From IMG/VR virus record IMGVR_UViG_3300020178_000002, positions 248,001 through 312,000 of that record: 64,000 nucleotides of DNA; one strand, given 5' to 3'. Position 1 is the first letter of the stretch. Every line of letters starts with the position of its first letter. The notes under the pieces are model-generated. The model saw only the letters and a list, made by a program, of their open reading frames with translations. It ran no database searches and had not been told where the DNA came from. Made by a program: the position numbers and the translations under genes. This document shows, piece after piece, positions 1 through 64,000 of the stretch.

Positions 1-2
1 AA

Positions 3-2597
3 AAAAAGAACACAGGTGAAGGTGGTCTTGATACATGGTTTGCAGGGCATGGTGGTGGTAAACCTGATGAAAGAGCAACATGGGGTGATTGGGTTTCTAT
101 AACTCCTGTTAAGAAAACAATAACTAAAGAAGATGGATCTAAGAAGACATATGAACCAGGTGACATTGTTGGCCCATGTGGGATATCTAGTGACCCAGAG
201 TGGTCATCCATTACAGAGAATGGAAAAAAGCCCCTCAAATGTATGCCAAGAGAAAAAGCTCATGATATGGCAAAAAAAGACAGAGCAGAACTCGCTAAGA
301 ACAAGAAAAAACAAGAGAGTGGTGGAAAGAAGCCTACTAACACTCCTACCTTTTCTGAGGAAGCTAAAGAAGTTTTAGACAAGAAGTCTGCTCTAGGGAT
401 TACTAGAAACTCTAGGGCTGTATCGAAGCTGAAAAAAGCTATCTTACACCTTTTAGCTTTCTATGCAGAAGATCAAGACAAGAAGATTACAGAGTTCTTG
501 AGCCTTGTTTTGGATAAAGTCGAGTCTAGGCTTCAAAATCAGTTCAATATCAGAAGGTTTTCTTTAGAATCTGCTTCAATAAATAGGTATGACCCTTCTG
601 CAACTAACATTTCCCTTTACTATGCGATAAATGGGGGGAGTTATAGGGTAGACCTGAACATAGGGTATTCAAACCAATACTCTAGATTTAATAGCAATGT
701 TCCTTTGAGAAAGAGAATGGGTGTAGCTCTGTACTCCATAAAAAAGGTGGCAAGTAGTTCTATCTTAATCCCACCCCCACCCTCTGAAGAAGAACACCTC
801 CGAGAGCTTTCTGAAGTATCGTATCAGTATGAAAATAGATATAATGCTCCAGAGTTGCAGGACGCTTTAGATTCAAGTTCAGAACATCTTTTTTCAAATC
901 TCTTACTAGAACATGGTCATGTTGAGTCACCTGTTAACATCAAATCTATGATGGATGGGATTCTGGGAAGTATAGTTATTCATAAAAGCTTCTTCAATGT
1001 CTCAAGGCCTAATGTTCTAGCTAGCAAACATGGTATTCCATTTAAGTATGACTACTTAGAGTCTGCACAGACACCTAGCTACCCTAGTGGACACACAGCT
1101 CAGGCTTACTATGCTGCTCTCTTACTTGCTGATAAATACCCTCTCCTGAGAGAGGGTTTATTAAATATAGCCAGGATGGTTGAACAATCGAGAGTAGATA
1201 GAGGTGTCCATTACCCTTCAGACAACAAGGCAGGTAAACTACTCGCTACTGTTCTTTATGAGAATAAGAAGCTAGGAAAGAAAGCAGACTTCTTTAGAGA
1301 AGTATCTCCACCAGATTCTTTAACAAGTTTAAATCAAGGAAGTCATGGTAAGGATGAGAACCCCGATGGTGTAAATGACCACAGTTCTTTGCCTAATGGG
1401 GATTCAGCAAGGAATATAGGCAGACCTTCTCCAGATTCTCCTAATCTGAAGTATAAAGATCTTCACAATCAACCTAGACCTACAAATGTTATAGACAGAG
1501 GGTATGTGAATAACAGTGGTAGTGGTTCAGCGAGGGTCATACCTCAGTCTTTAAAACAAGCTGGTTCTCAACCTGCACAAGATTTAGCTGGTGTGAAGAC
1601 ATGGGTGACTAAGACCAGACAAGATCAAATAAATAATGACACTAACCCCGAAAAGACAAGAGCAGATTATGAAGACGGTAAGCCTCAGAGAGACAGAGTT
1701 CTACCTTTACCTAGTGGACACCCAGAGGGGAGAACGGAAGACAGGGCAGCACCGAAAGGATTTAATACTGTGCCCGATTCTAGTGGTCAGGGTGGACAGA
1801 ATAGACCACCGAAAGATCCAAGTGCATTAAAAGACCAACCAGAGGGTAAAGCACTACACGAAAGACCTCGATCTAGTGCTGTTCCAGGAGAGAACTATGG
1901 ACATCCTTATATAGATCAGTCTACTTCTACGGGTCTTAAACGCAGAATTGTGGGAAATACTGAATTCTGGGATGTTGAAGATGGTGAGGTTGTGGCTGGT
2001 CAGTCTAAGCGTAAGACCAACTATAGAATCAAACGCAGACTTAGGATGCGACCTAGTACAAAGTCTCTTCGCAAGAGAAGAACCAATGTACAACAAAGAA
2101 ATAGGCAACGGAAGCTATATAGAAAACGAATCAAGACAGACTCTAATTTTAGAAAGAACAGAAAAGACTATCGTAAGCAGTATTACAAGAAGCACAAAAA
2201 AAGCTCAGAAGGTGAAGTTCTTCCTTTTGAGACTCAAGGGCTAAAGAAAAGTAAGATGATTAAACAGATGCCTGCTCAAATAGATGAGATCTGGGATGTT
2301 GATGACAATGGTGAATTAATAAAAGTTGCTGTAAGGTCTTTGATGCCTCAAAAAAATAGACAGAAGAAGATGAAGGGTCAAGTCCGTATTGAATATGATA
2401 AGAAAAGAAGACGGATGTCCAAAGGTGAAAAGCACAAAGAGTCTCTCAGGGCTAAAAGAAGATATAATAGAAACCCCAATAGGGCTATAAAGTATCAACA
2501 AAACAGGAGAAAGAGGCCAAAGCCTTATAGTCGTAAGGAATTTGGTGGCCCTCGAACTAAAATCCAACAGAAAAAACAGAAAGAGAAAGATAAATGA
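3..2597 (+). CDS. 5'-truncated multi-domain protein: N-terminal W/C-containing module (DUF5872-like), PAP2/acid phosphatase domain, Pro/Gly-rich linker, two Arg/Lys-rich tracts
   Basis: The frame of ORF 243..2597 is open back to base 3 (KKNTGEGGLDTWFAGH...GPCG...PLKCMP). PAP2 motifs KxxFxxxRP, SYPSGH and SRVDRGVHYPSD are present. The DUF5872 resemblance is from memory only. Confidence 0.75.
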   Translation, partial: KKNTGEGGLDTWFAGHGGGKPDERATWGDWVSITPVKKTITKEDGSKKTYEPGDIVGPCGISSDPEWSSITENGKKPLKCMPREKAHDMAKKDRAELAKNKKKQESGGKKPTNTPTFSEEAKEVLDKKSALGITRNSRAVSKLKKAILHLLAFYAEDQDKKITEFLSLVLDKVESRLQNQFNIRRFSLESASINRYDPSATNISLYYAINGGSYRVDLNIGYSNQYSRFNSNVPLRKRMGVALYSIKKVASSSILIPPPPSEEEHLRELSEVSYQYENRYNAPELQDALDSSSEHLFSNLLLEHGHVESPVNIKSMMDGILGSIVIHKSFFNVSRPNVLASKHGIPFKYDYLESAQTPSYPSGHTAQAYYAALLLADKYPLLREGLLNIARMVEQSRVDRGVHYPSDNKAGKLLATVLYENKKLGKKADFFREVSPPDSLTSLNQGSHGKDENPDGVNDHSSLPNGDSARNIGRPSPDSPNLKYKDLHNQPRPTNVIDRGYVNNSGSGSARVIPQSLKQAGSQPAQDLAGVKTWVTKTRQDQINNDTNPEKTRADYEDGKPQRDRVLPLPSGHPEGRTEDRAAPKGFNTVPDSSGQGGQNRPPKDPSALKDQPEGKALHERPRSSAVPGENYGHPYIDQSTSTGLKRRIVGNTEFWDVEDGEVVAGQSKRKTNYRIKRRLRMRPSTKSLRKRRTNVQQRNRQRKLYRKRIKTDSNFRKNRKDYRKQYYKKHKKSSEGEVLPFETQGLKKSKMIKQMPAQIDEIWDVDDNGELIKVAVRSLMPQKNRQKKMKGQVRIEYDKKRRRMSKGEKHKESLRAKRRYNRNPNRAIKYQQNRRKRPKPYSRKEFGGPRTKIQQKKQKEKDK

Positions 2598-3229
2598 TTA
2601 TAGAAGCAAGTAATTTAGCAGTATTACAGTTTGTACTCTGCACCCTTAGAGCTGCTCACTGGTCTCATTGGACTAGCCATTGGCAAGTCAGAGGTGGTCA
2701 TTTTTATGGAGACCATGAAATGATGGATAGGATTTATAGTTCTTTAGTAGAAGAGATTGATCTTCTTGCAGAGAAGATTGCAGCTTCTGCTGGGTCAGAA
2801 GCATTAGATCCTGTTCCTCAAGCTCAACTTATGGCAAACAAGTTGCTTCCTATTGTTGAAATAAAGGGAGAAAAAGACCCTATAAAAAGGGCTTTGTTTG
2901 TAGAGGAGGCTTTGCAGTTCATATTCAAGCATTCTTATAACATCCTTAAGGAAAGAGATGCCTTGACTCTAGGTATGGATGATTTCCTCATGTCTATTGC
3001 AAGTGCTCACGAAACCAATCTTTATCTTTTGAGACAGAGATGTGATAGTAGACCTATGTCCCGTAAAGCCTTTAACAAATACAACCCCACAGAGCTTATC
3101 TTGCAGTTATATAGAGTCCTATACAAAAATGGTCTTACAGATACTGTTGAGTACTTAAATAAGCACAGAGTACCTAAGGTTGTAAATGATGCTTGGATAA
3201 ACAGGGGTAAACTCGAGCTTATCGACTAG
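2594..3229 (+). CDS. Dps/ferritin-like four-helix-bundle protein with C-terminal extension
   Basis: SHWQVRGGHFYGDHEMMDRIY...EEIDLLAEKI matches the Dps ferroxidase pattern HW-x2-G-x2-F-x3-H...D-x2-AE. Confidence 0.75.
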   Translation: MIIEASNLAVLQFVLCTLRAAHWSHWTSHWQVRGGHFYGDHEMMDRIYSSLVEEIDLLAEKIAASAGSEALDPVPQAQLMANKLLPIVEIKGEKDPIKRALFVEEALQFIFKHSYNILKERDALTLGMDDFLMSIASAHETNLYLLRQRCDSRPMSRKAFNKYNPTELILQLYRVLYKNGLTDTVEYLNKHRVPKVVNDAWINRGKLELID

Positions 3230-3251
3230 ATTCTATTGTTAAAAAAATAAT

Positions 3252-3275
3252 CCCCCCATGTCTGTATTTGATAAT
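3252..3275 (+). promoter_or_regulatory. Putative phage promoter class C5-7-N9-10-TTGATAA(T/G)
   Basis: CCCCCC-atgtctgtat-TTGATAAT upstream of 3316. The same pattern occurs at 4158-4181(+), 44499-44520(-), 47353-47376(-) and, with one mismatch, 48523-48544(-). Confidence 0.55.
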
Positions 3276-3315
3276 AAGAGTAAATACAGATTAAATTAGA
3301 AAAGGATTATTTATT

Positions 3316-3825
3316 ATGGCAATTCAAACAGTTGAAGTTAAAATTGAGAATCTCCCAGCCCACATTTCAGCCCCTTTCTATGGCAAGAATGTTGATGAGA
3401 ATGGGAACGCTCTTCCAAGCAAGAGAGAGAAGTCTTGGACATTCACCCTAAGTAATAGTCGGTTGAATACACACATGACTTTCAAGTCTGTTCGTTCAAA
3501 AGGTGACTACCTTACTGATCCCACAACTCTATATGTTATGGATGGTAATGATGTTTATGAGAGAATCGGTACTGTCGCTTTTGGTGTCTTCCGACCCTCA
3601 GCAGTAAATACCTCTCGGTTAGTCCTAGCACAAGAGACACTAAGCTGGTTATTGCAATCAACTCAAGAGGACATGGATAACTCTCCACACCTCAAGATTT
3701 ACGCTCAGTCTCGGTGTGCTAGGTGTGCTAGAAAGCTAACGAACCCCAACTCTATCGAGTTTTTCTTTGGGCCTATTTGTCGAGGCAAGGCAAACATTAG
3801 TAAGCCTGCTCAACCTAAGAAGTAA
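3316..3825 (+). CDS. Phage protein with C-terminal Zn-ribbon (DUF6011-like)
   Basis: RCARCARKLTNPNSIEFFFGPIC motif; AAGGA RBS upstream. Confidence 0.65.
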   Translation: MAIQTVEVKIENLPAHISAPFYGKNVDENGNALPSKREKSWTFTLSNSRLNTHMTFKSVRSKGDYLTDPTTLYVMDGNDVYERIGTVAFGVFRPSAVNTSRLVLAQETLSWLLQSTQEDMDNSPHLKIYAQSRCARCARKLTNPNSIEFFFGPICRGKANISKPAQPKK

Positions 3826-3944
3826 TTTACTTCAGTAGGTCTTTTATTGCACCAAAGAAGAATGGGGAATAAAAGACAAATATCATTGTGATGTATATGT
3901 AGCTCATAACTGAAACCTTTCAAAGCTTTTAGTTTTTTCGCCAT
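3810..3944 (-). CDS. Small hypothetical protein (44 aa)
   Basis: Internal ATG (MAKKLKALKG) of ORF 3810..4055 is preceded by AGGTGAG. Confidence 0.35.
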   Translation of the reverse strand: MAKKLKALKGFSYELHIHHNDICLLFPILLWCNKRPTEVNYFLG

Positions 3945-3978
3945 ATACTCACCTAAATAAGAAAAGGCAAGGCGGTTT

Positions 3979-4149
3979 ATGAATTTTTTTGACAGGTTTA
4001 TTTCTAAAAACCTAGACAATGCTTGGGTGATGCTTCCTATTAGCTCCCTATTCATGTTTGGCTATATTTTTTGCATCTCACTGTGGTTTTCTTCACCTAT
4101 AATTATTTTGATGGTGATCGCCCATTATTTAGATGCTTGGGGGTTATAG
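3979..4149 (+). CDS. Small hydrophobic membrane protein (56 aa), not in ORF track
   Basis: Manual translation: MNFFDRFISKNLDNAWVMLPISSLFMFGYIFCISLWFSSPIIILMVIAHYLDAWGL*. Confidence 0.4.
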   Translation: MNFFDRFISKNLDNAWVMLPISSLFMFGYIFCISLWFSSPIIILMVIAHYLDAWGL

Positions 4150-4219
4150 AAATATACCCCCCCCTCATTACTATTGATAATAATAGTAAATAACAACACA
4201 AAACAGAAACGAGGATATT

Positions 4220-4357
4220 ATGATTGTACTATACAGCATTATTTTAACAGCCAGCTATACAGTTCTACTAATGAGTGCTCTTGAGGTTCAGAATTAAATG
4301 ATTATTCACACAATTATTGTCATTCTAGTCATTAGTATTATCACTGATCTATGCTAG
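4220..4357 (+). CDS. Two tandem hydrophobic micro-ORFs (4220..4297, 25 aa; 4298..4357, 19 aa)
   Basis: MIVLYSIILTASYTVLLMSALEVQN* and MIIHTIIVILVISIITDLC*; GAGGA RBS, own promoter motif at 4158 and terminator at 4404. Confidence 0.4.
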
Positions 4358-4403
4358 TATATTAGTAACTATACTTTGACCTAATAGGTTTCAGTTATAG
4401 TCC

Positions 4404-4435
4404 AGCCTCTACTAATAGTAGGGGCTTTTCTTTTT
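4404..4435 (+). terminator. Intrinsic terminator
   Basis: AGCCTCTACT-aat-AGTAGGGGCT hairpin followed by a T-rich tract. Confidence 0.6.
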
Positions 4436-4447
4436 AGGGGAAGAAAT

Positions 4448-4681
4448 ATGGAAAAGAAAAAGCTATCTCCCCAAGCAATCGCAAACATTAAGATTAAGAA
4501 CTTGCGAAATAGAACTCCAGAAGAAGCTGAAGAAGCTCGTAGGAGATTCAGGGAGAACATGGAAAGTCAAGAGGTCTTAGAGTTCATTGAAAGAGAAGTG
4601 AGCCGACAGAACCTTGAAGACGAACACAAGAAAGCAAAAGACTATCTCAAAGAGAGACTAAAGCAGATTTACTCTAGGTAA
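4448..4681 (+). CDS. Hypothetical charged helical protein
   Basis: 77-aa ORF with AGGGGA RBS. Confidence 0.55.
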   Translation: MEKKKLSPQAIANIKIKNLRNRTPEEAEEARRRFRENMESQEVLEFIEREVSRQNLEDEHKKAKDYLKERLKQIYSR

Positions 4682-4720
4682 GTTGCTTAGTCCAGAGATA
4701 TTCTTTTGCCTTTTTTTTGC

Positions 4721-7700
4721 CTATTTTTTTCCGTACCTTCCGTTTATAGACCCTCTGAGATCATACCTAGATCTTTTAGGTGCTATTCTCTTTGAATCAG
4801 ATCCGCCTCTGCCTGTGTATCTACCACCTGTAGCAAAGCTTTTCCCACCAGCAAGAGGGTGAGATCCACCTCTTGAGCCTTGTGCGAAGTATCTGGTTTT
4901 ACCCATACTGTTTGAAGCTAACCAGATCATTCTAACAAGTGCATCAGACATATCGTCATGTTTCCCAGCAGTTTGCGGTGCTTCCACAGTAATAAGGTGT
5001 TTTGAATGCACTGTTTGCTGTAGCTCTAAAAGCTCTGCAATATAAGGTTCGTGACCATCTACATAAGGGTCTTTCTTGTTGTAGAGCTTTAGCTTCTTAT
5101 CCCACATCATGTCCTTAAAGTTTTGGAACATATTCGATGTGATTTGTTTAGTCATGTTGACAGAAGTCAGTTGTTTCAGCCCTCTCTTTTCGAGAGCTTG
5201 TTGAAAAGGAATCCCAGCCCATTGGTCAAAGATCCCTTCAGTGAAGAAGAACTTCTTAGAATACTCAAGAACCCAATCCGCAACATCATCAAACTCTAGT
5301 CTCTCTTTATCATGGTAGATGCCTTCACCAGCTTTTATTTGATCTACCAAGTCAAGAACTATCATATCGTCTTCAAGGTGTCCTATTGCTATTGCAGTAC
5401 CATCGCCAACCAAAGCTAAGTCGATTCCAACAAAGTGTGGCTTTCTAGCTGGTGCTGATCTCTTGGGAGATAGGCTTGGGTCTACACAAGCTAAAAGGTC
5501 TTCTTCTTTCTCAATCCAGCCTCTGGTTCTATCTGTAAACTCACCACCATACTCTGTAAAGAACACAGCAGCGTTTTTGAGGTAATGCTTTTCAAACTCT
5601 TGAGCAGGGACTGTGGGGTTTACTTCCCAAGTCGGTGCTTGTACAGCTAGGATATTATCAGCAGCCGCACCACCTCTCATACCTATTTGAAATAAGTTAT
5701 AAAATAGCCCTTGTCGGCCTAAAGGAGATGAAATAAGGATAACCCTACCCTCTACCTCTCCAATTGGCTTTGTGGGGTCTTCTGGGTCTTTAGCAGAATA
5801 TGCAGATGTCGAAGGTACGACAGCGTTATAAACTTCTTCTGCACCAGATTGACCTGTCTCTGTAAAGTGAGCAACCTCGTCAAGAATAACGCATATATTA
5901 CCAGCACCACGAAGACCTTTAGCGACACAAGACCTAAAGGTAACTTTCAGCGTTGCTTTTGCAGAGGGGTCTTCGATATACCTACCATATTTCTCTACAT
6001 CTGCTGGTGTCTGAAACCTTGCATATGAGAGAGTGTTATTTGCAGTGTAAGGGCCAAAAAATGCACAGTTTCGATAGTGTCCTGACACCTCTTGATAGAG
6101 AAGTCCAGCTTGGTCTTTATCGGTCGCTACTGATATAATCTGGATGTTATTTGAAGCAGGTAGGCCATAGAACTTTTGAGGGTTTTCTTTTTTAATAAGT
6201 TTATATGTCTCATAGGCAGCAATACAAGCAGAGATTGTTGTGTTGTGGTTCGTAAAGCCATTACCTACAAACATAGATCCATCTGGAACATTCAAGTCAA
6301 AGACATGGCTCTCAGATTCTTCAACTTTTCTAACTGGTTCAAATATGTAATCTTTATCTAGGATCTCATTTAGCTTAAGGATAGAAGATTCTGAAATCTT
6401 CGCTTCTTTTATGATACTTCTTACCTTTTCAAAGCTTGTGCTTTTCTGTCTTAAACCCAAGTCTTCATGGCTATTTAAGTAAGAGCTGATTCTAGGAGGT
6501 AGTCCTATTTCGCCACTCTTTGGGGTTGAGGTCATCCTTTTAGCTAGGGAGTCTAGCTTTTCTCTTTTCTCTTTTGAGATGAAGCCTATGTCCTTGTGGA
6601 AGATTCTGTATGAAGCCCATTTCTTTAGTCTGATTCTGTAGTAGGGCTTTCCATCTCTTATTGTTTCTTTTCGAGATGAGAACACTCCTAAGCTCAAGAG
6701 CAAGGTTTGAACCTGTTTACCTAGTAGTTCGCTTTTTGTTGTGAAAGAGACATCTCGTCTGTCTCTTGATACAGACCCATCTGTTTCAAAAAGACCTCTA
6801 ATAAAAGCACATTGAACATCTCTTGGTGATCTTAGTATAATGTCTGGTATGCATTTATCTTTATACTTTGCTTTAATCTTCCAGCCAAGATTGTGCAGGA
6901 ATTTTCTGAAGTTCTTGTCATAAACGACAATCTTACTACAGTTCTTATTTTTTTGAGGTATCTCAGCGACCTTTCCAAAAAGGGAAAACATGGTTAAGAT
7001 GAGGTTTTCTTTAAAAGAGTTATCTCCTACTGTCACAACAATACAGTTTTCTTCAGACCAAGATCCATCTCCAGCCAAGATACCTAACATCTCACCCCAA
7101 TCTTTTGTGAGATACTCTGGAAATCTTTTATTTGGGTTCAGGTCTTTAGTGTATTCATTTAGCTTTACATATTGGTCAGTGAATATACTTCTTTTGTGGT
7201 TCAGGCAGGTAATGTCTCCCTCTTTTAGGTTTTCAAGATATTTCCAAGAGATGTTTAAGTTCTTATCGAGGACTTTGATTCTATGGTTTCCAGTTCCTTC
7301 TAAAGTGTACCCTGATTCTGTTTCCAATTTGAAAGTAGGTTTTATACCACCATTGTAGAAGTAAGCTGCTCTTGCAGTTTTGCCACCTTCTTGTACAACC
7401 TTAACTGATATTTTTTGGTATTCAGGTGCATCAAGGGAAGAGTCTCCTAATGAATCTATACGAACCAAACCTTTATCTGTAGGTATCAGAGTATCTCCTG
7501 TAACGCATTTACCAGATCTTCGACCTATCGAGAGAATCATTTCCCTTCTTTGTTTTCCAGGTATGACCTCTCCTATATTGCATCTTCCCTCATCAAAAAG
7601 TTTTTTGAGGTAAGACTTTTCAGTGTGGGTTTCAACTTTGGTTCTAGTCCAATCAGAAATCTGGAAAGTTTCGACATCATCTAACTCTAAGCCATAGTGT

Positions 7701-7843
7701 GCTTTGAGTATAACTCTCTGTACAGGAAATAGGGTCATTTTTAGACCCCAAGAAGACTCTACAAACTCTATAATGTCTGCATCTTTTTCTGATTTTTTCC
7801 CAGCCCTAGCACTAGCACTTATAGCTACTGAGGATAAGCTCAT
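4721..7843 (-). CDS. terL: Terminase large subunit, intein-containing (about 618 aa after splicing)
   Basis: Walker A GRRSGK|T split by the intein, Walker B VILDEVAHF, ISSP coupling motif, nuclease motifs VGIDLA and HDDMSDA. Confidence 0.92.
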   Translation of the reverse strand: MSLSSVAISASARAGKKSEKDADIIEFVESSWGLKMTLFPVQRVILKAHYGLELDDVETFQISDWTRTKVETHTEKSYLKKLFDEGRCNIGEVIPGKQRREMILSIGRRSGKCVTGDTLIPTDKGLVRIDSLGDSSLDAPEYQKISVKVVQEGGKTARAAYFYNGGIKPTFKLETESGYTLEGTGNHRIKVLDKNLNISWKYLENLKEGDITCLNHKRSIFTDQYVKLNEYTKDLNPNKRFPEYLTKDWGEMLGILAGDGSWSEENCIVVTVGDNSFKENLILTMFSLFGKVAEIPQKNKNCSKIVVYDKNFRKFLHNLGWKIKAKYKDKCIPDIILRSPRDVQCAFIRGLFETDGSVSRDRRDVSFTTKSELLGKQVQTLLLSLGVFSSRKETIRDGKPYYRIRLKKWASYRIFHKDIGFISKEKREKLDSLAKRMTSTPKSGEIGLPPRISSYLNSHEDLGLRQKSTSFEKVRSIIKEAKISESSILKLNEILDKDYIFEPVRKVEESESHVFDLNVPDGSMFVGNGFTNHNTTISACIAAYETYKLIKKENPQKFYGLPASNNIQIISVATDKDQAGLLYQEVSGHYRNCAFFGPYTANNTLSYARFQTPADVEKYGRYIEDPSAKATLKVTFRSCVAKGLRGAGNICVILDEVAHFTETGQSGAEEVYNAVVPSTSAYSAKDPEDPTKPIGEVEGRVILISSPLGRQGLFYNLFQIGMRGGAAADNILAVQAPTWEVNPTVPAQEFEKHYLKNAAVFFTEYGGEFTDRTRGWIEKEEDLLACVDPSLSPKRSAPARKPHFVGIDLALVGDGTAIAIGHLEDDMIVLDLVDQIKAGEGIYHDKERLEFDDVADWVLEYSKKFFFTEGIFDQWAGIPFQQALEKRGLKQLTSVNMTKQITSNMFQNFKDMMWDKKLKLYNKKDPYVDGHEPYIAELLELQQTVHSKHLITVEAPQTAGKHDDMSDALVRMIWLASNSMGKTRYFAQGSRGGSHPLAGGKSFATGGRYTGRGGSDSKRIAPKRSRYDLRGSINGRYGKK
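6242..7507 (-). mobile_element. Intein (422 aa) with LAGLIDADG homing endonuclease
   Basis: Starts CVTGDTLI, ends VFDLNVPD...GNGFTNHN followed by T(+1); block B TGNHRI; LAGLIDADG helices MLGILAGDGS and AFIRGLFETDGS. Confidence 0.92.
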
Positions 7844-8502
7844 TATTTATCCTTTTCCATTGCTTTCTTTGCATCAATAATCCATTCAGGGTCATCTACC
7901 AAAGCCCCAAAAGTTGCAAACACACTTTCAGCTAGCTCTGGTCTAACCCCAGCTTCGTCACATGCTTTTCTGAAAGTCTCTGCAATGTGTCCAAATAGCT
8001 TTTTAAAAGCTTTTGATTCTAAATCTATCGACTTAGAGGACATGATCTCTTTTTTCTTGAGCCATGTATCACCAACTGCTCTCAAGGCATTAACTCTTCT
8101 GAGAGAGATTTGTGAAGTCGCTTCTCCCCTTCTCTCTGCTTCTTCTCTTTCAAAAGCAAGAGAGGCAGACTCTTCAGCAAGACCTACAAGCACTTGAGTT
8201 AAGACATTTTCTGACTCTGGTGCTTTTTTCGTTTCCTCTAAAACCTTGTCAGAGCTGACTTTGCTCTTTTTACGAGCTTGAAGATTATTTAAGCTCACAG
8301 AAGGGTTTGTCTTTTGAGTGTTGGCACTAGGTGAAGAGCTAGGAGATCCAGGCGTACCAAACATAACGTATGCTTCACCTGTTTTTGGGTTGATCTGGAT
8401 GCTATCTGTGGGCAAAACCTCTGATGGCTTTTTCCAGACTGACTTTCCGTATTCATTTCTTACTTGTACTCTAGTAGCACCTTTAGGGATAGGTATCGAC
8501 AT
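7843..8502 (-). CDS. Hypothetical protein, candidate terminase small subunit
   Basis: Helical 219-aa ORF whose stop overlaps the terL start; the assignment rests on position only. Confidence 0.4.
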   Translation of the reverse strand: MSIPIPKGATRVQVRNEYGKSVWKKPSEVLPTDSIQINPKTGEAYVMFGTPGSPSSSPSANTQKTNPSVSLNNLQARKKSKVSSDKVLEETKKAPESENVLTQVLVGLAEESASLAFEREEAERRGEATSQISLRRVNALRAVGDTWLKKKEIMSSKSIDLESKAFKKLFGHIAETFRKACDEAGVRPELAESVFATFGALVDDPEWIIDAKKAMEKDK

Positions 8503-8515
8503 GGCAACTTATCTT

Positions 8516-9181
8516 TCATAAAATCTCCATAGGAGAGAAGTTCTTATTCTGGAGCAGGTTAATATAAGAGCCTCCCTCCGTAAGAGTTGGGTCATATAAT
8601 ACATTACCATCCTTGTCTTCTAATATGAAAGGTGGGTCGCCAGCCAAGAGTAGGTAAGACAATGAATATATCTTGATAAAGACTTCATCTAGTACTCCAG
8701 AACTTTTAATGTGCAGGTGGTTTAAGTTATTAGGGTCTAGAGTTGATATTAGTCCAATCTTCATATCGTTTATGACATCATTAAGATCTGCAGCTACATC
8801 AAATTTGCTACCAGCACCTTCACCCTCTGCCCTACCGAAATACTCACCTGCTTTTAAAGCTGTAAGCCTATCTTCAAGCATATAAGACTTCCCAAAGATT
8901 TGGATTTGATCTTGAAGATAATAAGGTGGTGCATTTCCTAAGTTCTCATTTCCAAAGTCTGTTGTTTCTACTTTGAGAACTAAGAGGGTTTCTGCTTCTT
9001 TAACATTAGCAAGAACACCTGTTCCAAGTTGTGTTGTTATAACTTGAGACTCAAACACCTGTCTTGTAGGAACTGGGTTTCCAGCTTCCCCTTTAGAAGG
9101 GTCCGAAGACTTTTGACTGTGAGCGACTAGCATTTTAAATCTAGGTGATACGCTGATTCTTCTTCCATATCCAGAATACAT
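8516..9181 (-). CDS. Hypothetical protein (possible virion/head gene block)
   Basis: 221-aa ORF with GGAG RBS, co-oriented with terL. Confidence 0.55.
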   Translation of the reverse strand: MYSGYGRRISVSPRFKMLVAHSQKSSDPSKGEAGNPVPTRQVFESQVITTQLGTGVLANVKEAETLLVLKVETTDFGNENLGNAPPYYLQDQIQIFGKSYMLEDRLTALKAGEYFGRAEGEGAGSKFDVAADLNDVINDMKIGLISTLDPNNLNHLHIKSSGVLDEVFIKIYSLSYLLLAGDPPFILEDKDGNVLYDPTLTEGGSYINLLQNKNFSPMEIL

Positions 9182-9190
9182 CTCTACTCC

Positions 9191-11542
9191 TTAAATCTCA
9201 AAGCCACCAAAAAGGATGCCACCGAGTTTTTCAGAGCTTGGCATATCTTCTTGTAATTCAATATTTTCTGATGCGGTTAGGTTGAACTCACCCTCATCAT
9301 AGTTATTAACAAACAGAGAAGCTGTCTTCTCACTGTCGCTTGCATTAGCTAACCTGATCATCTCTTTTTGGTAGGTTGCAGGGCTTTCTACTATCTCTGT
9401 CACAGATGCAATGATTTGTTTGTTGTACTTTTGACAAGAACCCCCTGTATTAAACACACAAGACCCACACTTAGCTGTTTTTAATAAAGTAGGTATCTGG
9501 TTTGCTCTATGAACCAAAGATCCTTTATCACAGCCCTCTGTTCCTTTTGACATATAAGCATCTGCATCTACATAGGCATGGCCAGAGAGTCCTTCGTGTG
9601 CTTCTCTAATAGAGGCAATCCTTGAGCTATATTCATTAAGTACATTCTGGTCAAATCTGGTTGCAAGAAGTATATCAAGCTCTTCACCTGCAGCACCTTC
9701 ACTGATCTTTTGCCTAACCCATGTAGCAACTTTCATTTCAGAAGCTGACATCTTGTTAGACTTCTTTTGGCCTAACACATGTGCTGTTTCCTCACCAACA
9801 TATTGAGTAGCGGTTGAGGGTCTTGAAGCAAGGTCAAAAGCTTTTCTAACAAAGTCATTAGGGTCTTTGATAGATTCAATCTTCTTATAGTTATCTTGAC
9901 TTAGCAAACCTGTTGAAAGAAGCTTTTCAACTTTAGAGTGTGCCTCTTTCCAAAGGTTAGCACTTGCTCTTTTCTCTCTGTCTGGCACAGAGTCCAAAGC
10001 TTTGCTTCTATCTTTAACCATTCGGTGTTCTGTTAAGTTGTACTCACCATAAGATGCAGTTTTACTTGGCTTCTTAATGTACTTAACTACTGAAGCAAGC
10101 TTTTCTTCTGGAGTATTCTTGCCCTTAACAACTTTCTCAACTTCTTCAAAAGAGACAAGCCCTGCTTTCACGAGCTTTGAAACTTTCAAGGCAGCTTGTA
10201 ACTCCCTATTTTGAAGTTCTCTGTCTTCTTTCTTTGGTATGAGGACATTGCTTTGAACCTGTCTCTTCTTCATGTTGTGGTAAGAAGCAGATTTACCTTG
10301 ACCCTCATATTCAGAAATTTTTGTAGGCTGACTTGCTACAATATAGAGTCTTTCGATTTTTTGAGATGCTGTTCTGTCAGAATCTACAATGGCTGAAACT
10401 TGTTCTTCGTCTAAGAAGTTCTGTGCAACAAGTTCATGTGCAATTCTTTCTAGCTTCTTCTCGATTTTTGTTTGTTCAACTTCTTCATAAGATGCGACAA
10501 ATATGTTTTCTTCTCTGGCATTCTTTAGTTCTTCTTGTGCTTGATCTAAAGAAATAAGGCTCGCTTGGTCTATTTGCTGAGGAAACCATGTTGCAGACTT
10601 TTCTTCTCTAGCTACACGACCCTCAATTAAGTCAATAAATGCACTCTGAAGCCTCTCTTTTGAATTTCCAGATGCTACCTTTACCCCATAAGATTCGAGC
10701 TTAGGAAGCAAGCTTTTAGCAGCTTTATTCCAAGGTACTTCTTTAACAACTTCCATGCCTAAGAATCTGTCAAAGGCACAGTCTTTGTTTTTAGGAATGA
10801 TGTACATAGAGGTAGCACAACGTTTATTGATGACTTCGTTCCATCTGCCATTGAACAAACCTGGGAAGTGTTCTTCTTTAATATAAACACGACCATGTAG
10901 CCCATATTCAGAAGCAAGCTTAGACTTAGTTCTTAAGACATCTTTGCCCTCTACTTCTGAGAGTAGGTTCTTCATAGAGTGACCATAAGCAAGCTTTCTG
11001 TGTAGCTTCTCTTGCTTTTGTCTATAGTCATCTCCAGGTAAAGAGCTTTGGTCTTTTCTGTAAGAGTTTTGGTAAGGGATGTTTTTTCTATTGCTATTAG
11101 GGATTATGTTTATCCCATCAGTAGAAGCAGAGCCCCAAGCGTCTTGTAGAGTCATCAGTTGGTTAGCTTCAGGGTTTCCTGACTTGCCCTCTTCCATATC
11201 TTTAAGAACTTCTTCGAGAGATCTAAGTCCATCTAAATCGGGTTCTGGTTGACTGGCTAACCAAGAGTGGTCAACTAAGTTGATATTTTGACCAGCTTCT
11301 CTTGTGATTTCTTCAATGTTCAAATCAGTATTTGTGTTTATACCTAAAGGAATATCAGAGAAAGAGGGGCTGTCATTGGGAATCATTCCTTCAGGTAGGC
11401 CAGAAAGTCCCTTTGCTTCTGGTAGCCTTGCACCATCTAAGACACCATCATTGTAGTCTGTGTCAAAGTGGAAGCCATCTAGCATATAGTTAGACCCATT
11501 GGTCATGGAGTATCCTCCATTTGGTAGCTTACTCTCACTCAT
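9191..11542 (-). CDS. Large hypothetical protein with three internal helical repeats and a Cys-rich C-terminal domain
   Basis: 783 aa; repeated unit ending (A/K)xPxKxxxY(xG)...H; KCGSCVFNTGGSCQKY. Confidence 0.6.
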   Translation of the reverse strand: MSESKLPNGGYSMTNGSNYMLDGFHFDTDYNDGVLDGARLPEAKGLSGLPEGMIPNDSPSFSDIPLGINTNTDLNIEEITREAGQNINLVDHSWLASQPEPDLDGLRSLEEVLKDMEEGKSGNPEANQLMTLQDAWGSASTDGINIIPNSNRKNIPYQNSYRKDQSSLPGDDYRQKQEKLHRKLAYGHSMKNLLSEVEGKDVLRTKSKLASEYGLHGRVYIKEEHFPGLFNGRWNEVINKRCATSMYIIPKNKDCAFDRFLGMEVVKEVPWNKAAKSLLPKLESYGVKVASGNSKERLQSAFIDLIEGRVAREEKSATWFPQQIDQASLISLDQAQEELKNAREENIFVASYEEVEQTKIEKKLERIAHELVAQNFLDEEQVSAIVDSDRTASQKIERLYIVASQPTKISEYEGQGKSASYHNMKKRQVQSNVLIPKKEDRELQNRELQAALKVSKLVKAGLVSFEEVEKVVKGKNTPEEKLASVVKYIKKPSKTASYGEYNLTEHRMVKDRSKALDSVPDREKRASANLWKEAHSKVEKLLSTGLLSQDNYKKIESIKDPNDFVRKAFDLASRPSTATQYVGEETAHVLGQKKSNKMSASEMKVATWVRQKISEGAAGEELDILLATRFDQNVLNEYSSRIASIREAHEGLSGHAYVDADAYMSKGTEGCDKGSLVHRANQIPTLLKTAKCGSCVFNTGGSCQKYNKQIIASVTEIVESPATYQKEMIRLANASDSEKTASLFVNNYDEGEFNLTASENIELQEDMPSSEKLGGILFGGFEI

Positions 11543-12123
11543 CTTTTACTCCTATCACTTAAATAGTCTCTTGAAGGAACAGGTTTTCCATCTTCATCTA
11601 CAGGGGTGTCATTTTCTTCCTGCTCTTGCAAAGCCCAAGCTTCTGGGTCTTCTTTGATATCTTCAATATCTTCCATTACTTGCTCTAAGACTTTTGCTTG
11701 AGCAATTTGCCAATGGTCTGCTGTGACTTCATCATATAATGTGTCCGATAAAGCAGATAGGGCTTCTACAATATTCATATATTGTCTACGCATGGCTTTT
11801 ATTTCCATGATGTAGCCTCTACCCCCAAGATTCCCATCTGGAGATATGTCTCTAGACTTAATCTTTGCAAAAGTAGAATAAGCACTCATAGCGTGGCCTA
11901 AAGAAGAGAGTGTTGCTCTCAAAACTTTTGCCATATCTTTACTGCACTTTTTATTAAACTTATGCTCTGGGTCCATTAGCCTTCCACTTGGAGGGTGTTG
12001 TCCCCAAGCCCATGCATTAGAATCATCACCATGATCTTTAATAAAGCGAACTTCACCAGCAGTTTTTACTCTTTTGCTGGTTTGGTATCTTTGAGCTACT
12101 TTTTTAGGGTCGGCTGAACTCAT
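11539..12123 (-). CDS. Hypothetical protein with N-terminal KKVAQRY / VKTAG tag
   Basis: 194-aa ORF; late-type motif about 39 nt upstream. Confidence 0.6.
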   Translation of the reverse strand: MSSADPKKVAQRYQTSKRVKTAGEVRFIKDHGDDSNAWAWGQHPPSGRLMDPEHKFNKKCSKDMAKVLRATLSSLGHAMSAYSTFAKIKSRDISPDGNLGGRGYIMEIKAMRRQYMNIVEALSALSDTLYDEVTADHWQIAQAKVLEQVMEDIEDIKEDPEAWALQEQEENDTPVDEDGKPVPSRDYLSDRSKR

Positions 12124-12162
12124 TATAAATCCCCTCTGCCTGTGTTTACTGCAAAGAGGATT

Positions 12163-12175
12163 TATAAATAACTTA
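12163..12175 (-). promoter_or_regulatory. Putative late promoter motif TA(G/A)-N3-(A/T)TTTATA (loose consensus)
   Basis: TAAGTTATTTATA. Related elements occur at 13221(-), 14627(+), 15920(-), 30327(-), 37346(-), 44029(-), 58809(-) and 63181(+), each about 32-43 nt before a start codon. Confidence 0.55.
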
Positions 12176-13177
12176 TTAAGAATCTACACTTGTTTCAACA
12201 ATGTCAGTTAGTCTAGCTCTAAACTCTTCATGCCATGCTTTTTCACTAGGCATGTCAGCAGAAGAAGAAACGAAGTAAAGCTTACCTACGCTAGGATTGA
12301 TGGTTGTAAACCCACGACCATCTCTTTCTTCAATTAAGAAATAGAACTGATTGTCGCTGTTGTATCCTGCTGAGATGATATTACCCTCATAGTAGAGAAT
12401 TGAATAGTCTCCAATAGTTCCTTCCATTAAGTCAGAGAAGTTTCCATGTAGAGAAGTCTTCTTTTCTCTTTCCATTAACATTCTTGAAGTTAAATCTTTC
12501 CTTGCAGCAGGTGCTTTAGTTTTTCCACCTTTGTCATAGACAATAGCATATAGAGGTTTTGGTGCATTTGAACTCAAATAAGCTCCAATGTTTTTAAAAG
12601 CTCTGTATAGACCAACACCATCATGTGGGCTAAGGCTCTTCTCTCGAATAGTCTTTAAGAGTACTTCGATCTTTGCTTTTTCAATGTTAGCTTTAGCTTG
12701 ATCGTTCTTATCTTCGAACCTTTTAAGCTTTCTCTGGGCACTCTCTAGCTTTTTTGTAAGTCCACTGATTTTAACGGGATCTACTGCGATAAAGCTGAAC
12801 TTGTTTCCAGGCTTTCCATTTTGTAAAGAAATTGGAGCAACTTCAATAGTACAAGACTCTTTTAAATCTTCTGGTTTGTGGATCTTAGTGATCACACAAT
12901 AAATAGGGTTTTCTGGTGAGTGTGTGAGTGCACCACAGTTCTTCTTATTTAGAGGATGAGTGCATTTATCTCCATTTACTTTAACAACTTCACCTACCTC
13001 TAAAGGGCCTTTCCTAATGGAACGCTTTTCTCCCTTAGGTTTGATGTATACGCCTTCTCCTGAAAGATATGAGATAGTGGCATCTGGAGTCATTCCTTTT
13101 GGGAAAGCTGTTCTAGCCCAAGCTGCAAATGCTGCTGGGTCGTTTGTGAGCGAGCTTGCTGAAGATATTTTAGTCAT
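12176..13177 (-). CDS. Hypothetical protein
   Basis: 333-aa ORF with AAGGA RBS. Confidence 0.6.
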   Translation of the reverse strand: MTKISSASSLTNDPAAFAAWARTAFPKGMTPDATISYLSGEGVYIKPKGEKRSIRKGPLEVGEVVKVNGDKCTHPLNKKNCGALTHSPENPIYCVITKIHKPEDLKESCTIEVAPISLQNGKPGNKFSFIAVDPVKISGLTKKLESAQRKLKRFEDKNDQAKANIEKAKIEVLLKTIREKSLSPHDGVGLYRAFKNIGAYLSSNAPKPLYAIVYDKGGKTKAPAARKDLTSRMLMEREKKTSLHGNFSDLMEGTIGDYSILYYEGNIISAGYNSDNQFYFLIEERDGRGFTTINPSVGKLYFVSSSADMPSEKAWHEEFRARLTDIVETSVDS

Positions 13178-13336
13178 GGCTTAATCCTTTCATATTTTTT
13201 TTTATTTCCTATGTGTATTATATAAATATAAAGCCTACAAATAAAATAAAGAGAGCAATACTCCTTAGATTGTGAGCTCTAAATAAGAGAGCTTAGGTTG
13301 AAGCTCAACCCCCACAATTCTCTGAGGAGTATATTT

Positions 13337-14629
13337 ATGCAGGAAGCAGTACTTTTAGATACGAGTGTTTTAATTCATGACCCTCTTTCAATAAAAAGCT
13401 ATGGAGAAGGTGTTCAAGTTCTAATACCTATTTTTGTAGTCATGGAATTGGATGTTCTCAAGGACATGAGTAAAAGAGAGAAGGCTCATGTTGGTGCATT
13501 GGCTAGACAAGCTTCAAATCTGATTCTCGAAGCCATAAAAGACCAGTCTGTTATTATTGTCACACATCAAGATGCTGTTGACATCAAGTCTTTGGACAGA
13601 GCTTCTCAAATAAGATATGTGGACTTACTCATTTTACAGACCTCTATTTACCAGAACGAACACTACAACCTGACTTTGGTTTCTAAAGATGTGAACTTAA
13701 GGATTATCGCAGAGTCTTATGATATTAAGACCTCTGACTATGTTTCAGACTCAATTTCTTCAAACATCTATGATTCCTTAGGTCTAAGGGAGTTTATGCC
13801 AAATGCTGAATTTGCAACTTCTTTGATTAAGTCGTATTGGGAAGGTCCTGTTAATATTCCTTTTGATTCAGACTTCGAGGCATTTCAGAATGAGTATTTG
13901 TGGTTTACAGACTTCAATGGTAAGAAGCACACTTTTCAATATAAGGATTGGACTCTCTTTCCTGTAGATAAAGTTAGCACTTCTAAAGCTAAACCAAGAA
14001 ACCTTGAGCAAAGAGTTGCTTTAGATATGCTTCTTGATCCAGAGGTTCAACTTGTATCCCTTTTGGGTAAAGCAGGAACAGGCAAGACCTTTTTAGCTTT
14101 GGCAGCCGCTCTTGATCAAACAAGCCTATATAATAGAATCTTGTTATCTAAGCCTGTTGTTGATGTTGGCAAGGGTATCGGCTTCTTGCCTGGTTCTCTC
14201 TCAGAGAAGATGGAGCCTTGGATGCAAAGCTTCTTTGATAACTTAGACCAGATTAATCCTTTGTGGGACACTGCACCTATGGGAATGGAAGCTGGATCAA
14301 AAGAGATTTTCCTTGAAAAGAATCAAATTGAGATTCAACCGATACACTCAATAAGAGGTCGCTCTTTAAAGCAAGCTTACATGATTATAGATGAGGCTCA
14401 GAACTTAACAAAACATGAGATTAAGTCTATTATCACCAGAGCAGCAGAGGGTACTAAGGTTGTATTATTAGGCGACCCTTACCAAGTAGACCACCCTTAC
14501 TTAGACACGAACTCTAATGGCCTTGTTTATGTAATAGAGAAGATGAAAGGTCAGTCTATATTTGGTTGTGTTAGTCTACACAAGTCAGAAAGATCTACTT
14601 TATCAGACATTGCAGCAGATCTTTTGTAG
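13337..14629 (+). CDS. phoH: PIN-domain PhoH ATPase (PhoH2-type)
   Basis: PIN motifs LLDTSVLIHDP, ELD and VSKDVNLR; Walker A GKAGTGKT; IGFLPG; RGRS; IIDEAQN; GDPYQVD. Start moved to ATG 13337, which follows AGGAG. Confidence 0.92.
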   Translation: MQEAVLLDTSVLIHDPLSIKSYGEGVQVLIPIFVVMELDVLKDMSKREKAHVGALARQASNLILEAIKDQSVIIVTHQDAVDIKSLDRASQIRYVDLLILQTSIYQNEHYNLTLVSKDVNLRIIAESYDIKTSDYVSDSISSNIYDSLGLREFMPNAEFATSLIKSYWEGPVNIPFDSDFEAFQNEYLWFTDFNGKKHTFQYKDWTLFPVDKVSTSKAKPRNLEQRVALDMLLDPEVQLVSLLGKAGTGKTFLALAAALDQTSLYNRILLSKPVVDVGKGIGFLPGSLSEKMEPWMQSFFDNLDQINPLWDTAPMGMEAGSKEIFLEKNQIEIQPIHSIRGRSLKQAYMIIDEAQNLTKHEIKSIITRAAEGTKVVLLGDPYQVDHPYLDTNSNGLVYVIEKMKGQSIFGCVSLHKSERSTLSDIAADLL

Positions 14630-14676
14630 TGTTTTTATACTTTTCTTTGGTGAATGGCTGAATCAAAAGGAGTATT

Positions 14677-15219
14677 ATGTCTCTTTCATCAAAGCAAGAA
14701 AAGATACTAAAGAACTTTATCGGGAAAGAATACGTTAACCTCTACAAAAACTTCTCCCTAAGACACCACAGGGTTTCTGTAAAGTTAAAGAAGGTTATTC
14801 AAGGTTATGCGTCTGTTTATTCAGGCACGGAAAAAGGGATTGCATACTACAATGACTTTATCAAGTTGCCTGTTGTAGGTCTTAGTCTTCATCTTTTTTT
14901 TAAAACAGAGATAGACTATTACAAGATTGATGAGCCTTTCTTTTTAGGGAGGGCAAAGCCCAAGATTCTGGAAGCCCTTTCTGAAATCTTTTCACAAACT
15001 TTAGAGAATAAAAGGGATGTAGATATAGCTCGTTTCTTTGGGTTCACTGAGGAAGATATAGTTATCCCGAATGGTTTTGAGTTACATGAACCCTTTGACG
15101 AGACAGAGTATAACTTTGAAGTTGTAGATTACAGAAAAGATGGGGATAACTTAGCCCTCGAAATAAATTTCTGGATTAAGACTTATCCTCTTCTTGGGAA
15201 ATCTGGAGTTGGAATCTAA
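14677..15219 (+). CDS. Hypothetical protein
   Basis: 180-aa ORF with AAGGAG RBS and late-type motif upstream. Confidence 0.6.
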   Translation: MSLSSKQEKILKNFIGKEYVNLYKNFSLRHHRVSVKLKKVIQGYASVYSGTEKGIAYYNDFIKLPVVGLSLHLFFKTEIDYYKIDEPFFLGRAKPKILEALSEIFSQTLENKRDVDIARFFGFTEEDIVIPNGFELHEPFDETEYNFEVVDYRKDGDNLALEINFWIKTYPLLGKSGVGI

Positions 15220-15367
15220 GAGATTCATTTATCATTTGTATAGTAAAATCACCTCTAAAGGTATAGGTTTTACCTTTAACTACTATCTGAATCTCTTTAA
15301 AACCTTTAAGATCTTTTTTTTCGACTCCAATAAGTATCACAGGTTGAGTTGTGCTATATTCACTCAT
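15176..15367 (-). CDS. Small hypothetical protein
   Basis: 63-aa ORF coupled by ATGA overlap to the upstream gene. Confidence 0.45.
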   Translation of the reverse strand: MSEYSTTQPVILIGVEKKDLKGFKEIQIVVKGKTYTFRGDFTIQMINESLRFQLQISQEEDKS

Positions 15368-15882
15368 ACCTTTAATGGGTTGCCATCATCATCAAAGAGC
15401 CTTTCTACATCATAAGTCCCATCTTCAGAAACCTTAACACTCCAAAGGTCTTTAGTAGACTTGTGTACTAAAGCGTTCTCTCCAGATGCAATGTGGCTCA
15501 TAAGAGATGGACCACTTAATATGATGAAGTGTTCATCTAGGTTGGAAACTTTCATACTTGCCAGCTTCAAGAAGTCAGCAGGTACATTATCTATTTTGTT
15601 TCTGCCATCAAATCTAACAAAGATTTCATTTCCTAGATGAGTAGTAGGTCCATTAACAGTTTCAACAGTGACGACTGTTCCTTTAGTACCCGAAGATGGG
15701 AGTTGACCAGGTATTACAATGCCATTGTTAGTGAAAGCAACTACTCTAGAACCCTCTTTAAAAGTTGCAGCTTCTTTCTTATTTTTCCTACCTACAAGAT
15801 CTATCATATTTGTAGATAGGATAGCATCTATCCCAGAGGTCTTTGAGTTTGAAGTAAATGATATATCATTATTGTCCCACAT
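15364..15882 (-). CDS. Hypothetical protein (SH3/KOW-like middle, KxA tags)
   Basis: Probable start MWDNND at 15882; late-type motif about 38 nt upstream. Confidence 0.55.
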   Translation of the reverse strand: MWDNNDISFTSNSKTSGIDAILSTNMIDLVGRKNKKEAATFKEGSRVVAFTNNGIVIPGQLPSSGTKGTVVTVETVNGPTTHLGNEIFVRFDGRNKIDNVPADFLKLASMKVSNLDEHFIILSGPSLMSHIASGENALVHKSTKDLWSVKVSEDGTYDVERLFDDDGNPLKV

Positions 15883-15932
15883 AGTTATCTCTCTTTCTCT
15901 TTGTTTAAGAGTAGTCAGAGATAAATAAATTA

Positions 15933-16265
15933 TCAAATAAGGAACAAAGCATTATTTGTAAAGAACTTAAGGCTCTCCCTCAGAGGTCTGTTGCTTTCTG
16001 TTATTCTGATTTCGTAGGAAAGCTCTGTACCATAGAGGTCATCTTGTAGTTCTTCTCCAGAGGTATAGCAAAGTTTGTTGTCTCTTATGAGGTCACATCC
16101 TCTAGCAAACCACTTGTCTTGGGTGTGTTTTCTGATAAACAAGAGAACATCAGCAAAGTCGTCTGTTTCCACAGATTCAACCTGAGACTCTTCTTTGGTT
16201 GATTCATAGTTCTCGTCAGGGTTACCTTTTATTATTTCAAATAGCTGGCAAGTATATTTTTTCAT
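15933..16265 (-). CDS. Hypothetical protein
   Basis: 110-aa ORF with AAGGAAG RBS. Confidence 0.55.
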   Translation of the reverse strand: MKKYTCQLFEIIKGNPDENYESTKEESQVESVETDDFADVLLFIRKHTQDKWFARGCDLIRDNKLCYTSGEELQDDLYGTELSYEIRITESNRPLRESLKFFTNNALFLI

Positions 16266-16341
16266 GGTCTTCCTTTTTTTAATGTGGGGTATGTTAGTTC
16301 ATATAACTTGGTAAAGTAATTTATAAAATGGAGTTTCGTGT

Positions 16342-17268
16342 ATGAGATATATTTATTGGTCGCATTTAAAGATGATGCGAGAGTGTCCTCAAAAGTACCT
16401 TTGGTACAAAGGTCACCCTGACCATGATTTAGGTGCAGGGGTTGGAAAGCCTAAGCCTATTCCAGATGAGAACAGAGCTTCAGAACACCATCAGCTCATG
16501 GGTTCAGTCTTATCTAAGGTAGTGGAGTTGATGTACAACAATCAAATGTACTTAAAGCCTAAGACACTCCTTTCAGACTTAGAAGATATTGCACTAAAAG
16601 AGTTTGAGGAGTTAGAGAAGAAGCAATACATTCTTTGGACATACTTAACAAGGGATGAAGCGATAAACACCTGTACTAATGGTGTTAAGAACTTTTTAGA
16701 GATTGTTAAAACTAACAAGCTTTTAGGTCCTTACTCAGAGTCAGAGCTAAGAATGACACCACAGATCAACAAGTCTTTTAAAGTTTGTGGGATTGCAGAC
16801 CTTGTATTCAAGGACAAAGAAGGGAATACCTATATCTTAGATGGTAAAAATGCTTCTACTCCTATGAAGTATGAAGATGAAGATCAGTTAAGGTGGTATG
16901 CACTTTGTTTTCGTTTAGAGTATGGCTTTGTTCCAGACAAACTTGGCTTTTTCTATTTCAGATACCCCAAGTCTAACCCACCTAAAGACCAAGATCCTGA
17001 AACATGGACAGGTTTAGTGGAAATTTCGCTTTCAGAAGAAGACATTGAAAGACTTGGTAGAGAAGCTATTGAAACGAATAGAGCCATTGATAGAGGAGTT
17101 TTTGAAGCTAATCCTATACCAAAGCATTGCAATATGTGTACGTTTCAGCATATGTGTGAGCCACGCATAGAGCAAAGAAAGCGAAACGCAGCAAAAAGAA
17201 AGCCTAAAGATGAGGAGAAATTCTATAATGGCAATAACACTTTTACTTTAGGGAAAGGTAAATTTTAA
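16342..17268 (+). CDS. PD-(D/E)xK nuclease, Cas4/RecB-like with Fe-S cysteines
   Basis: ECPQKY, GIADLV...YILDGK, DQLRWYA and HCNMCTFQHMC. Confidence 0.85.
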   Translation: MRYIYWSHLKMMRECPQKYLWYKGHPDHDLGAGVGKPKPIPDENRASEHHQLMGSVLSKVVELMYNNQMYLKPKTLLSDLEDIALKEFEELEKKQYILWTYLTRDEAINTCTNGVKNFLEIVKTNKLLGPYSESELRMTPQINKSFKVCGIADLVFKDKEGNTYILDGKNASTPMKYEDEDQLRWYALCFRLEYGFVPDKLGFFYFRYPKSNPPKDQDPETWTGLVEISLSEEDIERLGREAIETNRAIDRGVFEANPIPKHCNMCTFQHMCEPRIEQRKRNAAKRKPKDEEKFYNGNNTFTLGKGKF

Positions 17269-17522
17269 TGGATGTAAAAGACTACCTTGAAAAGAAGAAT
17301 GATCTTGAGAGGAGAAAAGAAAGGCTTATTGGTAAGCTAGAAACCTCAAAAGAAAATCTTGCAAAAATTGATTCCAGGCTCAAGGAAAGAGGGATTGACC
17401 CCTCTACCTTAGATGACGAGATCGCTAGACTTAAATCAGAACATGAAAAACACATTAAGACTATTGGTGAGCTTTTGAAGAAAGCAGAAGAAGTCTTAAC
17501 TCGAATTGAAAATAGAATATAG
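17268..17522 (+). CDS. Short coiled-coil protein
   Basis: 84 aa with a heptad-like charged helical pattern. Confidence 0.6.
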   Translation: MDVKDYLEKKNDLERRKERLIGKLETSKENLAKIDSRLKERGIDPSTLDDEIARLKSEHEKHIKTIGELLKKAEEVLTRIENRI

Positions 17523-17535
17523 AAAGGGAACAGAA

Positions 17536-18729
17536 ATGCAGATTAATATTTCTACTCCAGACCTTAAAGAAGCACTGAGCTTGTCACAGAACACTCTTGG
17601 TACAAACTCAGATATTACTTCTCACTTTGTTTTTGTTAAAGAAGGCACTAATGCAAGTGTTCTTTCTTGTACTTTACCTCGAACTTTTACCAAAGTACCT
17701 TTGGTAGGAGCTACTGTCACAGGTGATGACCCTTTTACTGTCGAGGGCAAGCGTATCATGCAAGCCATCTCTGCTGTATCTGGTGTCCTTGAGATCAAGT
17801 CTGATGATGAGGGGGGTGTCTCTATTTCTCTTGAAAAAGGAGAGATTGCACTTCCATCACTAGACAGTGACAGTTTCCCACCTTGGATTACAAAGCTAGA
17901 GGAAGCGACTTCTATGAAGTCTATCTCGGCTTCCATTCTTTATGATGCAATTAACTCTTTGAAGAGTTATGTGTCAGTAGAAGAAAACCGAAGACCAGAG
18001 CTTGCTATGCTTTATGTCAGTGATGGCAAAGCATATGGGTGTGATGGTTTTGGTATGTCAGTAGCTCGACATGATGATCTTAATGGTATTGATCTCAAGA
18101 TTCACACAAAAGACTTAGCACCTCTTTCTAAGTTCCTAAAAGCAAATGATGGAGGTCTTATTGAGGTTCTTTCTGGAGAACAATGCTACTTCTTTAAAGC
18201 TCAGAATGGTGCTGTGTTTGGATTGACAGATCTTCCTCACACTTTCCCTCAAGTTGTTATCAACTATGCAGAAGCATTTGATTGGACACCTCACAAGGTG
18301 TGGGCTGTGACTAAATCAAGCCTAAACACCGCAATCAAGTTCTTACGAGCAGGTGCTGATACCTCTGATTGTAAAGTTTCATTTAATGATGAGGGTGACA
18401 TTCTAGCACCTTCTCTTTCTATGAGACCCTCAAGTGGAAAAGGTAGCCTAAGCTATAGTTTAGACTTAGCTAGTCTTCCTACTCCAGAGGAAGGTGTTGA
18501 GATTGTAGATCCTGGTGAGAAAATGTATCAAGATAGACAGAGTGAAGCTTCAGATGTAAGTATTGATTCTTTCTCTTTCAACTATCTTTATATGGTTCGT
18601 GCTATGGAGTCTTTATCAGAGAACATCTTCATTGGCTGTAATCAAGAGAACAACAAGGGTTATATGGTATTTAAGGCCATTCAACCTAGTGGTCTTGAAA
18701 CTGTATCTGTAGTAGGCTGGATGGTTTAA
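17536..18729 (+). CDS. DNA polymerase III beta-like sliding clamp
   Basis: About 397 aa; LPSLDSDSFP, ENRRPEL, YGCDGFGM (equivalent to ATDGHRL) and SFNYLYM (equivalent to GFNxxY). Start MQINIST. Confidence 0.75.
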   Translation: MQINISTPDLKEALSLSQNTLGTNSDITSHFVFVKEGTNASVLSCTLPRTFTKVPLVGATVTGDDPFTVEGKRIMQAISAVSGVLEIKSDDEGGVSISLEKGEIALPSLDSDSFPPWITKLEEATSMKSISASILYDAINSLKSYVSVEENRRPELAMLYVSDGKAYGCDGFGMSVARHDDLNGIDLKIHTKDLAPLSKFLKANDGGLIEVLSGEQCYFFKAQNGAVFGLTDLPHTFPQVVINYAEAFDWTPHKVWAVTKSSLNTAIKFLRAGADTSDCKVSFNDEGDILAPSLSMRPSSGKGSLSYSLDLASLPTPEEGVEIVDPGEKMYQDRQSEASDVSIDSFSFNYLYMVRAMESLSENIFIGCNQENNKGYMVFKAIQPSGLETVSVVGWMV

Positions 18730-18730
18730 T

Positions 18731-19345
18731 ATGGATATCGACTCTCGCTTCAATCGTCTTAAAACATTACAAAGTTCTTGTCTTGAAAGAATTGCTTCTT
18801 TGGAAGCAGAAACTTCAATGCTTGAGCTTCAGATAATGAAGACAACAGAGGCCAAAGCTATTTTAGACAAGATAGCAGAGGAAGAAGTGAAGCAAGGAGT
18901 CTCGGCTTATGTTAGCTTATTAGAAGAAGGTCTGAAAGCCATCTTCCCAGAACAAGATGTTGGGTTAAGTGCAGAGGTGACCAAAGTTAGAGGTAAAGTC
19001 TCTGTTAAGCTCAAGACGACATTTAAGGGTCAAGATGGTATTGAGGTAGAGGGAGAGGGCTTAGATGCGTTTGGTGGTGCTGTTGCAACCATTCAAAGCC
19101 TTTTGCTAAGAATATCTCTTATCCTCAAGAGAGGTTTGAGACCTTTCCTAATTCTCGATGAAACTTTCCCTGCTGTGGATTCTTCTAGGTCTGAGATTCT
19201 AGTAAGTTTTTTAAAGGTTCTTTGTGAGAGATTAGGCATGGATATACTATGTATTACGCATGACTCAACAATTGCAGAGGGTGCAGATATAGGATATAAA
19301 ATATACCCTAGTAAATCAGGTGCAAAGCTAAAGAGAATAACATGA
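18731..19345 (+). CDS. C-terminal half of an SbcC/Rad50-type ABC ATPase
   Basis: Signature-like FGGA, Walker B/D-loop LILDETFPAVD, H-loop CITHD; no Walker A. Confidence 0.75.
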   Translation: MDIDSRFNRLKTLQSSCLERIASLEAETSMLELQIMKTTEAKAILDKIAEEEVKQGVSAYVSLLEEGLKAIFPEQDVGLSAEVTKVRGKVSVKLKTTFKGQDGIEVEGEGLDAFGGAVATIQSLLLRISLILKRGLRPFLILDETFPAVDSSRSEILVSFLKVLCERLGMDILCITHDSTIAEGADIGYKIYPSKSGAKLKRIT

Positions 19346-19752
19346 GAACCAAAGGTGCGGTTAAGCATAAGCTTAAGCAAGTTAAACATCGCCTATTACA
19401 AAAAGCTGTTCGAAACAACCTAAGTAAGAAGCCTTGCAACTGTACGCACTCTGGTTTAGTTAGAGGCTCTGCATCAGAACCTTTATTTCATGTATGCTTG
19501 TTAGACTCTGATAAGCCAAAGGAATGGGAAGGCACTGTATGTGACCCTTCTGTTCCTAACACTTGTCCTTTTTTCAAGCCTACTAGAACTAAGGAAGAAA
19601 TAGAGATAGAGTTTAACACTAATTTTGAAAAGCTAATATCAGAGAATGATATTGGCAAGATTGCATCTAAGTACCCAGATGTAGCAGCTTTATTGTGGGT
19701 TCTTTCAGAAGAACAAGAGGATAGTAGTGATGATAGAGATAGTGAGACTTAA
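19342..19752 (+). CDS. Hypothetical Cys-rich protein
   Basis: 136 aa; PCNCxH...C...C...CPFF. Confidence 0.55.
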   Translation: MRTKGAVKHKLKQVKHRLLQKAVRNNLSKKPCNCTHSGLVRGSASEPLFHVCLLDSDKPKEWEGTVCDPSVPNTCPFFKPTRTKEEIEIEFNTNFEKLISENDIGKIASKYPDVAALLWVLSEEQEDSSDDRDSET

Positions 19753-20161
19753 GTCAAAAGGGAAAACTCCTTTGTTTATGGAAGTTGATGTTCCCCCTAT
19801 GTGTAAGCCTTTGTTGGTTGGCAGTAGTAAAGATGGCCTTTTAAGATGGGCTGAAAGTCCTTCTAATAGAAACACCATCTTAACTTGGGGGCAGGAATCC
19901 TCTATCGAAGAAGTCCTCACAGAAATGGTTAAAATGACCTTAGAGAGAGGTTTGGAAGAAAATTGGGGTGTGCATCAAGTTGACGAGAAAAGTGCCTTAG
20001 GACGAATGTCAGGTGTCGGCATTGAAGATGTTATAGTTAAAGAGGGTTTGGTTTTTCCAAAAGACCCCTCAGTTTTAGGTTCTTTGATCATTATGGACAA
20101 CCGACTTTTCCCTGTTTTACACAATGTGAAAAGAGGAATCTGTGTCATCAAAGAACCTTAG
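19727..20161 (+). CDS. Hypothetical protein
   Basis: 144-aa ORF within the operon. Confidence 0.5.
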   Translation: MMIEIVRLKSKGKTPLFMEVDVPPMCKPLLVGSSKDGLLRWAESPSNRNTILTWGQESSIEEVLTEMVKMTLERGLEENWGVHQVDEKSALGRMSGVGIEDVIVKEGLVFPKDPSVLGSLIIMDNRLFPVLHNVKRGICVIKEP

Positions 20162-20567
20162 CTTTATTAAAGGTGGTCTAAGAGAAGTTCACATTGAGAA
20201 TTCCATTAGACTATATAATCAAGTTCTCTATCATACTAAGAAGTACCCTTTTAGGTCACTTGCTTATGTTTTCTTTAACTTAAACAAAGAGATAGATGGA
20301 GAGTTCTTTGAGATGTCTCACTATCAAGGTTTTCATGATATGTGTGGTCGTTCTTGGTCTATTCATGGGATAGACGTAGATCTATTCTTAGATCTTAATA
20401 CAGACGTAATATCTCTCAAGCTAACTAAGGACAGTTGCTCTTTTCGAGAAGATAGGTCTTTAAAAAAGTTTAGCTATGAAGAAGTTATTGGAATCTTCAT
20501 GCCTTACTATTTGTTAAAGATAAGAAGTCTCTGGATGACTTTTAATTGTCCAGACCCTTCTCGATAG
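20142..20567 (+). CDS. Hypothetical protein
   Basis: 141-aa ORF within the operon. Confidence 0.45.
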   Translation: MSSKNLSFIKGGLREVHIENSIRLYNQVLYHTKKYPFRSLAYVFFNLNKEIDGEFFEMSHYQGFHDMCGRSWSIHGIDVDLFLDLNTDVISLKLTKDSCSFREDRSLKKFSYEEVIGIFMPYYLLKIRSLWMTFNCPDPSR

Positions 20568-21474
20568 CAGCAACAACACCCTTGCTTTCAACTTTGATGA
20601 TCTCTTGAATCACTTCTGGTTGATCTCCATACATTTCGAGAGCAATCTTAGCTCTCTTTGACCAATGCTTTGAGGTGTCCCATTCAACACCACCTGGAAG
20701 TACTTTGATCTTAGAGTTATCTTTACCAAGAGCAATCGCACCTTGTGCAGACTCTACTCCACCATCAATGACTTGGAGGATTTGCTTGTTCTCAAGGTCT
20801 TGTTCTTCAGTAGGAGTCATCTCTGGTTCTTCTTGAGCCACATTAAGCTTTGCAGAAACATCATCTTGAAGTTCAACAACAGGTTGAGAAGCAGTTTTGC
20901 TCATTTCAGTCACAGGAGCTTCAAGATTGTCTAGTTTTGAGATCTCGGCACTTGCTTGACTTCCATCAGAGATGACAGTCTTTTGCTTAGAAGATGTAGA
21001 AAGCTTGATCGTAGAAACAGTGTCAGCATCTTGCATTTCTGCAACACCATTTGTGACCTCTGCACCAGACTTATTCTCTACCTTTGCAACAGCAATAATA
21101 TCATCGTCTTGGCTTTCAACCACTAATGGGAATCTCTTTGTTTTTTCTCCCTCTTTCTTAGGGTTTACTTCTGCAACAGACCTTTCCTCATCATACACGC
21201 TTTGGACAGGCATTTCTTTTTTAGGTGCTGGTGCTGGTGCTGGTGTGACAGGTTCGCTTACTGCTGATTCTTCTTGTACAATAGAAAGCCAACCACGTTT
21301 AACACCAGCTTTTAGTTCAGGCATTTCAGTGGTTTGTCCACTAAACTTAAGTTGGAGACCATCATATTCAACAACCTCACCCTCATAGATATTTCTTTCA
21401 AGTCTTCCAAGGTGGATGATTGTGTTTGCACGAAGTTTAGTAAATGTACCTCTTTTGAATGAGAACTCGCTCAT
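20542..21474 (-). CDS. Hypothetical protein (folded termini, acidic flexible middle)
   Basis: 310 aa with GGAGG RBS; PAPAPAP linker. Confidence 0.6.
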   Translation of the reverse strand: MSEFSFKRGTFTKLRANTIIHLGRLERNIYEGEVVEYDGLQLKFSGQTTEMPELKAGVKRGWLSIVQEESAVSEPVTPAPAPAPKKEMPVQSVYDEERSVAEVNPKKEGEKTKRFPLVVESQDDDIIAVAKVENKSGAEVTNGVAEMQDADTVSTIKLSTSSKQKTVISDGSQASAEISKLDNLEAPVTEMSKTASQPVVELQDDVSAKLNVAQEEPEMTPTEEQDLENKQILQVIDGGVESAQGAIALGKDNSKIKVLPGGVEWDTSKHWSKRAKIALEMYGDQPEVIQEIIKVESKGVVAAIEKGLDN

Positions 21475-21551
21475 ATTTCCTCCATAATGTCGGTATCTAA
21501 GTATTACCTTTTATTTATACCGACATAATAGAGAGATTATGAGTAGAAAAC

Positions 21552-22133
21552 TCAATTAGGTTGGAAAATCTCACTGGTTTGTAAAGAAACCGAACCCTGT
21601 GAAGGCCTTTGCCACTTTATAATCATCCCTTCTCCACCACTATATTCCTGTGATCTTGCAACCAAAGTATATCTCTCTCCTGCAACAACATCATAAGTAC
21701 CTGTGCCTGAACCTTGACCTGTTCCATGACCACCATAATAAGTTGTAATGCTAGTTCCCTCTATGTGTATATCCCCACCATCATCTGAATCGACAGAGAA
21801 TGTGTAAGTACCTGTTTCTTTAGGTACGAAAAGGAAAGTCACTTCAACAGAAAAGTAGTTGCCACTATTAGGTACAGTAGCACCTGCACCTGTTAGTGTA
21901 GTATACACATTCCAATTAAGAGATACACTTCCACTTAAGCTCCCAGACCAACTCAAGTTTGTGTTTGAATTATTTACATCAAATAGCTTATCAAACTCTG
22001 TGGTGTTTTCAGGGTGGTCAGCATACTGAGATGTGCTGCCATTTCCAGCATGTGTGCTGAAGATACGAACATTGGTCACATTGTTTGTTAAAGGAGTCCT
22101 TACTGCCACAACTCCATGTAATGATTTCATCAT
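21552..22133 (-). CDS. PA14-domain carbohydrate-binding protein (fibre tip candidate)
   Basis: FVPKETGTYTFSVDSDDG...HG...EYSGGEGMIIKWQRP. Confidence 0.8.
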   Translation of the reverse strand: MMKSLHGVVAVRTPLTNNVTNVRIFSTHAGNGSTSQYADHPENTTEFDKLFDVNNSNTNLSWSGSLSGSVSLNWNVYTTLTGAGATVPNSGNYFSVEVTFLFVPKETGTYTFSVDSDDGGDIHIEGTSITTYYGGHGTGQGSGTGTYDVVAGERYTLVARSQEYSGGEGMIIKWQRPSQGSVSLQTSEIFQPN

Positions 22134-22144
22134 CTTTCTTCTCC

Positions 22145-22870
22145 TTAAACTAGAACAACATTATCAGTGGGTGAGCTATAATTTTGAGCAATCTGTGAAG
22201 CACTTAGCTCAACATCATAAACCCTCATTATTCCAAATCTACCATCAAAGTTTGTTCCATCTCCTTGGTTGGTTGCGTCTTGATACCCAAAGTTGTAATA
22301 AAAGTCACCTGTAGACTCTTCTGGTGAATCCCAAGCAACATTAACAGAACCAGAGAACTCGCCATCTAGGTAGCCTTTCACAGTTGTTCCATTATAGGTC
22401 AAGACCACTTGATGCCATTCATTAAATGAGATGTTGTCTGTAGCACCCGTAGAAGTAATCCCTGCCCCATTCCATAAGCCAAACTCAAGACTCCCATTGA
22501 CTATTTCTATTGAAGTGTGATGGTAGCTTATATCTGGTGTTGCTTGGGCATTGGCCTGCATAACAACACCATTATTTGTAGGGTATATCCATAACTCTGT
22601 TGAATGGATTTCTGTTAAAGAAGAGTTTAAATTTGCTGTAGTGATATAGTCATTTACAAAAGTGAAATAGCTACCACTAAAAGCTGGTGAGCCTGTAATA
22701 CTTCCATCTAGGCCATTACCAGAGATGTCTGTAATAACAGCACCATCACCATCTTGATAAGAAGATGTTTTAAAGGTGTTATAGTGAATGACCAAGTTGT
22801 CTGTCACTATCCCCCTAAAACTGCCTCTAGCTGAAACCACTACTCCATGAAATGTTTTCATCATATTCAT
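22145..22870 (-). CDS. LamG/concanavalin-A-like domain protein (fibre tip candidate)
   Basis: DISGNG, STELWIYP, NEWHQVVLTYNG..KGYLDG and FDGRFG..RVYDVELSASQIAQNY. Confidence 0.85.
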   Translation of the reverse strand: MNMMKTFHGVVVSARGSFRGIVTDNLVIHYNTFKTSSYQDGDGAVITDISGNGLDGSITGSPAFSGSYFTFVNDYITTANLNSSLTEIHSTELWIYPTNNGVVMQANAQATPDISYHHTSIEIVNGSLEFGLWNGAGITSTGATDNISFNEWHQVVLTYNGTTVKGYLDGEFSGSVNVAWDSPEESTGDFYYNFGYQDATNQGDGTNFDGRFGIMRVYDVELSASQIAQNYSSPTDNVVLV

Positions 22871-22898
22871 TCTCCTTAGTGGCTTTAGCTTATTGGCA

Positions 22899-23234
22899 TT
22901 AGACTCCTGTCAAATCTCCAAATAAATACCACTCGTCACTTGCTATCTTTACTAGGGTTGCTGCCCCATATTGTGTAGATATATAACGATTACCACTTAC
23001 AGAATTAATGGTAACACCAACTGCATTGCCAATGTTAAGTGTACCTGTGCCTTTACGGACTACAATAATCTGTGTTCCGATAGGGAAAGGAATATTGGCA
23101 TTTGTATCAACTAAAACACTTTTGGCAGTAGCACTGTTCATTTCAACCAAACCACCACCATCAGAAATGGCAAGGGTGTGGTTGTCAGTTACGCTGACTA
23201 TGTGGACTCTCTCTTTTTCAACTAAGTAGCTCAT
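22899..23234 (-). CDS. Small fibre adaptor/accessory protein
   Basis: FPIGTQIIVVRKGTG...GVTINS...QYGAATLVKIASDEWYLFGDL, a common phage fibre-terminal domain encoded here as a separate gene. Confidence 0.65.
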   Translation of the reverse strand: MSYLVEKERVHIVSVTDNHTLAISDGGGLVEMNSATAKSVLVDTNANIPFPIGTQIIVVRKGTGTLNIGNAVGVTINSVSGNRYISTQYGAATLVKIASDEWYLFGDLTGV

Positions 23235-23248
23235 TCAAAATCCCTTTC

Positions 23249-26200
23249 TTAGACTACATACCAAGCTGTTCCAAAAGCCATAAGAGTCAGAGAAGCACCT
23301 TGAACAACGTCTTTAGTAGCAGCACCATCTACTTCTTGACCACCACTACCATCAACAGTCAAGGTATTAGTGCCTGTGTTGAAAATCTGAAGCACATAAC
23401 CATCATACCCTGCTGTGAGGTCAAAGAGATTGACAGTGCCTGCTGTACCCCCATTGCTCAGGAAGTAAGCATGTTTATTTTCAACTGCGTCTGGAGCAGA
23501 GATGCTTACAGCATTAGTTGCAAAAGCAGGACTAGCACACTCGTAACGAGAACCTTCAGAAGCCTTAACAGTTACAACAGAATACTTACTACCAGCTCTG
23601 TCTACCTCAACCTCTCCCTCAAAAGTTGCCTTTTGAGCAGAGTCGATAGTAAGAGCAGTTGTTCCAGAGTTTAATGTGCTTCCAGAAGCTCCTGCTGAAG
23701 TAGTTTCAAATACAATCGAGCCACCATTTTCATTACCTGTGCTCGCACCTCCAGAGACAGTAAGACTTGAACCTGCACTATCAGCACCTGTTGCCCTACC
23801 ACCTCTTACTTTACTTAAGTCAAGTAATGCAAGCTCTGCATCTGTTCCTGGAACAGATGAGTCAGAACCATTAGAGTTAAGGGTTGTGTTGTCAGAGAAT
23901 AGTACAAATCTTTCAGCTTCGTCTGGTTGGAAAACTAAACCACCGAATCTGATTGCCAAACTATCATTACGATATTGGAAGTAGTGACCTGTATCTGCTT
24001 GGCTAGCTTGACCGCTACCTAAGAAAATCAATGGGTCTGTCATTCTAACAGTAGCACCTAAAGAGGTGATTGAGTTTACATTCAAGTCACCTGTGATTGT
24101 GACTGTATTAGGCAACCCTACTGTCACAGTACCATTACTGTTTGTAACAGAAATCTGGTTTGAAGTACCTTCAATTGTAAGTGCATTGTTTGTCTTCTGA
24201 TTGAAGTCGTATGTACTCCCTCCACCAGAATCCGTTGTTAGACTGAATAATGTATCATCTTCATGGATAATGACTTTACCAGCACCACCATCATTAGATA
24301 GCAACCAGCGATTAACACCCTCATCCCACTGAATAAATGTATTTGAGTCTGTTCCTCTGTCAACATAAATGAAAGCGTCTACATCTGCTGCTGCATTTGC
24401 CACACCCTCATTTAATGTTAAAGTTTTTGTCGTTGCGATAGTGACATTTTCATTAAAGGTTGCAACACCATCTACTTGTAAAGTACTCTCAAGAGTAGTT
24501 GCACCATTAGCTGTTAATGTGCCACCACCTGTTGTAGAAATATTTCCTGTTGTAGTGAGAGCATCGCTTCCAAAGTCAATTCCAGAGTTATCTCCTGTTG
24601 TGATAGAACCTGCTGCAAGAACCACCTTCGCTGCTTGGTCACTGTCTGCAATAATACTTCCTTCAGCTTGGACATTTCCAGCACCATTGAACTGCCAAAC
24701 ATTAGAACCCTCATCCCAATAGAAGATAGCGTCTGTGCCAGCAGTTGGTCTTGAAACAGTGATTCCAAAGTCATGTGCGTCAAGCTCTGCTGTATTATCA
24801 GAGTTGAACAGGATTGCACCTTGACTTGGGGTGTCAATCTCAATAACACCTGTCGAGGTTTTAATGTTCCCTGTTGCTGTGACAGTAGACAATGTGCTTA
24901 CAGCACCTGTCGTAGCAACTGTGAAGTTAGGGGCTGCTGTAATTGTTCCACCAACAGTGACCTGAGTCTCTGAATGTAGCTTTCCACCCTTAACAACAAA
25001 TGAATCTTCTGAGTCATCCCAATCAAGTTGGACATTTGCAGTAGTGTCATTGACCTTGAAGATTGAAACATCAGCGTCTGCTGTGTCCGAGTTAACAAGA
25101 ATCGCAACATTGTTTGTAGGTGCTGTCTTGATGTTTAAAGTATCATCAAGAGTAGACTGTCCTGTAACAGAAAGGGTAGTTCCTACATCAAGAGTAGTTC
25201 CCACAGTTAAATCAGCAGTTGTAGAGGTGCTTTGGTTCAATGTTGTTGTTAGAGCTGTAGTGTCGATAGTGAGGTAAGACTCACCTGCATTACCTTGCTT
25301 GATAACCAAAGCAGAGGCTTGAGTATCAGCAAGTTGTACTACAACCCCATCACCATCATTGTCAGAAAGAGTATTGATTGCAATGTCAGTAACATTTGAG
25401 ATTGCACTCTCTCCCATATCAATGCCTGCAACAGTGAGTGAAGAAGAAAGAGTCAAAGCACCTGCTGTTGTAAGAACAGCCGTTGTAGTTCCTGCTGAAG
25501 TTGTGTCTCCAACAGTAAGTGCATTACCACCTGCTTTACCTTGTAGGTGCAATCCAGATTGTGCGTTTACATTGAACTCGTTATTTGTCTCATCCCAAGA
25601 GATGATTGCATTTGTTAAAGTTCCTCTTTCAATAGTAATAAGAACAGCATCGTCTTCTTCTGCAGCACCCGTTAGGTCTGAGTTGAAGAGTATACCATTT
25701 GTATTTGTAGACTCTATCTTAAGGTCTGCTTTTAATGTTGAGATGCCATTCACACTAAGAGTAGAAGAAAGAGAAGTAGGTTGTACAAGAGTGATTAACT
25801 CAGACCCCTCTCTTGTATCAAAGGTCATGTAAGAGTCTGCGTTTCCATCAGTACTCAAATCTTTAATCTCAAGAGCATTTTCAATGTTATCTACAAGATT
25901 AATCTTGAAGCTACCTGTTGCAGCAGAAGAAGCTCTTAAGTCGTCTGTCTTAAGTTGACCTGTAACAGTAGTAATACTACTTGTGGTGTCTACATTAAGA
26001 ACATCAGTACCATTAGCTTTCTCTACCACAAAAGCAGAAGCAGAACCTGTTGTAACATTTAAAGTGTTGAGGATAGAGGTAGCACCTGCATTACTTACAC
26101 TAAATACATCAGCACCTACATTGATACCTGCATCTGGCTCGAACAAGGCACTTGTAATAGTGACCTTTGGAGTGTTGGTGTCAATGTTAAAGATTTCTGC

Positions 26201-29200
26201 ATTAGCTCCTGTTTCAACTTTGAAAGCTGTTGCAGAAGTCTTTGTTACCAGAACCTCGCCTGTTGTAGCTAAGTTATAGTTAGCACCATCAACAGTGAAC
26301 TTGTCAGTATCAACTGCAATTCCACCATTAGCGTTAACAATCCCTGCTGAAGTAATTGTGCTAGTTGTGGTTAGAGTACCAATCTTCAAGTCACCCCAAG
26401 TATCAGGATCACCAAAGTCTGTTTCTGTAGAAGCAACAGTAGTTGTACCCATCTTAAATGTGTCATCACCCTCATCGAAGAAGAAGATACCATCTTCTAC
26501 AGCATCTCCCAGACCATCAACACCACGCTCAAAGAAAAGACCAATGTCTCTACTGTTTTGAGCATTAGCAATACCTTGGTTAAGTCGGATTACAGAATCT
26601 GTCACATCAAGGTCTGTCGAGTTAATGGTTGTTAAAGTTCCATTGACAGTCATGTTAGTGCAGGTAATAGACCCTGTTGTTGTAAGATTCTCGTCATTGA
26701 AGTTGATAGTACCTGTAGCAGAAGTCAAAGACCCATTGTTAAAGGTAAAGTCAGCAATCTGAGAACCAACAGCAGTTGCTGTGATAGCACCTGTAACTCC
26801 AAGAGTACCACCTACAGAGGTGTTCCCATTAGAAGCATCTACTGTAAATTGGTCAGCACCGATGGTTAGGTTGCCAGCAGAGTTTAGAGCATTAGAGATC
26901 AACCATTCATCTTCACTCTCATCCCATTGGATATAAGAGTTTGTTAAAGCACCTCTTTCTACTTCAATTTTAGCATCTCTTTCTGCACCATTTCCTGTAG
27001 CGTCAGAGTTTAGAAGTATAATAGCGTTCTGAGCGTCAGCGTTCTGAGCTAGATCATCAGATCTAACATTCAAAGCACCTGCAAGAGTAGTTACACCATT
27101 AACATGGAACTGAGTAGCTGGAGCACTCTCATTGATACCTACCCTGTCAGTTGTTCCATTTGTAAACAATAGGTGGGTTTGATTGTCACCCTCAACTCTA
27201 AAGTCGAAAGCATTACCATCTTCATTAACAACAATGTTTCCACCATTAAGCCCGATAGCACCATTTGTGAAACTTGCTGTTCCTGAAAAAGTAATATTCT
27301 TGCTTACAGTGATTAACTCAGAACCATCTGTGGTATCTACTTTAAGATAGCTGGTAGCTCCCTCTTTAATCTCAAAAGAACCAGCAACATTGTCATCCAT
27401 AACAACGACAACTGTATTTCCAACACTTGAAATAGTTCCTAGAGAAATCTCTCCTACATTAGTAATGTTGCCATTACTAGCATTTAAAGAGGTAACAGTC
27501 GCATCACCAGCTCCTAGAGTACCTGTTGTAGACAGGTTATTGTCGTTGAAAGATAGGTTGTTATTAACATTTGTGGTCTGGATTTGACCATTTGTTATTT
27601 CAATATCTCCAACAGTAGATCCAGAGGCTAAGGTACTTTGACCTGTGACAGAAAGAGTACCATCAATAGAAGTATTTCCTGTTCCATCAGCAACAACGAA
27701 CTTATCAGTGTCTACTACAATACCACCATTAGCTGTTAATGTGCTGTCTACTATAAGAGTACCACCTATAGAAGTGTTGCCTGTTGTATCGGCAACAGTA
27801 AAGTTATCGGCAGTAATACCACCATTAGCTGTAAAACTACCATCCACAGTGAGAGCAGCGTCAGCATTTAATGTGTTTGAGAAGTTAGCTATGTTTGAGA
27901 AAGTTGTTTCTTGAGCTACAGTGATTAACTCGGCAGTGTTTGTAGTATCTACTTTAATATAGCTGGTAGCTCCCTCTTTAATCTCAAAAGCCCCAGCAAT
28001 ATTGTCATCCATAGCAACGACAACTGTAGTTCCTGCACTTGAAATAGTGCCGAGAGAAATCTCTCCCACGCTAGTAATGTTTCCACTACTAGCATTTAAA
28101 GAGGTAACAGTGGTAGCACCTGCACCCAGAGTTCCTGTTGTAGTAAGATCCTCATTTCCAAAGTCGATAGTACCTGTATCAGAAGTCAAAGAACCATTAT
28201 TAAAAGTAAAGTCAGCAATCTGAGAACCAACAGCAGTTGCTGTAATAGTGCTGGTCACAGTAAGAGTGCCACCTATAGAGGTATTTCCTGTTCCATCAGC
28301 AACAGAGAAGTTTTCTGCTGTGAGACCACCTGTTAGGGTAAGTAAGCCAGAGACAGTTGCTGTATTTAAGGAAGCATCTCCTGTTGAGGTAATGTTTAAT
28401 GAAGTCCAGTTGCCTGTTGTAGACACATTTTCATTACCGAAGTCAATACCAGCACCATCCGTAAAAGCTTCAATAGTAGTGCCTGTAAAAGTAAGACCTG
28501 CAAGTTGGTGACCATTGCTGTCTGTTGTGATAACACCAGCATTAGAGACAGTGAAGTTTGAAGCCCCATCTACAGCACCTTGAGAGATAGCACCTACAAT
28601 GTTAAGTCCATCACTTACAGAGAAGTATGCTGAAGACTCATCCCAAGAGAGGGTTGCATAAGTGATACCTCTATCTACACGGATAAGTGTTTCATCTTCA
28701 GCATTAGCCTCATCATGTCTAAAGGTAATGCCATTAGCTGAAGAATTACTAATGTTAATGTTCCTAGTGACAATCAAATCTTGTCCCACAGTAAGATCTG
28801 TTGCTGTAGAAGCATTGTGACTCAAAGCCCATGTGCTAGTTCCATTATTCCATTGCATGGTTGCATAGGTTGGTCCATTTGAGAGGGCGACAGCAATTGA
28901 AGCATTTGCTGGAGTATTATCTGTTACTACATCAGAGTTCAGGATAATGCTGTGGTCAGCATCTTTTTCAACGAGTACAGAACCTTGAGCAGTTATATCA
29001 CCTGTCAAAGTAGATGTGCTTCCAATGGTTAAAGTACCTGTTGTAGACAAGTTGTTATCATTGAAAGATAGGTTGTTATTAACATTTGTGGTCTGGATTT
29101 GCCCATCTGTTATTTCAATGTCACCAACAGTAGAGCCAGAAGCTAGTGTGCTTTGACCTGTGACAGAAAGAGTGCCATCAATAGAAGTGTTGCCTGTGCC

Positions 29201-30283
29201 ATCTCCTGCAACAGTGAACTTATCAGTGTCTACTGCAATACCTTCATTAGCATTTAACAAGCCTGAAAGTGTTGTGACCCCTGTGACACCAAGAGTTGTC
29301 GTAACGCTAATAGCACCTGTAGTTTCTAGGGATTTTAGCTTGAGGTCAGAGTAGTCTGTCGGGTTGAAGTCAGTATCCCCACCTGTACTACCATTCGGGG
29401 CTTGTGCTAGCTTAAAAATCTGATCTGTATTATCAAAGATAAATACCTGATCACCTTGAGCACCTGGGTTAGTGAAGAACAATCCGACATCACTTGCCAC
29501 ATCACCATTATTTAAGATCATCACAGGGTCTTCTACTGTGAGCTGGTCGGTGTTAATGGTTGTTAAAGTACCACTGACAGTTAAGTTTCCAGATACATTA
29601 AGATCGTTAGAGACAGTCAAGTCGTTTGCAATGGTGACATCATTAGGTAAGCCAACAGTGACAACAGTGCCATTGGTGTTGTTTCCATCATTGGTGACAG
29701 CTATTGTTGTCTCATTTGGAGTAGCAGTTAATGTTAAAGTCTGACCGAGAGGTAGGTTGTCAGTATTAGTGCCATCAGAAATTGTGATGGTACTGTTAGC
29801 CAATTTAGCATTCGTGACTTGACCCTCTTGGATGTTTACTGTTTGGATCGCATCTGTAGTGAGTGTAGCTACACCCAATGCGTCCACTTCTATATCACCA
29901 CTGAAAGTAATATTTTCCCATCTACCATCATTATCGTTGTCATAGATTAGGAATTGGGCTTCTCCAAGATTTGTTAATGTCACATCTGATAACCCTCCGA
30001 CAGTGATTCCACCACCAGAGTCAACGTATGCTTTGGTTGCGACATCCTGATTGTTTACAGGATCTGCAACATTTATCAATTTTTGACCATTGAAGTCGAC
30101 ATCTGCATTAGGTGAGATGTTTGAAAGCGTAGGGTGTGCAGTAGCAGTACCACCTTGTGTGCTTCCATCATGAACTCGAATGGTATTTAGTGTTGTATCA
30201 ACTGTTATCTCACCGACTGCTCCTGTGAACGAATTGTTCTCGGCAGTAGTTCCTCTTCTTAGTTGGACTCTACGGACTGACAT
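23249..30283 (-). CDS. Long tail/head fibre protein (2344 aa) with Mtd-type N-terminal domain
   Basis: VQLRRGTTAENNSFTGAVGEITVDTT...HDGSTQGG N-terminus; DVATKAYVD; T/G/N-rich beta repeats; internal duplications. Confidence 0.8.
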   Translation of the reverse strand: MSVRRVQLRRGTTAENNSFTGAVGEITVDTTLNTIRVHDGSTQGGTATAHPTLSNISPNADVDFNGQKLINVADPVNNQDVATKAYVDSGGGITVGGLSDVTLTNLGEAQFLIYDNDNDGRWENITFSGDIEVDALGVATLTTDAIQTVNIQEGQVTNAKLANSTITISDGTNTDNLPLGQTLTLTATPNETTIAVTNDGNNTNGTVVTVGLPNDVTIANDLTVSNDLNVSGNLTVSGTLTTINTDQLTVEDPVMILNNGDVASDVGLFFTNPGAQGDQVFIFDNTDQIFKLAQAPNGSTGGDTDFNPTDYSDLKLKSLETTGAISVTTTLGVTGVTTLSGLLNANEGIAVDTDKFTVAGDGTGNTSIDGTLSVTGQSTLASGSTVGDIEITDGQIQTTNVNNNLSFNDNNLSTTGTLTIGSTSTLTGDITAQGSVLVEKDADHSIILNSDVVTDNTPANASIAVALSNGPTYATMQWNNGTSTWALSHNASTATDLTVGQDLIVTRNINISNSSANGITFRHDEANAEDETLIRVDRGITYATLSWDESSAYFSVSDGLNIVGAISQGAVDGASNFTVSNAGVITTDSNGHQLAGLTFTGTTIEAFTDGAGIDFGNENVSTTGNWTSLNITSTGDASLNTATVSGLLTLTGGLTAENFSVADGTGNTSIGGTLTVTSTITATAVGSQIADFTFNNGSLTSDTGTIDFGNEDLTTTGTLGAGATTVTSLNASSGNITSVGEISLGTISSAGTTVVVAMDDNIAGAFEIKEGATSYIKVDTTNTAELITVAQETTFSNIANFSNTLNADAALTVDGSFTANGGITADNFTVADTTGNTSIGGTLIVDSTLTANGGIVVDTDKFVVADGTGNTSIDGTLSVTGQSTLASGSTVGDIEITNGQIQTTNVNNNLSFNDNNLSTTGTLGAGDATVTSLNASNGNITNVGEISLGTISSVGNTVVVVMDDNVAGSFEIKEGATSYLKVDTTDGSELITVSKNITFSGTASFTNGAIGLNGGNIVVNEDGNAFDFRVEGDNQTHLLFTNGTTDRVGINESAPATQFHVNGVTTLAGALNVRSDDLAQNADAQNAIILLNSDATGNGAERDAKIEVERGALTNSYIQWDESEDEWLISNALNSAGNLTIGADQFTVDASNGNTSVGGTLGVTGAITATAVGSQIADFTFNNGSLTSATGTINFNDENLTTTGSITCTNMTVNGTLTTINSTDLDVTDSVIRLNQGIANAQNSRDIGLFFERGVDGLGDAVEDGIFFFDEGDDTFKMGTTTVASTETDFGDPDTWGDLKIGTLTTTSTITSAGIVNANGGIAVDTDKFTVDGANYNLATTGEVLVTKTSATAFKVETGANAEIFNIDTNTPKVTITSALFEPDAGINVGADVFSVSNAGATSILNTLNVTTGSASAFVVEKANGTDVLNVDTTSSITTVTGQLKTDDLRASSAATGSFKINLVDNIENALEIKDLSTDGNADSYMTFDTREGSELITLVQPTSLSSTLSVNGISTLKADLKIESTNTNGILFNSDLTGAAEEDDAVLITIERGTLTNAIISWDETNNEFNVNAQSGLHLQGKAGGNALTVGDTTSAGTTTAVLTTAGALTLSSSLTVAGIDMGESAISNVTDIAINTLSDNDGDGVVVQLADTQASALVIKQGNAGESYLTIDTTALTTTLNQSTSTTADLTVGTTLDVGTTLSVTGQSTLDDTLNIKTAPTNNVAILVNSDTADADVSIFKVNDTTANVQLDWDDSEDSFVVKGGKLHSETQVTVGGTITAAPNFTVATTGAVSTLSTVTATGNIKTSTGVIEIDTPSQGAILFNSDNTAELDAHDFGITVSRPTAGTDAIFYWDEGSNVWQFNGAGNVQAEGSIIADSDQAAKVVLAAGSITTGDNSGIDFGSDALTTTGNISTTGGGTLTANGATTLESTLQVDGVATFNENVTIATTKTLTLNEGVANAAADVDAFIYVDRGTDSNTFIQWDEGVNRWLLSNDGGAGKVIIHEDDTLFSLTTDSGGGSTYDFNQKTNNALTIEGTSNQISVTNSNGTVTVGLPNTVTITGDLNVNSITSLGATVRMTDPLIFLGSGQASQADTGHYFQYRNDSLAIRFGGLVFQPDEAERFVLFSDNTTLNSNGSDSSVPGTDAELALLDLSKVRGGRATGADSAGSSLTVSGGASTGNENGGSIVFETTSAGASGSTLNSGTTALTIDSAQKATFEGEVEVDRAGSKYSVVTVKASEGSRYECASPAFATNAVSISAPDAVENKHAYFLSNGGTAGTVNLFDLTAGYDGYVLQIFNTGTNTLTVDGSGGQEVDGAATKDVVQGASLTLMAFGTAWYVV

Positions 30284-30339
30284 AGATTACTCCTTAAAAA
30301 ATGACTCTAATTTAATAAACGTGTTCTATATAAACACTA

Positions 30340-33300
30340 TTAAGAGACTAATACCCCATAGTCTTCTTTTGCATAAACAACTGCATCGTTAAGTCCAGAT
30401 CCATTCCAATCAGTACTAAAGTCAGTGTTTAATACGAAAGCATCTGCTACAGAACCATAATCTATGGTTTCAATGACTCTACCTAAAACGATCAAATCAG
30501 CAACAGCATTGACATTTGACTGTGTTGGTGTGCTAAGGAGAATAAGCTCTCCAGGGCTTGTTCCTACATCGTAGTCTGTTGAAGTGCCTAAAACAGTAGG
30601 AACGTATTTATTAAGACCATTAGCAGTGGTGTATCTTAAAACTTGCTTATCGGTATCAGGTGCTGCATTAACATCAGTTAAGTTGTTTGAGCTTACTTCC
30701 ACGCTTACATCAATGACATCACCTGCATCGTTATTTGCAAATGTTAAAGAATCTACACCTGTTGCAGTTCCTCCAGCAAGTGCAGTCGCAACTACATCTC
30801 TTGCTTTCTCATCGAAATTCTCAGCAACAAATTCTCCTGCATTAGAATCCCAAACAAGAACTTCATCTCCTGTAAATGCACCTGTGTTGATATTAACATC
30901 AGAATGTGTGGAAATAGATCCGAGATTAGTTAGATTCTCACCACTTATAGCACCTAGCTTACCATTCCCATCTGTAATAACTACTTTACCTGCATCTGCT
31001 ACACCACCTGTAATAGTTGTGTCTAGGGTAGATACATTACCTAGTCCAAGTGTGGTTCTTTGTGCAGTGTTATCAGCATCATCCAGTAACGCTAGACCTG
31101 CTGCTGTTATTGTTGAATTTGTTAAAGCCCCAGCCCCTGTTGTATGGAGTAGCTGATTATTCCCTAAAGGATTAAGGTCTGCTATTTCTTGAAGCAGGGT
31201 GTCTTGAGCTTGGACATCTGTTCCTATTGCTAAACCAAGAGTAGTTCTCTGTGCAGTATTATCAGCATCATCTAGTAATGCAAGACCTGCTGCTGTTATT
31301 GTGGCAGTTGTTAAAGCTCCAGCCCCTGTTGTATGGAAGAGTTTGTTATTTCCAGCAGGGTTTAGGTCAGCAAACTCTTGAAGTAGCGTATCTTGAGCTT
31401 GGACATCAGTTCCAATCTCAAGGTCTAAAGTTGCTTTTACTTGTGCCTTGGTTTGTGCAACAAAGTTATTCCCATCGCCTACAATGAAGTTTCCATCTGT
31501 ATTGGCTAATCCAGAGATGTCAGAAAGATTCCCTGTTAGTTGGATAGTTAATTCACCATTTGCATCGTCATAAGTAGTTGAAATACCTGTATCGTGGTTG
31601 TTGTTAACTAACAATCCACCTGCAATGTCTTGAACAAGTTCTGTTGTGTCTGTTAGGTCATTGACAGTAAGACCACGAACCCAAGCTGCTGTTACAATCT
31701 GGGTTGCATTTGCATTTTGAGCAGGTGCAGTGATTGTACCTGTGCCTGTTACAGTTATGTTTTTATCTAAAGAGACATTCTCACCAAGAATAATTTCTTC
31801 TGCTGTATTAGTTGTGACGAAAGTAAGGTATCCATTGCCACCCTCTGTAATATTAAGGGCAGATGGCTGATTGTCTGCAAGAGAAATCTCTGCTACAGAC
31901 AAAGAACCACCAAGAGTTAAGTTGCCATTGTTTAATAAAGGTATGTTCGCTGAGTTGGAAAGGTCTGTGGTAGAAATAGTTCTGTTACTGAAAGCACCTA
32001 GTGCATCACTTACAATAAAGTGGTTAAGGGCAGGATTTGCAATACTAACATCTCCTAGATCATCAAGGTTTGATCCAGCAGAAAGAAAATCTCCTGTGTT
32101 ATTCTGGGAAGCTGTACCCAGAGCTAATGCGGTGATAGAATCGCTCACCTGTCTGTCTGTATATGCGGTACTTGCTATTTTAGTGCTGTTATCACTTGCA
32201 GCCTGTGTTGTTACTTGCACTGTGCCTGTGAAAGTTTGATTTGCATTTAAGAGAGATATGTTCGCTGTATCAGATAAATCACTACTAGAGATAGTTCTAT
32301 TACTGAAAGCACCCAGAGCGTCACTTACAATAAAGTGATTGAGAGCAGGGTTTGCAATACTAACATCACCGAGATCATCAAGGTTTGATCCAGCAGCGAG
32401 AAAGTCTCCTACATTAGAGGTAGAAGCAGTTCCTAGCCCCAAGTCTCCAATTTCAGCAACTACAAAAGCTGTTGTTGCTATCTGGGTTGTATTTGTATTA
32501 ACAACAGCAGTAGGTGCTTCTGGAACGCCTGTAAATGTCGGTCCTGCAAGTCTGGCTACAGTATTATCCACAGAAGCTGTCATTGTGTTGGCAGCATCAT
32601 TATAAGTGAATGTTATATCGGTGTGGGCAGACCCATTTGTTATGAACAGTTCATTTACAGCGTCTTGTGCTGATTCTGTAGGTGCTTGAGCTACAAACGT
32701 ACTTACTCCATCCCAAACTAGAGTATGTCCAGCTTGAGCGTTTGAAGCGTCTATGTCTGAGATATTTGCTGAACTTAATGCAACACTCTCAAAAACATTA
32801 GCACCATTCGCTGTCGTGTAGATTAGTGCTTCTCCATTATTTGGAGCTAAGTTAGCGTCTACATCAGACAAGTGAGAGAGCTGTGTTATGTTCCCCCCTA
32901 CTTGGGCAACTACTGCTCTAACAAAGCTGGCAGTTGCAACCTCTCTACCAACAGAGTTATTGGCAGGGTTGTTTGCAGTGATTACAGCACCTGTTAAATC
33001 TATATCTCCTGATACAGTCAGATCTCCTGTAATAGTTTGGTTGGCATTTAAGAAAGCAATGTTGTTCGAGTCTGACAAGTTTGTTGTAGATAAAGCAACA
33101 TTATCAAAGGTGGCATTAACAGCATCATATATTAAAGCCTCACCAGCTTGTGGGTTTGCTAGTGTGACTAGTGAGGATGCTAAGAAATCTCCTACATTAG
33201 AGGTAGAAGCAGTTCCAAGTCCTGATTCAAAGTCAGCTATTTCAGCGACAACAAAAGCTGTTGTTGCTAATTGAGTTGTATTTGAATTAACAGCAGCAGT

Positions 33301-36300
33301 AGGTGCTGTGGGAACACCTGTTAGAGCAGGGTTGTTCAGTCTTGCAACAGTTGCATCTACAGAGTAGTCTATTCTATTATTAATGTCATCATAAGTAACA
33401 GTAATATCAGTCTGTTGACCTGCATTAATCATGCTACCGATAGCATCTTGTACTTCTTCAACTATTGTATTGTCCCCAACAATGAGGCTGCCTTGAGCGT
33501 TAAAGACAAGAATTTTATCTTGAGCTTTATTGGCTGTACTGACATCATTCAAGTCATTAATGGATGAAGTAGTTTTTATTAAACTTGTTCCATCACTAAG
33601 TTGGCTTGAAGAAAGCTGTGCATTCTCGAATACATTGTTTCCTGTATAAACCAAAACTTGATTAGTTAAAGGAGTTCCTGCTTGAGGATCATTTGTGATT
33701 GTCACATCACTCAAGCTATTAATAGCAGATCCTGTTGCTAAGAAGTCACCTGTATCATTTGTAACAGCAGTTCCAAATCCAAGAGTGACTCTTGCATTTA
33801 CTTGATCTAATGCTAATGAAGTCCTTGCTTGTGCTGGTGTTTTTAGAACAAGGTCATTCCCATCACCAGCTAAGAAGTTGTCTGCTGTGGGTTGTGCAAT
33901 AGCAGATATTTCTTCCAGCCTAGCATTTTGAGCTTGGACATCAGTCCCAATCTCAAGATTTAGGTGTGCAACTGGGTCAGCAGAGGCGATTAAATCCCTA
34001 CCTTGTTGAGTTATGTCAGCAGTAGCATAGGTATTAGCACCTGTTGTGTAGATTATTTTATTGGCTGCTTGAGGATTTAACCCAGCAATAGATACAAGAG
34101 ATGCTTGTAGAGTTGCAGTAACATTTCCATCATTTACTCCACCATCATCAGTATAGGCGAAAGTAATGCCTGCACTGTGGTTTGCATGAGCAAACTGAGC
34201 ACCTACAACGTCTTGGATAGATTCTGTAGATCCTGTGAAATCAGAGACTGTTAAAGCTCTAACCCAAGCAGAAGTAACAATATGATTATCATTTGCATTA
34301 GCAGCAGGTGCTAGGATAGTACCTGTACTTGTGATAGACAGACTTCCTGTTGCTGAGATATTTCCTTGAGAAGAAACATTTCCTAGTCTTAGGTTTGCAT
34401 CTGAGATACCTGCCACAGCACTAAAGTCTGTTGTGTTTACATCAACAGCACCACTGTGTAATGCTAGTCTGAAGGTATCATCTCCTTCATCCCAGAAGAT
34501 AACTGCATCATCTAAGTCCCCTCTTGTTAAAAGAAAACCTAGATCATTAGCATTGTTTCCTACAAAACCATTATTAAGTTCAATTACACTATCTGCTACT
34601 GCCAAGTTATTTTGGTTATTGATATTTTGAACACCATTAACAGTTAAGTTTTGAACAGTGATGTCACCACCTGTAGTTAGACTTGTGTTTCCAAAGTCAA
34701 TAGTTCCTGTACTATCTACAATAGAACCAGAACTAATATCCATTGTGCCATCTATTTCAACGGGCTTTAATAATCTAATTTCTTCAGCACCATCTGTGGT
34801 GTCTACCTCAATGTAAGAAACATTATTGGTAGACTCTTCAACTTTAAGGGCTATCGGCTGGTTGTCTGTAATGTTGAGCTGTACTAAGTTACCCTTTGCA
34901 GAGATTGTATTAAGCTCAATGTCATCAACATTTCCAATATTTTGGTTATTGAGGTTTGCTCCAGAAGATAAAGTTGAGATTCCATTTACAGAGAAGTTTC
35001 CTGTTACACCTGTATTTCCATTTAGAGCATTAACAACAAAGGCATTGTTACCTACAATAAGATCTCCACCTATGTTTATTTGATTAACTCCGAAATCAAT
35101 ACCTCCATTGTTAGAGGTTGTGATTGAGTTATCTGCAAGAACAAGATTTCCAATAGAAGACCCAGATTGTGCAGTAAATACTTTTCCAAATATTATACTT
35201 TCTGTGTTGTCTGTTGTATTGAAGGTTAGGTAAGCATTAGCTCCTTCAGCTACAACAAGAGCTGCTCCATTATTGTCTGGGATAGATATGGAAGAAGTGG
35301 ATAGTGAATTTACTGTCGTAGCCCCTGCATTTAGAGTTCCTGTTGTACTTATATTTATAGCACTGAAAGAAACATCTCCACCTGCACTGTTTATTGTTGC
35401 ATTGTTTCCATTAGGTGTAATGGAAAGCGAGACAGCATCTGTTAATGGGTTGATTACATTCAAACCACCATCCATAGAAGAGAGTCCATCTACATCTAAA
35501 GTACCAAGAACTGCTGTGTTTCCTGTCAACCCATCCACAGTAAATAGGTTGCTTACATTGATTCCACCATTTGGTTTTAAGACGTTTGTTAAAACTAGCT
35601 CGTCATTATTGTTTAGAAGAGGTACTTTTGAGCCATTCGACAGATCTGTGGTTGATATGGTTCTATTTAAGTAATTACCAAATCCATTATTCACAAGAAA
35701 TTGACTGGGTGCATTACCGTTAAGGCTCACATCACTTAAATCATTTAACCCTGATCCACTTGCTAAGAAATCACCTGTGGCAGAAGTAGATGCAGTTCCT
35801 AAACCAAGAGCATTTCTTGCATCTTGACCAGAGAGGATTGTAAACTGATTCCCATTACCTACAATGAAGTTGTTATTTCCATTGTTAAGTCCAGCAAGGA
35901 TGTCTAGTTGTGCAGATTGGGTTTGTACATCTGTTCCAATCTCAAGACCCAAAGCTGTTCTAGCTTGTGCTGGTGTATTGAGTCCGAAGTTGAGACCATC
36001 ACTTATCAAGATATTATTTACAGCATGTCCTACATTAACAATATCTTGAAGAGAATTAGAAAGTGTGGCTCTTACCTCAGAGCTTGGGTCATCATAAGCA
36101 AAAGTAATTCCTGTACTATGGTTTAGATGACTAAACTGAGCACCTACAATATCTTCAACTTCTTCTTGGGTAAATCCTGTGTTGGGTGGGTCTTGTTGCA
36201 CAAGGACACCACCAACAACTTGTAATATCTTTCCATTAACTAGACCTGCACCAAAGTCAATGTCAGAAAGATCTCCTGCTGAAGAAGCATTTGTTAAAAG

Positions 36301-37305
36301 ATTTGCTCCATCTGATAAATCTAGGGTTGATATGATCCTATTCTCAAAGTTAGCTCCATTATGGACAATGAAATGATTATTAGCAGCACCAGCTATGGTG
36401 ACATCATTTAGATCATTGAGTTCAGATACAGAGCTTACTAATCCAGGTGCAAAAGAACCATTGTTATAAACAATAGTTTCTCCATTTTGGATATTCTGAA
36501 TACTCACATCAGAGAGAAGTCCGATGCTAGGCAATGCTGTGAGGTTTGAACCATCTAAAGCAGGCAGTGTGTTTTGAACAGTGATTTCTAAGACATTGCC
36601 AGCGTTTGTACCAAAGTCTTTTGTTGAAGCAGTTCCTAATGCTGGGGTGTCTGCTAGATCATTGTAAGAGAGTGCTTGGTTTACAAAGCTAACACCATTG
36701 TGTCTTAAAACTTCTCCATCTAAAGCACCTGCAACTACAACATCAAGTAGGTTATCAATAGAGAGATGGTCTATAGTAACACTTCCAGATATTTGAGAGT
36801 TGTCGTCATCATAAGTCCAAGTTATGCCCCCACCATCGGTAAACATTGCCCCAACAAAGTCTTCAATATTTTCTTGGGTGAACCCACCACCACCATTAGC
36901 AGGGTCTACTTGTTGGAATACTCCACCTACTGCTTGTAGTATTTTTCCATTTACAATCCCATCGCCCAAATCTACATCTGTGAGTTCACCTATAGAAGTT
37001 GCATTGAGTATGCCCAGATTTGTTCTTGCATCAGCTTGAGCTTGTACTCCGAGATCTGCAATCTCAGAGAGTACGTTATCGGCCACAAGGAAGTTTTGAG
37101 GGTTGCTTCCATTCAAGGTTTCAATCTCGATTATTGCGTCTTGAATTGCAGCATGGACTTCTGCTGGATAATCGTTTGTCCAAACAACTCCATTTCTTCG
37201 GATATTTCCAACAGAGGTAAAACCATTTTCATCAGAAGTTACTGTGAAAGTGTAAACCCCAAAAGAAGTGACTACTTCATAGTTCTTACTAATTGCATCT
37301 GCCAT
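30340..37305 (-). CDS. Long fibre protein (2321 aa)
   Basis: Repeats LxDLxDV, GTDVQAQ, ARTxLGLG, PxAPTA...TTQxATTAFV and E.VQDxVG; C-terminal DYG motifs. Confidence 0.8.
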   Translation of the reverse strand: MADAISKNYEVVTSFGVYTFTVTSDENGFTSVGNIRRNGVVWTNDYPAEVHAAIQDAIIEIETLNGSNPQNFLVADNVLSEIADLGVQAQADARTNLGILNATSIGELTDVDLGDGIVNGKILQAVGGVFQQVDPANGGGGFTQENIEDFVGAMFTDGGGITWTYDDDNSQISGSVTIDHLSIDNLLDVVVAGALDGEVLRHNGVSFVNQALSYNDLADTPALGTASTKDFGTNAGNVLEITVQNTLPALDGSNLTALPSIGLLSDVSIQNIQNGETIVYNNGSFAPGLVSSVSELNDLNDVTIAGAANNHFIVHNGANFENRIISTLDLSDGANLLTNASSAGDLSDIDFGAGLVNGKILQVVGGVLVQQDPPNTGFTQEEVEDIVGAQFSHLNHSTGITFAYDDPSSEVRATLSNSLQDIVNVGHAVNNILISDGLNFGLNTPAQARTALGLEIGTDVQTQSAQLDILAGLNNGNNNFIVGNGNQFTILSGQDARNALGLGTASTSATGDFLASGSGLNDLSDVSLNGNAPSQFLVNNGFGNYLNRTISTTDLSNGSKVPLLNNNDELVLTNVLKPNGGINVSNLFTVDGLTGNTAVLGTLDVDGLSSMDGGLNVINPLTDAVSLSITPNGNNATINSAGGDVSFSAINISTTGTLNAGATTVNSLSTSSISIPDNNGAALVVAEGANAYLTFNTTDNTESIIFGKVFTAQSGSSIGNLVLADNSITTSNNGGIDFGVNQINIGGDLIVGNNAFVVNALNGNTGVTGNFSVNGISTLSSGANLNNQNIGNVDDIELNTISAKGNLVQLNITDNQPIALKVEESTNNVSYIEVDTTDGAEEIRLLKPVEIDGTMDISSGSIVDSTGTIDFGNTSLTTGGDITVQNLTVNGVQNINNQNNLAVADSVIELNNGFVGNNANDLGFLLTRGDLDDAVIFWDEGDDTFRLALHSGAVDVNTTDFSAVAGISDANLRLGNVSSQGNISATGSLSITSTGTILAPAANANDNHIVTSAWVRALTVSDFTGSTESIQDVVGAQFAHANHSAGITFAYTDDGGVNDGNVTATLQASLVSIAGLNPQAANKIIYTTGANTYATADITQQGRDLIASADPVAHLNLEIGTDVQAQNARLEEISAIAQPTADNFLAGDGNDLVLKTPAQARTSLALDQVNARVTLGFGTAVTNDTGDFLATGSAINSLSDVTITNDPQAGTPLTNQVLVYTGNNVFENAQLSSSQLSDGTSLIKTTSSINDLNDVSTANKAQDKILVFNAQGSLIVGDNTIVEEVQDAIGSMINAGQQTDITVTYDDINNRIDYSVDATVARLNNPALTGVPTAPTAAVNSNTTQLATTAFVVAEIADFESGLGTASTSNVGDFLASSLVTLANPQAGEALIYDAVNATFDNVALSTTNLSDSNNIAFLNANQTITGDLTVSGDIDLTGAVITANNPANNSVGREVATASFVRAVVAQVGGNITQLSHLSDVDANLAPNNGEALIYTTANGANVFESVALSSANISDIDASNAQAGHTLVWDGVSTFVAQAPTESAQDAVNELFITNGSAHTDITFTYNDAANTMTASVDNTVARLAGPTFTGVPEAPTAVVNTNTTQIATTAFVVAEIGDLGLGTASTSNVGDFLAAGSNLDDLGDVSIANPALNHFIVSDALGAFSNRTISSSDLSDTANISLLNANQTFTGTVQVTTQAASDNSTKIASTAYTDRQVSDSITALALGTASQNNTGDFLSAGSNLDDLGDVSIANPALNHFIVSDALGAFSNRTISTTDLSNSANIPLLNNGNLTLGGSLSVAEISLADNQPSALNITEGGNGYLTFVTTNTAEEIILGENVSLDKNITVTGTGTITAPAQNANATQIVTAAWVRGLTVNDLTDTTELVQDIAGGLLVNNNHDTGISTTYDDANGELTIQLTGNLSDISGLANTDGNFIVGDGNNFVAQTKAQVKATLDLEIGTDVQAQDTLLQEFADLNPAGNNKLFHTTGAGALTTATITAAGLALLDDADNTAQRTTLGLAIGTDVQAQDTLLQEIADLNPLGNNQLLHTTGAGALTNSTITAAGLALLDDADNTAQRTTLGLGNVSTLDTTITGGVADAGKVVITDGNGKLGAISGENLTNLGSISTHSDVNINTGAFTGDEVLVWDSNAGEFVAENFDEKARDVVATALAGGTATGVDSLTFANNDAGDVIDVSVEVSSNNLTDVNAAPDTDKQVLRYTTANGLNKYVPTVLGTSTDYDVGTSPGELILLSTPTQSNVNAVADLIVLGRVIETIDYGSVADAFVLNTDFSTDWNGSGLNDAVVYAKEDYGVLVS

Positions 37306-37401
37306 AATTATTGCCTCTCTTATGATGTCTCTATTTTATTAATCTTATTAAAAGACTATTAGAACACAGTATAACTCATTAGCTGATTTAAGGAGATTAT
37401 A

Positions 37402-38358
37402 ATGAATAAGGTAAGAGCTTCTTTTCTAAACCTGGTAGAGGAAAAAGGCGGTTTTGTGTGCCATCACGCACACTTTGATAAATCTCATTTAATAACCCCA
37501 GAGATTCTGAGAAAAAGTCAATCTAGCCTTCAAGAAAAGTGGTACATATACAGAGACTTGAAAGAATCTTACACTAGGGAAGATCTAAGACTTCGTATGG
37601 TTCGATGTATTGAAAAAATGCGATCTCAAGGTGTTAACAAATGTAAAACCTTCATAGATGCAGACCAGATTGTAGGTTTGACTCCTATGGAAGTTGCTGT
37701 TGAGCTAAAGAAAGAGTACTCAGCTAAAGGCTTTGATCTGCTTCTGGCAGTTCAGCCTCTTGAGGGAGTTCTAAATCCTTTTGCTAGAGAGATTTTTGTT
37801 AAAGCCTGTGGAATGGCTGACGTTGTTGGAGGTCTTCCAGATAGAGACAAAGAGCCACTATCTCATATGGACTTTATTTTAAGCCTAGCAAAAGATTTAG
37901 GCAAAGACCTTGATGTTCATGTTGGTCAAAACAACATACCCTCTGAACAAGAATCCGAGATGGTTGTTGATAAAGTTAAAGAGCATAACATGGAGGGTAG
38001 AGTGAACTTGGTTCATGCAATCTCTTTATCTTGCCAAACCAAAAGCAAGAGGAAAGAGGTTATACAAAAGATTAAAGATACCAATACAGGTGTGATTGTG
38101 TGCCCCTCTGCTGCAATAAGTATGAAGCAACAATCTAATGTTTCCGCCCCTATCCATAATTCCATAGCTCCTGTCTTAGAAATGCTTGAAGCTGGTGTAG
38201 ATGTAATGTTAGGTGTGGATAACATACATGACCTATTCATGCCTTTGGTTGATGGAGACCTATGGTTTGAGTGTAGGCTGATGATGGAAGCAATAAGATG
38301 CTATGACTTGGAACTGATTTCTAAAATAGCTTCAAATAAAAGAGGTTTTAATGATTAA
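37402..38358 (+). CDS. Metal-dependent amidohydrolase, cytosine deaminase-like
   Basis: HHAHFDK, DVHV, VHAIS, IVCP and GVDNIHD metal-ligand pattern of the CodA family; exact substrate uncertain. Confidence 0.75.
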   Translation: MNKVRASFLNLVEEKGGFVCHHAHFDKSHLITPEILRKSQSSLQEKWYIYRDLKESYTREDLRLRMVRCIEKMRSQGVNKCKTFIDADQIVGLTPMEVAVELKKEYSAKGFDLLLAVQPLEGVLNPFAREIFVKACGMADVVGGLPDRDKEPLSHMDFILSLAKDLGKDLDVHVGQNNIPSEQESEMVVDKVKEHNMEGRVNLVHAISLSCQTKSKRKEVIQKIKDTNTGVIVCPSAAISMKQQSNVSAPIHNSIAPVLEMLEAGVDVMLGVDNIHDLFMPLVDGDLWFECRLMMEAIRCYDLELISKIASNKRGFND

Positions 38359-39592
38359 AAGATATGAACACCCTAAGATTAAAAAGATCTTCTCTCCTGA
38401 ACAGAGGCTTTCTTATTTTGTAGACATCGAAAGATACGCATCTCTTTATCATGGAGTTGAAATACCAGATATAAACATAGATTCCCTGCTTTGTAGTATG
38501 GATGAATGTGAAAAGATCACGAAGCATGAGACAGTTGCTTTCTTACAAGCTCTTTCTTATCAGTTAGATGATATTTCAAATCTTCACTTTGGTATGACAA
38601 GCTCTGATGTTTTAGATACCTGTCTTTCTTTACAAATCAAAGAAGCATCTAGTGTTTTGGAAGATGAGATAAAGATTCTTCTCACTAGCCTTAAGACTTT
38701 CTGCTTAAAGAATAAGAATACTCTTATGGTAGGTAGATCTCATGGTAAAGCAGGTGAATTGATCAGCTTAGGGTTTTCTTTTCTTTCTTACTATAAAGAA
38801 TGGGAGAGGAACTTAGATAGACTCACTCATGCTAGAGAAGAAGTCTCTTATGGGATGGTTTCTGGTCCTATGGGTAACTTTTCAAACATTAATAGAGAGA
38901 AAGAAGACTTTATTTGCTCTAGATTAGGGATCAAACCAGAGCCTGTTTCAACTCAAGTTATTCCAAGAGATAGACATTCCTATCTTATGTGTGTACTAGG
39001 CATCATTGGAGCATCTCTCGAAAGATTATCCACACACATTAGAAACTTGAGTCAGTCTGGCATTGAAGAAATTTCTGAATCCTTTTCCGTTTCCCAAACA
39101 GGGAGTTCGGCTATGCCACATAAGAAGAACCCTATCTTATCAGAAAATGTGACAGGACTTGCCAGACTGTTAAAAAGTTATGTCTCTCCCTCTTTAGATA
39201 ATGTTTCCCTCTGGTTTGAAAGGGATATGAGTCATTCTTCTGTTGAGAGGGTGACAATAGAAGATGCGTTTCACTTATCATGCTTTGCAGTCAAAAGAAT
39301 GACTTTTGTCATTGATAGGCTTTCTGTTCATAAAGAGTCTTTGGATAAAAACATTGAAAGAGAAGGCAATCACATTTATTCTCACTCTGTTCTTTGCCAT
39401 CTTATGAAAAAAGGTGTAGACAGACATGAGGCATATCGCTTCATTCAAAAGGTCACTCAGGGAAACAAGGACTTATTTAAAGAATTAGAGACTTCCTATC
39501 CCGAGCATAAGGTAGGACAAGTGGTATTATTTAATGAATGTGTGTCAAACATAGATCATATTTTTAGGAATGTATTTGGAGATTCTAAATGA
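38351..39592 (+). CDS. purB: Adenylosuccinate lyase
   Basis: HFGMTSSDVLDT, GRSHG, STQVIPRDRH, GSSAMPHKKNP and ERDMSHSSVER. Confidence 0.95.
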   Translation: MIKRYEHPKIKKIFSPEQRLSYFVDIERYASLYHGVEIPDINIDSLLCSMDECEKITKHETVAFLQALSYQLDDISNLHFGMTSSDVLDTCLSLQIKEASSVLEDEIKILLTSLKTFCLKNKNTLMVGRSHGKAGELISLGFSFLSYYKEWERNLDRLTHAREEVSYGMVSGPMGNFSNINREKEDFICSRLGIKPEPVSTQVIPRDRHSYLMCVLGIIGASLERLSTHIRNLSQSGIEEISESFSVSQTGSSAMPHKKNPILSENVTGLARLLKSYVSPSLDNVSLWFERDMSHSSVERVTIEDAFHLSCFAVKRMTFVIDRLSVHKESLDKNIEREGNHIYSHSVLCHLMKKGVDRHEAYRFIQKVTQGNKDLFKELETSYPEHKVGQVVLFNECVSNIDHIFRNVFGDSK

Positions 39593-40806
39593 GTACAACG
39601 GCAGTTATAGGTGGTCAATGGGGTGATGAGGGTAAAGGTAAGATTGTTGACTTTCTTTCAGAAGGTGCAGACTATTGTGTTCGCTTTCAAGGTGGCAGTA
39701 ATGCAGGTCATACTATCACAGTAAACGATCAAGTGTATAAGCTCAGATTATTGCCCTCAGGAGTCCTTAGAGGTTCAACGGGTGTTCTTGGTGCTGGTAT
39801 GGTTATAAACCTTGATGTGCTTCAATCTGAAGTCTCTTATCTACAAGAAAGAGGGATAGAGCCAAAGTTCTTTATTGATCATAGAGCACATCTTGTCACT
39901 CCAGAGCATATTTCCAATGATGTTCTTCGAGAGAAAGAATCTGGAAACAGAATTGGCACTACAAGAAATGGTATTGGCCTTTGTTATGAAGATAAAGCAA
40001 GAAGAACAGGTCTTCGTGCAGGAGATCTACTAACAGACTTTGATTCTAAGGTAGATGCCTTTCTTAAGTTTTATGATAACAGCCCTCGTGTTAAGTTAGG
40101 TCTGGTGAAAGTTTTGAATGAGTGGAAAGACACTTGGTCTAAATACATTCGTACAGACCTCACAGATGTTCTATATAGAGCAATGCATATAGAAGATAAG
40201 GAAGTTGTTATTGAAGGGGCACAGGGGACTCTCTTGGATGTTTCACATGGAACATATCCTTTCGTTACATCTTCTCATACAATAGCCCCAAGCATTGCAG
40301 CAGGAGTAGGTGCTTCTTTACCAAGAGACTATAACTGCATTGGTGTTTTTAAAGCATACTGCACTAGAGTTGGCAAAGGGGGCTTCCCATCAGAAGATTT
40401 TACAGAAGATGGAGATGCTTTACAGAGAATCGGTAAAGAGGTAGGTGTTGTCACAAAGAGAGTTAGAAGATGTGGCTGGCTTAACCTTGATGATATGATT
40501 TATGCGAACCAGCTTAATGGCTTCACTTCAATTGTTTTAACAAAAGTGGATGTCTTAGATGGATTCTCTAAAGTTAAAGTAATGTATAAGGGTGATTTGC
40601 AAACTCTAGATGGTTGGGCAGGTTCAGGAGATGCCAAAACTTGGCTTGAGCTACCAGAGAATCTTATGAAGTTTATTGATTACATTCAAGAGAAAACAGG
40701 TGTTTCAGTTACCATGATTTCTAATGGTCCAGATCGCAAGGACACAATAATGCACCCTTTTTTAACTATGCCAAAACTTGAAACCACACCTAGCATGGAG
40801 CTTTAA
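39589..40806 (+). CDS. purA: Adenylosuccinate synthetase
   Basis: [38 protein letters not shown] and RRCGW. Confidence 0.96.
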
Positions 40807-40807
40807 T

Positions 40808-41860
40808 ATGAGAATTGAAACAGAGTCGAAGCTGGACTTCAAAGATGTATTGTTTAAGCCAAAGAGATCAACTCTGACCTCTCGAAAAGAAGTAGATCTA
40901 AATAGGGATTTCAAGTTCCCTCATAGTAATCGTGTCTGGAGTGGTGTTCCTATTGTAGCAGCCAACATGGACACTGTTGGAACTATTGAAGCAGGTAAGG
41001 TTCTTTCTCAGAACAATATGCTAACTTGTCTCCATAAACATTACACTGAAGATGAGTATGTAGACCTCTATAATTGGGTATATGCGAACCAAGGCTCTAC
41101 TTATGCTTCCTATTGGGCTTACTCTATGGGTATTTCAGATGAGGAGTTTGCTAGATTAGAATCAGTCCAGAAGAAAACTTCTGGTAAGATTACTACAATC
41201 TGTATTGATGTCGCTAATGGATATACTGAGAGGTTCATTAACTTTGTTTCTAAGGTTAGAAACAGATATCCAGAAGCGATTATTATTGCAGGTAATGTCG
41301 TGACTGCTGAAATAACAGAGCAGCTTATCCTAGCAGGTGCAGACATAGTAAAAGTTGGGATAGGGTCAGGGAGCGTTTGTACGACTCGTATTCAAGCTGG
41401 TGTAGGCTATCCTCAGTTGAGTGCAGTTATTGAGTGTGCAGATGCAGCACATGGTTTGAATGGTCGGATTATGTCTGATGGTGGTTGTACTTGTCCTGGA
41501 GATGTAGCTAAGGCATTTGGTGGTGGGGCTGACTTTGTAATGCTGGGTGGTATGCTTGCAGGTCATGTTGAGAACCTTAAGCTAGATGACCAAGGAAATG
41601 CTTTATTTTATGGTATGTCATCAGATACAGCTATGGACAAGTATCATGGTGGTGTTAACGAGTATCGCTCATCAGAGGGTAGGACAGTATCTCTTGACCA
41701 AAGAGGCAATATAAAAGACACCATTCAAGACATACTTGGTGGAGTTCGTTCAACTTGTACTTATATTGGTGCGAGTGAGCTTCGTGAGCTGAGTAAATGC
41801 ACGACTTTTATTCGTGTTTCTCAGCAGTACAACCCTGTGTATGAAAGCAAGACTGTTTAA
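40808..41860 (+). CDS. guaC: GMP reductase (E. coli GuaC-type)
   Basis: [24 protein letters not shown]-terminus, [31 protein letters not shown] and [14 protein letters not shown]; no CBS domains. Confidence 0.93.
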
Positions 41861-43047
41861 ACCTTAACAGGGTCTCGCTTATTCTTGTAATAAGCAGTTA
41901 TGATTTTAGCAGTGCCTGTATCCTTATCAAACTCAAAGGCTACAGTTAAGTTTTTGGTCATAGGGTCTGTCCACTCAGCTTGCATTCCATAATCTATAGC
42001 TGAGATTAAGTCTTTAGCTCTTAGGTTGTATTCATTCCTCTCGTAATACTTCTCAAGATTAAAGAAGAAAGATTTCAGTTTGTGTACTGAAATACCTCTC
42101 TGATCCATTCTGTATTGAGCATGTGAACTGATGCAGAATTGTTTAATCTTATTTAGACCACTTTTATTGCAATCTACATAGGTATAAACCTCTCTGGCTT
42201 CACTGTTAGGTATGTTCTGACCTTGTTCAAGCTTTTTGATGAGTCTTAGTTCAAGGTTGTGATCAGCGACATTTTTAATAATCCTGTCTCTGGTATGTTC
42301 TATCCCACCTGGTTTTCCTAAAGGGGGGACTAGATCAGCCTTTTTCAGAGTTTTCTTTAAATCTTGGATTTCTCTCTGGAGCGTTTTACTCAAATCCTTG
42401 ATCTCTTTCCTCGTTTTGTTCCCATCCTCCTCAATAGTTTCCTCTAATATGTAACTAGTTGAAAAAGAACCAAAGGCTTTTTTTTCTCTGCTAAGGGTTT
42501 TAATCTCTTGGTTGAGTTCGTTAAGCATCTTCGATGCAGTACGAATCTGAGAAGCTCTTTTACCTCTGCTGAAGAGTCTCTTTAAGAATCTGACCCCCTT
42601 GCCTACAAGGGAGTACTTCTCCTCGATTTTTTCTTTTAGGTCTTCAAGAACTGTTCCATACTCTTTGAGGTACTCAGGCTGACCCATTAGCTCACCTAAT
42701 TCAAAAGCAAGTTTTTCTAACTCTTTGTCTTTTTCTGCCTTAGAAATGTCTCTTTTCATTTCTTTTATCCTGAACTTACGCTCAATTTTTCGAGCTGCCT
42801 TGTCTTCTTTTTCTCTTTTAACTCCTTCAATGAACTTTCTTAGTCGGTAGTTATCTAATTTTTTTTGCTTAATGGTCGCTAAAAAGCCATCAAGTACCGA
42901 ACCATATTCTTCAACATACTCTGGTTGAGCCTGTAAGCCAACAACCTCTTTTTCTAGGTCATCTAGGTCTTTGTCATTTATTTTATCTCTAGATACACGC
43001 TTGCTGATGTCTTTTATAGCTTCTTCTCTTTCAAGTAAGGTCTGCAT
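41857..43047 (-). CDS. Modular protein: duplicated helical unit, [10 protein letters not shown] tag, C-terminal DUF4258-like putative RNase
   Basis: [15 protein letters not shown]...KIITAYY at the C-terminus; the tag module is shared with the adjacent gene. Confidence 0.55.
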
Positions 43048-43146
43048 ATCTTATCCTTTTTATTTTCCTTGGTTCTTGAGATCTCTAATCTCTTGGTTAA
43101 TTTCGTTAAGCATCTTCGATGCAGTACGAATCTGAGAAGCTCTTTT
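42517..43146. repeat. Identical 45-bp direct repeat (42517-42561 and 43102-43146) inside a shared ~70-aa module of two adjacent genes
   Basis: ttcgttaagcatcttcgatgcagtacgaatctgagaagctctttt is present twice. Confidence 0.9.
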
Positions 43147-43995
43147 CCCTTTGCTGAACATATTCTTGAGATACTTGATGCCTTTACCTACAAGTGAGTA
43201 CTTCTTCTCAATAGTTTCGTGCATTTCTTTCAGAACATTTTCATAGACTTTGGAGTATAGAGGGTCTGCCTCTAAAGCACCTACCTCAACAGCAAGTTCT
43301 TCTAAGTCTCTATCTTTTCTTGAGCTCTTAATAGCTCTGCCTAGATCCTTAATGGTGTCCTGCATCTCTTGCTCTAATATAGTGAATCCCTTATGGGGGA
43401 AGTTCATAGTGATCTCTACACTAAGACCCTCCACCATGCTTAGATTAGCACCTGTGAAATCTGGGTTTAGTAAGACAGCTTTGCTAAAACTTGCTTCTGT
43501 AAGATTACTGCCTTTGAAGTCAGCACTTCTTAGTTGAACATTAGTGAAGTCAGCACTTGTAAGATCAGCACCAGAGAAGTCAGGTTTTGTTCCTTTAGCG
43601 ATGTAGAATTGACTGCCTCTTAGGATGCTTTTTCTAAAGTCTGTTCCATTCAAGGTAGAACCACTGAGTTCAGCACTTCTGAGGTCAGCATCTTGTAGGT
43701 TTGCTTTTGTTAAATCTGCATAATCTAATTTGGCTTGTCTGAGATCTGCTGATTTCAAAGTAGCATCACTTAGATCAGCTTTGGTTAGTATTGCTCTTGC
43801 TAAGTCAGCACCTGTGAAGTCTGCTTCCATTAACTTAGAATTTTCGAGAGAAGACCCATGAAACGTAGCACCTCTCAGATCAGACTCTCTAAGGTCTATT
43901 TCTCTGAGATCCATATTTTTAAAAACACCTCTGGGAGCTTTTGTTTGTGGCATTACAGCTCTTTCGAGGTCTTCTTTTGTATAGTCTTTACTCAT
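43060..43995 (-). CDS. Pentapeptide-repeat protein with C-terminal shared tag module
   Basis: A(D/N)(L/F)xx repeats (ADFTG ADLAR AILTK ADLSD...). Confidence 0.9.
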   Translation of the reverse strand: MSKDYTKEDLERAVMPQTKAPRGVFKNMDLREIDLRESDLRGATFHGSSLENSKLMEADFTGADLARAILTKADLSDATLKSADLRQAKLDYADLTKANLQDADLRSAELSGSTLNGTDFRKSILRGSQFYIAKGTKPDFSGADLTSADFTNVQLRSADFKGSNLTEASFSKAVLLNPDFTGANLSMVEGLSVEITMNFPHKGFTILEQEMQDTIKDLGRAIKSSRKDRDLEELAVEVGALEADPLYSKVYENVLKEMHETIEKKYSLVGKGIKYLKNMFSKGKRASQIRTASKMLNEINQEIRDLKNQGK

Positions 43996-44040
43996 GGTTC
44001 TTAACCCTTTCTTTTTTTAGAAAGAGATTATAAATAAACA

Positions 44041-44078
44041 AAAAAAAGCCCCACTTCCCAAATGGAAAGCAGGGCTTT
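44041..44078 (-). terminator. Intrinsic terminator
   Basis: AAAGCCC...GGGCTTT hairpin with a T run on the minus strand. Confidence 0.55.
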
Positions 44079-44098
44079 AGAAACCTATGAGCTTGAAA

Positions 44099-44461
44099 TT
44101 ATTTGTTTGAGTAAACAATGAGTAGCTTACCGAGTTCTTTTTTAACCTTTTTCAGAGAAATGCTAGGTTCTAGTTTGCTGATAAGTACGCTATCTCCGAA
44201 CTGAAGTAGCTGGACTGTATCTTCTAGTGTTGTGAGATTTAATGTTCCCATTGAAGCATTCTTCAAATGTACTGTGTCACCCACAATACTGTAAGTTGTG
44301 TTTTTCTGGAGAACTACCTCTAAGACCATAAGCTCTTTTTTATAGTTGTTGTATTTACATAGAATCAGATTAGACTCTAGAGTCTCATCACAACCCTCTG
44401 GCTTTGTAGCAAACACATTGGTAGAGATAAGTAGTAAGATTCCGATTAGTAAGTTTTGCAT
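44099..44461 (-). CDS. Hypothetical exported protein
   Basis: Signal-peptide-like start MQNLLIGILLLISTNVFA. Confidence 0.6.
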   Translation of the reverse strand: MQNLLIGILLLISTNVFATKPEGCDETLESNLILCKYNNYKKELMVLEVVLQKNTTYSIVGDTVHLKNASMGTLNLTTLEDTVQLLQFGDSVLISKLEPSISLKKVKKELGKLLIVYSNK

Positions 44462-44542
44462 ATTAGATTCCTTTCATTGTCGTATATATCTACTTTATAT
44501 TATCAATCCCCCTAAGGGGGTCTGTTCTTTTTAGGTCTTTTT

Positions 44543-45253
44543 ATGAAAATAATCTTATCTCCACCCTTCAGTAATTTGGCTTTAACAAACCTTTATCCTA
44601 ACACCACAAGAATCATTGGCACATACACTCTAAATAAGAGAAGGGGTTTGTGGAGAGTTCTTACTACCCTTAAGAAAACAAACAGGGGCTGGGTAAATAA
44701 TGTAGGCTTAAGGAATGGTGGTATTACGACAGTCCCAAACAAACCTTTCATAGTCTCTATTGCAGAGCTTGAGTCAGGTGATTGGTTACAGATGCTGAAT
44801 CATTTATCTACTTTGGATAATATTCTGGGGGTAGAGCTTAATATCTCTTGCCCTAATGCTCAGGTTAAAGGGGTGGGAGAAGATCTTCTGCGTAGCTTCA
44901 ATGATACTTTTAATAATGTATTTGTTAAAGTTCCTCATAACTACCCAGAGCGTCACCTTTTTAGCTTGATAGAGTGTGGTGCAAAGGTTATTCATATTTC
45001 TAATACGAAGAAGACAGAGGTTGGTTCTCTCTCTGGTGTGGAGTTGATACAAAAAAACCTCCAAACCATTAAAACAGTGAAGAAGCATTATCCTCATGTT
45101 AAAGTGGTTGGAGGTGGTGGTATATACAACTTAGAATCAGCTAAACAGTATATAGAAGCAGGTGCAGACTACATTTCTTTGTCTACAAGTTTGCTTAGAC
45201 CTTTTCGGACATATTTCCTAATTAAAGGATTACATACCTTCTTAGCTGACTGA
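44543..45253 (+). CDS. pyrD: Compact dihydroorotate dehydrogenase-like flavoprotein (family 1)
   Basis: NNVGLRNGG, ELNISCPN, HISNT, GSLSG, VVGGGGI and AGADYISL; only 236 aa. Confidence 0.75.
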   Translation: MKIILSPPFSNLALTNLYPNTTRIIGTYTLNKRRGLWRVLTTLKKTNRGWVNNVGLRNGGITTVPNKPFIVSIAELESGDWLQMLNHLSTLDNILGVELNISCPNAQVKGVGEDLLRSFNDTFNNVFVKVPHNYPERHLFSLIECGAKVIHISNTKKTEVGSLSGVELIQKNLQTIKTVKKHYPHVKVVGGGGIYNLESAKQYIEAGADYISLSTSLLRPFRTYFLIKGLHTFLAD

Positions 45254-45509
45254 AGCTTAAGAAGTATGCTTCTTGAGTTCCTCTTTCGAGAACTTCAACT
45301 ATTGGCTTTTCATATTCAGTGTTGTATAAGATCGAAGCCCTGACATTCTGACCTCTGTTTCCTCTGTTCTGACTTTTGACTATTACAGGCCAGTTGTACT
45401 CTTCTTTGTGTTCAGAGTAAGGAGTTGCTTCATATACTCTTTTAGCTGAGGGCTTTCCAAGTATTCTTATTAGAGTATACACTCTATCTTCTTTTAGACT
45501 GTCTAACAT
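45222..45509 (-). CDS. Hypothetical protein
   Basis: 95-aa ORF lying antisense between pyrD and pyrF-pyrE. Confidence 0.45.
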   Translation of the reverse strand: MLDSLKEDRVYTLIRILGKPSAKRVYEATPYSEHKEEYNWPVIVKSQNRGNRGQNVRASILYNTEYEKPIVEVLERGTQEAYFLSFSQLRRYVIL

Positions 45510-45525
45510 CTAGGTGTCCTTTCGT

Positions 45526-46638
45526 ATGATTAAAAAAGTATGTGTTGGTTTAGATCTTCCTATTAATAGTTCTTTAGAAGACTATATAAAAATTATTAAC
45601 GAGGTTGGCTCTACAAGCTACAAAGTCAACCCTGCCTTTGTATCGCCCCATATAATGCCATTGCTTGCTTCTGAACTCAATATAAGGGGCTTCTTTTGGA
45701 TATATGATGGTAAGCTGGGTGATGTTCCTCATACAAATGAGAGATATGCAGATTATGTATTCAATCAGCTAGGTGCAAATGCAGTCACCTTAAATCCTTT
45801 TGTTGGTCTGGAGGCACTTGAGCCTTTCTTTCAATATGAAGATAGATACTCTTTTGTTCTTTGTAAAACTACCAACTCTGGAGATAAAAAAGCTCAGTCT
45901 GCTATGTATACAGACATAATTTCTTTAGCTTCCGAGAGAAGCAATGTAGGTATTGTCTACTCGTCACTAGATTCTGAGGGTTTGAGAGCAGTATCAGAAG
46001 GCAACTTTTTGATACTTGCACCTGGAGTGGGCTCACAAGGTGGCTCTGCTGCAGTAGATGAGTTGAATATTCTTTATACAGTAAGTAGGACTATAATAAA
46101 TTCACCTGACCCCCGTGAGACTTATCTTGAAATCAAAGGTGGTGTTGAAGCTATTCTCTTAGAGAGTTTGAGGTCTAGGGGTTTCATTAAAGAAGGTCAG
46201 TTTACACTTTCAAGTGGTCTTTCTTCTAACTACTATATTGACTTAAGGTGTCTTTCTTCTGACATAGACTTCTACCAAGAGGTATGTTTGCTTTTGTCTA
46301 GGCAAATAAAAACCCCTGATATACTAGGTGTCGAGAGTGGAAGCATATCTCTAGCTTCTTCTCTTGCTTGTCTTCTAGATAAACCTTTTGGTTTTGTTAG
46401 AAAGACTGCAAAGTCACATGGTACATCAAGGGTTGTTGAGGGTATCTCAGAGGGAGAAGCAACAGTTGTAGATGATGTTTTAACAACTGGTAGTAGTCTT
46501 ATAAAGGCTGTTTTAAATGCTAGAGCCTCTGGTATCTATGTCAGTGAAGTTTTAGTTGTAATAGAAAGAGTTGGTTATGGTGGTAGAGAAGCTCTTGAGA
46601 GTTATGGTATTAAAGTCAATTCTTTAGCGAGACTTTAG
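45526..46638 (+). CDS. pyrFE: Fused OMP decarboxylase + orotate phosphoribosyltransferase (PyrF-PyrE)
   Basis: OMPDC motifs DGKLGDVPHT, AVTLNPFVG and LAPGVGSQGG; OPRT motifs FTLSSG..SNYYIDLR, VRKxxKxHG and VVDDVLTTGSS. Start is 45514 or 45526. Confidence 0.9.
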   Translation: MIKKVCVGLDLPINSSLEDYIKIINEVGSTSYKVNPAFVSPHIMPLLASELNIRGFFWIYDGKLGDVPHTNERYADYVFNQLGANAVTLNPFVGLEALEPFFQYEDRYSFVLCKTTNSGDKKAQSAMYTDIISLASERSNVGIVYSSLDSEGLRAVSEGNFLILAPGVGSQGGSAAVDELNILYTVSRTIINSPDPRETYLEIKGGVEAILLESLRSRGFIKEGQFTLSSGLSSNYYIDLRCLSSDIDFYQEVCLLLSRQIKTPDILGVESGSISLASSLACLLDKPFGFVRKTAKSHGTSRVVEGISEGEATVVDDVLTTGSSLIKAVLNARASGIYVSEVLVVIERVGYGGREALESYGIKVNSLARL

Positions 46639-46961
46639 AGCCGACCTTTTGCAATTAGCTCTTTTTCAATCTTCTCTGCCAGAGAGAGATAAACCTTTTG
46701 GTTTTGTTTTTCTGTCCATTGAGCAGATTGGCTCAGGATTCGGTTCTGCTTGTCTGTCAAGAATACAAACCAATTTCCTTTTGCTTCTACCTTATAAATC
46801 AGGTGGTCTGTGAAGTGGCTTGTGCTTTTAACAACTTTCCAGCTTTCGACAGGCACTAGGTTGAAACTGTTTCTGTTTAGGTATTTCCAAACAGCCATTT
46901 GTACTGCTTGTGGTGCTTCATTGTCTTTTGTGGTGAATAGTGGGTATTTTGCTTTAATCAT
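46635..46961 (-). CDS. Hypothetical protein
   Basis: 108-aa ORF coupled to the upstream gene. Confidence 0.55.
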   Translation of the reverse strand: MIKAKYPLFTTKDNEAPQAVQMAVWKYLNRNSFNLVPVESWKVVKSTSHFTDHLIYKVEAKGNWFVFLTDKQNRILSQSAQWTEKQNQKVYLSLAEKIEKELIAKGRL

Positions 46962-47317
46962 TATTTTAGTCCTTTTTTGTAATCACTTGGGTTGATTTTG
47001 TCTGCTAATTGGTGTGCTGCAATCATTTGAGCTTCTATTACAGAAGTAAGATTCTTTAGATTCACATATGTAATTCCATGATAAGAATTGAGTCTTGTAT
47101 TAGAAGCTTCGGAAGACCAGCCCTCAAAATAAACTCCATGTTCATCTGTAGCAATAACTGTCAGCCTGAAGTATCTTGTGAGCTTACGCATAGGGTCGGT
47201 ATGGTGGTATCCTTTTTTGGCAGCTTCACCATCACCGAACTTCTCCGTTAAAGATTTTTCAAAGAATGGCAATAGTAAATAGTCTTTCTTTATAGCTTGT
47301 AAAAATTCTTTTTTCAT
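46961..47317 (-). CDS. Hypothetical protein
   Basis: Probable start MKKEF after AAGGAA; C-run promoter upstream. Confidence 0.55.
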   Translation of the reverse strand: MKKEFLQAIKKDYLLLPFFEKSLTEKFGDGEAAKKGYHHTDPMRKLTRYFRLTVIATDEHGVYFEGWSSEASNTRLNSYHGITYVNLKNLTSVIEAQMIAAHQLADKINPSDYKKGLK

Positions 47318-47382
47318 AATAGATTCCTTTTTTGTGTAAGTGTTATAAACTCTTATCAAAATTGTTTAAGGGGGGGTTAAAA

Positions 47383-47775
47383 ATGCCTGTTCGTACTATA
47401 GTAGTTATTTGCTTATCTTTATCTTATCTGATGTTATTTGGTTTCATTGCTAGAGAACCCCAAGAGAGGTTTGTTCTATATGCTGTGCCAGAGTCTAAAG
47501 GTTGTATTTACCCAATAAACGAGATAAAGGAGACCAAAGTAGAGCTAAGGCATGTCATTCCCTATACGAAGATACATACTTGTAAATATGATGATTCCAA
47601 AAGACTCATTAGTGTTAAGACATATAACTTTGAGATAGGCTATCAAATGAAAAAGCCCACCCATGAAATAATCTATCATTGGGTGGGCACTAGGTTGAGT
47701 AAGGTCTCTTTTCGAGAGGCTTCTCATGGTCAGGGCGAAGTTGATGTTAGAGTCCTTGAGTTTTCAAAGAAATAA
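47383..47775 (+). CDS. Hypothetical membrane-anchored protein
   Basis: N-terminal TM segment MPVRTIVVICLSLSYLMLFGFI. Confidence 0.5.
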   Translation: MPVRTIVVICLSLSYLMLFGFIAREPQERFVLYAVPESKGCIYPINEIKETKVELRHVIPYTKIHTCKYDDSKRLISVKTYNFEIGYQMKKPTHEIIYHWVGTRLSKVSFREASHGQGEVDVRVLEFSKK

Positions 47776-48346
47776 AACCAATGATTGGAAACTTAGCCTG
47801 ACCTTGTTTTCTAAGGCTTTGAGGGATATTAGCAAATCTAAAGTCAGCACCCTCAATGATTGCACCTGTGAAATCACAGCTAGAAACATCAGCTCCTGTG
47901 AAATCAGCCCCTCGTAAATCAGCGTTTACAAAAGATACCTCTTTGAGAACACTATCCGAGAAATCAGCCCCTCTGAGGTCTGATCTATAAAAGCTGGCTT
48001 TCTCTGCTTCTGTCCCTGCAAAATTAGCTCCGATAAGGGTTGCTTGAGCGAAGCTCACCTTTTCTAGCTTTGCAAACTCTAAATCTAAGCTTACTCCATA
48101 AGACTCATTTAAGTTGACCTTAGAGAGTTCAGCTTCGCTAAAGGTAGCGTTTGTTAGTTCGCAATTTTTCATAACAGAGTCTTTAATGACCAGCCCTGAA
48201 ATGTTTGAGTTTACGAACTGGCAATCTGTTAGATTGCATTCATAGATTCCGACATCAATTCCAGAAGAAAGTGTAAAGTCAGAGCCTGTTAAATCCTCAT
48301 TTGAAGAGGACTCTAAAATTGTATTTGTGTTATCTTGGAATCTCAT
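47747..48346 (-). CDS. Pentapeptide-repeat protein
   Basis: ANFAG, SDLRG, ADFSD, ADLRG and ADFTG repeats. Confidence 0.88.
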   Translation of the reverse strand: MRFQDNTNTILESSSNEDLTGSDFTLSSGIDVGIYECNLTDCQFVNSNISGLVIKDSVMKNCELTNATFSEAELSKVNLNESYGVSLDLEFAKLEKVSFAQATLIGANFAGTEAEKASFYRSDLRGADFSDSVLKEVSFVNADLRGADFTGADVSSCDFTGAIIEGADFRFANIPQSLRKQGQAKFPIIGFISLKTQGL

Positions 48347-48347
48347 A

Positions 48348-48482
48348 TTAGCCCCCAAACCCTACGGGTGTCATTGCAATGCAATATCCCAAGGTAGCTA
48401 GAGCAACCCAGATTAACAGAAGAAGTGAAATTCCTAGTTGAGTGAGGAATGATTTAATCCCGTTTGCAAAAATCTTGTACAT
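48348..48482 (-). CDS. Small single-TM protein (44 aa), not in ORF track
   Basis: MYKIFANGIKSFLTQLGISLLLLIWVALATLGYCIAMTPVGFGG*; AGGAG RBS. Confidence 0.5.
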   Translation of the reverse strand: MYKIFANGIKSFLTQLGISLLLLIWVALATLGYCIAMTPVGFGG

Positions 48483-48606
48483 GCAAAACTCCTTTTAAAA
48501 ATAAATGTTTACTTATTACTACTTATCGAAACCTAAATAGGGGGTGTGAAAAAAAGGCTCTTTTGGTATAGTTAAGGTGTTAATTTGTTCGATATGAGGA
48601 AATAAA

Positions 48607-49128
48607 ATGGGAAACAAGACATTAATTTTGGTTCGAGGTTTAAGTGGGTCTGGAAAAACAGACCTTGCAGATCTAATTGTAGGGGATAATGATGAAAGAG
48701 CATCAATCGCAATGGATGATTACTTTTATGATGACGAAGGCAATTTCAAATTTGTGCCAGAGAAATTAAAGACAGCTCATGAATGGTGCTTGAGAGGGTG
48801 TGAAGAACACATGAAAGAAGGTCTTGAGGTTGTTGTTGTTCACAATATCTTTACTAGGAAGTGGGAAGTTGATCCATATCTCGGTATTGCAAAGGATAAT
48901 GGCTACCGAGTTCATATTATAAACCTCTATGATAGAGGTATGAACGACTATGAGCTTTCAGAGCAAAGTGACCACAACATAAACCCAGGTCTCATTCAAC
49001 GACAGAGAAAGAGATGGGATAAGGATGTCTACAGAGATAAGGTAATGAAACCTCAAAGACCTTTTTATGACAGAGGTTATGATAGAGGTTATGACAGAGG
49101 CTACCGCCAGAGAAAACCTTGGTACTAA
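48607..49128 (+). CDS. P-loop kinase (AAA_33 / polynucleotide-kinase-like)
   Basis: LVRGLSGSGKT, DDYF, AHEWC and VVHNIF. Confidence 0.8.
   Translation: MGNKTLILVRGLSGSGKTDLADLIVGDNDERASIAMDDYFYDDEGNFKFVPEKLKTAHEWCLRGCEEHMKEGLEVVVVHNIFTRKWEVDPYLGIAKDNGYRVHIINLYDRGMNDYELSEQSDHNINPGLIQRQRKRWDKDVYRDKVMKPQRPFYDRGYDRGYDRGYRQRKPWY
49066..49101 (+). repeat. 3 x 12-bp tandem repeat encoding (YDRG)3
   Basis: tatgacagaggt tatgatagaggt tatgacagaggc. Confidence 0.85.
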
Positions 49129-49129
49129 G

Positions 49130-49591
49130 ATGTCTATAAGAGTAGGTAATATTGTTATCCTCCATGAAAAAGGGAAGGAATATCAGGATTACTTGGTCTT
49201 GTGCATAGAAAGAAACCCTACTTTTTTTTTAGGTGTTATTGGCATAGGCTCTCAAGTCTTCAACTTTATTACAGTGGATAAAGTTGAAGATCTGATTTTG
49301 AATGATGTCTTTGAACCAGAGACAGTAGATTTGCCTGGTACTTTTAAGATAGAGCGTGAAGATGCATTAGAAGCAGACCAACAACGAGAAGAAGTTTTCC
49401 GTAGAGGTGACCTAGTTAGCTTTTCATATTTAGAGCAAGGTGCAGAACTAAGCATTACAGGCTACTATTTAGATGTTTCTGCTGAGAAAGACTATGTTCT
49501 TATTTCGGAGAGAGGTGTGACTGTTAGAAGATTTTGGGAAGTACCTGTCACTTCGGTTGTTCTCATTTCCCAGCTTCCACTTCGTCTTTAA
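49130..49591 (+). CDS. Hypothetical protein
   Basis: Probable start MSIRVG immediately after the kinase stop. Confidence 0.5.
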   Translation: MSIRVGNIVILHEKGKEYQDYLVLCIERNPTFFLGVIGIGSQVFNFITVDKVEDLILNDVFEPETVDLPGTFKIEREDALEADQQREEVFRRGDLVSFSYLEQGAELSITGYYLDVSAEKDYVLISERGVTVRRFWEVPVTSVVLISQLPLRL

Positions 49592-49684
49592 ACCAAGGAT
49601 CTGTTTGATCTTTATACTTTAATGGTCTTGGGTCATCTTCTATGAAGAACCCTGCTATTGTGAAGATCGAGATAATTGTAATAG

Positions 49685-50119
49685 CTAACATATTGAATCC
49701 TTGTAATTTTTAATTGCCCTATAGCAGTTTGATTTGTTTTCATACCCTAATGCATCCGCTATTTCTTGGTATGTCATATTTTTTTCTGTTCTTAAAGTGT
49801 AAGCAGCTTTGGCCATACTTTGTTTCCTATAAGGAAGCTCTATATTTTTATTATTACAGAATATGGCTATTCTGGTTTGAGCAGTTGTTTCTCCTATATT
49901 GAGATACAATGCAATATCTTTTAGAGACATGCCATTCACATATAGGTCATAACACTTTTTGTGATTGACACTTGGTCTAGGGAAAGAGAGTTGATGTCTT
50001 AGTGCATAGTTTCTTACTATGTGTTTGGAATCTTCTTCCCTAAACCCTAAAGAGCTACCTATTTCTTTATGTGTCATTCCTTGCATATACATTTGATATG
50101 CTTGTTCAGATTTTTGCAT
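49685..50119 (-). CDS. Protein with three tandem helix-turn-helix motifs
   Basis: GMTHKEIGSSLG, GMSLKDIALYLN and NMTYQEIADALG. Confidence 0.75.
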   Translation of the reverse strand: MQKSEQAYQMYMQGMTHKEIGSSLGFREEDSKHIVRNYALRHQLSFPRPSVNHKKCYDLYVNGMSLKDIALYLNIGETTAQTRIAIFCNNKNIELPYRKQSMAKAAYTLRTEKNMTYQEIADALGYENKSNCYRAIKNYKDSIC

Positions 50120-50417
50120 CTTTCACTACTTCTACTTTTTCAGCTAAGGAAGACATTCTCTTTTCCATGCTTGAAATAAGCTTTCTGTCTTCTTTAGATA
50201 AAGAGTAAAGGTTTGACCTCTGTTCAAAAGAAACAACACACAGGCCGTATTCTAGGCTTGTTTTCAATCCTCTATCTAAAACTTCAAGCCATAAGAGAGA
50301 TGCTGTAAATGCATCACACTCTTCTTCCACAGAAAGATGTATGTGTGGACATCCTTTTTCAATTTTTATCTTCAAGGCATTAGCTAGAGAAGGTTCTATA
50401 TAGAGGATTGGTTTCAT
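50106..50417 (-). CDS. Hypothetical protein
   Basis: 103-aa ORF with AAGGA RBS. Confidence 0.5.
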   Translation of the reverse strand: MKPILYIEPSLANALKIKIEKGCPHIHLSVEEECDAFTASLLWLEVLDRGLKTSLEYGLCVVSFEQRSNLYSLSKEDRKLISSMEKRMSSLAEKVEVVKDAKI

Positions 50418-50426
50418 TTTGATTCC

Positions 50427-51377
50427 TTAGTTGCCAAACAAGTCTTCCCACCAGCAGGCACAATCCCATTTCTTTTGTGTGATATGGTGGTGTCCAATTA
50501 CACCTGTAAAGTCATTAATCAAATAATTCTTATCGACAACACCATGATAGAAATCACCATCATAAGACTGTCCATCAGAGCCACAAGGGAACTGATAAGG
50601 TATCTCTAATACGTCACAAAGAGACTTAACTGCTTCTTGTACAGCAAGTTTAACTCTTGGTTCAAGTGTTAGTACTTTCTTGTCACCTCTACCTGTATTA
50701 TTATCCATTGTATCAATTCGATAGCCTTTCTTTGTGTAGTGATCTTTCCACTTCAAAGAAGGCTGCTGACAAATGTCAATACCGACAGAATAACTATTAG
50801 CCCACCCAGCATGCCAAGACTTATGGTTTAAGTCCATGTATTGATAAACAGTTGCAATACCCTCTGGTGAAACACCGATTCCTGCATGTGAGCTTACTTT
50901 TCTGTCTGGGCTTGAAAATACTCTATAACAGTGGTGAGGGTCAAGGCCACCCCAATGCACAACAATAAAGGTAGGCTTTCTTCCATTTCGAGATGAGAAG
51001 TGACCAAATCTATGGAGATCAAGACCGCCTCTTTGATCAAAGTTCTTAAAGACAACTTCTTCATGGCTGTCTACTTTGATTCTTCTGTCATTATAAGTCC
51101 AGAAAGGTTCATGGGCTTCAACAAAGTCAAACTTCTTTAAAAGAGCAGACCATGTTCCTCTGCCTAGTTTCCCATCAACACTTGCACCTGCTCCAAAGGT
51201 ATCTTCTTGAAATGCTTCTACTGCAAGTGCGAAGTCTTCACTCTCATGGCAAGAGCCTAGACCAGGATAACAATTAATAGCACTTTCAGGGATAATACCT
51301 TCCCAGCCAACAGATGAAGAAGCTTTCTTATTATATGCACAAGCTGATGATCTTGTTTGTATTATTACAGATGACAT
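50427..51377 (-). CDS. N-acetylmuramoyl-L-alanine amidase (Amidase_2) with peptidoglycan-binding-like N-terminus; probable endolysin
   Basis: VEAFQ...VDGKLGRGTW, FIVVHW, VSSH, SWHAGWANSYSVGID and IGHHHI...KWDC. Confidence 0.82.
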   Translation of the reverse strand: MSSVIIQTRSSACAYNKKASSSVGWEGIIPESAINCYPGLGSCHESEDFALAVEAFQEDTFGAGASVDGKLGRGTWSALLKKFDFVEAHEPFWTYNDRRIKVDSHEEVVFKNFDQRGGLDLHRFGHFSSRNGRKPTFIVVHWGGLDPHHCYRVFSSPDRKVSSHAGIGVSPEGIATVYQYMDLNHKSWHAGWANSYSVGIDICQQPSLKWKDHYTKKGYRIDTMDNNTGRGDKKVLTLEPRVKLAVQEAVKSLCDVLEIPYQFPCGSDGQSYDGDFYHGVVDKNYLINDFTGVIGHHHITQKKWDCACWWEDLFGN

Positions 51378-51406
51378 ATCTATTTTCCTTTCTGTGAGTT
51401 TTACAC

Positions 51407-52792
51407 ATGTCTCTACATTTATTTATACCCTCTATAAATGAAATCTTAGCTCTTTTAATAAAAAGTCATGCTTCTTCTGGAGGCACTGTTTTGTTATCAA
51501 GGGCAGGCAAGGTTTGGAATAACCCCTCTACTAAGTCTATACTTAATGCTTGGCATCCAAAAGACATCGCAGGGAAACTACTTCAGAATTCTTTTTTAGA
51601 GCTTTGTGATGGTGGTGATGGTGGCAAAATGTCTGTGTTCATCGCCTGCTCACTGATAAAAAGCTTCTATCGGTTAAGTGTCTCAGAAGATTATCAAGAG
51701 AAGAATGTTAAAGAATCCTTGTCTGGTATTCTAGGGCAAATAAAAGCTTTTCCCTCTAGTGAAGATATTTTAATAAAAGTGGGTCTTCAGAGTGGTCTGG
51801 ATATAGAGGATGTTAAAAGTGTAGCTCAATCTATCTCGCTATCTGGTGCTTCTTCTTCACACATCTCTTTAGAGAAATGGGAGGGTGTAGGCTGTGAGGT
51901 CATACAGACAGACTCTTTCCTTGCTAATTTGAAGATACATTCAGATAAAGAAGTCTATCTCAAGGGTGCTATGTTCGTCTTATTTCAGAAACCACTCTTT
52001 GAGGTAAAAGAGATAGTTCCAGTTATGGAATTCATGTCTTCTTTTGAAGGTAGGCCTTTAGTTGTAATAGCCCCGATGGTTGGTGGTGGAGCTCTCAAAA
52101 CGATAAATCTTAATAGGAACAAAGGAGTTTTGGAAGCTTATGCTTGTGATGCACCAAGAGTAACTTGGTCAGAAGGCTGGCTTGAAGATATGGCTTCCTT
52201 TACAGGTGCAACAGTCTATAATACTTCATTTGATTCAGAGTTTAAGCCTGTGTTTTTTGGTTCTGCTTTAGAGGTAGTTTTAAACTACAATGAAATGGTC
52301 GTCACTCCTTATGATGAACATGTTGAAAGAACATCAGAGAGAGCAGACTTTCTTTTAAAAGAAGCTGAACTTTCTCCTTTCCCTCATACTCAGGATACTT
52401 TGAGGAAAAGAGCCAATGCTCTGAATGGTACTTTAGTTAGATTAAAAGTTGGTGGTGTAACAGAGTCAGAATCTAGGTGGAGAAGGGTTCTTATTGAAAA
52501 AGCTCTTATCTCAATGTCTGATGTAAATCGCTCTGGCTATGTTAAAGGTTCTATTCCCTGTTTGTATAATATAGAAACAAACAATCCAATACTAGAGAGA
52601 GCATTAAAGTCACCTTTCAATGTTGTTTGTCACAATTTAGGTAAGGCTGTTAATGATAAAACAGTCTGGGAGTCTCCCTTGTTGTATGAGCTTTTTCCAG
52701 CTTCTCGACTTTCAAATTTGATAACAAAAGCAGTTTCAGTGGCTACCACTATTGGTTCAGTAAGTCACATTGTAGAAAAGGAAAAAAGATGA
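51407..52792 (+). CDS. Highly divergent GroEL-like chaperonin
   Basis: GGDG, GRPLVVIA, LEDMASFTGA and LRKRANALNGTLVRLKVGGVTESE map onto GroEL landmarks; only 461 aa. Confidence 0.75.
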   Translation: MSLHLFIPSINEILALLIKSHASSGGTVLLSRAGKVWNNPSTKSILNAWHPKDIAGKLLQNSFLELCDGGDGGKMSVFIACSLIKSFYRLSVSEDYQEKNVKESLSGILGQIKAFPSSEDILIKVGLQSGLDIEDVKSVAQSISLSGASSSHISLEKWEGVGCEVIQTDSFLANLKIHSDKEVYLKGAMFVLFQKPLFEVKEIVPVMEFMSSFEGRPLVVIAPMVGGGALKTINLNRNKGVLEAYACDAPRVTWSEGWLEDMASFTGATVYNTSFDSEFKPVFFGSALEVVLNYNEMVVTPYDEHVERTSERADFLLKEAELSPFPHTQDTLRKRANALNGTLVRLKVGGVTESESRWRRVLIEKALISMSDVNRSGYVKGSIPCLYNIETNNPILERALKSPFNVVCHNLGKAVNDKTVWESPLLYELFPASRLSNLITKAVSVATTIGSVSHIVEKEKR

Positions 52793-53100
52793 AGATTCTA
52801 AAAAGATATGAAATCCCTTTAGATGATGTAAACGAAATTATGATGAACATAGAGTCATACCAGAGAATGCTAAATTTTTATGGGGAGTGGGTGGAGAAGC
52901 ATGGGGAATATGATTATGTAGACGAGAGGGTTCGAGACCTATCTGGCATTCTCTGTGAGTATTTGATTGCAAGAGAATATGTAAAAGAGGGTGCGAGGAC
53001 ATTTGGTGATGATAAGACAGTTTATGCATCTGTTGAGTTGGAGTTTAAAAAGAAGTACCCAAATCTCGAATACCCTTTTTCAAAGGTTTCAGGCAAATGA
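52789..53100 (+). CDS. Hypothetical protein
   Basis: 103-aa ORF with overlapping start/stop on both sides. Confidence 0.55.
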   Translation: MKILKRYEIPLDDVNEIMMNIESYQRMLNFYGEWVEKHGEYDYVDERVRDLSGILCEYLIAREYVKEGARTFGDDKTVYASVELEFKKKYPNLEYPFSKVSGK

Positions 53101-53744
53101 TTATTACAATATTAAGAAAGCCTTTAGAGGGAAGCGTAGCTGATAATGTACTTAAACATGGTTGTGGTGCTTTAAACATAGATGCGTCAAGAGTTTCCTC
53201 TCACGACAAAACAAAAAACCACAGTCGCAAGCCAGAGGCTTCTAAACCAAAAGGCATTTATGGAGACTCAAAAGAACAAGAGACACATCAGACAAAGGGT
53301 CAAGAGATTGGTAGGTTTCCTGCTAACTTTATTCTGACTCACCGAGAGGGCTGTGAGTTAAAAGGCACTAAGAAAATTAAAAGTTCTTCTGGAAGAGGTG
53401 CTGTGAAAAAAGAGTCCTCTGCTGAAAAGTTGGGTAATCAAGGATATTCTTACTCTAAAGAGTCAAGAAAAGAAGGTACTGTTATGATTTGTCATGTAGA
53501 TGAAGATGGGAAAGAGACAGTAGCAGATTGGGCTTGTGTAGAGGGTTGTCCTGTTAAAGAGATAGATCGACAAAGTGGTTCGATAAAGAGTGGTGGTCGC
53601 TCTGCCAAAAACTACGCAGACAGCGATTCTGATCGGCTTGTCTATGGAGGGTTCTCTGGAGTGGCGAAAGAAATACAGCCCTCAAGTGGTGGTGCTTCTA
53701 GGTTCTTTAAACAGTTTAAGAAAGAAGAATCAAATGAACCCTAA
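53097..53744 (+). CDS. DNA methyltransferase middle subunit, copy 1
   Basis: RKPLEGSVADNVLKHGCGALNID...GRFPAN...GGASRFF, the central blocks of phage beta-class N4/N6 MTases. Confidence 0.75.
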   Translation: MIITILRKPLEGSVADNVLKHGCGALNIDASRVSSHDKTKNHSRKPEASKPKGIYGDSKEQETHQTKGQEIGRFPANFILTHREGCELKGTKKIKSSSGRGAVKKESSAEKLGNQGYSYSKESRKEGTVMICHVDEDGKETVADWACVEGCPVKEIDRQSGSIKSGGRSAKNYADSDSDRLVYGGFSGVAKEIQPSSGGASRFFKQFKKEESNEP

Positions 53745-54186
53745 GCATCTTTCTGTAAGAGTGAAGCAATGTGACCTCATAGCTTCAAACTCTCCCTGTC
53801 CAAGAAGAAAAGTAGGTGCTCTTATCATAGACCCAGATAACAATGTTGTTATTAGTGAGGGGTATAATGGTACTCCTAGAAGTTCTGATAAGCAGTATTG
53901 TGGTGGCTCTGTCTGTAGAAGGACAGAGGATAATATAAAGAGTGGTACTAGGAATGATGTTGGATGTCACCACGCTGAAATGAATGCAATACTAAATGCA
54001 ACTAGGGTAGGGCAGTCTACTCTAGGTAAATGGTTAATTGTAAACTGTGACCCTTGTCTCATGTGTGCAAAAGCAATTCACCACAGTGGGATAGTGAGAG
54101 TTTACTGTCCTAAAGAGTTCTCTGGGAATCATAAAGAAGGTCTAAAATATCTTCTTGAAAACAGTATTGAGGTAGAAGATTTATGA
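53734..54186 (+). CDS. dCMP deaminase
   Basis: CPRRKVGA, GYNG, HAEMNA and PCLMCAK; start MNPKHL. Confidence 0.9.
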   Translation: MNPKHLSVRVKQCDLIASNSPCPRRKVGALIIDPDNNVVISEGYNGTPRSSDKQYCGGSVCRRTEDNIKSGTRNDVGCHHAEMNAILNATRVGQSTLGKWLIVNCDPCLMCAKAIHHSGIVRVYCPKEFSGNHKEGLKYLLENSIEVEDL

Positions 54187-54302
54187 GTAAAGTAGTTATT
54201 TGCAAAAGATGTGGCAAAGACTTAAAATATGGCTGGAAATGTTCTGCAAGACCTGATTTGTCTTGTGTTCCTTATTCTAAATACTTAGAGGGTAAGCCAT
54301 GA
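54183..54302 (+). CDS. Small Cys4 peptide (39 aa), not in ORF track
   Basis: MSKVVICKRCGKDLKYGWKCSARPDLSCVPYSKYLEGKP*; ATGA overlaps at both ends. Confidence 0.5.
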   Translation: MSKVVICKRCGKDLKYGWKCSARPDLSCVPYSKYLEGKP

Positions 54303-54979
54303 GGGTAGTTTGTATTTCAGATACTCATAATCAGCATGATAAAATAGATCTTCCAGATGGGGATGTTTTAATCCATGCTGGTGATTGGACAGGTACAGGA
54401 ACTCAGAGACAAGTTATAAGCTTTATTCGCTGGTTTGCTAGTCAACCTCATAAGCATAAGATACTTATTGCAGGAAACCATGAAGTAACTATGGACACTG
54501 ATTTCTATAAGCAAGCATGGCCTTCTTTTCATAAGGAACAGCTTCCTTATCAAGATATTAAAGATTATGTCTTGAGAGAAGAAGATATTTTCTACTTAGA
54601 AAATAGTGAAGTTGTGATAGAGGGTGTTAAATTTTATGGGAGTCCTTATCAACCTGCTTTTGGTGGCTGGGCTTTTGGTGCTAATAGAGGATTTGAAACA
54701 AAGTCTACTTGGTCTAAGATACCAGAAGATACAGATGTTCTTATTACTCATGGACCACCTAAAGATATAGGAGATAGGTTAGAGATTGGTGACTGTGTTG
54801 GGTGTGAGGATCTTCTTTATAGGATAAGAGAAGTTAAACCCTCACTTCACATCTTTGGTCATATACATGAGGGGTATGGTGAATATAAAATTGGAGATAC
54901 TGTCTTTTTAAATGCTTCGATCTGTGATGAAAACTATAAGTTGACAAATAAACCTTTAGAATGGGAGTTGGATAAGTGA
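54299..54979 (+). CDS. Metallophosphoesterase (calcineurin-like, MPPED/239FB-type)
   Basis: CISDTH, HAGD, IAGNHE, LITHGPP and HIFGHIHE. Confidence 0.9.
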   Translation: MRVVCISDTHNQHDKIDLPDGDVLIHAGDWTGTGTQRQVISFIRWFASQPHKHKILIAGNHEVTMDTDFYKQAWPSFHKEQLPYQDIKDYVLREEDIFYLENSEVVIEGVKFYGSPYQPAFGGWAFGANRGFETKSTWSKIPEDTDVLITHGPPKDIGDRLEIGDCVGCEDLLYRIREVKPSLHIFGHIHEGYGEYKIGDTVFLNASICDENYKLTNKPLEWELDK

Positions 54980-55593
54980 TTATTACAATATTAAGAAAGC
55001 CTTTAGAGGGGAGTGTGGCAGATAATGTTTTAAAACATGGTTGTGGTGCATTGAATATAGATGCTTCTAGGATTAGTACCTCTGACAACCTCAATGGCGG
55101 AGCTTATGCTGAGTCTGCGAGTGAGAGACATGACGGAAAAGAGAACTGGAGGTATGAACGAGGTAAAGCAGGAGAGTATGAGCAACCGAAAGGCAGGTGG
55201 CCTGCTAACTTTATCCTCATGCATAAAGAGGGTTGTGAGTTAAAAGGAACTAAGAAAGTAAAGTCGAATGGTCATTGGACTCAAAAAGCAAATATTGGGA
55301 AGTTCTATGAGGGGGGTTGGAATCATCAAGAAATAGATGAGGGGAACAAGATGTCTGATGAAGATGGGAAAGAGGCTGTAGCAGATTGGGCTTGTGTAGA
55401 GGGTTGTCCTGTTCAGAGTTTAGATGCCCAAACAGGCATCTTGCGTAGTGGCAAAGATGTAAATCCAACAACTTCAAAAGTTAGTGGCTTTTTTGGTCAA
55501 ACAGATAACTACTATTCGGCAAAGTCGAATTATGGGGATAGCGGAGGTGCTTCTAGGTTCTTCAAGCAATTCAAGAAAGGAAATGAAAAATGA
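54976..55593 (+). CDS. DNA methyltransferase middle subunit, copy 2
   Basis: Same conserved blocks as copy 1 with different linkers; GTG start. Confidence 0.75.
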   Translation: MIITILRKPLEGSVADNVLKHGCGALNIDASRISTSDNLNGGAYAESASERHDGKENWRYERGKAGEYEQPKGRWPANFILMHKEGCELKGTKKVKSNGHWTQKANIGKFYEGGWNHQEIDEGNKMSDEDGKEAVADWACVEGCPVQSLDAQTGILRSGKDVNPTTSKVSGFFGQTDNYYSAKSNYGDSGGASRFFKQFKKGNEK

Positions 55594-56132
55594 TAGAGAT
55601 TAAAATAGGTGATTGCACCGAAAGACTAAAAGATTTAGAGGACAACTCAGTTGATGCTGTTATATCAGACCCTCCTTATGGGCTTAAATTTATGTCTAAG
55701 GGCTGGGATGATATAGGTGATGGCAGCCAGCAAAGAGAATGGCACAGAAAGTGGCTTACAGAGGCATACAGAGTTCTTAAGCCTAATGGAGTTATTAAAG
55801 CTTTCTCTGGGTCGAGAACTTTCCACCATCTGATAGCAATGATGGAAGAGATAGGGTTTGAAGACTTAAAAGTGGAGTCTTGGAGTTATGGTTCAGGTTT
55901 TCCTAAGTCTCACAATGTGAGCAAAGCGATAGATAAGTTAGGTGGTCGTCAATATAAGGCAATACCTGCTTCTGGTGTAGGGTTTATGAACTCAGATAAA
56001 GAGAACTGGAATGCTTGTCACAACCAACTCATTCCTGTCTCAGAAGAAACAGAAGAAGCTAAAGTTTGGAATGGTTGGGGTACGGCTCTTAAACCTTCAT
56101 GGGAGCCTGTCTGTGTTGGAGTTAAGAAATGA
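55590..56132 (+). CDS. DNA N4/N6 methyltransferase N-terminal (DPPY catalytic) subunit
   Basis: GDC...VDAVISDPPYG, RVLKP, WSYGSGFPKS and GWGTALKPSWEP; no SAM-binding motif I. Confidence 0.85.
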   Translation: MIEIKIGDCTERLKDLEDNSVDAVISDPPYGLKFMSKGWDDIGDGSQQREWHRKWLTEAYRVLKPNGVIKAFSGSRTFHHLIAMMEEIGFEDLKVESWSYGSGFPKSHNVSKAIDKLGGRQYKAIPASGVGFMNSDKENWNACHNQLIPVSEETEEAKVWNGWGTALKPSWEPVCVGVKK

Positions 56133-56734
56133 TTATTACAATATTAAGAAAGCCCCTAGAAGGGAGCGTAGCAGATAATGTGCTGAAACATGGATGTGGT
56201 GCTTTGAACATAGATGCCACTAGGATTGGTTTAGAGACTATGGTTTCTAGGTCTATGGGTAGTCTAGGGGTTATGCACGATGATAATTGGGAATCTAAAC
56301 CTATTGAAGCTAAAGAAGCCACAGGCAGGTGGCCTGCTAACTTTATCCTCATGCATAAAGAGGGTTGTGAGTTAAAAGGCTCTAAAAAAATTAAAGAGGG
56401 CAAAGCTAATAAAGATAAGGGTGGCTCATTTAGAGAAGTGGGTCTTTATGAAGATGGGTTGAAGACTAGAGCTGTAGACCATTTTCAAGGAGAAGAAGAG
56501 ATAGAAGATTGGGCTTGTGTAAAGGATTGTCCTATTAGGAAACTAGACCTGCAAAGTGGTCAAGTCAAAGGTTGGTCGAGTCAAAACCATAATACTTTTA
56601 ATCCATATCAAGGAAACTCGTTCCACAACTCGTCAACCCAAAGACAAGGATATAAAGAGGGGTATAACGATGATGGAGGGGCTTCTCGGTTCTTCAAGCA
56701 ATTTAAGAAAGGTAATGAAAAATGGAAGATATGA
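56129..56734 (+). CDS. DNA methyltransferase middle subunit, copy 3
   Basis: Same conserved blocks; lies in colinear position between the N and C subunits. Confidence 0.75.
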   Translation: MIITILRKPLEGSVADNVLKHGCGALNIDATRIGLETMVSRSMGSLGVMHDDNWESKPIEAKEATGRWPANFILMHKEGCELKGSKKIKEGKANKDKGGSFREVGLYEDGLKTRAVDHFQGEEEIEDWACVKDCPIRKLDLQSGQVKGWSSQNHNTFNPYQGNSFHNSSTQRQGYKEGYNDDGGASRFFKQFKKGNEKWKI

Positions 56735-57495
56735 TTGAGTATTTTAAAGTAATGATAACCCCACCTGTAGAAGAGCCTATTATCTTAGTAGGTAAGCCCT
56801 CTGAGATTGATTATACCAGCTTCATGGCTTTAGAGGGGGCTTCCATCGTTCCCATATATAACCCATCTGTACATGGGATCATTTTACTTGGAGAACCCAC
56901 AGAGGAAGAATCGAGTTTAATCAATGAGATTCTACTTCCAGGTGCTCATGTTATTCTTATCCCAGAAGATATTGGATATAAGGGTGTTATCTCCCTTGAA
57001 GACAAGGGTGGTTTAGAAGTTAGAGATGCCATTTTTGTAGCAGACGAGAACTCAGAGTTCTGCTATACTTCTAAAGCAAGTAGAGGTGAGCGAGAAGCAG
57101 GTCTTTCTAACTTCGATGAGAAAGAGGGTCATGGTACATTTAGGGCAACTAGAGATCAAGCTATGCTAACAGGTTCTGGTAATGTTAGGGACAACAAGCG
57201 TAAGAATATCCATCCTACTGTTAAGCCAATAGAGATAATGGAATGGTGTGCTAGAGATATAGAACCTAGCTCTACTGTTGTAGACCCTTTTATGGGGTCT
57301 GGAACAACAGGTATCGCTATGTCTAAACTACACCATGACTTTGTAGGGATAGAGCTTAATCCTGAATATGCTAAAATATGTGAGGCGAGGATGAAGTATT
57401 GGAAACCTGTGGACACAAAGATTATTTCAGAGAACCCTGTCGAAGAAGAAGACCAACAGGTCTTCACAGGGCAAGTTTCTCTATTTGACTTTTAG
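56722..57495 (+). CDS. DNA methyltransferase C-terminal (SAM-binding) subunit
   Basis: FCYTSKASxxERxxGL, NIHPTVKP, VVDPFMGSGTTG and FVGIELNPEY. Confidence 0.85.
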   Translation: MEDMIEYFKVMITPPVEEPIILVGKPSEIDYTSFMALEGASIVPIYNPSVHGIILLGEPTEEESSLINEILLPGAHVILIPEDIGYKGVISLEDKGGLEVRDAIFVADENSEFCYTSKASRGEREAGLSNFDEKEGHGTFRATRDQAMLTGSGNVRDNKRKNIHPTVKPIEIMEWCARDIEPSSTVVDPFMGSGTTGIAMSKLHHDFVGIELNPEYAKICEARMKYWKPVDTKIISENPVEEEDQQVFTGQVSLFDF

Positions 57496-58769
57496 TAGAG
57501 GTTACGCTCAAAACGTGCAGCTACTCTTTCTGCTAGCATTTCTTCTTGAGATGCTTTGCGAAGCAGGAGCTTCTTCACAGATCGACCAAGACTCATATCC
57601 ATCTTTGTGGCTCTGTCGGTCTTTATTCCTCTTAGGTTAACCTTTGTGAGGTCAACACCTGTAAGGTCAGCACCATGTAGAGTAGCACCTGTAAGGTCAG
57701 CACCAGAAAGGTCTACATTTCTAAGATCAGTTCCTGTCAGATCAGCATCTTTTAGAGTAGCACCTTTTAAAGATTTTGCCTTTGAAAGGTCAGCATACTC
57801 TAGGCTAGCACCAGAAAGGTCAGCACCAGAAAGATCAGATCTTTCAAAGTCAGCACCAGAAAGGTCAGCTCCTTTTAAAGATGTTCCTGAGAATACAACT
57901 TCTGTAAAGTCACAATTAGAGAGATTAGCTCTGTCAAGAACAGCAGCACTAAAGTCTGACCCTGTAAAGTCTACACCAATAGCTTTGCAACCAGAAAAAT
58001 CAGCACCATTGAACTTGGTGTTCTTTACATCAGAAGCATCAGCAAATTTCCCTCCCACATACTTAATGCCTGCAAGATTGCATCTTGTAAAGGTTGTTCC
58101 TTCTAGACCATCTTCGTCAGTAATGGTGATGCCTTTTAAGTGGGTTGAAATTAGAGTAGAGTCTTTAAAAGAAGCTATTTCATCTACTCCTGTAAATTTA
58201 ACTCCTGTTAAAATGTTGTCTTGGAACTCTACACCTAAGAGATTAGCACTTGTAAAGTCTGTGGCAGTTATACCATCTGCGTTTGTAAAATCAGCACCGA
58301 TTAAAGTAGCTTTTGTAAAATCTGTTCCAGTTAAGCAACTTAGTTGTAAGTTAGCACCTGTTAGGTTAGCACCTTTAAAGTCACTACCTTTTAGATTTGC
58401 ACCTTCAAAATCAGCTCTGAGTAGTTTAAACCCAGCAAAGTTTGATAGCTCAATCTCGGATTCTTGGAAATTTGTGTGGCTCAGATCATTTTTCGGAATA
58501 CCAAGGCTAGTAAAGTCTGTCTGGTTGAAGTTTATTTCAGAAAGATCTTTATTCTTCAGTACTCCAGCCACAGATTTAATGTCGTCAGGATAGCTGTTTA
58601 AGTATTCTTTGACTTTACCGCCTTCGAGAGCTTTTTGATAAGCTTCATCTTTTTCTCGGAATTCTTTTAGCTCTTTGCCTTGAAGAGCTGGTTCAGCAGC
58701 ATACATTCTCTCCATATATGCTTTTCTTTTCATTCTCATACGAGCTTCGTAATATGATCTTCTTCTCAT
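57492..58769 (-). CDS. Pentapeptide-repeat protein with basic terminal tags
   Basis: Long ADLSG/ANLTG runs; N-terminus KRKAY, C-terminus RKASQEEMLAERVAARF. Confidence 0.9.
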   Translation of the reverse strand: MRRRSYYEARMRMKRKAYMERMYAAEPALQGKELKEFREKDEAYQKALEGGKVKEYLNSYPDDIKSVAGVLKNKDLSEINFNQTDFTSLGIPKNDLSHTNFQESEIELSNFAGFKLLRADFEGANLKGSDFKGANLTGANLQLSCLTGTDFTKATLIGADFTNADGITATDFTSANLLGVEFQDNILTGVKFTGVDEIASFKDSTLISTHLKGITITDEDGLEGTTFTRCNLAGIKYVGGKFADASDVKNTKFNGADFSGCKAIGVDFTGSDFSAAVLDRANLSNCDFTEVVFSGTSLKGADLSGADFERSDLSGADLSGASLEYADLSKAKSLKGATLKDADLTGTDLRNVDLSGADLTGATLHGADLTGVDLTKVNLRGIKTDRATKMDMSLGRSVKKLLLRKASQEEMLAERVAARFERNLY

Positions 58770-58869
58770 TGGTTTACCCTTTTCAGTAAATGTACAGCAA
58801 AGTAGTTTTATAAATGATCTACAAAAAAGATTTTGATAATAGGATTACTAACAGTCTTATGGAGAAGCT

Positions 58870-59058
58870 ATGATAGAAGTTATTAAAGATGTGCCTTTAA
58901 AGTGTTTTAATGATGGTAAGACATACCTTGTAAAAGCAGGTACTCAATTCCACATTGTTGAAAGAAAGGGTGTTTTTTACTTGAGATACAAGCACCTGTA
59001 CTTTACTTTTGTAGAAGGCACTGTAGCCAGAAACCCACGATTTTTTAAAAGTGTGTGA
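58870..59058 (+). CDS. Small hypothetical protein
   Basis: 62 aa; GGAG RBS; TTGATAAT upstream. Confidence 0.5.
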   Translation: MIEVIKDVPLKCFNDGKTYLVKAGTQFHIVERKGVFYLRYKHLYFTFVEGTVARNPRFFKSV

Positions 59059-59084
59059 AAAAGTTATATCTCACCCTCTATTAT

Positions 59085-59092
59085 TGTATAAT
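59085..59092 (+). promoter_or_regulatory. Sigma70-like -10 element driving tRNA units
   Basis: TGTATAAT 10 nt before the tRNA; the same 8-mer occurs at 59700 and 61092, and TATAAT at 61593. Confidence 0.6.
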
Positions 59093-59102
59093 ATAGATAT
59101 GT

Positions 59103-59176
59103 GGGCCTTTAGCTCAGTTGGTTAGAGCACCCGACTCATAATCGGGCGGTCCTGGGTTCAAGCCCCAGAGGGCCCA
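59103..59176 (+). tRNA. tRNA with CAT anticodon, probably tRNA-Ile2 (reads ATA after lysidine modification); CCA not encoded
   Basis: Full cloverleaf; anticodon arm CCCGA-CTCATAA-TCGGG; body resembles bacterial Ile2 tRNAs. Elongator Met is not excluded. Confidence 0.85.
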
Positions 59177-59182
59177 CTACAA

Positions 59183-59216
59183 AGGAAGCATCTTTATGAG
59201 GGCTTCCTTTTTTTTA
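59183..59216 (+). terminator. Intrinsic terminator
   Basis: AGGAAGC...GCTTCCT hairpin followed by a T run. Confidence 0.65.
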
Positions 59217-59232
59217 TCTTGAGGGATGTCAC

Positions 59233-59466
59233 ATGGGAAGTACTAAACTTGTTATAGAAGAAACCACAAATGGGTGGGTGGTCAAAACACTTGATTGTGA
59301 AGGTGTGGAGATTACCTATGTTTATGAAGACCTTGAGGGTACTGATTCTTCTAGGGCTAAGGCTTTCAAGAGGTTATTGTTTGAACACTTCTCCCATGTG
59401 TTTGCTAGTAAACGTAAAGCTGGGTTAGATGTTATGGTTCTGGAGAAAGGTTGGGGAGAAGTATGA
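59233..59466 (+). CDS. Hypothetical protein
   Basis: 77 aa; GAGGG RBS. Confidence 0.55.
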   Translation: MGSTKLVIEETTNGWVVKTLDCEGVEITYVYEDLEGTDSSRAKAFKRLLFEHFSHVFASKRKAGLDVMVLEKGWGEV

Positions 59467-59672
59467 AAAGGACTTTATTTATTAAAAAGAATGGTGCTGA
59501 GTTCTACAAGGAACTGAGTAAAGAAGAGAGGAGACAGAAAGTCATCTCTTTAGAGGTACAGAAGAAAACTACAGCAATGCAAGTAGCTAAAGACCCTATG
59601 CTTTTGTTTGGGTCTGCTGTTAAATACAAGCGTTGTGTTGAAGCTGGTTTCTTGAGCTTCAAAGAAATCTGA
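59463..59672 (+). CDS. Hypothetical protein
   Basis: Start MKRT overlaps the previous stop. Confidence 0.5.
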   Translation: MKRTLFIKKNGAEFYKELSKEERRQKVISLEVQKKTTAMQVAKDPMLLFGSAVKYKRCVEAGFLSFKEI

Positions 59673-59713
59673 AAAAACTCCTTGTTTTAGTCTCGGCTTT
59701 GTATAATAACTAT

Positions 59714-59987
59714 GTCGGTCATGTTAGACCTTTGTTCTTTGACATTTAGAACAACTCCTTAGGGAGGCTTCCTACAGGTAAAGCTGTTGGGTTGTGTGGT
59801 ATGCCCTTTCACCTCTTTGGTTAGGAGGTGTCTCCTGCTCTGTTGTTCCGTGGAGTGGGGCAAAACGGAACGCTTATCATATCTGATCTCTATTTGGTGA
59901 GATTTAGGGTTCGATTCCCACAGATGTGCTAGGCCCTCTTAAATTTAGCTCATTTTGAACGGTGTGTATCTAACTTTCGAGGGTCTA
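59714..59987 (+). ncRNA. Structured non-coding leader: several hairpins, a shortened tRNA-like element (59878-59929) and a stem-closed RNA (59930-59987)
   Basis: GTTCCGT/ACGGAAC; CATATCTG/CAGATGTG with a GGG-TTCGATT-CCC T-loop; TAGGCCCTC/GAGGGTCTA. Confidence 0.55.
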
Positions 59988-59993
59988 ATTTTT

Positions 59994-60066
59994 GCTGGTG
60001 TAGCTCAATTGGCAGAGCAACTGATTTGTAATCAGTAGGTTATGGGTTCAAGTCCCTTCACCAGCT
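59994..60066 (+). tRNA. tRNA-Thr(TGT)
   Basis: Cloverleaf; ACTGA-TTTGTAA-TCAGT; no CCA. Confidence 0.92.
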
Positions 60067-60071
60067 TTTTT

Positions 60072-60143
60072 GGGTTGTTAGCTCAATGGTAGAGCACACG
60101 ACTTTTAATCGTTAGGTTCTGGGTTCGAGTCCCAGACGACCCA
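60072..60143 (+). tRNA. tRNA-Lys(TTT)
   Basis: Cloverleaf; ACGA-CTTTTAA-TCGT; no CCA tail after the discriminator. Confidence 0.92.
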
Positions 60144-60190
60144 CTTTGAATTTTTGCTAAAGTCATCACGCTGGTTCAAGGATAATAATA

Positions 60191-60496
60191 ATGAGCGAGA
60201 AAAAAACATATACGATAAGAAGAAAATATGGTTGGGATGTTTACTCATACCATGTTGGTTGGAAAGAGATTGAGCTAACTGAGGAACAAATCGCAGAGGT
60301 TCGTGCTAATCCTGACTTGCTTGATGACGATGAATGGTTAGATAAAGCCTTTGATTGGGTTGATATGGATGAGGAGGAGTTGGTCACAGACTCTTGGTGT
60401 AAGGGTGGTGTTGACCAAATTCCCCTAGAGACTGAGATTGATTTCTACATTGAGGATCTTACAGGAGAAGAAGATGAGTCGGAAGATCAAGGTTAA
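60191..60496 (+). CDS. Acidic hypothetical protein, paralog 1
   Basis: LVTDSWCKGGVDQIP motif shared with the next gene. Confidence 0.65.
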   Translation: MSEKKTYTIRRKYGWDVYSYHVGWKEIELTEEQIAEVRANPDLLDDDEWLDKAFDWVDMDEEELVTDSWCKGGVDQIPLETEIDFYIEDLTGEEDESEDQG

Positions 60497-60800
60497 ATAC
60501 GAGTGGACCATCTGGGCTCACTACGAAGGGTATAAAGAGATTGATGTTGATGAACACCCAGAGCTTTTAGAGAAGATCAAAGACAACTTTGAATCTATCG
60601 AGGACTTACAAACCGACATGAATACATGGGACTATGTTTGTGAGGATATTTGTGAGATCGAAGGTGAACATCTTGTATCTGATGAATGGTGTAAGGGTGG
60701 GGTTAATCAGATGCCTTTCAAGGTTGAACTAACCAACATTGAATTTGATGAACTTTTACATCCAGAAGAGGATGAAGAAGATGATAAACCTAAAGGATAA
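60474..60800 (+). CDS. Acidic hypothetical protein, paralog 2
   Basis: LVSDEWCKGGVNQMP; start MSRKIK after AGGAG. Confidence 0.65.
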   Translation: MSRKIKVKYEWTIWAHYEGYKEIDVDEHPELLEKIKDNFESIEDLQTDMNTWDYVCEDICEIEGEHLVSDEWCKGGVNQMPFKVELTNIEFDELLHPEEDEEDDKPKG

Positions 60801-61069
60801 TGGTTATGGGTGAGAGAGAAGACTTGATTGAAAGATACAAGGAAGCAAACCTAAAGAGAATAAAATATGGCTTTTTGAGTGCTATCTGTTTTCCTGTTGG
60901 GTTTCACTTGATTTTAATCATAAGTCATATTTTAGATATTGATCTTTTGTTTCCCATACTCTTTTTTATTGTTCTTCCTGTTTCTCAAATAGCTTTTATA
61001 GCTTTATGGTTTAGTAATCATACTCACCAGAGTGATTTAGAAGCAAGGATAAAAATAAAGTCAAAATAA
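60800..61069 (+). CDS. Two-TM membrane protein
   Basis: Two hydrophobic stretches in 89 aa. Confidence 0.55.
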   Translation: MVMGEREDLIERYKEANLKRIKYGFLSAICFPVGFHLILIISHILDIDLLFPILFFIVLPVSQIAFIALWFSNHTHQSDLEARIKIKSK

Positions 61070-61147
61070 TTGTTGGCTTCTAGTCCTTTATTGTATAATA
61101 CATACATGAGCTTGCCTTATAGCTTAATATTAAAGGCAACTCTTTAA

Positions 61148-61219
61148 GCATCAGTAGCTCAGTGGAAGAGCAGTGGCCTTCTAAGCCATTGGTCGTAGGT
61201 TCAAATCCTACCTGATGTA
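61148..61219 (+). tRNA. tRNA-Arg(TCT)
   Basis: Cloverleaf; GTGGC-CTTCTAA-GCCAT. Confidence 0.92.
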
Positions 61220-61221
61220 CT

Positions 61222-61298
61222 CGACAAAGCTCTCTCCCAGTATTTAAGGTTGGATTTAAGTCCTGTTAGACATGTTGAACAGCATTGGGGCTTTGTCG
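61222..61298 (+). ncRNA. Stem-closed structured spacer RNA
   Basis: 11-bp stem CGACAAAGCTC/GGGCTTTGTCG fills almost the whole inter-tRNA spacer. Confidence 0.5.
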
Positions 61299-61303
61299 TA
61301 CTT

Positions 61304-61376
61304 GCACTCATAGCTCAGTTGGAAGAGCACCACTTTCCTAAAGTGGGGGTCGCAGGTTCAAGCCCTGCTGGGTGTA
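61304..61376 (+). tRNA. tRNA-Arg(CCT)
   Basis: Cloverleaf; CCACT-TTCCTAA-AGTGG. Confidence 0.92.
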
Positions 61377-61377
61377 C

Positions 61378-61452
61378 TAGGTTCTCTATATTTTTTTGTA
61401 GTTTACAAGAAGCGAGAAAGAATAACTTTGCTAGAGTTGTTTAGAGAACCTA
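61378..61452 (+). ncRNA. Three-way-junction spacer RNA
   Basis: Perfect 11-bp stem TAGGTTCTCTA/TAGAGAACCTA enclosing two hairpins. Confidence 0.5.
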
Positions 61453-61458
61453 ACTTAT

Positions 61459-61500
61459 ACACTTGTTAGGTTTTTGCAGGTTCGAGTCCTGTCAAGTGTT
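61459..61500 (+). ncRNA. tRNA minihelix (acceptor stem + T arm only)
   Basis: ACACTTG-10 nt-GCAGG-TTCGAGT-CCTGT-CAAGTGT-T. Confidence 0.65.
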
Positions 61501-61503
61501 CTG

Positions 61504-61571
61504 GCTCTCCCCTACTTTATTTTTTAATCATTAGAGAAAATTAGGCAAAAGTAGAGGAGAGCTTTTTTTTT
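61504..61571 (+). terminator. Long stem-loop with T tract (terminator and/or small RNA)
   Basis: 14/15-bp stem GCTCTCCCCTACTTT/AAAGTAGAGGAGAGC followed by T9. Confidence 0.55.
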
Positions 61572-61626
61572 ATTTTTCCTTTCGTGTGTCGGTATAATTA
61601 AGTTGAGCATGTTGCTCAATCTCCAA

Positions 61627-61640
61627 ACACACACACACAC
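61627..61640 (+). repeat. (AC)7 dinucleotide run in a 5' UTR
   Basis: acacacacacacac immediately upstream of the AAAGGA RBS of 61658. Confidence 0.85.
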
Positions 61641-61657
61641 ATGAAAGGATATATCCT

Positions 61658-61861
61658 ATGGGAGATAATAAAAGGAACGCTTACGAGATCAGAGAGTCTC
61701 TTCTTGGTATGGCTATTGGCATTTTATCAGATCGAGATTCGAGACTGCGTGAGAATGAGTACTTGAAGCCAGAAGGCAATCGTCAGCCTGTTGAAGGTTA
61801 TGATGTTGATGAGGTTATCAAGATTGCTAATAAGCTAGACTCTTTTGTGAGTCAAAGTTAA
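61658..61861 (+). CDS. Small phage-type protein
   Basis: NAYEIRESLLGMA...DEVIKIANKLDSFVS pattern recalled from large phages; own -10 element and RBS. Confidence 0.65.
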   Translation: MGDNKRNAYEIRESLLGMAIGILSDRDSRLRENEYLKPEGNRQPVEGYDVDEVIKIANKLDSFVSQS

Positions 61862-61863
61862 TT

Positions 61864-61985
61864 ATATAAGTGCGGTGATAGCATACAGGGTTCTACTAAC
61901 TATTTTCGTATATACGACCCAGTGAGGAATAAGACAAGTTAGGAATACTCACTTACTTGCAGGTTTTAACCCTGCCACTTATATT
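61864..61985 (+). ncRNA. Enlarged tRNA-like RNA (acceptor-like stem + T-like arm, ~86-nt insert)
   Basis: ATATAAGTG/CACTTATAT stem stacked on GCAGG-TTTTAAC-CCTGC; internal stems TCGTA/TACGA and AGTGAG/CTCACT. Confidence 0.5.
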
Positions 61986-61994
61986 ACTAGCTTA

Positions 61995-62060
61995 CACCCC
62001 ACATGGTTTTCCATGTTAGCTAGGTTCAGGTCTTTTGTTGTTGTGATCTGAATTGGGGTG
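61995..62060 (+). ncRNA. Three-way-junction spacer RNA
   Basis: CACCCC/GGGGTG closes ACATGG/CCATGT and GTTCAGGTC/GATCTGAAT. Confidence 0.5.
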
Positions 62061-62065
62061 ACTAA

Positions 62066-62138
62066 GGACCATTCGTCTAGGGGTCTAGGACTCCAGCCTT
62101 TCACGCTGGCAACACGGGTTCAAATCCCGTATGGTTCA
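62066..62138 (+). tRNA. tRNA-Glu(TTC)
   Basis: Cloverleaf; CCAGC-CTTTCAC-GCTGG. Confidence 0.92.
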
Positions 62139-62141
62139 TTA

Positions 62142-62176
62142 AAGCCTTTCCTATTCTTAGGAAGGGCTTTTTTTTT
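62142..62176 (+). terminator. Intrinsic terminator
   Basis: AAGCCTTTCCTA-ttct-TAGGAAGGGCTT followed by a T run. Confidence 0.75.
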
Positions 62177-62251
62177 GGCTTGTGGAAGCCTAGCTTTTAT
62201 AAGTTAGGGTGGACTCACAGTGAGCCAAATACTTTAATAGGAGAAAAGATT

Positions 62252-62839
62252 ATGAATCTTGACATTGAAAATGGCACAATTATTACTTTCCATACACAAA
62301 GAGTTGGGAAGAAAGACTTAAAAAAAGATGGTGGGGTACATCGAGGTAGACACCATGTTAAAGTAACTATGCTTGTTGGAACAGACTATAAAACTGTCGC
62401 TGGTATTGACTTTATGAAGCTCTATGAGAAAAATCCTGATGACTACTACGACAAGTTTAATTCTATGGGCATTGTTGAAGACATGGACAAATGGGCATTT
62501 AGTTGTGCTTGGCACAGCAGAAGTCTTTATGAAGGGTTGTACGAAAGCTCAAGAGGCGAAAACACTTACAATAAGCATTTTGATGTTTATGACCCACATC
62601 CTTGTGGTGTTCGTGGTGTCCTAGTCCACAAAGAAACAGGAGGCATCTATCTTATGGGGATTTTAATCAATGAAGAGATTGTTGAAGAAGATCCTAATGG
62701 TGATGCAAGAAAGAGTACATACTCTAAAGAGCGTAAGATTGTTAGAGCTATCCAGAAAGAGTTTGGACTCGTTTCAGGTAAGTGGAGAAGCTATAAGCTT
62801 CCTGCTGGAACAACAATCAATGGTCTTGAAGCCAAATAG
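62252..62839 (+). CDS. Hypothetical protein
   Basis: Probable start MNLDIE after AGGAG. Confidence 0.6.
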   Translation: MNLDIENGTIITFHTQRVGKKDLKKDGGVHRGRHHVKVTMLVGTDYKTVAGIDFMKLYEKNPDDYYDKFNSMGIVEDMDKWAFSCAWHSRSLYEGLYESSRGENTYNKHFDVYDPHPCGVRGVLVHKETGGIYLMGILINEEIVEEDPNGDARKSTYSKERKIVRAIQKEFGLVSGKWRSYKLPAGTTINGLEAK

Positions 62840-62850
62840 GATTATTTCAA

Positions 62851-63183
62851 ATGGGATTAGATCAAACAGCTTTCATTCGTAAAGAAGGCGAAAAAGACAC
62901 TACTATAATGACTTGGAGGAAACACGCTAACCTTGAGGGCTGGATGCATGAGTTGTATCGAGACAAAGGTAACGAGGGTGTTTTTAATCAAGAAGAAGTA
63001 TCTTTAACAAAAGAAGACTTAACCCGACTCATGGAAGAGAACAACGAAGGCTTAGATGAAGCCTGTGGCTTCTTTTGGGGTGTTTCTGATGAAGAAGATA
63101 AGATAAACACAACCTTATTCATTATCCAAGCTCTTGAAGCCCTTGAAAAGGGGTATGAGGTGATCTACACATCTTGGTGGTAG
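62851..63183 (+). CDS. Phage-type hypothetical protein
   Basis: MGLD...WRKHANLEGWM...GFFWG...YTSWW pattern recalled from phages. Confidence 0.7.
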   Translation: MGLDQTAFIRKEGEKDTTIMTWRKHANLEGWMHELYRDKGNEGVFNQEEVSLTKEDLTRLMEENNEGLDEACGFFWGVSDEEDKINTTLFIIQALEALEKGYEVIYTSWW

Positions 63184-63225
63184 TTTATTTATAGGTCACT
63201 CTATAGAAAAGCGAAGGAGATATGA

Positions 63226-63981
63226 ATGTCTAAAATAAAACAACTTGAAATGAGAATTGCCAGACTAGAGAAACAATCTGCAATGACTATGGAAAACAAA
63301 AACAAGATACTAGGTAAGGGTTGTTATGTAAGCCTTAGCAAAGGTGGTAACATCAAACTAGTAGAGCAGTTTCCAAAAATAAAAAGAGGTATGACTCTCA
63401 GGGTAACTGAGTGGAATCGTCTTACTTATCTGTGGAGGCTTGATAATTTTCCAGAGTTGAAATCACAAAACCTCTTTGACAATGATCTAAGGCGAAAAAT
63501 TAGATATGCTGACTATGATCGAGCTAAGAAGATTATTCAATCTAAGATTGATGAAGTCAAAAAAGAGACTTACAACAATCGAGTTAGGCATCTGAAGAAA
63601 GATTTAAAAAATCTTGGAGGAAACCCATACCCATCCAAGCTCTTTAAGGTTTTGGAAAAAAATACCAAAGCACATGAAGAAGTTAAGAAAGCTATTGAGG
63701 TAGAGCCTTATCACTATGAAGACATAGAGGCTAGAGGTAAAGACTTCTCTATAGAAGTAAGATGGGATTACTCTAAGATAGAAGCAGATGGCAGTTATAA
63801 AGACCCTTATGAGGGAATGAGTACTTTCTACACTACAAAGACAAGAGCAAGTGCTAGGAATCTATGGTATCTGGTGAGCAGCATGGGTCATGACATAGAA
63901 GATTATACTTTAGAGGAGTTCCTTGCCTTAGCAAAGAGTAAGAGAATATCTTTAAGGTATGTTCCTAGTATTTGGAGATAG
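63226..63981 (+). CDS. Hypothetical protein with N-terminal LEMRIARLEKQSA tag
   Basis: 251 aa; AAGGAG RBS; late-type motif at 63181. Confidence 0.65.
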   Translation: MSKIKQLEMRIARLEKQSAMTMENKNKILGKGCYVSLSKGGNIKLVEQFPKIKRGMTLRVTEWNRLTYLWRLDNFPELKSQNLFDNDLRRKIRYADYDRAKKIIQSKIDEVKKETYNNRVRHLKKDLKNLGGNPYPSKLFKVLEKNTKAHEEVKKAIEVEPYHYEDIEARGKDFSIEVRWDYSKIEADGSYKDPYEGMSTFYTTKTRASARNLWYLVSSMGHDIEDYTLEEFLALAKSKRISLRYVPSIWR

Positions 63982-64000
63982 TACATAGGCTCTGTTATGG

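What the first reader, a model, noticed from the sequence alone, without database searches (positions are those of the whole stretch)
56722..57060. The SAM-binding subunit carries a catalytically dead copy of the N-terminal half
Seen: its first ~110 aa echo the N subunit. SVHGIILLGEP aligns with SVDAVISDPP, EILLPGAHVILI with RVLKPNGVIKAF, and LEDKGGLEVRDAIF with MEEIGFED (family consensus IEDAGFEIRD), but DPPY is lost. Established: beta-class MTases work as dimers, and METTL3/METTL14 is an active/inactive pair. Inference: gene duplication followed by complementary loss produced an obligate heteromer, with one chain supplying DPPY and the other motif I.
Basis: partly seen in the sequence, partly recalled or inferred. 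Interest (0 to 1): 0.65.

Follow-up and report, generated by a model that had tools for sequence, protein, structure and literature searches.

The report
Split phage methylase with dead half-domain
A 312-kb marine phage encodes a DNA methyltransferase as separate catalytic, DNA-recognition and cofactor-binding genes, and the cofactor-binding protein carries a conserved, inactive extra domain resembling the catalytic piece that seems to help hold the parts together.

Summary
Residues 1-120 of the 257-aa ORF at 56722-57495 ('dom') form a compact domain. BLASTP, Pfam and PDB sequence searches find nothing for dom. All 50 best structural matches to the dom model are class I SAM methyltransferases, at middling Z (5.5-7.1). 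DPPY is replaced by a conserved GxPT, and dN/dS is about 0.1, so dom is functional rather than decaying.

The enzyme is split three ways into N half, TRD and dom-C, with three TRD paralogues here. All genes have overlapping stop and start codons. A complex model (ipSAE 0.85, best control 0.01) pairs the strand before DPPY in N with the strand before FMGSG in the C half. Dom therefore does not occupy the N-half position. Strand 112-118 lies against the opposite edge of N.

Dom also occurs in single-chain relatives that keep a live N half, so it is an accessory domain and not a leftover of reciprocal loss. TRD genes are mosaics that reassort between related phages. No activity was measured.

The parts
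56722..57081 (+). dom: residues 1-120 of the dom-C protein, a degenerate N-half-like mini-Rossmann domain. GEPT at residues 57-60 (nt 56890-56901) replaces DPPY.
   Evidence: hhalign A5 vs A4 gives 93.5%, E 2.4e-7. AF2 model of dom alone has pLDDT 87.4 and pTM 0.78. All 50 top VIA rows are class I SAM MTases, Z 5.5-7.1. No Pfam, PHROG or PDB sequence hit. dN/dS 0.09-0.15.
57082..57198 (+). Variable linker (residues 121-159), with low confidence over residues 138-156 and length-variable among relatives.
   Evidence: pLDDT below 50 for residues 138-156. Indel-rich in the family alignment. dN/dS is higher here, 0.2-0.46.
57199..57495 (+). C half: motif X (HPTVKP, residues 164-169), motif I (FMGSG, residues 190-194; nt 57289-57303), motif II region and a C-terminal tail.
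   Evidence: PF01555 positions 154-219, 57.5 bits against a cut-off of 26.7. PDB profile hits to M.BceJIV, CcrM and HpyAVI. VIA Z 6.3-6.9 to CcrM, RsrI, M.BceJIV and M1.HpyAVI over model residues 100-238.
55590..56132 (+). N subunit (180 aa): motif IV DPPY (residues 27-30; nt 55668-55679) through beta7 (EPVCVGVKK). It has no motif I.
   Evidence: PF01555 positions 1-96, 54.7 bits. 2173 stand-alone relatives of ~180-195 aa. Predicted to bind dom-C.
56129..56734 (+). TRD3 (201 aa): target-recognition-type middle module. It starts MIITILRKPLEG...NID and ends GGASRFFKQFKK.
   Evidence: Aligns to residues 165-345 of the single-chain phage methylase P0002. No Pfam hit. phrog_3008 hit. ATGA overlap with the N gene and a 13-nt overlap with dom-C.
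54976..55593 (+). TRD2 (205 aa), paralogue of TRD3.
   Evidence: 52% identity to TRD3. GTGA and ATGA overlaps with the flanking genes. Mosaic sub-modules.
53097..53744 (+). TRD1 (215 aa), a third paralogue. It is separated from the others by a dCMP deaminase gene and a metallophosphoesterase gene.
   Evidence: 49% identity to TRD3. TRD HMM E 2e-70.

Best explanation
The locus encodes a modular, multi-subunit beta-class DNA amino-methyltransferase of a 312-kb phage. It is probably N6-adenine specific because motif IV is DPPY.

The catalytic Rossmann fold is assembled in trans. The 180-aa N subunit brings beta4 with DPPY through beta7. The C half of the 257-aa protein brings motif X, the FMGSG SAM loop and beta2. 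Separate TRD proteins, three here, supply DNA recognition.

Residues 1-120 of the 257-aa protein ('dom') are a diverged, catalytically dead, N-half-like mini-Rossmann domain. Dom does not substitute for the live N half. Its last strand (residues 112-118, FCYTSKAS) pairs with the free beta6 edge of the N subunit. The dom-C protein therefore grips N from both sides of N's sheet and stabilises the split enzyme.

Shown here:
- the gene layout
- the motif content of each protein
- the profile similarity of dom to the N half
- purifying selection on dom
- wide conservation of the split form

Predicted only: the heteromer and its interface.

Inferred:
- the brace role of dom
- adenine specificity
- protection of phage DNA from host restriction at several motifs
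For: - Layout and overlapping stop/start codons.
- Pfam halves are complementary: N covers positions 1-96 and C covers 154-219.
- Single-chain relatives P0002 and P0003 contain N, TRD and C colinearly.
- Complex model: ipSAE 0.83, 0.85 and 0.86 against a best control of 0.01. Runs agree in at least 82% of contacts and partner pLDDT is at least 69. That mark was reached by 58 of 80 solved complexes and 2 of 110 mismatched pairs.
- The tightest contacts are C 185-189 with N 22-25 and C 207-211 with N 3-6. Dom residues 84-118 touch N at 93-102 and 167-174.
- Dom resembles the N half: hhalign 93.5%.
- Dom has a methylase-like fold.
- Dom always lies directly upstream of the C half in 148 representatives, including chains that also contain a live N half.
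- dN/dS for dom is 0.09-0.15, similar to the C half.
- GxPT is conserved at the motif IV position.
- Related contigs carry 2-3 N genes and 3-4 TRD genes with one or two dom-C genes.
Against: - No activity, binding or methylation data exist.
- The complex score may simply reflect the model reassembling a known fold from its two halves. It says nothing about affinity.
- I could not inspect coordinates. The strand pairing at the dom/N edge is read from the pattern of contact residues.
- Dom similarity to the N half rests on one profile comparison in which a single motif (RVLKPGG) carries much of the score; block-shuffled controls reached 39.4 of 47.0.
- Structural Z scores of 5.5-7.1 are in the range the tool calls middling.
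- Where the TRD subunits dock was not tested.
Confidence: 0.6

Rival explanations
1. Hard-wired division of labour. N plus the C half form a TRD-less catalytic protomer. Dom plus a TRD protein form a second, recognition-only pseudo-protomer. The TRD's own beta7-like first strand (IITILRKP) plugs into dom's sheet. This would mimic the homodimer that beta-class enzymes need, with exchangeable TRD cassettes.
For: - Beta-class enzymes work as dimers in which one subunit recognises DNA and the other catalyses (review PMC7544214).
- The beta7-like strand and the post-TRD strand are each present twice: N ends EPVCVGVKK and TRD starts IITILRKP; TRD ends SRFFKQFKK and dom ends FCYTSKAS.
- Both copies of each are kept in tandem in the single-chain relatives P0251 and P0377.
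- TRD-dom-C fusions are the commonest architecture.
Against:
- In the N + dom-C model, dom's hairpin is already engaged with N.
- P0339 has three TRDs in one chain but only one dom.
Confidence: 0.25
2. Dom is an unrelated small Rossmann-like adaptor domain. Its likeness to the N half is convergence on a common alpha/beta pattern and on the LKPGG motif that many class I methyltransferases share.
For: - No Pfam, PHROG or PDB sequence hit for dom alone.
- Foldseek finds nothing below E 0.09.
- Block-shuffled controls keep up to 39.4 of the 47.0 hhalign score.
- VIA Z is only 5.5-7.1.
Against: - The real hhalign score exceeds all 30 shuffles, and the alignment is colinear over three motifs.
- The dom HMM cross-hits true N halves in register in four proteins.
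- The whole protein is colinear with the small full-length beta-class enzyme M1.HpyAVI from the LEDxGF segment onward.
- All 50 top structural neighbours among 48,161 chains are SAM methyltransferases.
Confidence: 0.12
3. The small ORFs are debris of decaying methylase genes. The dom-C protein is either a self-contained inactive fold completed in cis by dom, or a pseudogene.
For: - Junction duplications look like truncation scars.
- A relative shows a deletion scar: its dCMP deaminase starts with 13 residues of an N half.
Against: - 489 dom-C and 2173 N relatives were found, most of those listed similar in length to the query.
- dN/dS is about 0.1.
- Stop and start codons overlap between the genes.
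- The AF2 monomer does not place dom in the canonical position: TM to full beta-class structures is ~0.25.
- The complex model puts N next to the FMGSG strand.
Confidence: 0.03

Closest known systems
Single-chain phage beta-class methylases of the PP9W2 / Touem01 type (P0002, P0003; annotated adenine-specific methyltransferase)
   Same: They have the same N-half, TRD (kPl.GtvaaNvl..GtGalNID ... GRWPAN ... RFFY) and C-half motifs, in the same order.
   Different: They are one polypeptide with no dom. The beta7 strand and the post-TRD strand each occur once. Here there are three or more genes, plus dom, and both strands are duplicated.
METTL3-METTL14 and ciliate MTA1-MTA9 (active/inactive beta-class pairs)
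   Same: An active DPPW/DPPY partner is combined with a partner whose motif IV is eroded (EPPL in METTL14; review PMC7544214). Here motif IV is GxPT.
   Different: In those pairs both partners are complete methylase folds. Here the dead unit is a ~115-aa mini-fold fused to the SAM-binding half, and the active fold is itself split across two chains.
M.EcoP15I Mod2 and CcrM homodimers (division of labour)
   Same: They are beta-class enzymes that need a second subunit for DNA recognition (PMC7544214). The C half matches CcrM by sequence and fold.
   Different: Those are homodimers of identical full-length chains. Here the subunits are distinct genes.
Two-polypeptide cytosine-C5 methylases such as M.AquI (recalled from memory, not checked here)
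   Same: A methylase fold is divided between two separately translated chains.
   Different: A different class (C5, not amino) and a different split point. They have no dead domain and no separate TRD genes.
Multispecific C5 methylases of Bacillus phages and mosaic HsdS of Type I systems
   Same: Several exchangeable target-recognising modules serve one catalytic core (cited in PMC7544214, refs 86-87). The relative P0339 has three TRDs in tandem.
   Different: Those are C5 enzymes with their TRDs inside one chain, or Type I specificity subunits. Here the TRDs are free-standing genes of a beta-class amino-methylase.

Membership tests
Beta-class N6/N4 amino-methyltransferase (Pfam PF01555 N6_N4_Mtase) | Motif IV (D/S)PP(Y/F/W) | tested here: met
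   N ORF has DPPY at residues 27-30, and it is 50/50 in the N family. Dom has GEPT instead, so this is met by the N chain only.
Beta-class N6/N4 amino-methyltransferase (Pfam PF01555 N6_N4_Mtase) | Motif I FxGxG SAM loop preceded by motif X | tested here: met
   dom-C has HPTVKP at residues 164-169 and FMGSG at 190-194, invariant in 83 relatives. The N chain lacks both.
Beta-class N6/N4 amino-methyltransferase (Pfam PF01555 N6_N4_Mtase) | Motif order IV...TRD...X-I (beta permutation) | tested here: met
   Gene order is N, TRD3, dom-C. The single-chain relatives P0002, P0251 and P0377 are colinear. Some relatives are permuted to dom-C-N.
Beta-class N6/N4 amino-methyltransferase (Pfam PF01555 N6_N4_Mtase) | Score above Pfam gathering threshold | tested here: met
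   N scores 54.7 bits and dom-C 57.5 bits against a cut-off of 26.7. Each covers only half of the model.
Beta-class N6/N4 amino-methyltransferase (Pfam PF01555 N6_N4_Mtase) | SAM-dependent methylation of DNA adenine N6 or cytosine N4 | not testable with these tools
   No assay or methylome data. Adenine specificity is inferred from DPPY and from the annotations of relatives.
Dom as a copy of the beta-class N half | Significant colinear profile similarity to N halves | tested here: met
   hhalign 93.5%, E 2.4e-7, 66 columns. The score exceeds the reversed profile and all 30 block shuffles. Pairwise and narrow-profile tests failed.
Dom as a copy of the beta-class N half | Takes the beta4-beta7 position next to the motif I strand | tested here: not met
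   In the complex model, N residues 22-25 pair with C residues 185-189, not dom. The monomer model does not superpose on whole beta-class chains (TM ~0.25, rmsd ~19 A).
Pseudo-enzyme partner of the METTL14 type | Complete methylase fold with eroded motif IV that heterodimerises with the active subunit | tested here: inconclusive
   Motif IV is eroded and contact with the active N chain is predicted. However, dom is only ~115 aa, with four strands and four helices when modelled alone. No binding was measured.
Split (multi-polypeptide) methyltransferase | Neither chain has both motif I and motif IV, and the chains assemble | tested here: met
   Motif content. Assembly is predicted only (ipSAE 0.85 against a control of 0.01). 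Activity of single chains was not tested.

The most novel reading that the evidence does not exclude
A beta-class methylase has turned its obligatory homodimer into a hard-wired asymmetric machine. N plus the C half form a TRD-less catalytic protomer. Dom (a dead N half) plus a free-standing TRD form a recognition-only pseudo-protomer. Mosaic TRD genes and alternative N genes plug into one dom-C scaffold to give a phage many methylation specificities from few genes.
Probability: 0.25. Interest if true: 0.8.

Novelty: new variant of a known kind. Interest (0 to 1): 0.62.

Why it matters
Beta-class amino-methyltransferases, from CcrM to METTL3-14, are thought to need a second subunit, and why is still debated. 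This appears to be a natural, widespread system, mostly in marine and other metagenomic phage contigs, with 210 representative clusters carrying dom. In it the fold, the recognition module and a dead half-domain are separate, exchangeable parts.

If the parts assemble as predicted, three things follow:
- It offers a ready-made system for testing which part of a beta-class enzyme does what.
- It suggests how phages multiply their anti-restriction methylation specificities by shuffling small genes.
- It gives a name to a domain (dom) that no Pfam or PHROG family currently covers.

Tried and rejected
- BLASTP of the N ORF against the dom-C ORF gave nothing (E 0.43 or worse).
- hhalign with profiles from close relatives only gave 17-23% probability.
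- Pfam on 28 dom sequences at E up to 10 gave no methylase family.
- PDB sequence searches with the two dom profiles returned only designed proteins and chance hits.
- Foldseek with the dom model found nothing below E 0.09.
- I considered that residues 1-45 (MIEYFKVMITPP...ILVGKPSE) are a degenerate motif X plus motif I. hhalign against the C half gives E 0.46, so sequence does not support it. Structure aligners do place helix 2-12 and strand 21-24 at the alphaZ/beta1 positions of ordinary class I methylases. The origin of residues 1-31 stays open.
- I considered frameshifting or read-through joining the ORFs. It was rejected because each junction has a clean overlapping stop and start, stand-alone homologues are abundant, and the junction strands are duplicated rather than continuous.
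- blastn of the locus against the phage collection found no match.
- Three literature searches found no description of a split beta-class enzyme with such a domain. The library is incomplete, so this is weak evidence of novelty.

Full report
**Context.** The window is bases 248001-312000 of a 312,136-bp virus record with direct terminal repeats, that is, a jumbo phage. The region around the finding holds a co-oriented gene array on the + strand:

| Gene | Coordinates | Size |
|---|---|---|
| TRD1 | 53097-53744 | 215 aa |
| dCMP deaminase | ends 54186 | |
| metallophosphoesterase | 54299-54979 | 226 aa |
| TRD2 | 54976-55593 | 205 aa |
| N half | 55590-56132 | 180 aa |
| TRD3 | 56129-56734 | 201 aa |
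| ORF of the finding (dom-C) | 56722-57495 | 257 aa |

A pentapeptide-repeat protein follows on the opposite strand. The methylase genes overlap by GTGA, ATGA or 13 nt, which suggests translational coupling.

**What the pieces are.** Pfam PF01555 (N6_N4_Mtase) matches the 180-aa ORF only over profile positions 1-96, which include DPPY at residues 27-30. It matches the 257-aa ORF only over positions 154-219, at residues 156-220, which include HPTVKP and FMGSG. The three TRD ORFs have no Pfam match. All start MIITILRKPLEGSVADNVLKHGCGALNID and end GGASRFFKQFKK. They align to the middle of the single-chain phage methylases P0002 and P0003 (462 and 442 aa), which contain N, TRD and C colinearly. 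The locus is therefore a beta-class amino-methylase split into at least three polypeptides, with three alternative middle modules.

**Checking the observation.** Pairwise BLASTP of the N ORF against the 257-aa ORF is not significant. Profiles built from close relatives gave only a 13-60 column hit at the LKPG motif, with probability 17-23%. Residues 1-120 ('dom') have no Pfam, PHROG or PDB sequence match.

I then searched 1.84 billion representative proteins with a dom profile and found 210 proteins at E of 1e-3 or better. A diverse alignment of 104 of these dom segments (A5) compared with the N-half family (A4) gives hhalign probability 93.5%, E 2.4e-7, over 66 columns.

Controls temper this result. 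The reversed N profile scores 13. The C-half and TRD profiles score about 10. Thirty shuffles of the N profile in 8-column blocks reach at most 39.4, against 47.0 for the real profile. One motif (RVLKPGG) therefore carries much of the signal, but the colinear flanks add to it.

Three further observations agree:
- The whole-protein profile aligns to M1.HpyAVI continuously from LEDkGFEVRD (HpyAVI residue 95) through motif I.
- A tblastn match to a Staphylococcus phage methylase starts at residue 77.
- The dom HMM weakly cross-hits true N halves, in register, in four proteins.

I regard the observation as confirmed at profile level.

**Structure.** The AF2 model of the whole protein has pLDDT 77.7. 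Its elements are H2-12, E21-24, H31-35, E50-55, H61-70, E71-79, H86-94, E102-106 and E113-117, then a low-confidence stretch (residues 138-156), then H170-179, E185-188, H195-202, E206-209 and H214-227. It does not superpose as a whole on beta-class enzymes (TM ~0.25, rmsd ~19 A). Residues 100-238 match C halves of CcrM, RsrI, M.BceJIV and M1.HpyAVI (Z 6.3-6.9). Residues 1-104 match ordinary class I methylases (Z up to 7.4).

Dom folded alone is confident (pLDDT 87.4, pTM 0.78). In a Foldseek-independent search of 48,161 chains, all 50 best rows are class I SAM methyltransferases, with Z 5.5-7.1 and 90-105 residues aligned. The ESM Atlas gives the same picture. The Z values are middling by the tool's own standard. 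The uniformity of the list is the stronger argument.

**Is dom decaying?** It is not.
- The family alignment has many invariant positions in dom.
- The motif IV position is a conserved GxPT (G 93/104, P 80/104, T 63/104) and never DPPY, while the N family has DPPY in 50 of 50 sequences.
- dN/dS against three relatives is 0.15, 0.14 and 0.085 for dom. For the C half it is 0, 0.11 and 0.07.

**How the parts fit.** A complex prediction of dom-C with the N ORF, using my own alignments, scored ipSAE 0.83, 0.85 and 0.86 against a best control of 0.01. The runs share at least 82% of contacts and partner pLDDT is at least 69. In the tool's calibration, 58 of 80 solved complexes and 2 of 110 mismatched pairs reached the mark. 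The tool also warns that a pass for a known fold may reflect memory.

The tightest contacts are C 185-189 (the strand before FMGSG) with N 22-25 (the strand before DPPY), and C 207-211 with N 3-6. The catalytic sheet is thus completed in trans by the live N subunit, not in cis by dom.

Dom residues 84-90, 100-107 and 112-118 also touch N, at residues 93-102 and 167-174, which are N's beta6 and beta7. The contiguous contact runs 112-118 and 93-100 suggest that strand FCYTSKAS pairs with N's free edge strand. This is my reading of the contact list, because I could not inspect coordinates. In the dom-only model residues 97-120 have no regular structure, which fits a strand that needs a partner.

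**Comparative evidence against simple complementary loss.** An HMM census of 148 dom-bearing representatives gave these architectures:

| Architecture | Count |
|---|---|
| TRD-dom-C | 72 (54, plus 18 in which the TRD appears as two HMM hits) |
| dom-C | 47 |
| dom-C-N | 5 |
| N-TRD-dom-C (P0251, P0377) | 2 |
| TRD-dom-C-N (P0281) | 1 |
| three TRDs then dom-C (P0339) | 1 |

Smaller classes (dom alone, TRD-dom, and forms with a doubled C-half hit) make up the remaining 20.

Dom therefore always sits directly before the C half and coexists with a live N half in the same chain. The single chains keep both beta7-like strands in tandem (EPVIVCRKE ... HLIYIGRKPLSE) and both post-TRD strands. The junction duplications seen between the window's ORFs are therefore part of the design and not truncation scars.

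Stand-alone N halves (2173 hits) and dom-C proteins (489 hits) are abundant in metagenomes, many of them marine.

**Modularity.** Related contigs differ in their module content:

| Contig | Module order |
|---|---|
| 369-kb contig (L007) | TRD-N-N-TRD-TRD-TRD-N-domC |
| close relative with 96%-identical dom-C (L009) | TRD-N-TRD-N-TRD-domC-domC |
| L011 | TRD-N-TRD-domC |

TRD genes are mosaics of three variable sub-modules that reassort between these phages.

**Comparison with what is known.** [quoted passage not shown] The present system differs in four ways:
- The active fold is itself split.
- The dead unit is a mini-fold fused to the SAM half.
- Recognition modules are separate genes.
- Three literature searches found no description of such an arrangement, although the library is incomplete.

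PHROGs already lists stand-alone N halves (phrog_6025) and TRD-plus-C forms (phrog_3008) as DNA methyltransferases, but nothing for dom.

**Verdict.** The heteromer idea is supported by prediction only. The duplication-and-complementary-loss story is replaced by a three-part split enzyme with a conserved, dead, N-half-like accessory domain. Its most likely role is to brace the live N subunit, and possibly to carry the TRD. The TRD docking site, the enzyme's activity and its sequence specificities remain untested.

Noticed in passing
window 53097-53744, 54976-55593, 56129-56734; L009:3374-6000; L007:1041-4351: TRD genes are mosaics of three variable sub-modules: V1 between NID and GRWPANF, V2 an optional Cys-rich insert, and V3 between LDxQSG and GGASRFF. 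These reassort between related phages. For example, window TRD3 combines V1+V2 of the L009 195-aa TRD with V3 of the L009 165-aa and L007 151-aa TRDs.
   Followed up: partly
L009:2087-2584: In the close relative, the dCMP deaminase ORF begins with MIEIKIGDCTERL, the first 13 residues of an N half, and TRD1 is absent. This looks like a recombination or deletion scar inside the array.
   Followed up: no
window ~55220-55420 (TRD2) and the equivalent parts of TRD1 and TRD3: The TRDs contain a four-cysteine pattern (GCEL ... DWACVEGCP) that could bind a metal. It is missing from the short TRDs of relatives.
   Followed up: no
window 57492-58769 (-): A 425-aa pentapeptide-repeat protein converges on dom-C and overlaps its end by 4 nt. 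It is also next to dom-C in L009. Some pentapeptide-repeat proteins mimic DNA, so a link to restriction evasion is conceivable but untested.
   Followed up: no
G000:C1 75151-75852, 75951-76655, 95814-96443; L023:937-1950 (just upstream of the window): The phage has three more complete PF01555 methylases. It also has a 337-aa enzyme with motif I before SPPY, a different permutation class. The genome invests heavily in DNA methylation.
   Followed up: partly
L001:1366-1935 (Staphylococcus phage StAP1): The annotated 189-aa 'adenine-specific methyltransferase' P0001 has motif I but no DPPY. It may be another split or truncated beta-class enzyme.
   Followed up: no
P0250, P0256, P0262, P0246, P0247, P0281: Natural single chains occur in the order dom-C-N. 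Here the beta-class halves are fused in the opposite (motif I before motif IV) order, a natural circular permutation within one family.
   Followed up: partly
window 53590-54979: A dCMP deaminase gene and a calcineurin-like phosphoesterase gene sit inside the methylase array, between TRD1 and TRD2. They are translationally coupled to TRD2.
   Followed up: no

What the first reader, a model, noticed from the sequence alone, without database searches (positions are those of the whole stretch)
59714..62176. tRNA-punctuated arrays of small structured RNAs
Seen: in three transcription units the spacers next to tRNAs or tRNA mimics are filled almost edge to edge by RNAs of about 58-77 nt closed by 6-15-bp stems: 59930-59987, 61222-61298, 61378-61452, 61504-61562 and 61995-62060. 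Most start 0-3 nt after a discriminator base, and those followed by a tRNA or mimic end 5-6 nt before it. Their sequences are unrelated but several form three-way junctions. The unit at 61.1-61.6 kb reads hairpin, tRNA, RNA, tRNA, RNA, minihelix, RNA, T-tract. Established: RNase P and 3' trimming release flanking RNA (mitochondrial punctuation, herpesviral tRNA-miRNA units, engineered tRNA-gRNA arrays). Inference: the phage uses tRNAs as processing signals to release a panel of stable sRNAs, such as decoys, antitoxin or anti-CRISPR RNAs, or regulators.
Basis: partly seen in the sequence, partly recalled or inferred. Interest (0 to 1): 0.75.

Follow-up and report, generated by a model that had tools for sequence, protein, structure and literature searches.

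The report
Structured RNAs interleaved with phage tRNAs
A 312-kb marine phage fills the gaps in its tRNA operons with conserved folded RNAs and stripped-down tRNA look-alikes placed where tRNA-cutting enzymes could excise each piece, but release and function remain untested.

Summary

Related marine phages add three points.
- The spacers are about as conserved as the tRNAs. They stay conserved even where flanking promoters and ORFs have been swapped.
- Stems change by compensatory substitutions.
- Three RNA classes recur in distant relatives:
  - a new pseudoknot RNA (window 59803-59871) lying just 5' of tRNAs or tRNA mimics in about half of the 18 distinct copies found;
  - a tRNA-like minihelix with no D arm (59878-59929);
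  - "trailer" RNAs that start right after the discriminator, usually with UAG, and are closed by 9-15-bp stems.

None matches Rfam. None fits the HDV-like (theta) ribozyme fold known next to phage tRNAs.

The tRNA-punctuation reading fits the anatomy: minihelices sit exactly between two non-tRNA RNAs. Cleavage, accumulation and any trans function are untested, and no antisense target was found in the window. 61504-61562 is also an intrinsic terminator.

Verdict: a real, conserved feature and a new variant of a known kind. Closest precedents are T4 RNA C/D, plant mitochondrial t-elements and MALAT1-mascRNA.

The parts
59699..59708 (+). TTGTATAATA -10 box, promoter of unit 1
   Evidence: The exact word occurs 4 times in the window, three of them just upstream of tRNA units. 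It is invariant in relatives.
59714..59802 (+). 5' part of the unit-1 leader, with several hairpins
   Evidence: Fold. The whole leader 59714-59876 is 92.6-94.5% identical in relatives.
59803..59871 (+). Pseudoknot RNA (PK-RNA). P0 is GCCC/GGGC, then a hairpin, then P1 CUCU/GGAG with loop GUUGUUCCGU, then an A-rich linker. The 3' tail CGGAAC pairs with GUUCCG in that loop.
   Evidence: 18 distinct copies in related phage loci, all on the tRNA strand. Covariation: 92.4% of cells paired, 6 pairs changed on both sides, score 0.254 against 0.164 in shuffles, 0 of 500. No Rfam match.
59878..59929 (+). tRNA-like minihelix A: 8-bp acceptor stem, 5-bp hairpin, 3-4-bp T stem with a UUCGAUU loop, then a discriminator. 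It has no D arm.
   Evidence: Fold. Model R2 finds it in L015, L018, L020, L025, L072, L074, L075, L036 and L041. The hairpin AUCUC/GAGAU becomes ACUCU/AGAGU in L018. Covariation score 0.295 against 0.199, 1 of 500. ARAGORN and Rfam do not call it a tRNA.
59930..59988 (+).
   Evidence: z -1.9 to -2.8. Homologues share the core GCUC..UUGAACGGUG but have different closing stems of 12-15 bp in L023, L025, L072 and L074.
59994..60144 (+). tRNA-Thr(UGU) and tRNA-Lys(UUU), 5 nt apart, no encoded CCA
61091..61143 (+). TTGTATAATA box and leader hairpin of unit 2
   Evidence: In L016-L019 this leader is replaced by unrelated sequence, and in L017 by a PK-RNA.
61148..61220 (+). tRNA-Arg(UCU)
61222..61298 (+). 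Spacer RNA 2: about 12-bp closing stem and two inner hairpins
   Evidence: z -2.3. It is retained with few changes in strains whose upstream region is unrelated. Substitutions in stems keep pairing (U-G to C-G, G-C to G-U) and the rest fall in unpaired parts.
61304..61377 (+). tRNA-Arg(CCU)
61378..61452 (+). Spacer RNA 3: three-way junction closed by UAGGUUCUCU/AGAGAACCUA
   Evidence: z -4.0. It is present in L020-L022. Together with minihelix B it is cleanly absent in L015-L019, as one module of about 125 nt.
61459..61500 (+). tRNA-like minihelix B: 7-bp acceptor and 5-bp T arm (UUCGAGU loop), preceded by CUUAU
   Evidence: Fold z -2.5. T-loop word. Weak R2 match, 17.8 bits. U to C in L020 turns G-U into G-C.
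61504..61571 (+).
   Evidence: z -4.0. The stem sequence differs with compensation among strains, while the loop TCATTAGAGAAAATTAGGCA is conserved. The environmental variant 61511 C>T repairs the C/A mismatch.
61658..61861 (+). ORF67, a conserved 67-aa helical protein co-transcribed with unit 3
   Evidence: More than 80 homologues. In most of the IMG/VR loci scanned, tRNAs lie within a few hundred bases of it. AF2 gives a helical hairpin with no fold match.
61865..61984 (+). Expanded tRNA-like element C: 7-8-bp acceptor, 5-bp T arm (UUUUAAC loop) and three inner hairpins
   Evidence: Fold. It is 97-100% identical in strains where the adjacent ORF67 is 88.7-95.6% identical. It is absent in L023 and L024.
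61995..62060 (+). Spacer RNA 4: three-way junction, 5 nt before tRNA-Glu
   Evidence: z -4.1. A homologue in L023 scores 63.5 bits with model R1. Two pairs changed on both sides and five on one side (four of the five in hairpin 2).
62066..62176 (+). tRNA-Glu(UUC) and the intrinsic terminator 62141-62176

Best explanation
These are short, sigma-70-type-promoter-driven tRNA operons of a roughly 312-kb marine (salt-marsh) phage. Conserved structured non-coding RNAs are interleaved in them with tRNAs and with non-decoding tRNA-like minihelices.

Each non-tRNA RNA is bounded by a tRNA, a tRNA mimic, the transcription start or a terminator. The host's tRNA-maturation enzymes can therefore cut the transcript into discrete pieces. 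RNase P would cut at the 5' side of every acceptor/T-arm stack. An RNase Z/BN-type activity would cut after every discriminator, because no tRNA here encodes CCA and nearly all trailers begin with U. Closing stems of 6-15 bp, and in the leader RNA a 3' pseudoknot, would protect the ends of those pieces.

Shown:
- the layout;
- better-than-shuffle folding;
- conservation equal to or above that of neighbouring genes;
- compensatory changes in stems;
- recurrence of three RNA classes (PK-RNA, minihelix, UAG-stem trailer) as a block in distant relatives.

Inferred:
- co-transcription;
- cleavage by RNase P and RNase Z;
- stability of the products;
- that the products act after release.

My best guess for their role is binding or decoying factors that recognise tRNA-like or specific loop sequences. 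I think antisense regulation is less likely.
For: Layout and folds.

The window is the end of a 312-kb contig that was found again in other samples.

Conservation:
- Spacer RNAs are 91-100% identical in strains where ORFs are 77-100% identical and whole genes are swapped.
- Spacer RNA 2 is retained behind four different upstream sequences.

Covariation:
- PK-RNA.
- Minihelix A.
- Spacer RNA 4.
- The terminator stem.
- Closing stems of trailer RNA 1 are entirely different in L023, L025 and L074 around a conserved core.

Evidence for punctuation:
- The T-loop word is confined to tRNAs and mimics.
- The same CUUAU leader precedes minihelix A, minihelix B, the L036 minihelices and the suppressor-type tRNAs of relatives.
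- Minihelices stand between PK-RNA and trailer 1, and between spacer RNA 3 and the terminator RNA.
- Mimic C stands between the ORF67 mRNA and spacer RNA 4.
- Spacer RNA 3 and minihelix B are gained or lost together.

RNA-library contigs bridge tRNA and spacer junctions (61160-61426 and 61952-62210). This is compatible with a common precursor.

Precedent: stable RNAs C and D of unknown function are made by T4 (PMC9697503), and sRNAs lie directly upstream of phage tRNAs in 201phi2-1 and PAK_P3 (PMC11512511).
Against: - There are no end-mapped reads. The RNA runs are assembled contigs at depths like those of the ORFs, and they may contain DNA.
- No complementarity above chance to anything in the 64 kb.
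- The host is unknown.
- In L023, spacer RNA 4 follows ORF67 with no mimic between them, so the punctuation rule is not universal.
- PK-RNA and the trailers flank ordinary tRNAs as well. That also fits a role confined to tRNA maturation.
- The conserved loop of the terminator hairpin contains a 10-bp-spaced direct repeat, ATTAG..ATTAG. It could therefore be a DNA-level protein site upstream of the ORF67 promoter.
Confidence: 0.5

Rival explanations
1. The structured spacers are cis-acting maturation cassettes and not products. The PK leader and the stem-closed trailers keep neighbouring tRNAs from misfolding. They present short single-stranded linkers to RNase P and RNase Z, and block exonucleases until cleavage. 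They are then degraded.
For: - PK-RNA always lies on the tRNA strand. In about half of the 18 copies it lies 4-7 nt (or 30 nt) upstream of a tRNA or minihelix 5' end.
- Trailers always begin right after a discriminator.
- Leader modules are interchangeable: a hairpin in the window, a PK-RNA in L017.
- In L041 a single spacer RNA serves as trailer of one tRNA and PK leader of the next.
- No trans target was found.
Against: - The block PK-RNA + minihelix + trailer is conserved although the minihelix decodes nothing. A maturation aid needs no dummy tRNA.
- Unpaired cores are conserved far beyond what generic insulation needs: GUUGUUCCGU, GCUC..UUGAACGGUG and the terminator loop.
- tRNA-Met, and the tRNA-Thr/tRNA-Lys pair (5 nt apart), do without such spacers.
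Confidence: 0.3
2. The trailers, or the PK-RNA, are self-cleaving ribozymes of an undescribed class that trim tRNA flanks. They would be functional analogues of the HDV-like theta ribozymes found within 5 nt of the ends of gut-phage tRNAs.
For: - The position is the same as that of theta ribozymes (PMC10879173).
- The trailers start at +1 or +2 after the discriminator.
- The unpaired nucleotides and the pseudoknot are highly conserved.
- The tRNAs lack an encoded CCA.
Against: - A descriptor for the HDV-like fold gave no hit at any spacer, and as many hits in the region as in shuffles.
- No ribozyme family of Rfam matched, even at E-values up to 10.
- The different trailers share no common core.
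- The distance from PK-RNA to the tRNA 5' end varies from 4 to 30 nt. That does not fit a structure-defined cleavage site.
Confidence: 0.06
3. The elements are decaying tRNA pseudogenes and neutral hairpins, or DNA-level elements such as protein sites and recombination scars, with no RNA function.
For: - The T arms of minihelix B and mimic C resemble that of the neighbouring tRNA-Arg-CCU (GCAGG...CCUGY), which suggests origin by duplication and internal deletion.
- Modules are gained and lost between strains.
- Phage tRNA arrays turn over quickly (established knowledge).
Against: - Compensatory changes keep the acceptor, hairpin and T stems of the minihelix in distant relatives.
- Mimic C is more conserved than the adjacent coding gene.
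- Spacer folds are better than shuffles.
- All copies lie on the transcribed strand.
Confidence: 0.08

Closest known systems
Phage T4 tRNA-region stable RNAs C and D (species 1 and 2)
   Same: Small stable non-coding RNAs encoded alongside the phage's own tRNAs. Their function is still unknown (PMC9697503). From my own knowledge, they are co-transcribed with the T4 tRNA cluster, and the CCA-less T4 tRNAs need RNase P and RNase BN.
   Different: Sequence relation was not tested. Here there are many more RNAs, plus dedicated non-decoding minihelices and a pseudoknot leader. The host and phage lineage are unrelated to T4.
tRNA punctuation, plant mitochondrial t-elements and MALAT1-mascRNA
   Same: tRNAs or tRNA-like stem-loops serve as cleavage signals that define the ends of adjacent non-tRNA RNAs. 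In MALAT1 a structure just upstream of the RNase P site protects the new 3' end, much as the PK-RNA tail might. This comparison rests on established knowledge and was not tested here.
   Different: Those systems are organellar or nuclear. Cleavage has not been demonstrated here. The flanked RNAs are small structured RNAs rather than mRNAs or lncRNAs, apart from the ORF67 mRNA upstream of mimic C.
HDV-like theta ribozymes next to gut-phage tRNAs (PMC10879173)
   Same: A structured RNA of about 60 nt begins within a few nucleotides of the 3' end of a phage tRNA, and is proposed to process the 3' trailer.
   Different: The defining nested double-pseudoknot fold with a catalytic C is absent at these spacers. 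There are no Rfam ribozyme hits. The setting is a marine jumbo phage rather than a gut phage.
sRNAs mapped directly upstream of phage tRNAs in 201phi2-1 and PAK_P3 (PMC11512511)
   Same: Small leader-derived RNA species lie next to a tRNA of a large phage, and their function is unknown.
   Different: Those were defined by transcript mapping, without a conserved structure. Here structure and conservation are shown but transcripts are not.
Gammaherpesvirus 68 tRNA-miRNA units and engineered tRNA-gRNA arrays
   Different: Those use eukaryotic pol III units or are synthetic designs. There is no homology.

Membership tests
Canonical tRNA (for the three mimics) | Cloverleaf with D arm and a 7-nt anticodon loop, detectable by ARAGORN or Rfam RF00005 | tested here: not met
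   Not called at default settings. Relaxed ARAGORN gives only poor, mismatched models. The best Rfam match is tRNA-Sec at 18 bits, against a cut-off of 47.
Canonical tRNA (for the three mimics) | Coaxial acceptor/T-stem stack of about 12 bp with a T-loop and a discriminator | tested here: met
   Mimic A has 8 + 3-4 bp, minihelix B 7 + 5 bp and mimic C 7-8 + 5 bp. The T-loop word is enriched 9 against 0.57 expected. Covariation.
HDV-like / theta ribozyme | Position within about 5 nt of a phage tRNA end | tested here: met
   Trailers start 0-3 nt after discriminators.
HDV-like / theta ribozyme | Nested double pseudoknot P1/P1.1/P2/P3(/P4) with a catalytic C in J4/2 | tested here: not met
   My own descriptor search of 59000-62400 gave 2 + 2 hits, none at a spacer. 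Shuffles gave 0-4. No Rfam HDV-type hit.
Intrinsic terminator (61504-61571 and 62141-62176) | Stable stem-loop followed by a U tract | tested here: met
   62141-62176 was found by the scan. 61504-61562 folds at -19.3 kcal/mol and is followed by T9. Its 29-nt loop is atypical for a terminator.
tRNA-punctuated processing (t-element type) | A tRNA or tRNA-like element on each side of the non-tRNA RNA | tested here: met
   True for all spacer RNAs of the window when the transcription start and the terminators are counted as boundaries. L023 shows one exception.
tRNA-punctuated processing (t-element type) | Cleavage by RNase P and RNase Z at those elements, giving discrete products | not testable with these tools
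   Only assembled RNA contigs were available and no ends were reported.
Base-pairing trans-acting sRNA | An accessible seed complementary to target mRNAs | tested here: inconclusive
   The longest complementarity to the 64-kb window is 10-13 nt, the same as for shuffles. The rest of the genome and the host were not available.
Any Rfam 15 family other than tRNA (riboswitches, pistol, preQ1 and others) | Score at or near the gathering threshold | tested here: not met
   Searches gave only tRNA hits above threshold.
T4 RNA C/D | Sequence or structure homology to T4 rnaC or rnaD | not tested
   No T4 locus was fetched. The resemblance is in genomic context only.

The most novel reading that the evidence does not exclude
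The phage lineage runs a natural array of small RNAs punctuated by tRNAs and by mini-tRNAs. Dedicated mini-tRNAs lacking the D arm, a pseudoknot RNA that caps the 3' end, and UAG-stem RNAs would all be released by the host's tRNA-processing enzymes. They would then act in trans. One possible role is as decoys for defence nucleases that target tRNAs or for tRNA-handling enzymes. This would be a bacterial-virus counterpart of mitochondrial punctuation and of the herpesviral tRNA-miRNA units.
Probability: 0.22. Interest if true: 0.85.

Novelty: new variant of a known kind. Interest (0 to 1): 0.62.

Why it matters
Phage tRNA clusters are usually annotated as tRNAs plus junk spacers. Here the spacers hold at least three conserved RNA classes with covariation support, and none of them is in Rfam.

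The non-decoding minihelices are best explained as processing signals or as tRNA decoys. If the pieces are released, that would show phages using tRNA maturation to make sets of small RNAs. It would also give a natural template for tRNA-based multiplexed RNA expression in bacteria.

The pseudoknot leader is a ready candidate for a new RNA family. Its likely partners, RNase P or a phage or host protein, can be tested directly.

Tried and rejected
- **Near relatives in GenBank phages.** None by DNA; only tRNA-to-tRNA hits. The closest relative, by terminase, is a 485-kb uncultured phage.
- **Relaxed ARAGORN** with introns or low thresholds gave only noise models.
- **Model R1 for spacer RNA 4** finds homologues only in close strains and in L023/L024, not in about 55 more distant loci.
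- **Collection scans.**
  - One scan was wasted on a mis-spaced pattern, N6 instead of N5.
  - The core of trailer 1 gave only chance hits in coding DNA.
That is about what chance predicts (roughly 26 and 156). Only 5 new hits (L087, L091, L095, L145, L166) show the P1 pairing. I read matching P0 stems in four of them (L087, L095, L145, L166).
- **Antisense targets.** None above shuffles. A first duplex-energy script timed out.
- **HDV-like fold.** Rejected. By eye I found no hammerhead core (CUGANGA...GAAA) in the three-way junctions.
- **ORF67 structure.** A helical hairpin with no informative PDB match. No Pfam or PHROG family for it or its small neighbours.
- **Metatranscriptome contigs** gave no end information and no excess depth over ORFs.
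- **attP-like tRNA fragments.** Rejected, because the mimics keep both acceptor strands and covary.
- **tmRNA, Y-RNA and preQ1/pistol readings.** Rejected for lack of any Rfam score.

Full report
**Source**

The window is the last 64 kb of IMG/VR contig 3300020178_000002 (312,136 bp). An identical stretch occurs in a second IMG/VR contig, and an ORF67 locus from a 312,414-bp JGI contig matches spacer RNA 4 with the same model score. The DNA is found in salt-marsh and marine metagenomes.

It is a jumbo phage of 37-41% G+C. It encodes a large terminase, two tail-fibre-like ORFs of about 2,300 aa, PhoH, PurA/PurB-type genes and other auxiliary genes. No close relative exists among deposited phage genomes.

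**The observation**

ARAGORN and Rfam agree on six tRNAs. None encodes CCA. Three units are delimited by an exact TTGTATAATA box and by terminators:
- The box stands at 59084 before tRNA-Met, at 59699 before unit 1 and at 61091 before unit 2.
- Unit 3 (ORF67, mimic C, spacer RNA 4, tRNA-Glu, terminator) has its own GGTATAAT box.

They have closing stems of 6-15 bp and z-scores of -1.9, -2.3, -4.0, -4.0 and -4.1 against dinucleotide shuffles.

The T-loop word GGTTCRANNCC is found 9 times against 0.57 expected. The hits are the six tRNAs, the two minihelices and one chance hit inside a small ORF. The minihelices and the 120-nt element C have acceptor plus T-stem stacks of 11-13 bp, but no D arm and no normal anticodon arm. 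No tRNA finder accepts them.

**Relatives**

I fetched loci through two neighbouring proteins, the 195-aa ORF at 62252 and the 67-aa ORF at 61658. They form a graded series:
- strains with the same tRNA order (L015-L022);
- an intermediate relative (L023/L024);
- many more distant marine phages.

Among the strains, genes are mosaic. Whole ORFs are replaced and promoter regions are unrelated. The spacer RNAs nevertheless persist at 91-100% identity. Mimic C is 97-100% identical, next to ORF67 at 88.7-95.6%.

Spacer RNA 3 and minihelix B are present or absent together as one module of about 125 nt.

Substitutions respect the folds:
- G-U to A-U in trailer 1.
- U-G to C-G and G-C to G-U in spacer RNA 2.
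- Two such one-sided changes in hairpin 2 of spacer RNA 3.
- G-U to G-C in minihelix B.
- Extensive compensation in the stem of the terminator hairpin, whose 20-nt loop core stays constant.
- An environmental variant (61511 C>T) closes the only mismatch of that stem.

Spacer RNA 4 has a homologue in L023 (63.5 bits). Two pairs are changed on both sides and five on one side, four of the five in hairpin 2.

**Three recurrent RNA classes**

*(a) PK-RNA.* A pseudoknot RNA was hidden in the unit-1 leader at 59803-59871.
- Its parts are a closing stem P0, a hairpin, and a 4-5-bp stem P1 whose loop reads GUUGUUCCGU. An A-rich linker follows, and then a tail CGGAAC that pairs with GUUCCG of that loop.
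- Eighteen distinct copies occur in the fetched loci, all on the tRNA strand.
- About half end 4-7 nt before a tRNA (Arg, Asn, Gly), 30 nt before a suppressor-type tRNA(CUA), or 6 nt before a minihelix. The rest have no tRNA or minihelix close downstream.
- On the alignment, 92.4% of cells pair and six pairs change on both sides. These include GUUCCG/CGGAAC to GUCCCG/CGGGAC.
- The covariation score is 0.254 against 0.164 in shuffles (0 of 500), and slid controls are far lower.

*(b) Minihelix A* (59878-59929).
- A covariance model finds it behind PK-RNAs in L015, L018, L020, L025, L072, L074, L075 and L036, and a weaker match in L041.
- Its acceptor and hairpin sequences differ among these copies, and its T-loop is conserved.

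*(c) Trailer RNAs.*
- They start at the nucleotide after the discriminator, often with UAGRYC.
- They are closed by 9-15-bp stems (z -2.7 to -6.3).
- The trailer 1 family keeps a core GCUC..UUGAACGGUG inside closing stems that are entirely different from one another.

In L041 a single spacer RNA is at once the trailer of one tRNA and the PK leader of the next. No Rfam family matches any of these RNAs.

**How it probably works**

The regularity that carries most weight is this: wherever two non-tRNA RNAs would be adjacent, a tRNA-like minihelix lies between them. This holds for PK-RNA and trailer 1, for spacer RNA 3 and the terminator RNA, and for the ORF67 mRNA and spacer RNA 4.

Minihelices A and B have the same CUUAU leader as real tRNAs of the lineage, and minihelix A the same U-initial trailer. 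From established knowledge, an acceptor/T-arm minihelix is sufficient for bacterial RNase P, and CCA-less precursors are cut after the discriminator by RNase Z/BN. A dummy tRNA is hard to explain if the only aim were to mature real tRNAs.

I therefore favour excision of discrete RNAs (confidence 0.5) over a purely cis maturation role (0.3).

The direct expression evidence is weak. RNA-library contigs bridge tRNA and spacer junctions (61160-61426 and 61952-62210). One contig of a variant strain ends at 61998. These are assembled contigs at ORF-like depth, possibly with DNA carry-over, and they carry no end information.

No antisense target stands out in the window.

**Comparison with known systems**

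- The nearest phage precedents are T4 RNAs C and D, still of unknown function, and the sRNAs seen upstream of tRNAs in 201phi2-1 and PAK_P3.
- HDV-like theta ribozymes lie within 5 nt of gut-phage tRNAs. They share the position but not the fold. A descriptor search found nothing at the spacers beyond what shuffles give.
- In logic, the arrangement resembles mitochondrial tRNA punctuation, plant t-elements and MALAT1-mascRNA.

I file it as a new variant of a known kind. Within it, the PK-RNA is a candidate new RNA family.

**Limits**

- Covariation rests on few, related sequences.
- The word-based collection scans returned about as many hits as chance predicts.
- The host is unknown.
- Cleavage, stability and function are all inferences.

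Noticed in passing
window 61658-61861 (ORF67): A 67-aa helical protein with more than 80 homologues. In most of the IMG/VR loci scanned, tRNAs lie within a few hundred bases of it. It has no Pfam, PHROG or PDB match. Its 5' UTR carries a conserved hairpin and a (CA)7 tract (61603-61640).
   Followed up: partly
L025 3096-3182; L072, L073, L074 and L075 (about 1681-2014): Relatives carry an 87-nt class-II-like tRNA with anticodon CUA (amber-suppressor type). In at least L025, L072 and L073 it lies 30 nt behind a PK-RNA. This hints at TAG recoding or suppression in part of this phage group. The window itself shows no such tRNA.
   Followed up: no
L023 2554-2705; L030 3752-3905: An RNA of about 150 nt with a tRNA-like acceptor, a D-like arm and a T arm (UUAGAAC or UUUAAAC loop), but a large multi-hairpin insert. 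It lies directly 5' of tRNA-Lys or tRNA-Glu. The acceptor stems covary between the two loci. It is analogous in position to mimic C of the window.
   Followed up: partly
window 60191-60800: Two paralogous small ORFs downstream of tRNA-Lys are replaced in an environmental variant by 387 unrelated nucleotides. In L018 a gene with an FGE-sulfatase domain stands there instead. This is a hot spot of gene exchange inside the tRNA region.
   Followed up: no
window 38351-40806 and 45514-46638: Adenylosuccinate lyase-like and adenylosuccinate synthetase genes. The best solved relatives are named adenylosuccinate synthetase, and no PurZ-named chain appears at E <= 1e-20. There is also an OMP-decarboxylase/phosphoribosyltransferase fusion. 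These are nucleotide-metabolism auxiliary genes.
   Followed up: partly
window 23249-37305, minus strand: Two adjacent giant ORFs of 2,344 and 2,321 aa with weak tail-fibre PHROG matches.
   Followed up: no
window 53095-56400: A run of similar ORFs of about 200 aa that share 57-91-nt segments 88-96% identical. This is a tandem paralogue family just upstream of the tRNA region.
   Followed up: no
window 57492-58769, minus strand: A 425-aa pentapeptide-repeat protein (Pfam E = 1e-59), encoded opposite to the surrounding genes.
   Followed up: no
L145 3805-3835; L166 686-716: Two MAG contigs labelled Gammaproteobacteria carry full PK-RNA-like architecture (P0, P1 and the pseudoknot tail). They may be phage DNA binned with a host, or a hint at the host group.
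   Followed up: no
window 61520-61545: The conserved loop of the terminator hairpin holds ATTAG twice, 10 bp apart, about 50-75 bp upstream of the ORF67 -10 box. It could be a DNA site for a regulator rather than an RNA seed, or as well as one.
   Followed up: no
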